IMG/VR virus record: IMGVR_UViG_2531839232_000010
Reading direction: 5' to 3' (one strand)
Length of the DNA stretch: 23,210 bases
Origin: a virus
Lineage: Duplodnaviria; Heunggongvirae; Uroviricota; Caudoviricetes
Part shown: in pieces, positions 1-23,210 of the stretch
Position numbering within the stretch: the first letter of the stretch is position 1
Layout of the letters: each line of letters starts with the position of its first letter
Notes under the pieces: model-generated
Seen by the model: the letters and a program-made list of their open reading frames with translations, nothing else
What the model was told of the DNA's origin: nothing
Database searches by the model: none
Position numbers and translations under genes: made by a program

Positions 1-52
1 ACCAAAACTCGACCTGACAAACACTGACTGGATTTACGGGGTGGATTTATGA
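1..52 (+). CDS. O: Replication initiator O, C-terminal fragment (gene continues upstream of the window)
   Basis: Frame 2 translates to PKLDLTNTDWIYGVDL-stop, matching the lambda gpO C-terminus as I recall it. Its TGA (50-52) overlaps the P ATG (49-51). Confidence 0.6.
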   Translation, partial: PKLDLTNTDWIYGVDL

Positions 53-750
53 AAAACATCGCCGCACAGATGGTTAACTTTGACCGTGAGCAGATGCGTC
101 GGATCGCCAACAACATGCCGGAACAGTACGACGAAAAGCCGCAGGTACAGCAGGTAGCGCAGATCATCAACGGTGTGTTCAGCCAGTTACTGGCAACTTT
201 CCCGGCGAGTCTGGCTAACCGTGACCAGAACGAACTGAACGAAATCCGCCGCCAGTGGGTTCTGGCTTTCCGGGAAAACGGGATCACCTCGATGGAACAG
301 GTTAACGCAGGAATGCGCGTAGCCCGTCGGCAGAATCGACCATTTCTTCCATCACCCGGGCAGTTTGTTGCATGGTGCCGGGAAGAAGCATCCGTTATCG
401 CCGGACTGCCAAACGTCAGCGAGCTGGTTGATATGGTTTACGAGTATTGCCGGAAGCGTGGCCTGTATCCGGATGCAGAGTCTTATCCGTGGAAATCGAA
501 CGCGCATTACTGGTTGGTTACCAACTTGTACCAGAACATGCGGGCCAATGCGCTGACTGACGCGGAATTACGGCGCAAGGCTGCCGATGAACTGACCTGT
601 ATGACAGCGCGAATTAACCGTGGTGAGACGATACCTGAACCAGTAAAACAACTTCCTGTTATGGGCGGTAGACCTCTAAATCGTGCACAGGCTCTGGCGA
701 AGATCGCAGAAATTAAAGCTAAGTTCGGACTGAAAGGAGCAAGTGTATGA
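49..750 (+). CDS. P: Replication protein P (DnaB helicase loader), 233 aa
   Basis: ORF 49-750, MKNIAAQMVNFDREQMRRIANNMPEQYDEK..., near-identical to lambda gpP from memory and the same length. Confidence 0.93.
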   Translation: MKNIAAQMVNFDREQMRRIANNMPEQYDEKPQVQQVAQIINGVFSQLLATFPASLANRDQNELNEIRRQWVLAFRENGITSMEQVNAGMRVARRQNRPFLPSPGQFVAWCREEASVIAGLPNVSELVDMVYEYCRKRGLYPDAESYPWKSNAHYWLVTNLYQNMRANALTDAELRRKAADELTCMTARINRGETIPEPVKQLPVMGGRPLNRAQALAKIAEIKAKFGLKGASV

Positions 751-1049
751 CGGGCAAAGAGGCAATTATTCATTACCTGGGGACGCATAAGAGCTTCTGT
801 GCACAGGACGTTGCCGCGGTAACAGGTGCAACCGTAACCAGCATAAATCAGGCTGCGGCTAAAATGGCGCGGGCAGGAATCCTGGTCGTTGATGGTAAGG
901 TCTGGCGAACGGTGTATTACCGGTTCGCTACCAGAGAAGAACGGGAAGGAAAGGTGAGCACGAATCTGATTTTTAAGGAGTGTCGCCAGAGTGCCGCGAT
1001 GAAACGGGTATTGAGGGTATATAAAAGAACATCAATGGGTACACAATGA
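747..1049 (+). CDS. ren: Ren (Rex-exclusion relief protein), 100 aa
   Basis: ORF MTGKEAIIHYLGTH...KECRQSAAMKRVL resembles lambda Ren as recalled. ATGA overlap with the P stop, as in lambda. Confidence 0.85.
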   Translation: MTGKEAIIHYLGTHKSFCAQDVAAVTGATVTSINQAAAKMARAGILVVDGKVWRTVYYRFATREEREGKVSTNLIFKECRQSAAMKRVLRVYKRTSMGTQ

Positions 1050-1066
1050 TGAAACAGGTGAGTTGA

Positions 1067-1101
1067 GTTCAAACTGTAGTACAATTCTCTCCAGTTTGAA
1101 C
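1067..1101. promoter_or_regulatory. Perfect 10-bp inverted repeat (GTTCAAACTG, 15-nt spacer, CAGTTTGAAC) between ren and emrE
   Basis: Read directly: 1067-1076 and 1092-1101 are exact reverse complements. It sits 16 bp upstream of the emrE ATG, where lambda has tR2. Function not determinable from sequence. Confidence 0.4.
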
Positions 1102-1116
1102 AGGAAAGAATATGTT

Positions 1117-1449
1117 ATGAACCCTTATATTTATCTTGGTGGTGCAATACTTGCAGAGGTCATTGGTACAACCTTAATGAAGTTTTCAGAAGGTTTTACA
1201 CGGTTATGGCCATCTGTTGGTACAATTATTTGTTATTGTGCATCATTCTGGTTATTAGCTCAGACGCTGGCTTATATTCCTACAGGGATTGCTTATGCTA
1301 TCTGGTCAGGAGTCGGTATTGTCCTGATTAGCTTACTATCATGGGGGTTTTTCGGCCAACGGCTGGACCTGCCAGCCGTTATAGGCATGATGTTGATTTG
1401 TGCCGGTGTGTTGGTTATTAATTTATTGTCACGAAGCACACCACATTAA
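1117..1449 (+). CDS. emrE: Small multidrug resistance (SMR) efflux transporter EmrE, 110 aa
   Basis: MNPYIYLGGAILAEVIGTTLMKFSEGF...LLSRSTPH matches E. coli EmrE from memory; four hydrophobic segments. ATG at 1117 with AGGAAAG upstream; the listed ORF start at 1063 is an in-frame upstream extension. Confidence 0.92.
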   Translation: MNPYIYLGGAILAEVIGTTLMKFSEGFTRLWPSVGTIICYCASFWLLAQTLAYIPTGIAYAIWSGVGIVLISLLSWGFFGQRLDLPAVIGMMLICAGVLVINLLSRSTPH

Positions 1450-1693
1450 AAATAATTTCTTTTAAAAGACTGCAATATGGCGGTTCATATCTTTACATGG
1501 GCCGCTTTTGTTAATGTTTTTAGTTTTTGTGTATTCTTTTGTGCCTTCAAGATTATTGCGTAAGCAAATTGCAATACGATTATTGTTGTATATTCAAGAT
1601 AGTGTGATCGTAATTGTCTTTTTAAATAAAAATTAAACAAAAATTATATCTCACCACTAAGGTTTATAAAAGCATAAGTTAGCAGGTGTCACC

Positions 1694-3220
1694 ATGAAAA
1701 AAGCCATAGCATATATGCGATTTTCATCACCAGGTCAGATGTCTGGCGACTCATTAAACCGACAGAGAAGACTTATTGCTGAATGGTTAAAGGTAAATAG
1801 TGATTATTATCTTGATACCATAACATATGAAGATTTAGGATTAAGTGCATTCAAAGGAAAGCATGCACAATCAGGAGCTTTTTCGGAATTTTTAGATGCT
1901 ATAGAGCATGGTTATATATTGCCAGGAACTACATTGTTAGTTGAAAGTCTGGACAGACTTTCAAGAGAAAAAGTCGGTGAAGCGATTGAACGTCTGAAAT
2001 TGATTTTGAATCACGGTATTGATGTTATAACTCTTTGCGACAATACAGTCTATAATATTGACTCTTTGAATGAGCCATATTCATTAATAAAAGCCATACT
2101 TATAGCACAAAGGGCAAATGAAGAAAGCGAGATAAAGTCAAGTCGGGTTAAATTATCATGGAAGAAAAAACGGCAGGATGCACTGGAATCAGGTACGATT
2201 ATGACGGCGTCTTGTCCGAGATGGCTCTCCTTAGATGACAAAAGAACGGCTTTTGTTCCAGACCCCGACAGGGTGAAAACTATTGAGCTAATTTTTAAAC
2301 TCAGGATGGAAAGGCGCTCATTGAATGCAATAGCCAAGTATTTAAATGATCATGCTGTAAAGAATTTCTCAGGAAAAGAAAGTGCATGGGGGCCTTCTGT
2401 AATTGAAAAATTATTAGCGAATAAAGCTCTGATAGGTATATGCGTACCTTCATATCGTGCAAGAGGGAAAGGGATAAGTGAAATCGCTGGCTATTATCCC
2501 AGAGTCATATCAGATGATTTGTTTTACGCTGTACAGGAAATTCGGTTGGCACCTTTTGGTATTAGCAATAGTAGCAAGAATCCTATGCTAATAAATCTAC
2601 TTCGAACAGTTATGAAGTGTGAGGCTTGTGGTAATACCATGATTGTTCATGCGGTATCTGGAAGTTTGCATGGCTATTATGTTTGTCCGATGAGAAGATT
2701 ACATCGATGTGACAGGCCATCAATAAAGAGAGATTTGGTTGATTATAATATCATTAATGAATTGCTTTTTAATTGTAGCAAAATTCAACCAGTTGAAAAC
2801 AAGAAAGATGCTAATGAAACTTTAGAGTTAAAAATTATTGAGCTTCAGATGAAAATTAATAATTTAATCGTTGCATTGTCTGTCGCGCCTGAAGTTACCG
2901 CTATAGCAGAGAAAATAAGACTATTAGATAAGGAATTACGAAGAGCTTTGGTATCATTGAAAACTTTGAAGAGTAAAGGTGTAAATTCATTCAGTGATTT
3001 TTATGCTATTGACTTAACCAGTAAAAATGGACGAGAGTTATGCCGTACACTTGCCTATAAAATATTCGAAAAAATCATAATTAATACGGATAATAAAACC
3101 TGTGATATCTATTTTATGAATGGCATTGTTTTTAAACACTATCCTTTAATGAAAGTAATATCCGCCCAGCAGGCGATAAGTGCTCTCAAATATATGGTTG
3201 ATGGTGAGGTTTATTTTTGA
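1694..3220 (+). CDS. ybcK: Large serine recombinase (YbcK-like), 508 aa
   Basis: N-terminal resolvase-type motif AYMRFSSPGQ (Y-x-R-x-S-S-x-x-Q, catalytic Ser), central Cys cluster C-x2-C...C...C (zinc ribbon), C-terminal coiled-coil-like region. AT-rich codon usage unlike the lambda-like flanks. Resembles DLP12 YbcK as recalled. Confidence 0.8.
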   Translation: MKKAIAYMRFSSPGQMSGDSLNRQRRLIAEWLKVNSDYYLDTITYEDLGLSAFKGKHAQSGAFSEFLDAIEHGYILPGTTLLVESLDRLSREKVGEAIERLKLILNHGIDVITLCDNTVYNIDSLNEPYSLIKAILIAQRANEESEIKSSRVKLSWKKKRQDALESGTIMTASCPRWLSLDDKRTAFVPDPDRVKTIELIFKLRMERRSLNAIAKYLNDHAVKNFSGKESAWGPSVIEKLLANKALIGICVPSYRARGKGISEIAGYYPRVISDDLFYAVQEIRLAPFGISNSSKNPMLINLLRTVMKCEACGNTMIVHAVSGSLHGYYVCPMRRLHRCDRPSIKRDLVDYNIINELLFNCSKIQPVENKKDANETLELKIIELQMKINNLIVALSVAPEVTAIAEKIRLLDKELRRALVSLKTLKSKGVNSFSDFYAIDLTSKNGRELCRTLAYKIFEKIIINTDNKTCDIYFMNGIVFKHYPLMKVISAQQAISALKYMVDGEVYF

Positions 3221-3573
3221 GTAATAATCACTTTTTCAACCGTGCTATGGTATGAAAGTAAAGTAACTACTATGATATTAACTATCGAGCAAGAATATCC
3301 CCAGGCACTCAACAGGGCGCAGGTCAACGTGAATCGGTCATGACACGACACCGATTTTGCGGAATCAATGTTGCTTATGAATACAACATCCCGCTTAGTA
3401 CATGTTCAACACATCAGCAAATTTTGAACTGGGTGTGGCACTTAACTGAAAAAACATGGATGACACAAAATGTTACTCGTCGCTTCATTGAAGTAGCTTG
3501 TGGATATCACAAGCTAGACTATCGCCAATGATATTCAATTTTTGATTTTTTAGTATCAACCTTCCATAATAAT

Positions 3574-3602
3574 GTCACCGGAGCTTGAACAACTCCGGTG
3601 AC
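3574..3602 (+). terminator. Stem-loop with perfect 10-bp stem (GTCACCGGAG / CTCCGGTGAC) and 9-nt loop; weak T-tract
   Basis: Read directly from sequence. Followed by TTCTGCGC rather than a strong U-run, so terminator activity is uncertain. Confidence 0.3.
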
Positions 3603-3608
3603 TTCTGC

Positions 3609-3630
3609 GCATTTAAGGGGACTTAAATGC
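3609..3630. promoter_or_regulatory. 9-bp perfect palindrome GCATTTAAG-GGGA-CTTAAATGC overlapping the RBS/start of the ylcH-like ORF
   Basis: Read directly; the half-sites are exact reverse complements. Candidate operator or translational-control hairpin. Confidence 0.35.
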
Positions 3631-3725
3631 GACCACAATCTGAACTCCTTACCTTGTCACAGATGCAGAAATGCACCTGCGATGTCTTGCATCCAGCGTT
3701 TGATCTCTGCGGAGGTGAAGCGTGA
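3627..3725 (+). CDS. ylcH: Small Cys-containing peptide (32 aa), YlcH-like by position
   Basis: ATG 3627 preceded by AAGGGGA; translates [32 protein letters not shown]. Its stop overlaps the ybcN GTG start (GTGA). Below the 60-aa cut-off of the ORF track. K-12 has a 33-aa ylcH just upstream of ybcN as I recall. Confidence 0.4.
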
Positions 3726-4177
3726 ACCTCCCACAAGATGGCATCAAATTACATCGCGGTAACTTCACCGCTGTCGGTCAGCAGATCCAGACTTATCTGG
3801 AAGACGGCAAATGCTTTCGCATGGTGCTTAAACCGTGGCGCGAGAGACGCAGTCTTTCCCAGAATGCACTCAGCCACATGTGGTACAGCGAAATCAGTGA
3901 ATACCTCATCAGCAGGGGGAAATCGTTCGCTACTTCAGCATGGGTAAAAGATGCTCTCAAACACACATACCTCGGTTATGAAACCAAGGACCTGGTTGAT
4001 GTCGTAACCGGCGAAATCACTACTATCCAGTCGTTACGCCATACCTCCGATCTTGGTACCGGAGAGATGTATGTCTTCCTGTGTAAGGTTGAAGCCTGGG
4101 CGATGAATATTGGCTGCCACCTGACTATTCCACAGAGCTGCGAGTTCCAGCTGCTGCGTGACAAGCAGGAGGCGTAA
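3722..4177 (+). CDS. ybcN: NinB/Orf-family recombination protein (YbcN-like), 151 aa
   Basis: GTG start with GGAGGT 7 nt upstream; [21 protein letters not shown]...; the [12 protein letters not shown] motif resembles lambda NinB RSLDQNRKLWA. Same length as K-12 YbcN. Confidence 0.8.
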
Positions 4178-4347
4178 TGGCTACACCGCTTATTCGTGTC
4201 ATGAACGGACACATCTACAAAGTACCAAATCGTCGTAAGCGTAAACCTGAGCTGAAGCCATCCGAAATACCAACACTGCTCGGATATACCGCCAGCCTGG
4301 TTGATAAAAAATGGTTGCGACTGGCAGCAAGGAGGAATCATGGCTGA
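4177..4347 (+). CDS. ninE: NinE-like small protein, 56 aa
   Basis: TAATG overlap with the ybcN stop; translates [56 protein letters not shown]; basic. Below the ORF-track size cut-off. Confidence 0.55.
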   Translation: MATPLIRVMNGHIYKVPNRRKRKPELKPSEIPTLLGYTASLVDKKWLRLAARRNHG

Positions 4348-4630
4348 TTTGAGAAAAGCAGCGCGTAGTCGGGAATGCCAAGTAAGAATCCCTGGCGTAT
4401 GTAATGGCAACCCTGAAACGTCTGTACTGGCACATATCCGGCTGACTGGATTGTGCGGCACCGGTACCAAACCGCCAGACTTGATTGCCACCATTGCATG
4501 TTCTGCCTGCCACGACGAAATCGACCGCCGCACACATTTTGTCGATGCTGCATATGCAAAAGAATGCGCGCTGGAAGGTATGGCGAGAACACAGGTTATC
4601 TGGCTGAAAGAGGGGGTTATTAAGGCGTGA
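4340..4630 (+). CDS. ybcO: DUF1364-type putative nuclease (YbcO-like), 96 aa
   Basis: ATG 4340 with AGGAGG 6 nt upstream; [35 protein letters not shown]...[11 protein letters not shown] has four Cys plus His (metal site). The TTG at 4301 in the ORF track is an upstream extension. Confidence 0.75.
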
Positions 4631-4989
4631 ATACCTACAGCATCACATTACCCTGGCCTCCGAGCAATAATCGCTACTACCGGCATAATCGCGGGCGCAC
4701 GCACATCAGCGCAGAAGGGCAGGCATACCGTGATAACGTCGCCCGAATCATCAAAGGCTCCATGCTGGATATCGGCCTGGCTATGCCAGTGAAAATCCGT
4801 ATTGAGTGCCACATGCCGGATCGCCGTCGCCGTGACCTGGATAATCTGCAAAAAGCCGCTTTTGACGCACTCACCAAAGCAGGTTTCTGGCTGGATGATG
4901 CTCAGGTCGTTGATTACCGTGTTGTGAAGATGCCCGTTACCAAAGGTGGGAAGCTGGAGCTGACCATCACCGAACTGGGGAATGAATGA
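4627..4989 (+). CDS. rusA: Holliday-junction resolvase RusA, 120 aa
   Basis: [18 protein letters not shown]...[25 protein letters not shown]... matches E. coli RusA from memory, including the acidic catalytic cluster. Confidence 0.92.
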
Positions 4990-5126
4990 TGTTTGAGTCT
5001 TATATGGCAGAACGTCTTCGCCACCGCTGGATGCGCCTGCGCTTATATCGTTTTCCTGGTTCTGTTTTGACCGATTACCGGATACTGAAGAATTACGCCA
5101 AAACACTGAAAGGAGCTGCCGCATGA
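4986..5126 (+). CDS. ylcG: YlcG-like small protein, 46 aa
   Basis: ATGA overlap with the rusA stop; [46 protein letters not shown]; its stop overlaps the next ATG. Below the ORF-track cut-off. Confidence 0.5.
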
Positions 5127-5812
5127 ATACCCAATATTTACAGTATGTCCGCGAGCAACTCATTGTGGCTACCGCTGATTTGAGCGGAGCAACGAAAGGA
5201 CAGCTTGAAGCCTGGCTGGAGCATGCACAATTTGATACTGGTACATACAAACGAAAGAAGCCGCGCATTCTGGATGAGGTAACTGGCAGGATGATTACGC
5301 TGGATAATCCGCCGATTTCCGGTAAGCAGTCGTACGCAAAAGGTTCATCCATTGCACTGGTCAGCCAGGTTGAGTTCTCAACCTCGTCATGGCGCCGCGC
5401 GGTTCTGTCTCTCGAAGAACATCAGAAAGCGTGGTTGCTGTGGAGTTACAGCGAAAGTGTTCGCTGGGAACATCAGGTCACCATAACGCAGTGGGCATGG
5501 AGCGAGTTTAAGACTCTGTTGGGTACCAGGAAAATTGCAGGTAAGACACTGGAACGTTTGAAGAAGTTGATCTGGCTGGCGGCACAGGATGTGAAGAACG
5601 AGCTGGCAGGGCGTAAGACCTATGAATACCAGGAGCTGGCATCACTGGTGGGAGTGACATCAAAAAACTGGTCTGAGACATTTACTGAACGCTGGGTTGC
5701 AATGAAACACATTTTTCTACAGCTTGATAGCCAAGCTTTATTGCTTTTAACGAAAACACGTTCAAAACAAAAGACCACATTTTCACAGCAAGATATTGCA
5801 AAACTGGATTAA
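5123..5812 (+). CDS. Putative late-gene antiterminator in the Q position (non-lambda type), 229 aa
   Basis: Last gene of the nin operon, immediately upstream of terminator hairpins and the lysis cassette. No cysteines (lambda Q has a zinc finger); HTH-like segment YQELASLVGVTSKNWSE. Family assignment is positional. Confidence 0.5.
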   Translation: MNTQYLQYVREQLIVATADLSGATKGQLEAWLEHAQFDTGTYKRKKPRILDEVTGRMITLDNPPISGKQSYAKGSSIALVSQVEFSTSSWRRAVLSLEEHQKAWLLWSYSESVRWEHQVTITQWAWSEFKTLLGTRKIAGKTLERLKKLIWLAAQDVKNELAGRKTYEYQELASLVGVTSKNWSETFTERWVAMKHIFLQLDSQALLLLTKTRSKQKTTFSQQDIAKLD

Positions 5813-5880
5813 AAATCATATATTTTATGTAAATCTGATATTTTGCCAATGTTGTACGCACTGGCAGTAATCCAAATTCA

Positions 5881-5917
5881 AGCCCGAGGTTTAAAGCCTT
5901 GGGCTTTTCTGTTTCTG
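5881..5917 (+). terminator. Intrinsic terminator-like hairpin (9-bp stem AGCCCGAGG / CCUUGGGCU with one G-U pair, 7-nt loop) followed by TTTTCTGTTTCTG
   Basis: Read directly from sequence. Confidence 0.55.
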
Positions 5918-5993
5918 AACGGTGAGTAGCCTTCCAACCTACCCCAGCCAGGGGGTCTTCAGCTGTTGAGTTGATATTGCTTAGCCCTCTGTT

Positions 5994-6017
5994 GCCAGCT
6001 ACATGCTGGCTTTTTTA
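5994..6017 (+). terminator. Intrinsic terminator (6-bp GC stem GCCAGC / GCTGGC, 5-nt loop, TTTTTTA tract); candidate tR' of the late promoter transcript
   Basis: Read directly; classic rho-independent geometry, about 120 bp upstream of the holin start. Confidence 0.6.
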
Positions 6018-6133
6018 TTCCAGGCTTGTGGGGAGCATCAACTCCGTGCTTTGTCGTTAAATTACCCCGTGAGCCTGATTTCTGACATTTAACGTCCCGG
6101 CCTTTTGTCGGCGGCGAAACATTGGCTATTCAT

Positions 6134-6439
6134 ATGCACGAAAAAGAGAGCCTTGCCGGAGCGTTCTGGCTCGTTTTGCTGATCATCGCAGGTTGGGGCG
6201 GTCTGGTCCGCTACCTGATAGATGTGAAGCAGAGTAAAGCAACGTGGAGTTGGATAAATGCTCTGGCTCAAATAGTGGTATCAGGATTCACCGGTGTTAT
6301 TGGTGGCCTGATCAGCATCGAAAGTGGATTCAGTATTTACATGATTCTCGCGACAGCGGGGATTAGTGGTGCGATGGGTTCGGTTGCACTGACGTACTTC
6401 TGGGAACGACTGACAGGGGTGAAAAATGCAAAATCTTAA
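6134..6439 (+). CDS. Holin (three predicted transmembrane segments), not lambda-S-like
   Basis: MHEKESLAGAFWLVLLIIAGWGGLVRYLI...; three hydrophobic stretches, charged C-terminus, 3' overlap with endolysin R as in lambda S/R. Start uncertain: in-frame TTG at 6122 would add MAIH. Confidence 0.7.
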   Translation: MHEKESLAGAFWLVLLIIAGWGGLVRYLIDVKQSKATWSWINALAQIVVSGFTGVIGGLISIESGFSIYMILATAGISGAMGSVALTYFWERLTGVKNAKS

Positions 6440-6902
6440 TCCTCAGCGTAAAGCCTTCCTCGATATGTTGGCGTGGTCAGAAGGAACGGATAACGGGCGA
6501 CAACCGACACGTAACCACGGTTATGATGTTATTGTTGGCGGCGAACTGTTTACTGATTACTCCGATCACCCTCGCAAACTTGTCACGCTACACCCCAAAC
6601 TCAAATCAACAGCCGCCGGACGTTATCAGCTTCTTTCACGCTGGTGGGATGCTTACCGTAAACAGCTTGGTTTGAAAGACTTCTCCCCCAAAAGCCAGGA
6701 CGCAGTGGCATTGCAGCAGATTAAAGAGCGTGGTGCTTTACCTATGATTGATCGCGGTGATATCCGTCAGGCAATCGACCGTTGCAGTAATATCTGGGCT
6801 TCACTGCCGGGCGCTGGTTATGGTCAGTTCGAGCATAAGGCTGACAGCCTGATTGCAAAATTCAAAGAAGCTGGCGGAACGGTCAGAGAGAGTGAGGTAT
6901 GA
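6426..6902 (+). CDS. R: Endolysin R (lytic transglycosylase), 158 aa
   Basis: Near-identical to lambda gpR from residue ~7 ([20 protein letters not shown]...); the first residues (MQNLNP) differ from lambda's MVEINN. Confidence 0.95.
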
Positions 6903-7360
6903 GCAGAATAACCGCGATTATCTCCGCTCTGCTCATCTGCATCATCGTCTGCCTGTCATGGGCTGTTAATCATTACCGTGATAACGCCATTACCTACAAA
7001 GCCCAGCGCGACAAAAATGCCAGAGAACTGAAGCTGGCGAACGTGGCAATTACTGACATGCAGATGCGTCAGCGTGATGTTGCTGCGCTCGATGCAAAAT
7101 ACACGAAGGAGTTAGCTGATGCGAAAGCTGAAAATGATGCTCTGCATGATGATGTTGCCGCTGGTCGTCGTCGGTTGCACATCAAAGCAGTCTGTCAGTC
7201 AGTGCGTGAAGCCACCACCGCCTCCGGCGTGGATAATGCAGCCTCCCCCCGACTGGCAGACACCGCTGAACGGGATTATTTCACCCTCAGAGAGAGGCTG
7301 ATCACTATGCAAAAACAACTGGAAGGAACCCAGAAGTATATTAATGAGCAGTGCAGATAG
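6899..7360 (+). CDS. Rz: Spanin inner-membrane subunit Rz, 153 aa
   Basis: [44 protein letters not shown]... near-identical to lambda Rz from memory. Confidence 0.95.
7119..7301 (+). CDS. Rz1: Spanin outer-membrane lipoprotein Rz1, 60 aa, embedded in the +1 frame of Rz
   Basis: [24 protein letters not shown]... (lipobox LVVVGC), proline-rich; AAGGAG upstream of ATG 7119. Confidence 0.92.
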
Positions 7361-7391
7361 AGCTGCCCATATCGATGGGCAACTCATGCAA

Positions 7392-7685
7392 TTATTGTGA
7401 GCAATACACCCGCGCTTCCAGCGGAGTATAAATGCCTAAAGTAATAAAACCGAGCAATCCATTTACGAATGTTTGCTGGGTTTCTGTTTTAACAACATTT
7501 TCTGTGCCGCCACAAATTTTGGCTGCATCGACAGTTTTCTTCTGCCCAATTCCAGAAACGAAGAAATGATGGGTGATGGTTTCCTTTGGTGCTACTGCTG
7601 TCTGTTTGTTTTGAACAGTAAACGTCTGTTGAGCACATCCTGTAATAAGCAGGGCCAGCGCAGTAGCGAGTAGCATTTTTTTCAT
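7392..7685 (-). CDS. bor: Bor outer-membrane lipoprotein (serum-resistance moron), 97 aa
   Basis: MKKMLLATALALLITGCAQQTFTVQNK... matches lambda Bor from memory; lipoprotein signal with lipobox ITGC. Confidence 0.93.
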   Translation of the reverse strand: MKKMLLATALALLITGCAQQTFTVQNKQTAVAPKETITHHFFVSGIGQKKTVDAAKICGGTENVVKTETQQTFVNGLLGFITLGIYTPLEARVYCSQ

Positions 7686-7818
7686 GGTGTTATTCCCGAT
7701 GCTTTTTGAAGTTCGCAGAATCGTATGTGTAGAAAATTAAACAAACCCTAAACAATGAGTTGAAATCTCATATTGTTAATATTTATTAATGTATGTCAGA
7801 TGCGAAGGATCGTCACTG

Positions 7819-7884
7819 TATTCCCGGATTAACTATGTCCGCAGCCCTGACAGGGAAACTCCTCTGCGGGAGTGTCCGGGAATA
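7819..7884. repeat. Nested palindrome: outer 10-bp arms TATTCCCGGA / TCCGGGAATA, inner 6-bp CCGCAG / CTGCGG, central CCCTG-A-CAGGG
   Basis: Read directly. Lies in the bor-ybcV intergenic region, upstream of bor on its coding strand. Confidence 0.5.
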
Positions 7885-7976
7885 ATTAATAACGATGCAC
7901 ACAGGGTTTAGCGCGTACACGTATTGCATTATGCCAACGCCCCGGTGCTGACACGGAAGAAACCGGACGTGATGAT

Positions 7977-8387
7977 TTAGCGTGGAAAGATTTGTGTAGT
8001 GTTCTGAATGCTCTCAGTAAATAGTAATGAATTATCAAAGGCATAGTAATATCTTTTATGTTCGTGGATATTTGTAACCCATCGGAAAACTCCTGCTTTA
8101 GCAAGATTTTCCCTGTATTGCTGAAATGTGATTTCTCTTGATTTCAACCTATCATAGGACGTTTCTATAAGATGCGTATTTCTTGAGAATTTAACATTCA
8201 CAACCTTTTTAAGTCCTTTTATTAACACAGTGTTATCGTTTTCTAACACAATGTGAATATTATCTGTGGCTAGATAGTAAATATAATGTGAGACATTGTG
8301 ACGTTTTAGTTCAGAATAAAACAATTCACAGTTTAAATCTTTTCGCACTTGATCGAATATTTCTTTAAAAATGGCAACCTGAGCCAT
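7977..8387 (-). CDS. ybcV: DUF1398-like uncharacterised protein (YbcV-like), 136 aa
   Basis: [19 protein letters not shown]...[25 protein letters not shown]...; AT-rich. The 136-aa form matches the K-12 YbcV length as recalled. The ORF stays open to 8510 (177 aa), so the true start is uncertain. Confidence 0.7.
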
Positions 8388-8598
8388 TGGTAAAACCTTC
8401 CATGTGATACGAGGGCGCGTAGTTTGCATTATCGTTTTTATCGTTTCAATCTGGTCTGACCTCTTTGTGTTTTGTTGATGATTTATGTCAAATATTAGGA
8501 ATGTTTTCAATTAATAGTATTGGTTGCGTAACAAAGTGCGGTCCTGCTGGCATTCTGGAGGGAAATACAACCGACAGATGTATGTAAGGCCAACGTGC

Positions 8599-8624
8599 TC
8601 AAATCTTCATACAGAAAGATTTGA
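8599..8624. promoter_or_regulatory. 9-bp inverted repeat TCAAATCTT / AAGATTTGA with 8-nt spacer, about 50 bp upstream of ybcW
   Basis: Read directly; sits in the divergent ybcV/ybcW intergenic region. Confidence 0.3.
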
Positions 8625-8672
8625 AGTAATATTTTAACCGCTAGATGAAGAGCAAGCGCATGGAGCGACAAA

Positions 8673-8879
8673 ATGAATAAAGAACAATCTGCTGATGATC
8701 CCTCCGTGGATCTGATTCGTGTAAAAAATATGCTTAATAGCACCATTTCTATGAGTTACCCTGATGTTGTAATTGCATGTATAGAACATAAGGTGTCTCT
8801 GGAAGCATTCAGGGCAATTGAGGCAGCGTTGGTGAAGCACGATAATAATATGAAGGATTATTCCCTGGTGGTTGACTGA
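8673..8879 (+). CDS. ybcW: Small acidic uncharacterised protein (YbcW-like), 68 aa
   Basis: [68 protein letters not shown]; protein-like composition, unlike the equally long antisense ORF 8634-8840. Confidence 0.65.
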
Positions 8880-8915
8880 TCACCATAACTGCTAATCATT
8901 CAAACTACTTAACCT

Positions 8916-8943
8916 GTGACAGAGCCAACACGCAGTCTGTCAC
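8916..8943. terminator. Stem-loop (8-bp stem GTGACAGA / TCTGTCAC, 12-nt loop) between convergent ybcW and ylcI
   Basis: Read directly; no strong U-tract on either strand, so low confidence as a terminator. Confidence 0.3.
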
Positions 8944-9043
8944 TGTCAGGAAAGTGGTAAAACTGCAACTCAATTACTGCAATGCCCTCGTAATTAAGTG
9001 AATTTACAATATCGTCCTGTTCGGAGGGAAGAACGCGGGATGT

Positions 9044-9238
9044 TCATTCTTCATCACTTTTAATTGATGTATATGCTCTCTTTTCTGACGTTAGCCTCCG
9101 ACGGCAGGCTTCAATGACCCAGGCTGAGAAATTTCCGGACCCTTTTTGATCAAGAGCGATGTTAATTTGTTCAATCATTTGGTTAGGAAAGCGGATGTTG
9201 CGGGTTGTTGTTCTGCGGGTTCTGTTCTTCGTTGACAT
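9044..9238 (-). CDS. ylcI: Small basic protein with ribbon-helix-helix-like pattern (YlcI-like), 64 aa
   Basis: MSTKNRTRRTTTRNIRFPNQMIEQINIALDQKGSGNFSAWVIEACRRRL...: basic N-tail, then beta-strand/helix/turn/helix pattern typical of Arc/MetJ/CopG RHH folds. Fold call is by eye. Confidence 0.6.
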   Translation of the reverse strand: MSTKNRTRRTTTRNIRFPNQMIEQINIALDQKGSGNFSAWVIEACRRRLTSEKRAYTSIKSDEE

Positions 9239-9437
9239 AATGTTGCCCCATATTCAGTGTTGCTGATTTGTATTATCTGAAGTTGCTTTTACGTTAATTT
9301 GATGCAGATCAATTAATACGATACCTGCGTCATAATTGATTATTTGACGTGGTTTGATGGCGTAGATGCACGTTGTGACATGTAGATGATAATTATTATC
9401 ATTTTGCGGGTCCTTTCCGGCGATCCGACCGGTTACG

Positions 9438-9449
9438 GGGCGGCGACCT
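9438..9449. other. cosN: cosN: 12-nt cohesive-end sequence GGGCGGCGACCT (terminase nicking site)
   Basis: Exact lambda cohesive-end sequence, preceded by ...CGATCCGACCGGTTACG, which resembles the lambda right end. cosQ-like sequence GGGTCCTTTCCGG lies just upstream (about 9408-9420). Confidence 0.9.
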
Positions 9450-9620
9450 CGCGGGTTTTCGCTATTTATGAAAATTTTCCGGGGAAAATCATGTCGGTAC
9501 TTCTCGAACATAACTATTTGTTTTTTCTAATATCGAATCCGTAAAGGTCCGACATGAAAACGCCTGAAAAAGTCATTTTCGGGCACTTTCATGTCGGACC
9601 CTGTATTTGTTGTGAGACTG
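9450..9620. promoter_or_regulatory. cosB: cosB with three terminase small-subunit binding repeats and an AT-rich bend region
   Basis: Three copies of a CATGTCGG core: AATCATGTCGGTAC (9487-9500), TTTTCATGTCGGACC on the minus strand (9546-9560), TTTCATGTCGGACC (9587-9600). The middle copy is inverted. These differ from lambda R-site sequences as I recall them. Confidence 0.7.
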
Positions 9621-9624
9621 TTTC

Positions 9625-10144
9625 ATGAAGGTTAATAAAAAGAAACTTGCCGAAATTTTCAACGTGGATCCGCGAACGATTGAACGCTGGCAGTCTCAGG
9701 GGCTCCCTTGCGTCTCCGGAGGTGGTAAGGGCGTTGAATCTGTATTTGATACCGCCACGGCAATTCAGTGGTATGCGCAGAGGGAAGCTGATATCGAAAA
9801 TGAAAAACTCCGTAAAGAGGTTGAGGATTACAGGGCTGCCAGCGAGGCAGATCTCCAGCCTGGGACTATTGAGTACGAATGCCATCGACTTACGCGTGCG
9901 CAGGCTGACGCCCAGGAGCTGAAGAATGCCAGAGACTCCGCAGAAGTGGTGGAAACCGCATTCTGTACTTTCGTGCTGTCACGGATCGCAGGTGAAATTG
10001 CCAGTATTCTCGACGGGATCCCCCTGTCGGTGCAGCGGCGTTTTCCGGAACTGGAAAACCGACATGTTGATTTCCTGAAACGGGATATTATCAAAGCCAT
10101 GAACAAAGCAGCCGCGCTGGATGAACTGATACCGGGGTTGCTGA

Positions 10145-10170
<26 letters not shown>
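9625..10170 (+). CDS. nu1: Terminase small subunit Nu1 (NohD-like), 181 aa; N-terminal DNA-binding domain non-lambda, C-terminal part lambda-like
   Basis: [36 protein letters not shown]... diverges from lambda Nu1 (MEVNKKQLADIFGASIRTIQNWQEQGMPVLRGGGKG...) through about residue 70, then is near-identical ([14 protein letters not shown]...LSEYIEQS). Confidence 0.9.
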
Positions 10171-13851
<3,681 letters not shown>

Positions 13852-13871
<20 letters not shown>

Positions 13872-15171
13872 TCTCCCGCATATTGCCAGCATGGCTTTTA
13901 ATGAGCCGCTGATGCTTGAACCCGCCTATGCGCGGGTTTTCTTTTGTGCGCTTGCAGGCCAGCTTGGGATCAGCCGCCTGACGGATGCAGTATCCGGCGA
14001 CAGCCTGACTGCCGGAGAGGCACCCGCGGCGCTGGCGTTATCCGGTGATGATGACGGACCACGACAGGCCCGGAGTTATCAGGTCATGAACGGCATCGCC
14101 GTGCTGCCGGTGTCCGGTACGCTGGTCAGCCGGACGCGGGCGCTGCAGCCGTATTCGGGAATGACCGGTTACAACGGCATTATCGCCCGTCTGCAACAGG
14201 CTGCCAGCGATCCGATGGTGGACGGCATTCTGCTCGATATGGACACACCGGGCGGGATGGTGGCGGGAGCATTTGACTGTGCTGACATCATCGCCCGTGT
14301 GCGAGACATAAAACCGGTATGGGCGCTGGCCAACGACATGAACTGCAGTGCAGGTCAGCTGCTTGCCAGCGCCGCCTCCCGGCGTCTGGTCACGCAGACC
14401 GCCCGGACAGGCTCCATCGGCGTCATGATGGCTCACAGTAATTACGGTGCTGCCCTGGAGAAACAGGGCGTGGAAATCACGCTGATTTACAGCGGCAGCC
14501 ATAAGGTGGATGGCAACCCCTACAGCCATCTACCGGGTGATGTCCGGGAAACACTGCAGTCCCGGATGGATGCAACCCGCCGGATGTTTGCGCAGAAGGT
14601 GTCGGCATATACCGGCCTGTCCGTGCAGGCTGTGCTGGATACCGAGGCTGCAGTGTACAGCGGTCAGGAGGCCATTGATGCCGGACTGGCTGATGAACTT
14701 GTCAACAGCACCGATGCGATCACCGTTATGCGTGATGCACTGGATGCACGTAAATCCCGTCTCTCAGGAGGGCGAATGACCAAAGAGACTCAATCAACAA
14801 CTGTTTCAGCCACTGCTTCGCAGGCTGACGTTACTGGCGTGGTGCCAGCGACGGAGGGCGAAAACGCCAGCGCGGCGCAGCCGGACGTGAACGCGCAGAT
14901 CACCGCTGCGGTTGCGGCAGAAAACAGCCGCATTATGGGGATCCTCAACTGTGAGGAGGCTCACGGACGCGAAGAACAGGCCCGCGTGCTGGCAGAAACC
15001 CCCGGTATGACCGTGGAAACGGCCCGCCGCATTCTGGCCGCAGCACCACAGAGTGCACAGGCGCGCAGTGATACTGCGCTGGATCGTCTGATGCAGGGGG
15101 CTCCGGCACCGCTGGCTGCAGGTAACCCGGCATCTGATGCCGTTAACGATTTGCTGAACACACCAGTGTAA
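13852..15171 (+). CDS. C: Prohead protease / minor capsid protein gpC, 439 aa
   Basis: GTG start at 13852 overlapping the 3' end of B; MTAELRNLPHIASMAFNEPLMLEPAYARVFF... matches lambda gpC. The ORF-track ATG at 13717 is an in-frame upstream extension inside B. Confidence 0.9.
14566..15171 (+). CDS. nu3: Scaffolding protein Nu3, 201 aa, in-frame internal start within C
   Basis: ATG at 14566 in the C frame (MDATRRMFAQKV...), 606 nt before the shared stop, matching the lambda C/Nu3 nested arrangement as recalled. Confidence 0.65.
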   Translation: MDATRRMFAQKVSAYTGLSVQAVLDTEAAVYSGQEAIDAGLADELVNSTDAITVMRDALDARKSRLSGGRMTKETQSTTVSATASQADVTGVVPATEGENASAAQPDVNAQITAAVAAENSRIMGILNCEEAHGREEQARVLAETPGMTVETARRILAAAPQSAQARSDTALDRLMQGAPAPLAAGNPASDAVNDLLNTPV

Positions 15172-15180
15172 GGGATGTTT

Positions 15181-15513
15181 ATGACGAGCAAAGAAACCTT
15201 TACCCATTACCAGCCGCTGGGCAACAGTGACCCGGCTCATACCGCAACCGCGCCCGGCGGATTGAGTGCGAAAGCGCCTGCAATGACCCCGCTGATGCTG
15301 GACACCTCCAGCCGTAAGCTGGTTGCGTGGGATGGCACCACCGACGGTGCTGCCGTTGGCATTCTTGCGGTTGCTGCTGACCAGACCAGCACCACGCTGA
15401 CGTTCTACAAGTCCGGCACGTTCCGTTATGAGGATGTGCTCTGGCCGGAGGCTGCCAGCGACGAGACGAAAAAACGGACCGCGTTTGCCGGAACGGCAAT
15501 CAGCATCGTTTAA
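15181..15513 (+). CDS. D: Head decoration protein gpD, 110 aa
   Basis: [33 protein letters not shown]... matches lambda gpD; the ATG at 15175 is a 2-codon upstream alternative. Confidence 0.93.
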
Positions 15514-15530
15514 CCTGACCCTTCATCACT

Positions 15531-15556
15531 AAAGGCCGCCTGTGCGGCTTTTTTTA
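15531..15556 (+). terminator. Terminator-like hairpin between D and E (stem around GCCGC / GCGGC, 4-nt loop, then T6-7)
   Basis: Read directly: AAAGGCCGCCTGTGCGGCTTTTTTTA. Confidence 0.45.
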
Positions 15557-15568
15557 CGGGATTTTTTT

Positions 15569-16594
15569 ATGTCGATGTACACAACCGCCCAACTGCTGGC
15601 GGCAAATGAGCAGAAATTTAAGTTTGATCCGCTGTTTCTGCGTCTCTTTTTCCGTGAGAGCTATCCCTTCACCACGGAGAAAGTCTATCTCTCACAAATT
15701 CCGGGACTGGTAAACATGGCGCTGTACGTTTCGCCGATTGTTTCTGGTGAGGTTATCCGTTCCCGTGGCGGCTCCACCTCTGAATTTACGCCGGGATATG
15801 TCAAGCCGAAGCATGAAGTGAATCCGCAGATGACCCTGCGTCGCCTGCCGGATGAAGATCCGCAGAATCTGGCGGACCCGGCTTACCGCCGCCGTCGCAT
15901 CATCATGCAGAACATGCGTGACGAAGAGCTGGCCATTGCTCAGGTCGAAGAGATGCAGGCAGTTTCTGCCGTGCTCAAGGGCAAATACACCATGACCGGT
16001 GAAGCCTTCGATCCGGTTGAGGTGGATATGGGCCGCAGTGCGGCGAACAACATCACGCAGTCCGGCGGCACGGAGTGGAGCAAGCGTGACAAGTCCACGT
16101 ATGACCCGACCGACGATATCGAAGCCTACGCGCTGAACGCCAGCGGCGTGGTGAATATCATCGTGTTTGACCCGAAAGGCTGGGCGCTGTTCCGTTCCTT
16201 CAAAGCCGTCAGGGAGAAGCTGGATACCCGTCGCGGCTCTCATTCCGAACTGGAGACAGCGGTAAAAGACCTGGGCAAAGCGGTGTCTTATAAGGGAATG
16301 TATGGCGATGTGGCCATCGTCGTGTATTCCGGACAGTACGTGGAAAACGGCGTCAAAAAGAACTTCCTGCCGGACAACACGATGGTGCTGGGGAACACTC
16401 AGGCACGCGGTCTGCGCACCTATGGCTGCATTCAGGATGCGGACGCACAGCGCGAAGGCATTAACGCCTCTGCCCGTTACCCGAAAAACTGGGTGACCAC
16501 CGGCGATCCGGCGCGTGAGTTCACCATGATTCAGTCAGCACCGCTGATGCTGCTGGCTGACCCTGATGAGTTCGTGTCCGTACAACTGGCGTAA
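15569..16594 (+). CDS. E: Major capsid protein gpE, 341 aa
   Basis: MSMYTTAQLLAANEQKFKFDPLFLRLFFRESYPF... matches lambda gpE; same length. Confidence 0.95.
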   Translation: MSMYTTAQLLAANEQKFKFDPLFLRLFFRESYPFTTEKVYLSQIPGLVNMALYVSPIVSGEVIRSRGGSTSEFTPGYVKPKHEVNPQMTLRRLPDEDPQNLADPAYRRRRIIMQNMRDEELAIAQVEEMQAVSAVLKGKYTMTGEAFDPVEVDMGRSAANNITQSGGTEWSKRDKSTYDPTDDIEAYALNASGVVNIIVFDPKGWALFRSFKAVREKLDTRRGSHSELETAVKDLGKAVSYKGMYGDVAIVVYSGQYVENGVKKNFLPDNTMVLGNTQARGLRTYGCIQDADAQREGINASARYPKNWVTTGDPAREFTMIQSAPLMLLADPDEFVSVQLA

Positions 16595-16596
16595 TC

Positions 16597-16621
16597 ATGG
16601 CCCTTCGGGGCCATTGTTTTT
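16597..16621 (+). terminator. Terminator-like hairpin between E and FI (7-bp stem ATGGCCC / GGGCCAT, UUCG tetraloop, then TGTTTTT)
   Basis: Read directly from sequence. Confidence 0.45.
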
Positions 16622-16635
16622 CTGTGGAGGAGTCC

Positions 16636-17034
16636 ATGACGAAAGATGAACTGATTGCCCGTCTCCGCTCGCTGGGTGAACAACTGAACCGTGATGTCAG
16701 CCTGACGGGGACGAAAGAAGAACTGGCGCTCCGTGTGGCAGAGCTGGAAGAGGAGCTTGATGACACGGATGAAACTGCCGGTCAGGACACCCCTCTCAGC
16801 CGGGAAAATGTGCTGACCGGACATGAAAATGAGGTGGGATCAGCGCAGCCGGATACCGTGATTCTGGATACGTCTGAACTGGTCACGGTCGTGGCACTGG
16901 TGAAGCTGCATACTGATGCACTTCACGTCACGCGGGATGAACCTGTGGCATTTGTGCTGCCGGGAACGGCGTTTCGTGTCTCTGCCGGTGTGGCAGCCGA
17001 AATGACAGAGCGCGGCCTGGCCAGAATGCAATAA
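16636..17034 (+). CDS. FI: DNA-packaging accessory protein gpFI, 132 aa
   Basis: MTKDELIARLRSLGEQLNRDVSLTGTKEELALRVAELEEELDD... matches lambda gpFI; the ORF-track start at 16597 is an upstream extension. Confidence 0.9.
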   Translation: MTKDELIARLRSLGEQLNRDVSLTGTKEELALRVAELEEELDDTDETAGQDTPLSRENVLTGHENEVGSAQPDTVILDTSELVTVVALVKLHTDALHVTRDEPVAFVLPGTAFRVSAGVAAEMTERGLARMQ

Positions 17035-17045
17035 CGGGAGGCGCT

Positions 17046-17399
17046 GTGGCTGATTTCGATAACCTGTTCGATGCTGCCATTGCCCGCGCCGATGAAACGA
17101 TACGCGGGTACATGGGAACGTCAGCCACCATGACATCCGGTGAGCAGTCCGGCGCAGTAATACGTGGTGTTTTTGATGACCCTGAAAATATCAGCTATGC
17201 CGGACAGGGCGTGCGTGTTGAAGGCTCCAGCCCGTCCCTGTTTGTCCGGACTGATGATGTGCGGCAACTGCGGCGTGGAGACACGCTGACCATCGGTGAG
17301 GAAAACTTCTGGATAGACCGGATTTCGACGGATGATGGCGGAAGCTGTCATCTCTGGCTTGGGCGGGGCGTACCGCCTGCCGTTAACCGTCGTCGCTGA
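17046..17399 (+). CDS. FII: Head completion protein gpFII, 117 aa
   Basis: GTG start; MADFDNLFDAAIARADETIRGYMGTSAT... matches lambda gpFII. Confidence 0.92.
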   Translation: MADFDNLFDAAIARADETIRGYMGTSATMTSGEQSGAVIRGVFDDPENISYAGQGVRVEGSSPSLFVRTDDVRQLRRGDTLTIGEENFWIDRISTDDGGSCHLWLGRGVPPAVNRRR

Positions 17400-17410
17400 A
17401 GGGGGGATGT

Positions 17411-17989
17411 ATGGCCATAAAAGGTCTTGAGCAGGCCGTTGAAAACCTCAGTCGTATCAGCAAAACGGCGGTGCCTGGTGCGTCAGCAATGGCCATTAAC
17501 CGCGTTGCTTCATCCGCGATATCGCAGTCGGCGTCACAGGTTGCCCGTGAGACAAGAGTACGCCGGAAACTGGTAAAGGAAAGGGCCAGGCTGAAAAGGG
17601 CCACGGTTAAAAATCCGCAGGCCAGAATCAAGGTTAACCGGGGGGATTTGCCCGTAATCAAGCTGGGTAACGCGCGGGTTGTCCTGTCCCGACGCAGGCG
17701 TCGTAAAAAGGGGCAGCGTTCATCCCTGAAAGGTGGCGGCAGCGTGCTTGTGGTGGGAAACCGTCGTATTCCCGGCGCGTTTATTCAGCAACTGAAAAAT
17801 GGCCGGTGGCATGTCATGCAGCGTGTGGCCGGGAAAAACCGTTACCCCATTGATGTGGTGAAAATCCCGATGGCGGTGCCGCTGACCACGGCGTTTAAAC
17901 AGAATATTGAGCGGATACGGCGTGAACGTCTTCCGAAAGAGCTGGGCTATGCGCTGCAGCATCAACTGAGAATGGTAATAAAGCGATGA
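17411..17989 (+). CDS. Z: Tail completion protein gpZ, 192 aa
   Basis: MAIKGLEQAVENLSRISKTAVPGA... matches lambda gpZ. Confidence 0.93.
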   Translation: MAIKGLEQAVENLSRISKTAVPGASAMAINRVASSAISQSASQVARETRVRRKLVKERARLKRATVKNPQARIKVNRGDLPVIKLGNARVVLSRRRRRKKGQRSSLKGGGSVLVVGNRRIPGAFIQQLKNGRWHVMQRVAGKNRYPIDVVKIPMAVPLTTAFKQNIERIRRERLPKELGYALQHQLRMVIKR

Positions 17990-18381
17990 AACATACTGAA
18001 CTCCGTGCAGCCGTACTGGATGCACTGGAGAAGCATGACACCGGGGCGACGTTTTTTGATGGTCGCCCCGCTGTTTTTGATGAGGCGGATTTTCCGGCAG
18101 TTGCCGTTTATCTCACCGGCGCTGAATACACGGGCGAAGAGCTGGACAGCGATACCTGGCAGGCGGAGCTGCATATCGAAGTTTTCCTGCCTGCTCAGGT
18201 GCCGGATTCAGAGCTGGATGCGTGGATGGAGTCCCGGATTTATCCGGTGATGAGCGATATCCCGGCACTATCAGATTTGATCACCAGTATGGTGGCCAGT
18301 GGCTATGACTACCGGCGCGACGATGATGCGGGCCTGTGGAGTTCAGCCGATCTGACTTATGTCATTACCTATGAAATGTGA
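17986..18381 (+). CDS. U: Tail terminator protein gpU, 131 aa
   Basis: [43 protein letters not shown]... matches lambda gpU; ATGA overlap with Z. Confidence 0.93.
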
Positions 18382-18388
18382 GGACGAT

Positions 18389-19129
18389 ATGCCAACACCA
18401 AATCCTCTGGCACCGGTGAAAGGGGCCGGGACCACACTGTGGGTTTATAACGGGAACGGCGACCCATATGCAAACCCGCTTTCAGACAATGACTGGTCGC
18501 GTCTGGCAAAGGTTAAAGACCTGACGCCCGGCGAACTGACCGCTGAGTCCTATGACGACAGTTATCTCGATGATGAAGATGCGGACTGGGCCGCGACCGG
18601 ACAGGGGCAGAAATCCGCTGGAGATACCAGCTTCACGCTGGCGTGGATGCCCGGAGAGCAGGGGCAGCAGGCGCTGCTGGCGTGGTTTAATGAAGGTGAT
18701 ACCCGTGCCTATAAAATCCGCTTCCCGAACGGCACGGTCGATGTGTTCCGCGGCTGGGTCAGCAGTATCGGTAAGGCGGTGACGGCGAAGGAAGTGATCA
18801 CCCGCACGGTGAAAGTCACCAACGTGGGACGTCCGTCGATGGCAGAAGATCGCAGCACGGTAACAGCGGCAACCGGCATGACCGTGACGCCTGCCAGCAC
18901 CTCGGTGGTGAAAGGGCAGAGCACGACGCTGACCGTGGCATTCCAGCCGGAAGGCGCAACCGACAAGAGCTTCCGTGCGGTGTCTGCGGATAAAACAAAA
19001 GCCACCGTGTCGGTCAGTGGTATGACCATCACCGTGAAAGGTGTTGCTGCAGGCAAGGTCAACATTCCGGTCGTATCCGGTAATGGTGAGTTTGCTGCGG
19101 TTGCAGAAATCAACGTCACCGCCAGTTAA
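18389..19129 (+). CDS. V: Major tail tube protein gpV, 246 aa
   Basis: [33 protein letters not shown]... matches lambda gpV; start set at ATG 18389, not the ORF-track 18359. Confidence 0.93.
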
Positions 19130-19144
19130 TCCGGAGAATCAGCG

Positions 19145-19567
19145 ATGTTCCTGAAAACCGAATCATTTGAACATAACGGCGTGACCGTCACGCTTTCTGA
19201 ACTGTCAGCCCTGCAGCGTATTGAGCATCTCGCCCTGATGAAACGGCAGGCAGAACAGGCGGAGTCAGACAGCAACCGGAAGTTTACTGTGGAAGACGCC
19301 ATCAGAACCGGCGCTTTTGTGGTGGCGATGTCCCTGTGGCATAACCATCCGAAGAAGACGCAGATGCCGTCCATGAATGAAGCCGTTAAACAGATTGAGC
19401 AGGAAGTGCTTACCACCTGGCCCGCGGAGGCAATTTCTCATGCTGAAAACGTGGTGTACCGGCTGTCCGGTATGTATGAGTTTGTGGTGAATGATGCCCC
19501 TGAACAGGCAGAGGACGCCGGGCCTGCAGAGCCTGTTTCTGCGGGAAAGTGTTCGACGGTGAGCTGA
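19145..19567 (+). CDS. G: Tail assembly chaperone gpG, 140 aa
   Basis: MFLKTESFEHNGVTVTLSELSALQRIEHLALMKRQAEQAESD... matches lambda gpG. Confidence 0.93.
   Translation: MFLKTESFEHNGVTVTLSELSALQRIEHLALMKRQAEQAESDSNRKFTVEDAIRTGAFVVAMSLWHNHPKKTQMPSMNEAVKQIEQEVLTTWPAEAISHAENVVYRLSGMYEFVVNDAPEQAEDAGPAEPVSAGKCSTVS
19543..19549 (+). other. Programmed -1 ribosomal frameshift slippery heptamer G GGA AAG
   Basis: GGGAAAG read as G.GGA.AAG in the G frame, 6 codons before the G stop; the -1 frame continues open through 19983. Confidence 0.85.
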
Positions 19568-19983
19568 GTTTTGCCCTGAAACTGGCGCGCGAGATGGGGC
19601 GACCCGACTGGCGTGCCATGCTTGCCGGGATGTCATCCACGGAGTATGCCGACTGGCACCGCTTTTACAGTACCCATTATTTTCATGATGTTCTGCTGGA
19701 TATGCACTTTTCCGGGCTGACGTACACCGTGCTCAGCCTGTTTTTCAGCGATCCGGATATGCATCCGCTGGATTTCAGTCTGCTGAACCGGCGTGAGGCT
19801 GACGAAGAGCCTGAAGATGATGTGCTGATGCAGAAAGCGGCAGGGCTTGCTGGAGGCGTTCGTTTTGGCCCGGACGGGAATGAAGTTATCCCCGCTTCCC
19901 CGGATGTGGCGGACATGACGGAGGATGACGTAATGCTGATGACAGTATCAGAAGGGATCGCAGGAGGAGTCCGGTATGGCTGA
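19549..19983 (+). CDS. T: T segment of the gpG-T fusion (expressed only via the -1 frameshift from G)
   Basis: Open -1 frame (VFDGELSFALKLAREMGRPDWRAMLAGMS...) with no independent RBS or ATG; matches the lambda G-T arrangement. Confidence 0.85.
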   Translation: MFDGELSFALKLAREMGRPDWRAMLAGMSSTEYADWHRFYSTHYFHDVLLDMHFSGLTYTVLSLFFSDPDMHPLDFSLLNRREADEEPEDDVLMQKAAGLAGGVRFGPDGNEVIPASPDVADMTEDDVMLMTVSEGIAGGVRYG

Positions 19984-22525
19984 ACCGGTAGGCGATCTGG
20001 TCGTTGATTTAAGTCTGGATGCGGCCAGATTTGACGAGCAGATGGCCAGAGTCAGGCGTCATTTTTCCGGTACGGAAAGTGATGCGAAAAAAACAGCGGC
20101 AGTCGTTGAACAGTCGATGAGCCGGCAGGCGCTGGCTGCACAGAAAGCGGGAATTTCCGTCGGGCAGTATAAAGCCGCCATGCGTATGCTGCCTGCGCAG
20201 TTCACTGACGTGGCCACGCAGCTTGCAGGTGGGCAAAGTCCGTGGCTGATCCTGCTGCAACAGGGGGGGCAGGTGAAGGACTCCTTCGGCGGGATGATCC
20301 CCATGTTCCGGGGGCTTGCCGGTGCGATCACCCTGCCGATGGTGGGGGCCACCTCGCTGGCGGTGGCGACCGGTGCGCTGGCGTATGCCTGGTATCAGGG
20401 CAACTCAACCCTGTCCGATTTCAACAAAACGCTGGTCCTTTCCGGCAATCAGGCCGGGCTGACGGCAGATCGTATGCTGGTCCTGTCCAGAGCCGGGCAG
20501 GCGGCAGGGCTGACGTTTAACCAGACCAGCGAGTCACTCAGCGCACTGGTTAAGGCGGGGGTAAGCGGTGAGGCTCAGATTGCGTCCATCAGCCAGAGTG
20601 TGGCGCGTTTCTCCTCTGCATCAGGCGTGGAGGTGGACAAGGTCGCTGAAGCCTTCGGGAAGCTGACCACTGACCCGACGTCGGGGCTGACAGCGATGGC
20701 GCGCCAGTTCCATAACGTGACGGCGGAGCAGATTGCGTATGTTGCTCAGTTGCAGCGTTCCGGCGAAGAAGCCGGGGCATTGCAGGCGGCGAACGAGGCC
20801 GCGACGAAAGGGTTTGATGACCAGACCCGCCGCCTGAAAGAGAACATGGGCACGCTGGAAACCTGGGCAGACAGGACAGCACGGGCATTCAAATCCATGT
20901 GGGATGCGGTGCTGGATATTGGTCGTCCTGATACCGCGCAGGAGATGCTGATTAAGGCAGAGGCCGCGTTTAAGAAAGCGGACGATATCTGGAATCTGCG
21001 CAAGGATGATTATTTTGTTAACGATGAAGCGCGGGCGCGTTACTGGGATGATCGTGAAAAGGCCCGTCTTGCGCTTGAAGCCGCCCGAAAGAAGGCTGAG
21101 CAGCAGAGTCAACAGGACAAAAATGCGCAGCAACAGAGCGATACCGAAGCGTCACGGCTGAAATATACCGAAGAGGCGCAGAAGGCTTACGAACGCCTGC
21201 AGACGCCGCTGGAGAAATATACCGCCCGTCAGGAAGAACTGAATAAGGCACTGAAAGACGGGAAAATCCTGCAGGCAGATTACAACACGCTGATGGCGGC
21301 GGCGAAAAAGGACTATGAAGCGACGCTGAAAAAGCCGAAACAGTCCGGCGTGAAGGTGTCTGCGGGCGATCGTCAGGAAGACAGTGCTCATGCTGCCCTG
21401 CTGACGCTTCAGGCAGAACTCCGGATGCTGGAGAAGCATGCCGGAGCGAATGAGAAAATCAGCCAGCAGCGCCGGGATTTGTGGAAGGCAGAAAGTCAGT
21501 TCGCGGTACTGGAGGAGGCGGCACAACGTCGCCAGCTGTCCGCACAGGAGAAATCCCTGCTGGCGCATAAAGACGAGACGCTGGAGTACAAACGCCAGCT
21601 GGCTGTACTTGGCGACAAGGTCACCTATCAGGAGCACCTGAACGCGCTGGCACAGCAGGCGGATAAATTCGCACAGCAACAACGGGCAAAACGGGCCGCC
21701 ATTGATGCAAAAAACCGGGGGCTGACTGACCGGCAGGCAGCGCGGGAAGCCACGGAACAGCGCCTGAAGGAACAGTATGGCGATAATCCTCTGGCGCTGA
21801 ATAACGTCATGTCAGAGCAGAAAAAGACCTGGGCAGCTGAAGACCAGCTTCGCGGGAGCTGGATGGCAGGCCTCAGGTCAGGCTGGAGTGAGTGGGAAGA
21901 GAGCGCCACGGACAGTATGTCGCAGGTTAAAAGTGCTGCCACGCAGACCTTTGATGGTATTGCACAGAATATGGCGGCGATGCTGACCGGCAGTGAACAG
22001 AACTGGCGCAGCTTCACCCGTTCCGTGCTGTCCATGATGACAGAAATTCTGCTTAAGCAGGCAATGGTGGGGATTGTCGGAAGTATAGGCAGCGCCATTG
22101 GCGGCGGCGCATCAGCGTCAGGCGGTACAGCCATTCAGGCAGCTGCGGCGAAATTCCATTTTGCGGCCGGAGGGTTTACGGGAACCGGCGGCAAATATGA
22201 GCCAGCGGGGATTGTTCACCGTGGTGAATTTGTCTTCACGAAGGAGGCAACCAGCCGGATTGGCGTAGGAAATCTTTACCGGCTGATGCGCGGCTATGCC
22301 ACCGGCGGTTATGTCGGTACACCGGGCAGCATGGCGGACAGCCGGTCGCAGGCGTCCGGGACGTTTGAGCAGAATAACCATGTGGTGATTAACAACGACG
22401 GCACGAACGGTCAGATAGGGCCACAGGCACTGAAGGCGGTTTATGACGTAGCCCGTAAGGCGGCAATGGATGTTGTGACCGGGCAGATGCGCGATGGTGG
22501 TCTGTTCTCCGGAGGTGGACGATGA
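19976..22525 (+). CDS. H: Tail tape-measure protein gpH, 849 aa
   Basis: MAEPVGDLVVDLSLDAARFDEQMARVRRHF...; long, Ala/Gln-rich and helical; lambda H is 853 aa as I recall, so a small indel. Confidence 0.93.
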   Translation: MAEPVGDLVVDLSLDAARFDEQMARVRRHFSGTESDAKKTAAVVEQSMSRQALAAQKAGISVGQYKAAMRMLPAQFTDVATQLAGGQSPWLILLQQGGQVKDSFGGMIPMFRGLAGAITLPMVGATSLAVATGALAYAWYQGNSTLSDFNKTLVLSGNQAGLTADRMLVLSRAGQAAGLTFNQTSESLSALVKAGVSGEAQIASISQSVARFSSASGVEVDKVAEAFGKLTTDPTSGLTAMARQFHNVTAEQIAYVAQLQRSGEEAGALQAANEAATKGFDDQTRRLKENMGTLETWADRTARAFKSMWDAVLDIGRPDTAQEMLIKAEAAFKKADDIWNLRKDDYFVNDEARARYWDDREKARLALEAARKKAEQQSQQDKNAQQQSDTEASRLKYTEEAQKAYERLQTPLEKYTARQEELNKALKDGKILQADYNTLMAAAKKDYEATLKKPKQSGVKVSAGDRQEDSAHAALLTLQAELRMLEKHAGANEKISQQRRDLWKAESQFAVLEEAAQRRQLSAQEKSLLAHKDETLEYKRQLAVLGDKVTYQEHLNALAQQADKFAQQQRAKRAAIDAKNRGLTDRQAAREATEQRLKEQYGDNPLALNNVMSEQKKTWAAEDQLRGSWMAGLRSGWSEWEESATDSMSQVKSAATQTFDGIAQNMAAMLTGSEQNWRSFTRSVLSMMTEILLKQAMVGIVGSIGSAIGGGASASGGTAIQAAAAKFHFAAGGFTGTGGKYEPAGIVHRGEFVFTKEATSRIGVGNLYRLMRGYATGGYVGTPGSMADSRSQASGTFEQNNHVVINNDGTNGQIGPQALKAVYDVARKAAMDVVTGQMRDGGLFSGGGR

Positions 22526-22851
22526 AAACCTTCCGCTGGAAAGTGAAACCCGGTATGGATGTGGCTTCGGCCCCTTCCGTAAGAAAGGTGCGCTTTGGTG
22601 ATGGCTATTCCCAGCGAGCGCCTGCCGGGCTGAATGCCGACCTGAAAACGTACAGCGTGACGCTTTCTGTTCCCCGTTGGGAGGCCACGGCGCTTGAGTC
22701 GTTTCTGGCTGAGCACGGGGGCTGGAAGGCCTTTCTGTGGACGCCGCCTTATGAGTGGCGGCAGATAAAGGTGACCTGCGCAAAATGGTCGTCGCGGGTC
22801 AGTATGCTGCGTGTTGAGTTCAGCGCAGAGTTTGAACAGGTGGTGAACTGA
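22522..22851 (+). CDS. M: Minor tail protein gpM, 109 aa
   Basis: MKTFRWKVKPGMDVASAPSVRKVRFGDGYSQRAPAGLNA... matches lambda gpM; ATGA overlap with H. Confidence 0.93.
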   Translation: MKTFRWKVKPGMDVASAPSVRKVRFGDGYSQRAPAGLNADLKTYSVTLSVPRWEATALESFLAEHGGWKAFLWTPPYEWRQIKVTCAKWSSRVSMLRVEFSAEFEQVVN

Positions 22852-23210
22852 TGCAGGATATCCGGCAGGAAACACTGAATGAATGCACCCGTGCGGAGCA
22901 GTCGGCCAGCGTGGTGCTCTGGGAAATCGATCTGACAGAGGTCGGTGGAGAACGTTATTTTTTCTGTAATGAGCAGAACGAAAAAGGTGAGCCGGTCACC
23001 TGGCAGGGGCGACAGTATCAGCCGTATCCCATTCAGGGGAGTGGTTTTGAACTGAATGGCAAAGGCACCAGTACGCGCCCCACGCTGACGGTTTCTAACC
23101 TGTACGGTATGGTCACCGGGATGGCGGAAGATCTGCAGAGTCTGGTCGGCGGAACGGTGGTCCGGCGTAAGGTTTACGCCCGTTTTCTGGATGCGGTGAA
23201 CTTCGTCAAC
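22851..23210 (+). CDS. L: Minor tail protein gpL, N-terminal 120 codons (continues beyond the window)
   Basis: ATG 22851 overlaps the M stop (TGATG); MQDIRQETLNECTRAEQSASVVLWEIDLTEVGGERYFFCNEQNEKGEP... matches lambda gpL. Confidence 0.9.
   Translation, partial: MQDIRQETLNECTRAEQSASVVLWEIDLTEVGGERYFFCNEQNEKGEPVTWQGRQYQPYPIQGSGFELNGKGTSTRPTLTVSNLYGMVTGMAEDLQSLVGGTVVRRKVYARFLDAVNFVN

Follow-up and report, generated by a model that had tools for sequence, protein, structure and literature searches.

The locus between ren and the nin region of this lambda-like prophage holds a stretch of AT-rich DNA that encodes a drug-efflux pump, EmrE, beside a serine recombinase, YbcK. The question it raises is whether the recombinase moves or inverts this DNA as one self-contained cassette, as a preliminary description proposed, or whether the genes are pieces of separate history that came to lie together. 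The DNA that we analysed, hereafter the window, is 23,210 nucleotides long, matches E. coli O157:H7 chromosomes at 100% identity and is a lambda-like prophage of E. coli O157. RefSeq gives the gene order as P, ren, emrE, a small ORF, a 'recombinase family protein', YbcN and NinE. The GC content is 0.53 in P and ren, 0.39 at 1014–1457, 0.35 at 1458–3286, 0.43 at 3287–3539 and 0.50 in the backbone from 3540, which sets off a low-GC stretch at 1014–3539 (0.35–0.43) from its surroundings (~0.50–0.53). Composition, Pfam and RefSeq all agree with the original observation of an AT-rich insert carrying emrE and an intact 508-aa serine recombinase between ren and nin, and the comparison with lambda was also correct, as ninB there comes 73 bp after ren and the slot is empty. 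The bounds first given to the insert (1050–3720) were not upheld: backbone comparison places it from about 1014–1022 to 3539, with 3540–3721 being conserved backbone. The features of the region are as follows.

747–1049, plus strand: ren; homology to lambda and to phages with alternative cargo stops at 1013–1022 (codon ~89).
1014–1504, plus strand: emrE module, comprising a cargo-specific ren tail, leader hairpin, emrE coding sequence and intrinsic terminator.
1067–1101: left hairpin in the emrE leader, imperfect, with 13-nt arms (z −1.9, weak).
1117–1449, plus strand: emrE, SMR drug-efflux pump, 110 aa (Pfam Multi_Drug_Res PF00893, 2e-35, residues 3–94).
1479–1506: stem of the intrinsic terminator after emrE, followed by a T-run.
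1505–3286, plus strand: ybcK unit, a putative insertion unit with a large serine recombinase (LSR) only; left terminus, starting CTTTTG, at about 1505.
1694–3220, plus strand: ybcK, LSR, 508 aa (Pfam, homologue alignment, AlphaFold2).
3284–3320, plus strand: 37-bp remnant of an antirepressor-like gene, from its C-terminal (P22AR_C) part.
3321–3539, plus strand: O157-clone-specific filler, 219 bp (308 genomes, all at least 99% identical).
3540–3721, plus strand: conserved backbone closing the cargo slot, with a putative promoter, palindromes and an orf33 homologue.
3627–3725, plus strand: small orf33 homologue (phage 82 annotation).
3722–4177, plus strand: ybcN (orf151, NinB-like), the first backbone gene of the nin region.

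The outer junctions of the insert, at ren codon ~89 and at the −35 hexamer region (3540–3547) of the putative promoter (TTGATT, 3542–3547; CATAAT, 3565–3570), are common to unrelated cargos. The backbone restarts at 3540–3542 in all seven comparators, and the same joints enclose a DUF4145 gene with theta, an acyltransferase with a lipoprotein gene, or a NACHT gene with an antirepressor, the last ~10 codons of ren varying with the type of cargo. The insert is compositionally distinct and gives way to different cargo in sister phages, as is characteristic of lambdoid morons, and these alignments identify the ren–nin locus as a general cargo slot. Defence-type genes, NACHT and SIR2 among them, are further morons of the slot. 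Within the filler, an ORF at 3340–3531 (63 aa) matches no family, and RefSeq has no gene annotated there; an Rfam search returned no family anywhere in the window.

We propose that the ~2.5-kb stretch from ren to the nin promoter is composite cargo in the 'moron' slot of DLP12/phage-82-type lambdoid phages. The slot is limited on the left by ren, as far as codon ~89, and on the right by the backbone segment with promoter and palindromes that starts at 3540, and its cargo may be swapped between phages through ordinary recombination in these flanks. The cargo would comprise at least three pieces of separate history, namely emrE with its leader hairpin and terminator, a ~1.8-kb ybcK unit, and debris made up of the 37 bp of antirepressor-like gene and the filler found only in the O157 clone. 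Our main explanation, to which we give a probability of about 0.62, is that ybcK in this composite is an LSR-only unit that was once inserted in an antirepressor-like gene, and that the insert is not one self-mobilising cassette.

The relationship between the two genes bears directly on this. EmrE has the length (~110 aa), profile match and Glu14 (in the sequence MNPYIYLGGAILAEV) of an SMR pump, a type of protein with four transmembrane helices, and RefSeq uses the same name. If emrE and ybcK formed one integrative or invertible cassette, with ends at 1067–1101 and 3574–3630 and moved or flipped by YbcK, it would be natural that 1,401 of 5,426 E. coli genomes and 12 sequenced phages have them side by side, that both are AT-rich, and that a weak 16-nt inverted match links 1065–1080 with 3632–3647. 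Each gene is, however, found without the other. ybcK is missing from ~2,290 E. coli genomes that have emrE, where the emrE side ends at window position 1457, and window 1040–1457 recurs without ybcK in a fliE-side locus (L008); ybcK occurs without emrE in a phage contig (L165, 89% nucleotide identity) and in homologous prophages of other genera. The two genes thus do not travel as the joint load expected of a self-contained recombinase cassette, and by these comparisons the inserted unit excludes emrE, which is a mere neighbour of ybcK.

The inverted repeats that had been put forward as the cassette ends do exist, but they are unrelated to one another. The left hairpin is part of the emrE leader and is conserved in the emrE copy of L008, which has no ybcK, whereas the right palindromes (3574–3602 and 3608–3631; strong, z −8) belong, together with 3632–3647, to the promoter/palindrome backbone of the nin region and recur in phage 82 and in all phages with alternative cargo that we examined. 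They are independent local structures, not paired terminal repeats. A repeat search of 900–3900 yielded chance-level pairs only, none of them marking the ends of the insert as a whole; I18 (the 16-nt match above), the best pair linking the two edges, lies partly in backbone and is one of 95 inverted pairs within 3 kb. The matches that we inspected are colinear with their flanks and give no sign of inversion there. With outer junctions that are those of every other slot cargo, a single cassette of emrE and ybcK is highly improbable.

YbcK, by its catalytic, recombinase, zinc-ribbon and predicted coiled-coil features, is an intact LSR, in agreement with the first description of its motifs. Pfam assigns it Resolvase (5e-19, residues 4–161), Recombinase (PF07508, 2e-14) and Zn_ribbon_recom (PF13408, 8e-8) domains, and both the catalytic residues (R9, S11, D87, R88 and R91) and the zinc-ribbon cysteines (C309, C312, C331 and C339) do not vary among 21 homologues, down to 29% identity. 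In the AlphaFold2 model (mean pLDDT 79.6), long helices at 373–397 and 402–427 form a predicted coiled coil, which is followed by a beta-rich C-terminal extension. The best Foldseek matches of this model are the SPbeta SprA, phiC31, Bxb1 and A118 integrases; those to the SprA, phiC31 and Bxb1 structures are full-length and have E-values of 5e-17 to 1e-12. A single-sequence search with YbcK against the PDB gave no match; the family profile alone reached solved integrases (A118 integrase, 9e-16, its residues 37–319; SprA, 2e-11).

The gene is under strong purifying selection, with a full-length ORF in all four E. coli alleles compared, 39 synonymous versus 11 non-synonymous changes and a dN/dS of ~0.07. 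Viable phages retain YbcK at 97.8–99.6% protein identity, and since these phages also carry tyrosine Int/Xis, YbcK is not their integrase. We found no functional study or recombination test of YbcK in the published literature; the papers that we found deal with it only in a sabinene-tolerance screen, a Rho-terminator study and an example of domain prediction. Slow decay of an inactive relic, left from a former phage integrase, would be compatible with the transcriptional insulation of ybcK by the intrinsic terminator after emrE, with the Rho-dependent terminator reported in the K-12 ybcK 5′ leader (PMC4150792), and with the dispensability of the gene in some strains, which have an IS1203 insertion or an emrE'-'ybcK deletion. 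Such decay is nonetheless very unlikely given the intact alleles and their low dN/dS, the retention of every catalytic and zinc-binding residue, and the close conservation in viable phages.

Comparison of flanks shows where ybcK may have come from. We consider ybcK most likely to be a ~1.8-kb LSR-only insertion unit of its own, because it is separable from emrE, has a defined left terminus, and splits a gene that is intact in 259 genomes. This terminus occurs next to two distinct left flanks. It adjoins the emrE terminator in both the window and K-12-like DNA, and in L165 the left end (there CTTTTT...) comes after ...CACTGATAACGAACTT of a Bro-N gene, which is the 5′ half of an antirepressor-like gene. 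In phages of the L007 type the antirepressor-like gene resumes 124 bp past the ybcK stop codon. When the L165 and L007 flanks were joined in silico, they matched in one piece in 259 genomes at 88–92% identity, a count for which the genomic context was inspected in one; the uninterrupted gene encodes an intact protein of 204 aa (Bro-N + P22AR_C). In L225 this gene occupies the same ren–nin slot, and the 37-bp remnant in the window (3284–3320) is 89% identical to L225 3833–3869.

It is therefore most likely, as far as these junctions can tell, that the ybcK unit entered by insertion into this antirepressor-like gene, and concrete candidate sequences follow for all three attachment sites. The candidate attL is the left junction of L165, where ...CACTGATAACGAACTT meets CTTTTTATACTG..., the candidate attR is the right junction of L007, where ...GGATGCTGGCG meets TTCTCGTTCTAG..., and the candidate attB is the intact gene at NZ_CP027368 76220–76834. 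The two gene halves are seen beside ybcK in separate lineages (5′ in L165, 3′ in L007); we found no genome in which both flank ybcK, and complete E. coli genomes yielded no junction of the L165 type. Between the two flanks there is an overlap of 59 bp, which counts against a simple LSR crossover because such a crossover predicts 2 bp. Afterwards, rearrangements would have put emrE in place of the 5′ half of the gene, and in O157 most of the 3′ half would have been lost by deletion.

The unit carries a small ylcJ-like ORF (1514–1636) and keeps its 3′ flank to +66 in the window, the full form in relatives extending from about −187 to +124. Its right end is ragged across lineages (+17, about +40–70, and +124). 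In the 2.1-kb ybcK segment that is present in K-12-like DNA and absent from L008, end repeats, whether inverted or direct, are no better than shuffles. Within E. coli, ybcK lies at one junction beside emrE in every genome row and phage record inspected, and among IMG/VR viral contigs whose flanks are long enough, nearly all show this junction. The tested empty site (P22AR-type context) was found in 0 of 5,426 genomes, and we found neither positional variation nor mobility of ybcK within E. coli, its left neighbour being constant. A fixed position with the same flanks, which the preliminary description had named as evidence against a mobile module, is thus what E. coli presents. The notion that the recombinase marks a mobile unit survives in part, through the defined left terminus and the split gene; emrE lies outside that unit and the outer junctions are not specific to it.

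Relatives in other elements extend the picture. A Pantoea AAA_25 element and a lambdoid prophage are homologous solely over a segment of 1,808 bp (−221 to +59), at 93.9% identity, and similar LSR-only pairs were found at 83% and 77%. At five loci, diverged direct repeats of an interrupted gene bracket the LSR segment, and the LSR is the first gene after the upstream repeat, save for one small gene in one locus; the upstream copy ends 150–1,000 bp before the LSR, and the downstream distance ranges from 0.7 to 8.6 kb. A single Campbell-type scheme does not account for these flanking duplications, as the side of the LSR on which the intact copy lies, upstream or downstream, differs between loci. 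At ~10 loci, homologues sit at a prophage or island edge beside host DNA, the usual position of an integrase. A 24-nt motif (CCGCTTTGTGCCAGAAGCGGACAT) at the borders of the Pantoea module was considered as an att site and rejected, being a generic REP-like palindrome scattered in Pantoea intergenic regions. Separately, yedK was considered as a shared integration target of two loci (L027 and L030) and set aside, as this SRAP gene may itself be mobile-element cargo.

As a tentative and rather doubtful extension, the YbcK family could consist of minimal ~1.8-kb LSR-only elements, defined as the recombinase gene with about 200 bp upstream and 60–120 bp downstream, that hop among the phages, plasmids and islands of Enterobacterales, with E. 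coli ybcK having begun in the antirepressor gene. Such elements would land inside genes such as antirepressor, lambda P, DUF1367, DUF2280 and pilV, and excision could have rebuilt the antirepressor gene and so acted as a switch.

The more serious alternative, which we hold to be possible although not probable, is that ybcK is an ordinary moron, a unit of promoter, gene and terminator shuffled by illegitimate and homologous recombination without help from its own product and kept as useful to phage or lysogen; the nearby partial gene duplications would then be by-products of mosaic joints. Conceivable uses are a second integration route, concatemer resolution, and recombination of a target in the host or a rival phage. 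This reading is favoured by the strong purifying selection on a copy that looks immobile, which a purely selfish element leaves unexplained. The ragged right ends, the lack of symmetric ends in the K-12-like segment, the other morons of the slot and the ~10 homologues at prophage or island edges also suit a moron, and movement by illegitimate recombination could yield the same pattern without YbcK activity. What it accommodates poorly is one left terminus on two unrelated left flanks, near-identical LSR-only units in unrelated elements, and the placing of the LSR first, or nearly so, after the upstream repeat in the five bracketed loci. PADLOC defence models, moreover, gave no match to YbcK, EmrE, Ren or the 63-aa ORF (E ≤ 0.01).

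Under the main explanation, of an LSR-only unit inserted in the antirepressor-like gene, YbcK itself would have made the insertion. By analogy with the LSR family, YbcK dimers would bind two att sites and synapse via the coiled coil, Ser11 would cut both strands with a 2-bp stagger, and the strands would be exchanged as the subunits rotate and the ends are religated. The present ybcK copy would be stranded.

Both the best-studied bacterium and viable phages of the lambda type carry ybcK as an intact, conserved site-specific recombinase gene, and its separability, defined terminus and uninterrupted target gene turn a label of "function unknown" into a bench experiment. If YbcK does represent a minimal LSR-only mobile element, it would define a new small class of serine-recombinase elements, which could supply compact integrases as genetic tools. 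The emrE efflux gene, for its part, rides in a general phage cargo slot and would be spread by ordinary phage recombination, not by a dedicated recombinase.

The closest known arrangement is emrE-ylcJ-ybcK(-ybcL-ybcM) of K-12 DLP12, which shares the order ren, emrE, small ORF and ybcK at 97% nucleotide identity (window 836–3259) as well as the backbone genes ybcN, ninE, ybcO, rusA and ylcG; the gene pair itself was thus already known, as the preliminary description had noted. The O157 copy differs in that it is without ybcL and ybcM and has the 37-bp antirepressor remnant and the 219-bp filler, and its antiterminator is a 229-aa protein, RefSeq Q, in place of quuD. Like other lambdoid morons, the insert is AT-rich, lies between conserved genes, has its own terminator and is swapped for other cargo in sister phages, but here one cargo gene encodes a site-specific recombinase and has a defined terminus.

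With the large serine integrases (A118/LI, SPbeta SprA, phiC31, Bxb1 and TP901-1), YbcK shares the four-part architecture and the catalytic residues. It is only 14–20% identical to them in sequence, however, and sits in the middle of the early right region, not by a prophage end; its phage has a tyrosine Int/Xis, and we identified neither att sites nor a directionality factor for YbcK. In skin, with SpoIVCA in sigK, and SPbeta, with SprA in spsM, an LSR-encoding insert likewise splits a gene that is intact elsewhere. Those are prophage-like elements of 48–135 kb whose excision is developmentally regulated, whereas the ybcK insert is ~1.8 kb with no other clear gene, and its target gene in the window is destroyed and so cannot be reconstituted. 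Tn4451, Tn5397 and the IS607 family are likewise small mobile units, in which a serine recombinase does the moving and there is no separate integrase. The TnpX (Tn4451) and TndX (Tn5397) elements, at 6 kb or more, also bring cargo with them, and the recombinase of IS607 is a small one whose DNA-binding domain is of another kind. For the putative ybcK unit, a transposase role of the LSR would fit the occurrence of near-identical LSR-only units in unrelated contexts.

We read the AT-rich DNA between ren and the nin genes as a patchwork cargo slot in which ybcK would be a small insertion unit consisting of a large serine recombinase (LSR) gene and short flanks, a reading from sequence comparison that we hold at a probability of roughly 0.6. 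The preliminary description of an insert with emrE and a serine recombinase at this position is borne out by the GC profile, the annotation and comparison with lambda, but its coordinates, 1050-3720, are corrected to about 1014-3539. GC content is 0.53 in P and ren, 0.39 at 1014-1457, 0.35 at 1458-3286, 0.43 at 3287-3539 and 0.50 from 3540. Homology to lambda, in which 73 bp separate ren from ninB, stops at 1022. This short lambda gap, the GC drop and the domain matches, which include a standard SMR pump for emrE (1117-1449), establish that the insert is real, coordinates aside. The emrE-ybcK pair itself is already known from DLP12. E. coli O157:H7 chromosomes are identical to the window, and the RefSeq annotation gives:

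left of the window: integrase, excisionase, truncated replication gene
inside the window: P, ren, emrE, small ORF, 'recombinase family protein', YbcN-family protein, NinE, RusA, Q, lysis genes

A second AT-rich cargo stretch, which also holds several short ORFs, lies farther along:

7392-9600: second cargo stretch, GC 0.31-0.43, between the Rz-like gene and the small terminase gene
7392-7685, minus strand: Bor-like lipoprotein ORF
7977-8510, minus strand: 177-aa ORF

The window junctions were mapped against seven sequences: phage 82, three emrE-ybcK variants, and two prophages and a phage whose cargo is different (DUF4145 and theta; acyltransferase and lipoprotein). On the right, backbone homology restarts at 3540-3542 in all seven, at the -35 hexamer of a putative promoter that is annotated in phage 82 and is followed by a 'possible regulator-binding' palindrome. 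On the left, the alternative-cargo phages lose homology at 1013-1014, within ren, and the last ~10 ren codons come from each cargo. By these alignments, the outer junctions are a property of the slot and not of the emrE-ybcK cargo. The two inverted repeats once proposed as cassette edges are mutually unrelated: the left one (1067-1101) is a weak hairpin (z -1.9) in the emrE leader that is kept in an emrE copy lacking ybcK, and the right one (3574-3602) is the phage 82 backbone palindrome. Neither is the end of a cassette. The nin promoter/palindrome segment (window about 3578-3692) is present twice in one prophage, where it brackets separate cargo modules (L225 2833-2949 and 4301 onward), and a degraded copy follows ybcM in an emrE locus beside fliE (L008 8008-8154); the segment may be a recombination hot spot for cargo addition. 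NACHT, SIR2_2 and AIPR defense-type genes also occur in the ren-nin slot or beside YbcK homologues of other elements (L225 858-2753; L023 3755-5695; L036 13320-15299), and therefore the slot gathers candidate anti-phage genes too.

The proposal that emrE and ybcK form a self-contained cassette is likewise unsupported, as the genes are separable. The emrE-ybcK junction is found in 1,401 of 5,426 complete E. coli genomes, and about 2,290 of the 5,426 carry emrE without ybcK, at ~89% identity and with a match that stops exactly at window 1457; these copies probably sit at the fliE-side locus. In the example inspected (L008; NZ_CP183117 2437605-2450023), emrE-ybcL-ybcM lies between fliE and a truncated yedK, together with an IS1, and after ybcM come fragments of the nin promoter segment and of K-12-like backbone near quuD. 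These lambdoid scraps mark the locus, on sequence grounds, as an old prophage remnant in which ybcK was never present or was lost. Compared with this remnant, K-12-like DNA contains 2,096 additional bp, which hold ylcJ and ybcK. YbcK homologues of 40-61% identity occur without emrE in other Enterobacterales. An intrinsic terminator lies 3' of emrE, and K-12 ybcK is reported to lie behind a Rho-dependent terminator (PMC4150792). In several O157:H7 genomes the emrE-ybcK or ylcJ region is matched at two positions (e.g., NZ_CP033605.1 positions 1561265 and 2969076), which suggests that another prophage in the chromosome carries this module as well.

The recombinase is intact, with the catalytic motif, zinc ribbon and coiled coil described from the sequence. 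The ybcK product (1694-3220) has three Pfam domains typical of LSRs, and an alignment of 21 homologues, the most distant 29% identical, shows no substitution of R9, S11, D87, R88, R91 or the four zinc-ribbon cysteines. A search of solved structures with YbcK as a single sequence found nothing; only the profile of this alignment gave matches, to A118 integrase (9e-16), SPbeta SprA (2e-11) and the TP901-1 catalytic domain. The AlphaFold2 model (pLDDT 79.6) predicts two long helices at 373-427, and its top Foldseek matches are the full-length SprA, phiC31, Bxb1 and A118 integrases. Between the two E. coli allele groups, dN/dS is ~0.07 (39 synonymous versus 11 non-synonymous changes), which together with the invariant residues argues that ybcK is not a decaying gene. 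This strong purifying selection, despite no positional variation, suggests that the phage or the lysogen benefits from YbcK in some way. Defense-system models gave no match to YbcK, and we found no functional study of it in the literature. One O157:H7 strain has ybcK interrupted by IS1203 (NZ_CP038360.1) and a deletion in another E. coli strain fuses it to emrE (L009 1918-2890); ybcK is therefore dispensable for the host.

A possible history of the unit comes from an antirepressor-like gene. Among the 80 IMG/VR contigs carrying the ybcK start, all those with enough flank have the order ren-emrE-ybcK except L165. In L165 a ybcK of 89% identity likewise sits between ren and the nin promoter, but the DNA on either side of it differs. 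The left flank there is the frameshifted 5' part of a Bro-N/antirepressor-like gene ending ...CACTGATAACGAACTT, directly after which the ybcK unit begins CTTTTTATAC... In L007-type E. coli phages, that gene's 3' (P22AR_C) part is found from 124 bp past the ybcK stop codon, starting 59 bp upstream of the L165 break, and the two 59-bp copies are 91.5% identical. Joined in silico, the L165 left and L007 right flanks match one contiguous sequence (88-92% identity) in 259 E. coli genomes, where it carries the annotation of an intact P22AR C-terminal-domain gene. In the genome inspected, this 204-aa gene occupies the same slot, in the order P, ren', NACHT, antirepressor-like gene, hypothetical gene, ybcN. 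The window keeps a 37-bp remnant (3284-3320), and the filler that makes up the other 219 bp is confined to the O157 clone. The unit has its left terminus at one and the same base in K-12-like DNA, L165 and the window; it adjoins the antirepressor-like gene in L165, and the emrE terminator in the window and in K-12-like DNA. The unit would thus once have inserted into the antirepressor-like gene, splitting it, and would now be stranded beside emrE. The split-gene flanks supply explicit candidate att sequences for experiment.

Several observations call for caution. Both antirepressor halves around ybcK were not found in any single genome, and no empty ybcK site in a P22AR-type context was found in 5,426 E. 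coli genomes. The unit has a ragged right end, and repeats at the two ends of the K-12-like ybcK segment do not exceed chance. The 59-bp flank overlap differs from the 2-bp crossover expected of an LSR. Within E. coli no ybcK mobility was seen, the left neighbor being constant, and viable ybcK-carrying phages possess their own tyrosine Int/Xis. An apparent att motif in Pantoea was rejected as a generic REP-like palindrome, consensus CCGCTTTGTGCCAGAAGCGGACAT, that recurs in Pantoea intergenic regions and module borders (L031, L032, L034, L035).

Relatives of YbcK in other elements also favor an insertion unit. Two unrelated elements share homology over 1,808 bp only, made up of the LSR gene plus 221 bp before it and 59 bp after it. 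One is from Pantoea dispersa and carries metabolic cargo and a replication-type AAA_25 gene; the other is a Candidatus Pantoea alvi lambdoid prophage, whose copy has an intact P gene on one side and a P fragment on the other. This pair suggests, from sequence, that the recombinase gene may relocate on its own. Two further LSR pairs (83% and 77%) have only the gene and 70-130 bp upstream in common. At five loci, the LSR-bearing segment lies between diverged direct repeats (68-92%) of a gene of the host element, namely DUF1367, lambda P, DUF2280, a pilV-like gene or an AAA_25 gene:

L032 9778-11583 and L040 9780-11583: LSR-only stretch pair, 93.9% identity
L023 7623-7851/10609-10831: bracketing direct repeats
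L040 9281-9657/12216-12592: bracketing direct repeats
L042 9273-9519/16149-16394: bracketing direct repeats
L021 7013-7332/10970-11291: bracketing direct repeats
L032 8203-8996/18490-20503: bracketing direct repeats

From the end of the upstream copy to the LSR is 150-1,000 bp, and the downstream distance ranges from 0.7 to 8.6 kb; the side on which the intact copy lies varies by locus, and there are few long direct repeats elsewhere in the ~450 kb of homologue loci. In two species the homologue lies 260-285 bp downstream of a yedK-like SOS-response-associated peptidase gene (L027 8992-9741; L030 9107-9745), the gene that also flanks the remnant beside fliE in E. coli; it may be either a target for integration or cargo of the phage. 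At about ten other loci a prophage or island ends with the YbcK homologue, which adjoins host DNA such as ssrA or lepA, the usual position of an integrase.

Follow-up and report, generated by a model that had tools for sequence, protein, structure and literature searches.

The question raised by this locus is what kind of regulator is encoded by the gene in the Q position of the prophage, and which late promoter that regulator would serve. The window, by which we mean the whole 23,210-nucleotide stretch of DNA that was analyzed, matches a chromosomal prophage of Escherichia coli O157:H7 at 99.7% identity. Its early region is DLP12-like (emrE, ybcK, ybcN, ninE, ybcO, rusA and ylcG), and lambda-like genes encode the head and tail. 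At 1117-3220 (plus strand), emrE for multidrug efflux (1117-1449) and ybcK for a 508-aa serine recombinase (1694-3220) are flanked by the replication genes (P, ren) on one side and the nin region on the other, as in DLP12 of K-12. The gene in the Q position is an open reading frame (ORF) of 229 codons on the plus strand (5123-5812), with an ATG start and a TAA stop. A ribosome binding site, AAGGAG (5110-5115, plus strand), was read from the sequence, and the phage 82 record has one annotated at the corresponding position. The start codon of Q overlaps the stop codon of an upstream 46-aa ylcG-like ORF (ATGA, 5123-5126). An initial annotation of this DNA had proposed that the gene specifies the late antiterminator, that its product belongs to a Q family other than that of lambda, and that late gene expression has a non-lambda specificity.

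Family identity of the Q-position protein

When the Q-position protein was compared to Pfam, only PF06323 (Phage_antiter_Q) was matched, with an E-value of 1.4e-94 and a score of 316.3 bits at a cut-off of 25, and this match covered positions 1-217 of the 220 in the profile. No match at E ≤ 1 was detected to the lambda Q family PF03589 or to PF06530, the family of phage 21 Q, a protein with which the window Q shares its role and its position in the lambdoid genome. The PHROGs assignment was phrog_304, 'anti-termination protein Q-like' (E 1.5e-108), and the RefSeq entry for the protein, WP_001097228.1, is named 'bacteriophage antitermination protein Q'; a search of NCBIfam with the Q protein returned no match. 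By translated search of phage genomes, the window Q was found to be 98.7% identical to Q of Escherichia phage PhiR47_2, 98.3% identical to Q of phage 82 (X92588.1, 'phage 82 Q antiterminator') and 87% identical to Q of phage 434. Pairwise alignment with phage 82 Q (CAA63332.1, also of PF06323 and of the same length) revealed 225 identical residues of 229 and no gaps. The only differences, E204Q, R211K, A218T and N224D, are conservative and fall within the last 26 residues.

The surroundings of the two genes agree as well. The order ybcN-ninE-ybcO-rusA-ylcG-Q-terminators-holin-lysozyme-Rz of the window is that of the phage 82 record, where the genes upstream of Q are listed as orf151, orf56, orf96, rus and orf45, respectively. 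The setting differs, in that the window Q is part of an O157:H7 prophage whose early genes are DLP12-like. Q proteins fall into three families that share no detectable similarity in sequence, namely Q21 (PF06530), Q-lambda (PF03589) and Q82 (PF06323) (Yin et al. 2022, PMC9388147). Based on the PF06323 match, the 225 of 229 residues shared with phage 82 Q and the common upstream gene order, the window Q is classified as a member of the Q82 family that is nearly identical to the phage 82 prototype. The initial annotation had named placement in a non-antiterminator family by profile search as the result that would speak against its proposal; the protein was instead placed in an antiterminator family, and both the call of a late antiterminator and the call of a Q family distinct from that of lambda were upheld by PF06323, PHROG 304 and the 98% identity to 82 Q. 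The phage 82-type Q is not new in itself, as the family has been characterized since the 1980s and the gene was already annotated.

The composition of the protein, which had been described beforehand as Cys-free and Trp-rich over 229 aa, was confirmed (0 Cys; 10 Trp, or 4.4%; basic, with a pI of 9.5). Lambda Q (PF03589; PDB 4MO1, 7UBN), by contrast, has a zinc ribbon with four Cys ligands in its 'arm' that is absent from the window Q, and the two proteins have no detectable sequence similarity. The invariant positions of the Q family alignment, which reaches down to 30% identity, included six of the ten Trp residues (W90, W104, W126, W151, W183 and W191), and no conserved Cys column was detected; Cys was absent from 68 of 120 close homologues. 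Thus, the composition of Q is a trait of the family and not an accident of this copy.

To deepen the alignment, a second homologue search was seeded with a Morganella phage Q and returned 14 proteins. The Q family was observed to reach phage N15 (gp40, 'late transcription activator'; L005, 1495-2241), phiKO2, PY54 and the Q of Vibrio phage VP882 at 25-30% identity, and PF06323 is therefore not limited to the classical lambdoid phages. The name given to N15 gp40, together with a predicted helix-turn-helix (HTH) domain in the window Q, would suit a conventional DNA-binding activator or repressor that merely stands in the Q position and is not an antiterminator. We regard this reading as scarcely credible, since the window Q is 98% identical to a protein with which antitermination has been reconstituted in vitro, and a terminator follows directly after the promoter on which Q would act.

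Late promoter, pause site and terminators downstream of Q

The DNA at and beyond the 3' end of Q was examined for the elements of a late promoter, all of which are given here on the plus strand. A promoter scan identified a pR' candidate with nine of twelve matches, consisting of a -35 hexamer within the last Q codons (TTGCAA, 5796-5801), a 17-bp spacer (5802-5818) and a -10 hexamer (TATATT, 5819-5824) located 7 bp upstream of an AAA start (5831-5833). For 82 pR', the wild-type transcript is reported to begin with AAA, the pause-inducing -10-like element to have an extended -10, positions +15 to +17 to be GCC, and the RNA to be paused at U25 and at +26, with a G as the preceding base and no G after (Bird et al. 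2016, PMC5001585). The register of the window promoter was anchored on these landmarks, which are described verbally in that paper. With +1 at 5831, the first base of the AAA that agrees with the published 82 pR' start, the σ70-dependent pause element (5836-5847) is composed of the extended -10-like sequence TGaTATTTT at +6 to +14 (5836-5844) and GCC at +15 to +17 (5845-5847), and the pause site (5854-5856) reads G at +24, U at +25 (the main end of the paused RNA) and A at +26. Thus, judged on the letters of the window, a single register fits all of the published 82 pR' landmarks. When 12- to 13-mers of the pause region were used to query the full-text literature, only unrelated papers were retrieved.

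The Q binding element (QBE) of 82 pR' is located between the -35 and -10 hexamers, within -31 to +30, according to the literature. Based on this position and on conservation, the spacer at 5802-5818 is the probable site of the Q82 binding element in the window. Conservation of the spacer block TTGCAAAACTGGATTAAAA extends to phage 434 and to the Salmonella prophage Gifsy-1, in the latter of which it is detached from the Q ORF. Phage 434 (OL657226.1, with a Q termed 'Q82-like') shares with the window the -35, spacer, -10, start and pause-element DNA and can be aligned through about +26, beyond which its sequence is unrelated, as are its terminator and downstream genes. The same block, including the -35 hexamer, the spacer, the -10 hexamer, the start and the pause element, is present at the Gifsy-1 isrJ locus. 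In phage PhiR47_2, the stretch from promoter to terminator differs from the window at 3 of 351 positions, none of which is inside a named element. This pattern of conservation supports a functional block that would extend from the -35 hexamer to the pause element. The earlier expectation of a non-lambda late-gene specificity was likewise borne out, in that the DNA downstream of Q corresponds to the late promoter of phage 82 and its pause site and not to those of lambda.

Two features of the opposite strand were observed in the same region. On the minus strand, a promoter-like sequence (5849-5822; TTGGCA, 16 bp, TAAAAT; ten of twelve matches) faces backwards into the last part of Q and shares bases with the initial transcribed region of pR'; it may be a mere reflection of the local AT-rich, -10-like sequences. 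In addition, TTGCAATATCTTGC at 5788-5801 (minus strand) fits the CII-binding consensus TTGY-N6-TTGY and overlaps the -35 hexamer of pR', and the homologous site of phage 434 was annotated by its depositor as a CII site and paQ -35. A CII-dependent, paQ-like antisense promoter at 5788-5801 was rejected, as the consensus was found 3 times in the window compared to 5.5 times expected and is thus at chance level.

Terminators downstream of Q had been noted in the initial annotation, and two hairpins followed by T-runs were recovered by a terminator scan (hairpins at 5880-5906 and 5994-6010). The first intrinsic terminator (5880-5916, plus strand) has a 12-bp stem, a 3-nt loop and a T-rich tail, and is identical in phage PhiR47_2. 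The second (5994-6016, plus strand) has a GCCAGC stem followed by TTTTTT and is conserved in PhiR47_2. Overall, six terminator-like sites were found between 4900 and 6500 compared to 1.3 expected. The leader at 5831-5916 was predicted to fold at -27.6 kcal/mol (z -4.05), whereas the region 5917-6060 as a whole folded no better than shuffled sequence (z -0.77). A pR' transcript that stops at the first terminator would be a short leader RNA, about 80-85 nt in length. The lysis cassette follows on the plus strand at 6134-7360 and includes holin, lysozyme and Rz, with Rz1 embedded at 7119-7301, based on ORFs and RefSeq annotation.

Predicted structure and proposed mode of action

An AlphaFold2 model of Q was generated from a 30-sequence alignment (mean pLDDT 73). 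In this model, a helical domain of residues ~85-222 was confident and the N-terminal 85 residues were poorly defined, with low confidence. The HTH-like segment pointed out in the initial annotation has a counterpart in the model at residues 169-186, where helices 169-176 and 180-186 are predicted with pLDDT values of 84-94; in this part of the alignment Y167, L172 and W183 are invariant and A173, L175, G177, V178 and N182 are nearly so. A search of the PDB with the single Q sequence returned nothing relevant, and with the 30-sequence Q profile the sole matches were to ribosomal protein bS18 (E 1.2) and attributable to chance. By Foldseek, the closest solved folds to the Q model were AlpA and lambda Q, both as weak matches (E 0.2-0.75), and Q21 was not among the top structural matches. 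AlpA of Pseudomonas aeruginosa (PDB 7XYA/7XYB), a chromosomally encoded protein that regulates a cell-death pathway, has 158-168 residues in its structures and is thus shorter than the window Q, to which it is 13-17% identical, without a match at the sequence level. The likeness of the Q82-type fold to AlpA and lambda Q has been in print since 2022 (Wen et al.).

The window Q almost certainly serves a lambdoid prophage of the phage 82 type in O157:H7 as its late antiterminator, acting together with a cognate qut site; its activity is deduced from sequence. The mode of action set out here is the one demonstrated in vitro for 82Q in earlier publications, extended to the window copy by near-identity. 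By this scheme, σ70-RNA polymerase would initiate at pR' (+1 = 5831), after which σ70 would re-bind the extended -10-like element at +6 to +14 and the complex would scrunch and pause with an RNA of 25/26 nt. Q, bound to the QBE in the promoter spacer through its C-terminal HTH, would engage the paused complex with stimulation by NusA and would stay with the polymerase. The Q-modified polymerase would then read through both intrinsic terminators (5880-5916 and 5994-6016) and continue into the genes for lysis and morphogenesis, and without Q only the leader RNA of ~80-85 nt would be made. The suggestion in the initial annotation that the protein may use another mechanism proved unneeded at the level of overall logic, which comprises a QBE, a σ-dependent pause and read-through of terminators. 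The details differ from lambda, as the pause is predicted at +25 in the window compared to +16 in lambda and the QBE and pause sequences are not the same. Based on the different QBE and pause architecture, specificity is likely to be of the 82 type, and neither lambda Q nor 21 Q would be expected to act at this site.

A related issue is the route by which a Q82-type antiterminator would modify the polymerase. Q21 and Q-lambda act through a closed 'nozzle' at the RNA exit channel, and 82Q has been reported to join complexes in which the RNA is already ~100 nt long, an observation that a closed ring does not easily accommodate. No solved PDB structure matches Q by sequence, and the N-terminal 85 residues predicted at low confidence are the would-be ring part. 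These points would favor a Q82-type antiterminator that works by a route unlike the nozzle, a variant that we hold to be rather unlikely. Of the classical Q families, Q82 alone has no structure solved by experiment; on this matter the window copy adds nothing beyond the prototype.

Module exchange, leader RNA and prophage setting

The borders of sequence similarity around Q were examined among lambdoid phages. Dozens of these phages match rusA-ylcG (4600-5122) at ~94% and diverge exactly at the start of Q, and the similarity to phage 434 spans Q, the promoter and the pause element and ceases near +26 (~5857). Q and its qut site are best described, at the level of sequence borders, as one exchangeable mosaic module. 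Gifsy-1 presents a different arrangement (L007, 1878-2731): its Q ORF stops at 1878 and has another C-terminus, its 82-type promoter block is located ~840 bp downstream of Q, and a module of isrK, a C4-like antisense RNA and anrP lies between the two. It looks as if an insertion split the Gifsy-1 Q from its qut site.

Comparison to Rfam revealed a sub-threshold likeness of the leader (5828-5907, plus strand) to IsrJ, an Hfq-binding sRNA of Salmonella (30.4 bits, E 0.0013; gathering score 37). In Gifsy-1, isrJ itself (L007, 2715-2821; 100 bits) is preceded by the 82 pR'-like block from -35 to pause. Because the same block precedes isrJ, IsrJ has the look of a short RNA that a Q82-type prophage makes from its late promoter and ends at the terminator; in the paper on IsrK, IsrJ is treated merely as a neighboring sRNA. 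By this likeness, the window should yield an IsrJ-related RNA of ~80-85 nt in lysogens.

Of 5426 complete E. coli genomes, 1358 contained Q together with the leader, with 696 records at an identity of at least 99%. This retention bears on whether Q could be an inactive relic that was disabled by its C-terminal substitutions or by its prophage context, with late genes that are not under Q control. The layout of the window is like that of the cryptic K-12 prophage DLP12 and Q differs from the phage 82 prototype at four residues, which would fit such a relic. However, the Q ORF is complete and its ribosome binding site is intact, its substitutions are conservative, the downstream head, tail and lysis genes are intact ORFs, and phage PhiR47_2 has the same qut DNA along with its 98.7% identical Q. 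Taken together with the 696 complete E. coli records, these findings make a relic very improbable, and the reading of Q as the late antiterminator of this prophage is preferred.

A wider proposal is that Q82-type proteins act without a closed nozzle, and/or that the leader (5831 to ~5915) is a working IsrJ-related, Hfq-binding sRNA that is made constitutively in lysogens. We put this forward tentatively, as something rather unlikely. Neither part is specific to the window locus, which provides a further copy for testing, and the leader sRNA, if true, would have a counterpart in StxS, an RNA of Shiga-toxin phages. For the Q82-type antiterminator itself, the outcome is mainly of value for annotation, in that the Q specificity class of the late genes of this O157:H7 prophage would be of the 82 type and not of the lambda or 21 type. 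An 82-type specificity is relevant to cross-activation among the many lambdoid prophages that reside in one O157:H7 genome.

What the first reader, a model, noticed from the sequence alone, without database searches (positions are those of the whole stretch)
7977..9238. AT-rich island of three small uncharacterised genes next to cos
Between the lysis genes and cos sit ybcV (minus strand), ybcW (plus) and ylcI (minus), each with its own inverted repeat nearby and codon composition unlike the structural genes. Their arrangement (divergent, then convergent) suggests independent expression, possibly from the prophage state. None has a well-defined function to my knowledge. Such small late-region genes are typical sites for lysogenic-conversion or superinfection-exclusion functions.
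Basis: partly seen in the sequence, partly recalled or inferred. Interest (0 to 1): 0.45.

Follow-up and report, generated by a model that had tools for sequence, protein, structure and literature searches.

The report
Lambda's right-end accessory gene slot
The three small genes are real but already known: they are the non-essential accessory genes at the right end of phage lambda, here in an E. coli O157:H7 prophage, and they are three separately shuffled cargo genes (a small DNA-binding regulator, a protein with a solved structure but no known role, and a late protein reported to set off a bacterial defence system), not one new system.

Summary
ybcV (7977-8387, -), ybcW (8673-8879, +) and ylcI (9044-9238, -) lie between bor and cosN (9438-9449), in DNA of 38% GC against 57% for the structural genes. 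The claim of an inverted repeat for each gene fails: repeats inside the interval are not above chance.

The stretch is 97.4% identical to phage lambda 46753-48502, so these are lambda p78, p79 and an unannotated ylcI. All three are under purifying selection.

They assort independently among lambdoid phages. ylcI occurs alone, with ybcV, or with both, and ybcW occurs without ybcV. This is a variable cargo slot, bounded on the left by a conserved 120-bp hairpin element (7800-7921) and on the right by cos.

- YlcI (DUF3950) is most likely a ribbon-helix-helix DNA-binding regulator.
- YbcV (DUF1398) has a solved paralogue, YdfO (2HH8). It has no membrane segment and is dispensable, so the labels 'envelope protein' and 'head protein' look wrong.
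- YbcW is 100% identical to lambda p79. It lies on the late strand, is non-essential, and a 2026 preprint reports it as the activator of the Vulcan NADase defence system.

No known defence, toxin-antitoxin or exclusion family matches. Verdict: already known genes, modest interest.

The parts
7800..7921 (.). Conserved 120-bp element with a compound hairpin (outer arms 7819-7828 and 7875-7884). It is the left border of the variable cargo slot.
   Evidence: Perfect 10-nt inverted repeat. It folds better than shuffles on both strands: z -3.2 on the minus strand and -2.7 on the plus strand. It is about 80% conserved in phages that lack bor, ybcV and ybcW. RNAalifold on 9 variants gives 26 pairs, with CG<->GC covariation at one pair. 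At least 120 IMG/VR stretches match its two arms; in the 80 loci I examined it lies after the lysis-region genes and, where the contig reaches them, before the packaging genes, with or without ylcI. No Rfam match.
7977..8387 (-). ybcV, equivalent to lambda p78: a DUF1398 protein of 136 aa, predicted cytoplasmic.
   Evidence: Pfam PF07166 E=3.4e-46. PDB 2HH8 (YdfO) E=4.5e-71. 98.5% identical to lambda p78. PGAP coordinates. dN/dS 0.23-0.39; no hydrophobic segment. CRISPRi non-essential.
8388..8672 (.). Divergent ybcV/ybcW control region, containing a PdhR box at 8449-8465 and a 9-nt perfect palindrome at 8599-8624.
   Evidence: The box sequence is identical to the genomic-SELEX site reported for DLP12 (PMC7660256). 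The region differs from a lambda-type phage at 2 positions. Palindrome.
8673..8879 (+). ybcW, equivalent to lambda p79: a 68-aa acidic protein predicted to have three helices, on the late-transcript strand.
   Evidence: 100% identical to lambda p79. PHROG 657; no Pfam family. AlphaFold2 single-sequence model pLDDT 62, helices 14-24, 29-39 and 43-62. dN/dS 0.41. Reported Vulcan activator. Scored essential by CRISPRi only through polarity.
8880..9043 (.). Convergent ybcW/ylcI spacer.
   Evidence: Only weak inverted repeats, at 8917-8948 and 8968-8999. ybcW-ylcI is listed as a convergent excludon in K-12 RNA-seq.
9044..9238 (-). ylcI: a DUF3950 (YlcI/YnfO family) protein of 64 aa, a probable ribbon-helix-helix DNA-binding protein.
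9239..9437 (.). ylcI upstream region, which is also the left side of cos.
   Evidence: Highly conserved among lambda-type loci together with ylcI: 9027-9525 is about 92% identical. This region is absent upstream of ylcI in HNH-type phages.
9438..9449 (+). cosN 12-base cohesive-end sequence: the right border of the slot.
   Evidence: Single exact match. Nu1 starts 176 nt downstream.
7910..9026 (.). The 1.1-kb ybcV-ybcW insertion/deletion cassette, defined against related prophages that carry only ylcI.
   Evidence: In loci lacking both genes, homology stops at about 7909 and resumes at 9027, with about 56 bp in between.

Best explanation
This is the non-essential accessory-gene slot at the right end of a lambda-type prophage of E. 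coli O157:H7. The same DNA in phage lambda itself carries p78, p79 and an unannotated ylcI. The slot lies between a conserved 120-bp hairpin element (7800-7921) and cos. Different lambdoid phages fill it with different combinations of three unrelated small genes, which are kept by purifying selection but shuffled independently.

Shown:
- Identity to lambda.
- The gene models.
- Independent assortment of the three genes.
- Purifying selection on all three.
- Membership of DUF1398 and DUF3950.
- Absence of membrane segments.
- 100% identity of YbcW to lambda p79.

Taken from papers:
- p78 and p79 are dispensable for plaque formation.
- p79 co-expression activates the Vulcan NADase system, and lambda-vir escapers delete p79.
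- PdhR binds the ybcV/ybcW spacer, and both mRNAs depend on it in K-12.

Inferred:
1. YlcI is a ribbon-helix-helix dimer that binds DNA and acts as a small transcriptional regulator. It is expressed leftward, antisense to the late operon, and so probably from the prophage. Originally it was the first gene of a ylcI->ybcV unit, as in Qin ynfO-ydfO.
2. YbcV is a soluble cytoplasmic effector of unknown activity. In this arrangement it is driven by its own host-controlled promoter.
3. YbcW is made from the late transcript during lytic growth. It probably acts by binding a host protein, and Vulcan senses either that activity or the protein itself.
For: Identity. The stretch is 97.4% identical to lambda NC_001416 46753-48502 over 90% of 7686-9624. 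The protein identities to lambda are 98.5%, 100% and 98.4%. The source is an O157:H7 prophage.

Assortment. Phage records holding each gene number 43 (ybcV), 40 (ybcW) and 152 (ylcI). Arrangements seen:
- bor-ylcI-cos, without the 1.1-kb cassette.
- ylcI->ybcV tandem without ybcW, in Qin (57-bp spacer) and in phage Chlobot.
- ybcW without ybcV, in mEp460_ev081.
- ylcI next to an unrelated HNH-TerS-TerL packaging module, in Stx2a_WGPS6.

Selection. dN/dS is 0.23-0.39 for ybcV, 0.41 for ybcW and 0.10-0.32 for ylcI.

YlcI as ribbon-helix-helix.
- The conserved motif is KxIRFP-helix-GxxNFSAWV-helix.
- The AlphaFold2 topology fits: an extended N-terminus, then helices 19-32 and 37-63.
- Foldseek hits are mostly ribbon-helix-helix proteins.
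- There are weak profile hits to CopG-family and CdbA proteins.
- hhalign places the sequence in register with Arc.
- Homologues in integrase-bearing satellite-like elements are divergent from the primase operon, with iterated motifs upstream.

Expression and dispensability.
Against: No experiment on any of the three proteins from this prophage exists.

No operator could be identified. The upstream regions of ylcI in lambda-type and HNH-type phages share no 9-mers.

The YbcW model is of low confidence (pLDDT 62) and has no structural neighbours, so 'binds a host protein' is conjecture.

Expression evidence comes from the defective K-12 prophages DLP12 and Qin, not from a lambda lysogen. The usual list of lysogen-expressed lambda genes is cI, rexAB, lom and bor only. 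The more than 1000-fold induction of ybcV and ybcW on T4 MotB over-expression was measured in BL21(DE3). It may simply reflect induction of the lambda DE3 prophage.
Confidence: 0.7

Rival explanations
1. The three genes form one functional module. For example, they could be a prophage-encoded defence or superinfection-exclusion system, or a toxin-antitoxin pair (YlcI as a ribbon-helix-helix antitoxin, YbcV as the toxin) with YbcW as an accessory.
Against: ylcI occurs alone in about 100 more phage records than ybcV or ybcW. ybcW occurs without ybcV, and ybcV occurs without ybcW. The C-terminal tail of YlcI is the same in loci with and without ybcV, which is not expected for an antitoxin matched to a toxin. 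There is no significant PADLOC or Pfam toxin or defence match. In this window the genes have separate orientations and spacers. The only over-expression effects mentioned in the papers read here are on glycogen accumulation and oxidative-stress resistance; none reports toxicity.
Confidence: 0.1
2. YlcI is an accessory DNA-packaging factor that binds at or near cos. It would modulate terminase action, or protect cos in the prophage.
For: In the loci examined, ylcI lies about 390 bp, less often about 440 bp, from Nu1. The ylcI-cosN block 9027-9525 is about 92% conserved even where the rest of the slot differs. In an HNH-type phage, ylcI is 41 bp from the packaging operon. Two family members, P0316 and P0376, fuse DUF3950 to the N-terminal helix-turn-helix of the small-terminase family PF03592, scoring above Pfam's threshold. 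One of them is carried by contigs in 43 blocks of the assembly index.
Against: The same ribbon-helix-helix domain (86.5% nucleotide identity, dN 0.06) sits beside unrelated packaging modules. Homology starts exactly at the ATG, with none upstream, so the domain cannot be matched to one cos sequence. The gene is antisense to the late operon that makes the packaging proteins. Close linkage to cos is also explained by simple hitch-hiking. Other family members lie in non-phage contexts (a TonB-receptor/CopC operon, downstream of cdtABC) or next to integrases.
Confidence: 0.1
3. The ORFs are decaying remnants without function, or chance ORFs in AT-rich spacer DNA.
For: They are dispensable for plaque formation. 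They have atypical composition. They are missing from many related phages.
Against: All three show purifying selection, with dN/dS of 0.04-0.41 at dS up to 1.6. All match curated or clustered protein families. A YbcV paralogue folds (2HH8). p79 has a reported biological activity.
Confidence: 0.03

Closest known systems
Phage lambda right end: bor, lambdap78, lambdap79 and cos (NC_001416 46753-48502)
   Same: It is the same DNA at 97.4% identity, with the same gene order and strands. YbcW is 100% identical to p79, YbcV 98.5% to p78 and YlcI 98.4% to the unannotated lambda ORF.
   Different: To the right of cosN the sequence diverges from lambda at about 9482. It carries a different cosB, with three CATGTCGGWMC repeats, and a different Nu1 N-terminus. 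The window is a resident O157:H7 prophage with DLP12-type early genes.
E. coli K-12 cryptic prophages: DLP12 (ybcV-ybcW-ylcI-nohD) and Qin (nohA-ynfO-ydfO)
   Same: The gene names and families are the same. DLP12 has the same three-gene arrangement and the same PdhR box.
   Different: Qin lacks ybcW and has ynfO->ydfO in tandem, 57 bp apart. YnfO also has a different, longer C-terminal tail.
Ribbon-helix-helix repressors and antitoxins (Arc, Mnt, CopG, TacA, ParD)
   Same: Similar size, a basic N-terminal arm, a strand-helix-helix topology, a G-x-x-N-F-S turn before helix B, and best structural neighbours in this superfamily.
   Different: There is no significant sequence match to any ribbon-helix-helix family. 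No operator or partner toxin was identified, and DNA binding is untested.
Phage proteins that trigger abortive-infection defence systems (here lambda p79 triggering Vulcan)
   Same: The protein is identical to the reported Vulcan activator, so this prophage would be expected to trigger Vulcan when it grows lytically.
   Different: The activator role is a property of the host's sensor, not the protein's own function. That function remains unknown.
Lambdoid accessory ('moron') genes such as bor and lom
   Same: AT-rich, dispensable, antisense to the late operon (ybcV and ylcI), mosaic in distribution and host-regulated.
   Different: Bor and Lom are envelope proteins with export signals, and Bor has a reported serum-resistance phenotype. 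The three proteins here have no hydrophobic segment, and no host phenotype is attributed to the copies in this prophage or in lambda.

Membership tests
Phage lambda p78 / p79 / ylcI locus | Nucleotide and protein identity and gene order with lambda 46.75-48.5 kb | tested here: met
   97.4% DNA identity over 1752 bases. Protein identities 98.5%, 100% and 98.4%. The annotation of lambda-type phage O276 lists all three genes in the same order.
DUF1398 (PF07166), YdfO-like | Full-length match to the family profile above Pfam's gathering score | tested here: met
   E=3.4e-46, 156.6 bits against a cut-off of 22, covering profile positions 1-119 of 119. PDB 2HH8 YdfO E=4.5e-71.
DUF3950 / YlcI-YnfO family (PF13132, NF041551) | Match above the curated cut-offs | tested here: met
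   Pfam 71.4 bits against 25. NCBIfam 36.6 bits against 30.
Ribbon-helix-helix (Arc/MetJ/CopG) superfamily | Significant sequence or profile similarity to a ribbon-helix-helix family | tested here: not met
   Only weak matches. RHH_6 E=0.09 for one family member. CopG-family 9kkd E=0.3 and CdbA E=0.4 with a family profile. hhalign against Arc is in register but with a probability of 4.5%.
Ribbon-helix-helix (Arc/MetJ/CopG) superfamily | Strand-helix-helix topology with structural neighbours in the superfamily | tested here: inconclusive
Ribbon-helix-helix (Arc/MetJ/CopG) superfamily | Obligate dimer that inserts a two-stranded sheet into the DNA major groove and binds repeated operator half-sites | not testable with these tools
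   No dimer prediction was possible. No operator motif is shared between the ylcI upstream regions.
Type II toxin-antitoxin pair (ribbon-helix-helix antitoxin plus toxin) | Obligate co-occurrence of the two genes as an adjacent co-directional operon | tested here: not met
   In the window the two genes are 656 bp apart, with ybcW between them on the other strand. ylcI occurs without ybcV in many phages. The YlcI tail is unchanged when ybcV is absent.
Type II toxin-antitoxin pair (ribbon-helix-helix antitoxin plus toxin) | The downstream protein belongs to a known toxin family | tested here: not met
   YbcV matches only DUF1398. The PADLOC hit to REase_II is only 16.7 bits.
Known anti-phage defence systems (PADLOC-DB v2) | A match of any of the three proteins to a defence-system model | tested here: not met
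   There is no hit for YlcI. There are weak, sub-threshold hits for YbcV (E=9e-4) and YbcW (E=0.017).
Envelope-located lysogenic-conversion or exclusion proteins (Bor, Lom, SieB type); also the database label 'putative envelope protein' for p78 | A signal peptide, lipobox or transmembrane segment | tested here: not met
   The maximum 19-residue Kyte-Doolittle hydropathy is 0.43 for YbcV, 0.93 for YbcW and 0.34 for YlcI, against 1.49 for Bor's signal peptide.
Virion 'head protein' (PHROG 413 / RefSeq label for p78) | Required for particle formation and encoded on the late transcript | tested here: not met
   The gene is on the strand opposite to the late operon. CRISPRi knock-down gives an efficiency of plating of 1.3-1.9, and the gene is listed as non-essential.
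Activator of the Vulcan NIR-NADase defence system | Sequence identity with lambda p79, the protein shown to activate Vulcan | tested here: met
   68 of 68 residues are identical. The activity itself is taken from bioRxiv 10.64898/2026.09.04.749371 and was not tested here.

The most novel reading that the evidence does not exclude
YlcI-type ribbon-helix-helix proteins could be a shared regulatory currency between lambdoid helper phages and their satellites. Close relatives sit next to the integrase of satellite-like elements, divergent from the primase operon and with iterated motifs upstream. Some of these are fused to a small-terminase-type helix-turn-helix. The phage-borne YlcI beside cos might therefore repress, or be sensed by, resident satellites; alternatively the satellite copies might read the helper's packaging state. 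Separately, the conserved 120-nt hairpin element at the left border of the slot could be an undescribed structured RNA of the late transcript.
Probability: 0.12. Interest if true: 0.55.

Novelty: already known. Interest (0 to 1): 0.28.

Why it matters
These are among the last unassigned genes of phage lambda, the best-studied virus there is, and copies sit in most E. coli genomes, including O157:H7 and Shiga-toxin phages.

The practical points are as follows.
- The database labels 'envelope protein' and 'head protein' for p78 are probably wrong.
- This prophage carries an exact copy of the protein that a recent preprint identifies as the trigger of the Vulcan NAD-depleting defence.
- YlcI is a tractable candidate DNA-binding regulator whose target could be found with a single ChIP-seq experiment.
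- The region behaves as a cargo slot with defined borders, which is useful for phage engineering and for reading prophage mosaics.

None of this overturns current understanding.

Tried and rejected
1. Deep protein searches for YlcI and YbcW gave no usable diversity. The top hits were hundreds of roughly 3.5-kb ENA contigs at 85-100% identity, plus records labelled 'Staphylococcus', 'Veillonella' and a plant. I read these as the Oxford Nanopore lambda control amplicon with read errors. Several 50%-identity representatives also looked frame-shifted, and I removed them before aligning.
2. Structure of YbcW. The single-sequence AlphaFold2 model has pLDDT 62, and Foldseek against the PDB gave only noise. 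No fold assignment was made.
Only its sequence link to 2HH8 is reported.
4. Search for a YlcI operator. The ATCAATTA-like repeats upstream of ylcI (9295-9340) are absent upstream of the nearly identical gene in HNH-type phages. No 9-mers are shared, and only trivial 8-mers are shared with the hairpin element. I rejected them as a conserved operator.
5. Enrichment of inverted repeats, promoters and terminators inside the interval: not significant.
6. Rfam at E up to 1 over 7300-9700 gave only a spurious miRNA match on the cosB hairpin.
7. PADLOC, NCBIfam and permissive Pfam scans assigned no function.
8. Toxin-antitoxin reading of ylcI and ybcV: rejected on co-occurrence and on the invariance of the YlcI tail.
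9. YlcI as a cos-specific binder: set aside, because the same domain neighbours unrelated packaging modules.
10. Strict coupling of the hairpin element with ylcI: rejected, because the element also occurs without a detectable ylcI.
11. The lambda ribosome-profiling paper (PNAS 2013) is not in the held library. Translation in lambda lysogens therefore could not be checked.
Full report
What is there.

A 99.7% identical E. coli O157:H7 chromosome is annotated with ybcV at 7977-8387 (-), ybcW at 8673-8879 (+) and ylcI at 9044-9238 (-). They lie between bor (7392-7685, -) and nohD/Nu1, inside a lambdoid prophage with DLP12-type early genes and lambda-type head and tail genes.

The 177-aa ORF listed mechanically for ybcV is too long. 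The ATG at 8387 has a GGAAGG Shine-Dalgarno sequence 8 nt upstream, matches the PGAP model, and leaves a 285-bp divergent spacer.

The 12-base lambda cohesive-end sequence is at 9438-9449.

The block is AT-rich. GC is 38.1% against 57.0% for the structural genes. GC3 is 0.29, 0.39 and 0.42 for the three genes against 0.62-0.68.

The one part of the observation that fails is 'each with its own inverted repeat'. Inside the interval, perfect inverted repeats are at shuffle expectation and promoter-like matches are at chance. The two significant hairpins nearby both lie outside it, at 7819-7884 and 9546-9600.

What it is.

The region 7686-9482 is 97.4% identical to the right end of phage lambda, NC_001416 46753-48502. 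ybcV is lambda p78 (98.5% protein identity). ybcW is p79 (100%). ylcI is present in lambda (98.4%) but is annotated only in some records. These are therefore known genes of the best-studied phage.

All three are real coding genes under purifying selection. dN/dS is 0.23-0.39 for ybcV and 0.41 for ybcW. It is 0.10-0.32 for ylcI, falling to 0.04-0.21 over its first 50 codons at dS up to 1.6.

Architecture: a cargo slot, not a module.

The 80 IMG/VR loci found through ylcI fall into two classes. One has the full ybcV-ybcW-ylcI set. The other has ylcI about 364 bp from bor, with window 7910-9026 replaced by about 56 bp.

Other phages show further combinations:
- Qin and phage Chlobot have ylcI/ynfO followed by ybcV/ydfO in the same direction, 57 bp downstream in Qin and about 40 bp in Chlobot, with no ybcW.
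- mEp460_ev081 has ybcW without ybcV.
- Stx2a_WGPS6 has ylcI alone, 41 bp from and divergent to an unrelated HNH-TerS-TerL packaging operon.

In the phage collection, ylcI is found in 152 records, against 43 for ybcV and 40 for ybcW. The three genes therefore assort independently.

What is constant is the position: between the lysis region and the packaging genes.

A 120-bp element at 7800-7921 is also widespread. It carries a compound hairpin that folds better than shuffles (z -3.2 and -2.7). It is about 80% conserved even in phages without bor, ybcV or ybcW. It keeps its pairs across nine variants, with one CG<->GC covarying pair and many wobble substitutions that favour the late-transcript strand. 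At least 120 IMG/VR stretches match its two arms. In the 80 loci I examined it lies after the lysis-region genes and, where the contig reaches them, before the packaging genes, with or without ylcI. I read it as the left border of the slot, with cos as the right border. Its function is open: an RNA processing or stability site on the late transcript, a barrier to leftward transcripts, or a recombination linker.

The individual proteins.

YlcI (64 aa) belongs to DUF3950 / YlcI-YnfO. This is a small family: 141 representatives at E up to 0.001 among 1.84 billion, and many of those are sequencing junk.

A cleaned alignment shows a basic N-terminal arm, an invariant I-R(-F-P), a helix, a G-x-x-N-F-S turn and a second helix. 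That is the ribbon-helix-helix pattern. The evidence on this point is:
- The AlphaFold2 model built with that alignment gives residues 1-18 extended and helices at 19-32 and 37-63 (pLDDT 66.7).
- Foldseek's list is mostly ribbon-helix-helix proteins, including TCP, NikA, HicB, Arc, NikR, MazE9, ParD and CopG, but none has E below 0.5.
- Profile searches give only weak CopG, CdbA and RHH_6 hits.
- hhalign aligns the sequence in register with Arc.

I treat the fold as probable, not proven.

Relatives add context. Two family members fuse DUF3950 to the N-terminal helix-turn-helix of small-terminase family PF03592, scoring above Pfam's threshold. These, and unfused copies, sit next to the integrase of satellite-like elements. 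They are divergent from the primase operon and have obvious iterated motifs upstream. This is the layout of a mobile-element regulator. Other members lie in a TonB-receptor/CopC operon and downstream of cdtABC.

The ribbon-helix-helix domain is nearly invariant across phages whose ylcI upstream DNA and packaging modules are unrelated. This argues against a cos-specific role. It also leaves the DNA target unknown.

YbcV (136 aa) is a full-length DUF1398 protein and a close paralogue of YdfO, whose NMR structure is 2HH8. It has no hydrophobic segment, it is antisense to the late operon, and it is non-essential by CRISPRi and deletion. The circulating labels 'putative envelope protein' and 'head protein' are therefore unsupported.

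YbcW (68 aa) is acidic (11 D+E against 7 K+R), has no Pfam family, and is predicted to form three helices at low confidence. It lies on the late strand. CRISPRi scored it essential only because the roadblock is polar on the late transcript, as the authors themselves state.

A preprint of September 2026 reports three findings about p79 (bioRxiv 10.64898/2026.09.04.749371). Seven of seven lambda-vir escapers of the Vulcan NADase system had deleted it. The authors suggest the deletions arose by recombination with Qin. Co-expression of p79 with Vulcan is toxic. Qin has homologous flanks but no ybcW, which fits that suggested route.

Expression.

In K-12, PdhR binds the ybcV/ybcW spacer, and the reported box is present unchanged at window 8449-8465. 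Both mRNAs drop 9- to 10-fold in a pdhR mutant. ybcW and ylcI are listed as a convergent overlapping-transcript pair. ybcVW respond quickly to DNA damage by a DNase toxin, and ydfO responds to ionic-liquid stress. The large induction seen on T4 MotB over-expression was measured in BL21(DE3) and may just reflect induction of lambda DE3. I found no direct data for a lambda lysogen. The usual list of lysogen-expressed genes does not include these three.

Mechanism, and how sure.

With confidence of about 0.7, I conclude that this is lambda's accessory cargo slot, holding three independent genes.
- YlcI is a small ribbon-helix-helix regulator. It is transcribed leftward from beside cos, and ancestrally it headed a ylcI->ybcV unit.
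- YbcV is a soluble effector of unknown activity, here under its own host-controlled promoter.
- YbcW is a late-expressed small acidic protein that probably works by binding a host component, and Vulcan detects it.

Identity, architecture, selection and family membership are shown here. Dispensability, PdhR control and Vulcan activation come from papers. DNA binding by YlcI, expression in the prophage state, and any host-binding role of YbcW are inferred.

The rivals are weaker. These are a single defence or toxin-antitoxin module, a cos accessory factor, and junk ORFs. The reasons are given under each.

Novelty and score.

This work adds the slot anatomy with its conserved border element, a probable fold and regulator role for YlcI, the correction of the p78 labels, and the link to the Vulcan trigger. 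That is useful housekeeping on lambda's remaining unassigned genes, not a surprise, hence an interest of about 0.28.

Noticed in passing
window 7800-7921: A conserved 120-bp element with a compound hairpin (outer arms TATTCCCGGA / TCCGGGAATA). At least 120 IMG/VR stretches match its arms; in the 80 loci examined it lies after the lysis-region genes and, where the contig reaches them, before the packaging genes, independently of bor, ybcV, ybcW or ylcI. One pair covaries, and the wobble pattern favours the late-transcript strand. It is not in Rfam.
   Followed up: partly
window 9490-9600 (between cosN and Nu1): Three copies of CATGTCGGWMC (3 found against 0.08 expected). Two of them form a 25-nt-arm inverted repeat at 9546-9600. 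Homology to lambda stops at about 9482. These are probably the Nu1-binding R sites of a non-lambda cosB specificity that matches the divergent Nu1 N-terminus.
   Followed up: partly
protein database hits: Hundreds of roughly 3.5-kb ENA contigs carry error-ridden copies of lambda's right end. So do records labelled Staphylococcus aureus, Veillonella and the plant Dovyalis caffra. This is almost certainly the Oxford Nanopore 3.6-kb lambda control strand left in assemblies. It inflates the apparent family sizes and seeds frame-shifted 'representatives'.
   Followed up: partly
phage record MW057783.1 ('Campylobacter phage CJLB-4', 48361 bp): This record carries YbcW at 100% and YlcI at 98.4% identity, at lambda-like coordinates. 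It looks like phage lambda deposited under a Campylobacter phage name.
   Followed up: no
L085 (CP027459.1) 5590-6363 and L089 4714-5103: Integrase-bearing satellite-like elements carry DUF3950 genes beside the integrase. These include 120-129-aa fusions of DUF3950 to the N-terminal helix-turn-helix of small-terminase family PF03592. Iterated motifs lie upstream (GTTTAACAC three or four times; GTGCACAAACAC-like three times). In L085 the element lies beside a prophage whose own DUF3950 gene sits between the lysis genes and the HNH gene.
   Followed up: partly
window 8449-8465: The PdhR box ATCTGGTCTGACCTCTT lies inside the mechanical 177-aa ybcV ORF, that is, in the true 5' region of ybcV. It is present exactly in 38 of the 91 loci held at the time of the search.
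   Followed up: partly
window 7977-8387 (YbcV residues 23-104): A weak PADLOC match to a type II restriction-enzyme model (PDLC03453, E=9e-4, 16.7 bits). This is probably noise, but it is the only hint of an activity for DUF1398.
   Followed up: no
window 1117-3220: The prophage carries emrE (a multidrug efflux SMR transporter) and ybcK (a recombinase-family protein, GC3 0.29) between ren and the nin-type genes. This is another AT-rich cargo insertion of DLP12 type.
   Followed up: no

Follow-up and report, generated by a model that had tools for sequence, protein, structure and literature searches.

The region around the cos site of the window (the whole 23,210-nucleotide stretch of DNA analysed here) is very probably a functional cos site and terminase operon in which the recognition module has been exchanged for one of phage-21-family origin. 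To judge from the alignments, the exchanged module is flanked on the left by cosQ-cosN of the lambda/DLP12 type and on the right by that part of Nu1 (the small terminase subunit, TerS) which serves oligomerisation and TerL binding and which is lambda-type, as is the gpA (TerL) that follows. The window can be regarded as the natural equivalent of the laboratory lambda-21 hybrid 51 (hy51) of the Feiss laboratory, which carries cosB of phage 21 and a small-subunit gene with its 5' part from phage 21 gene 1 and its 3' part from Nu1, and which is viable and 21-specific (PMC4669245, PMC9026076).

The window in its entirety is a lambdoid prophage of E. coli of the DLP12 type, with the gene order P, ren, emrE, ybcK, rusA, Q, lysis genes, bor, ybcV, ybcW, ylcI, nohD and then head and tail genes resembling those of lambda. 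The nu1 gene is a 181-codon ORF (9625-10170) whose overlap with A (10145-12070, plus strand) is exactly lambda-like, and nu1, A and every head and tail gene as far as L are intact ORFs. Comparison with Pfam profiles revealed that Nu1 matches Phage_Nu1 (PF07471) over the full length of the profile (positions 1-164 of 164) with a score of 299.7 bits, where the curated threshold is 30, and that the product of A (gpA, TerL) matches both GpA_ATPase and GpA_nuclease. We also note that emrE (multidrug efflux) and ybcK (recombinase) lie at 1117-3220 between ren and the nin region, as they do in K-12 DLP12.

The anatomy of the cos site was read against the annotated phage 21 head-operon record M81255 (R4, cosN, I2, R3, I1, R2, R1, I0), with DE3 as the lambda reference. 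The 12-nt cohesive end of cosN, GGGCGGCGACCT, is read directly from the sequence at 9438-9449 (plus strand), and lambda, phage 21, DLP12 and M6 all have the same 12 nt; with base 9438 taken as bp 1 of the virion chromosome, the cosB elements sit precisely where those of phage 21 are annotated. The cosQ or R4 box, which is required for packaging termination, reads CGGGTCCTTTCC at 9407-9418 (plus strand). These bases are common to lambda, phage 21 and the window, occupy invariant alignment columns and are the same as the R4 of M81255 at 136-147. An 85-codon ORF on the minus strand (9254-9511) covers cosQ, cosN and R3 and appears as an annotated gene in some assemblies (e.g. L008, 2630-2887); it is almost certainly spurious, because it would be cut in every virion chromosome.

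Between cosN and cosB lies an I2-equivalent spacer of the lambda/DLP12 type (9467-9481, plus strand; phage 21 I2 is annotated at bp 30-44), and beyond it the layout is that of phage 21. The R3 box, AATCATGTCGGTACTT (9487-9502, plus strand), is 21-type and matches 15/16 bases of phage 21 R3 (AATCGTGTCGGTACTT); bp 56 (9493) and bp 59 (9496) are both G and hence of the phage 21 type, whereas bp 54 is A in the window and G in phage 21. The R2 box is inverted, reading TTTCATGTCGGACCTT on the minus strand (9544-9559), and is identical to phage 21 R2 at 16/16 positions, while the R1 box, TTTCATGTCGGACCCT (9587-9602, plus strand), matches 14/16 with two mismatches against phage 21 R1 (TTTCATGTCGGGCCTT). 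The R3-R2 and R2-R1 spacings (57 bp and 43 bp, respectively) both equal those in M81255. The IHF site I1, AAACAAATAGTTA (9509-9523, minus strand), with one mismatch to the consensus WATCAANNNNTTR, is located between R3 and R2 at an offset from cosN equal to that of the annotated phage 21 I1.

All three R boxes keep the octamer core CATGTCGG (9490-9497, plus strand; 9549-9556, minus strand; 9590-9597, plus strand). Dinucleotide-preserving shuffles give an expectation of ~0.94 copies per 23 kb window, compared to three copies within 108 bp here, and the clustering is not due to chance. A fourth exact copy of CATGTCGG is found at 10059-10066 (minus strand), inside the lambda-derived 3' part of nu1, and the same bases occur in lambda nu1 and are absent from phage 21. 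We considered this copy as a functional extra R box and rejected it as a probable chance occurrence, given the expectation of about one copy in a window of this size and the presence of the same bases in lambda nu1. N15 carries an R-like site within its own gene 1.

Segment identities from a four-way alignment, along with a scan of informative sites versus lambda (DE3) and phage 21 (M81255), delimit the exchanged module. Segment 9257-9409 is 92% identical to lambda versus 51% to phage 21, and segment 9410-9482 (cosQ-cosN-I2) is 97% identical to lambda and 90% to phage 21, with few informative sites, all but one of which are lambda-type. For segment 9483-9816, which contains R3, I1, R2 and R1 as well as Nu1 codons 1-64, identity is 59.3% to lambda versus 87.7% to phage 21; a mixed zone (9817-9839) follows with 61% to each, and segment 9840-10144 is 96.7% identical to lambda versus 59.3% to phage 21. 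Informative sites within 9483-9816 comprise 110 of the phage 21 type and 15 of the lambda type, compared to 12 and 197, respectively, outside of it (Fisher's exact test, p = 1e-56).

At the left edge, positions 9455, 9461, 9479 and 9481 are lambda-type, and phage-21-type bases prevail from 9483 on. Compared with the donor type represented by an E. coli M6 prophage (see below), the window agrees with DLP12 at 9428 and 9455, and with M6 and DLP12 as parent types the left crossover maps to the interval from 9455 to 9483, which belongs to the conserved cosN-I2 stretch. The right breakpoint zone comprises nu1 codons 65-72 (EVEDYRAA; 9817-9839, plus strand), where lambda-type, 21-type and private bases alternate and where a private Tyr69 is encoded. 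The switch between lambda and phage 21 inside nu1 is completed in these 23 bp, and we regard it as one sharp junction and not as graded divergence. The junction-zone bases are the same in the phage IdasGreatGrand, which argues for one ancestral event, and since the 23-bp zone fits neither parent cleanly, none of the sequences in the comparison is a true parent. Moreover, the right switch lies where the DNA-binding domain of lambda Nu1, as solved in PDB 1J9I (residues 1-68), comes to its end, which indicates that the exchanged unit is the DNA-recognition domain along with its DNA sites and nothing else. A structure of the 21-type DNA-binding domain (PDB 7LWR) matches residues 1-54, and none of the papers in the library searched mentions this entry.

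The Nu1 protein is correspondingly bipartite. Codons 1-64 (9625-9816, plus strand) encode a 21-family winged helix-turn-helix DNA-binding domain that is identical to phage 21 gp1 at 57/64 residues, to M6 TerS at 62/64 and to lambda Nu1 at 38/64, and codons 73-181 (9840-10170, plus strand) encode the lambda-type self-assembly and TerL-binding part, in which 106 of 109 residues are shared with lambda Nu1 versus 53 of 109 with phage 21 gp1. This lambda-type C-terminus of the chimeric Nu1 is paired with a lambda-type gpA, identical to that of lambda at 630/641 residues (98%) versus 67% identity to phage 21 gp2, whose N-terminus does not align. The recognition helix (residues 17-26) is identical to that of phage 21 gp1 at 10/10 positions and includes the 21-type residues Glu20 and Ser24, in place of Gln20 and Glu24 in lambda. 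According to Feiss and colleagues, the contacts by which lambda and phage 21 are told apart are TerS residues 20 and 24 and R3 bp 56 and 59, with lambda Glu24 clashing with the phage 21 G:C at bp 56 (PMC4669245); these published determinants (E20, S24 and G at both R3 bp 56 and 59) are all 21-type in the window. The wing (codons 30-37, 9712-9735) reads VSGGGKGV, compared to ASKGSKGI in phage 21 and LRGGGKGN in lambda, so that its GGGKG core is lambda-like despite 21-type surroundings, and the same wing occurs in the M6 donor-type allele.

These comparisons bear out each element of the first-pass annotation, which had read the cosN and cosQ side as lambda-like, had seen three cosB repeats with the middle copy inverted (found here as R3, R2 and R1 at the exact phage 21 positions and spacing), had likened cosB and the Nu1 N-terminus to phage 21 and had described Nu1 from about residue 70 onward and gpA as nearly identical to lambda. 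Its proposed breakpoint at 9830-9850 was essentially right in lying inside nu1 and only slightly off with respect to the mixed zone, and the alignment of Nu1 against lambda Nu1 and phage 21 gp1 that it had suggested as a check revealed a divergence that switches sharply and is not uniform. One substitution within the assembly region, Nu1 Arg86Cys (CGC to TGC at 9880), is non-conservative. It is also present in the allele of the type found in CDC#03-98 and does not occur in IdasGreatGrand, RM19259, lambda or phage 21.

In the E. coli M6 prophage, the cassette is the same allele as in the window, with 62/64 residues and the wing VSGGGKGV in common, but the C-terminal half downstream of it resembles that of phage 21, and by this arrangement the prophage can be taken to represent the donor lineage. 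It also makes clear that the 15 "lambda-type" sites in the cassette belong to the donor allele and are not later conversions. Phage 21 itself was considered as the donor and rejected, its identity to the cassette being only 87.7%, versus 62/64 residues for the M6-type allele; the donor is best described as a 21-family allele ~12% diverged from phage 21. The recipient type is represented by K-12 DLP12 and the prophage of O157:H7 strain F7508, both of which have the same flanks as the window (almost base for base in the left flank of DLP12) but a lambda-type cosB and NohD. As far as tract size indicates the direction of the ancient exchange, a 21-type cassette would have entered a lambda-type background.

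The hybrid allele is old and common. A 131-bp junction probe detected it at an identity of at least 95% in 547/5426 complete E. coli genomes (~10%), many O157:H7 strains among them, and the isolated phage IdasGreatGrand has the same hybrid at 98.1% identity. With the cassette alone, matches of at least 95% were obtained in 568 genomes and of 80-90% (the canonical phage 21 class) in 806 genomes, versus only 4 genomes at 90-95%, and this gap indicates that the allele classes are discrete. In the assembly collection, 2104 index blocks contain the exact Nu1 protein of the window, and of 28 contigs read from 24 of these blocks, the five listed as encoding the identical Nu1 are all of the CDC#03-98 type. 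When we searched the full-text literature for a description of a natural lambda/21 chimeric TerS, only laboratory hybrids were found.

On top of the ancestral exchange, a more recent event is suggested in the lineage of the window. Its closest relatives are prophages of O157:H7 strains such as F7508, which are 99.7% identical and have a lambda-type cosB. The window differs from F7508 at 205 positions, 190 of which are confined to 9239-10342, and none fall within 349-7381 or 15103-23210. The tract that sets this prophage apart from its nearest siblings (9239-10342, plus strand) matches the hybrid-cos prophage of CDC#03-98: from 9239 to 10010 there are no differences from the PerC-YlcI-TerS prophage of this strain, a second O157-type prophage that is of another prophage type, and short F7508-like patches occur further right. 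This pattern suggests that an already-hybrid module was copied recently on a ~1.1 kb tract from a co-resident prophage into the DLP12-type one, which would have converted its cos type from lambda to hybrid, and such copying between co-resident prophages is in our view the simplest reading. The first-pass annotation had proposed that the cassette was replaced as a unit; the exchange of cosB with the Nu1 N-terminus is supported, but the unit that moved most recently in the window's own lineage appears to be larger, at ~1.1 kb. The arrangement of the window (DLP12-type left flank joined to the hybrid cassette) occurred in no complete E. coli genome at more than 95.5% identity across 8950-9620, and a 45-mer over the left edge of the tract had no exact match in IMG/VR or the JGI metagenomes. 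Co-residence is seen in E. coli RM19259, which harbours both of these prophage types as two lambdoid prophages 133 kb apart (L015 4317285 and L016 4184024) that have the same cosN, one with a hybrid 21-type and the other with a lambda-type cosB/TerS module. The different recognition modules would keep packaging of these two prophages separate. Apart from the tract, a second cluster of 11 substitutions versus F7508 is present in the bor region (7382-7708) and may be another small conversion patch.

We propose that the 21-type recognition helix of a chimeric TerS dimer reads the 21-type R boxes with the assistance of IHF bending at I1, and that the lambda-type TerS C-terminus would then bring the lambda-type TerL to nick the shared cosN, the predicted outcome being a 21-like packaging specificity on lambda head machinery. 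As to its origin, the junction at the domain boundary (codons 65-72) probably goes back to one ancestral homologous recombination, with the left crossover in the conserved cosN-I2 stretch, where cos cutting is known to stimulate recombination. Recombination between lambda and DLP12 is frequent, and junctions cluster beside cos because cos is cut (PMC3945230). The hybrid allele would have spread widely after the ancestral recombination and, in the lineage of the window, would have entered, on the ~1.1 kb tract, a prophage of the DLP12 type, in which cosB is normally lambda-type. What counts against an exchanged module of phage-21-family origin is that the identity of the cassette to phage 21 reaches no more than 87.7%.

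If no exchange had occurred, the Nu1 N-terminus and cosB would derive from a lambda-type ancestor by faster evolution, or by co-evolution in situ, and would only look foreign. Such a history would accord with the need for cosB and the recognition domain to co-evolve and with the common ancestry of lambda and phage 21 (PMC4669245), but the DNA identity to phage 21 extends to the non-coding spacers, the cassette is nearly identical to that of the M6 prophage with its 21-type downstream half, the identity classes in E. coli genomes are discrete (568, 806 and 4 genomes at the identities given above), and sibling prophages that are otherwise identical have a lambda-type cosB. On the basis of the DNA-level identity to 21-family sequences and of the discrete allele classes we consider in-situ divergence excluded, its probability being negligible. 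An exchange could, on the other hand, have left a non-functional relic, such that the chimeric TerS, or the R86C copy of it, no longer packages and persists because the prophage is defective. K-12 DLP12-type prophages are defective, as are many O157 prophages (PMC2669165), and the R86C substitution is non-conservative and affects the assembly region; against this, nu1, A and the head and tail genes through L are intact ORFs, the same hybrid occurs in an isolated phage (IdasGreatGrand) and in ~10% of genomes, the laboratory hybrid hy51 is viable (PMC4669245) and DLP12 nu1 works once moved into lambda (PMC3945230). We therefore regard a relic as unlikely overall: a dead copy is possible in the case of the window, with its R86C, and unlikely for the allele as a whole.

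Even with a functional exchanged module of phage-21-family origin, the specificity could deviate from that of canonical phage 21, because the wing, R3 bp 54 and two R1 bases differ. In the extreme, a helix of the phage 21 type, combined with a wing like that of lambda and with changed flanks of R3 and R1, would create a third packaging specificity, neither that of lambda nor that of phage 21. The divergent wing (VSGGGKGV versus ASKGSKGI in phage 21 and LRGGGKGN in lambda), the A at R3 bp 54 where phage 21 has G, the two changes in R1 and the clean separation of this allele class from the phage 21 class all point in this direction, whereas the recognition helix is 10/10 phage 21, R2 is conserved at 16/16 positions, the CATGTCGG core is present in all three boxes and each of the genetically mapped determinants (residues 20 and 24; bp 56 and 59) is of the phage 21 type, and on balance a third specificity is improbable. 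There is an equally slim chance that the cassette is a distinct recognition allele (21-type helix, lambda-like wing and a consensus-perfect R3) whose recent copying would re-wire cross-packaging among the prophages of an O157-type genome; if this were true, the terminase of the donor prophage could, for example, come to package a DLP12-type prophage or face competition from it.

Returning to an exchanged recognition module in a functional terminase operon, the closest relative in design is hy51, which likewise combines a 21-type cosB and 5' small-subunit part with the lambda Nu1 3' part, lambda gpA and shared cosN and cosQ. However, hy51 was laboratory-selected from phage 21 itself and is described as carrying roughly half of gene 1, whereas the hybrid in the window is natural, with a donor ~12% diverged from phage 21 and a junction at codons 65-72. 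With phage 21 (M81255; 7LWR) the window shares the R3-I1-R2-R1 layout and spacing, the CATGTCGG core, the recognition helix, E20, S24 and bp 56/59, but phage 21 has its own gp1 C-terminal half, its own gp2 (67% to the gpA of the window) and other sequence left of cosQ, and within residues 1-54 the two proteins differ by six amino acids, mostly in the wing. Conversely, the bor-ybcV-ybcW-ylcI side, cosQ, cosN, Nu1 residues 73-181 and the start of gpA are the same as in lambda and K-12 DLP12 (nohD), which differ in having a lambda-type cosB and Nu1 residues 1-64, with only 59% DNA identity to the cassette of the window. As in lambda-N15 hy4 and the P22-like TerS chimeras, the N-terminal recognition module and its DNA site are exchangeable independently of the TerL-binding C-terminus, although those chimeras involve other donors and recognition sequences, and N15 cosB is simple, with a single R site.

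The modular design of TerS (a swappable DNA-recognition head with cosB and a conserved enzyme-recruiting tail), which was deduced from laboratory hybrids, thus appears to be used in nature, where the junction lies at the same domain boundary and the allele has spread to roughly one in ten complete E. coli genomes. The understanding of packaging is unchanged by this finding, and the natural hybrid is real but ordinary. The apparent recent transfer of a whole cos-nu1 module between prophage types that coexist in Shiga-toxin-producing strains bears on their mutual mobilisation and is a modest added point.

Finally, a divergent patch was observed at the extreme N-terminus of gpA (10166-10207, residues 8-21; V8I, R10I, H13R, F14D and S21A, with N37S at ~10253-10255 in addition), which overlaps the end of nu1 (Nu1 G181D). 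Lambda, DLP12 and F7508 lack the patch, whereas 473 complete genomes have it, as do the hybrid-cos prophages that were examined. Residues 8-37 account for 6/11 of the gpA differences from lambda.
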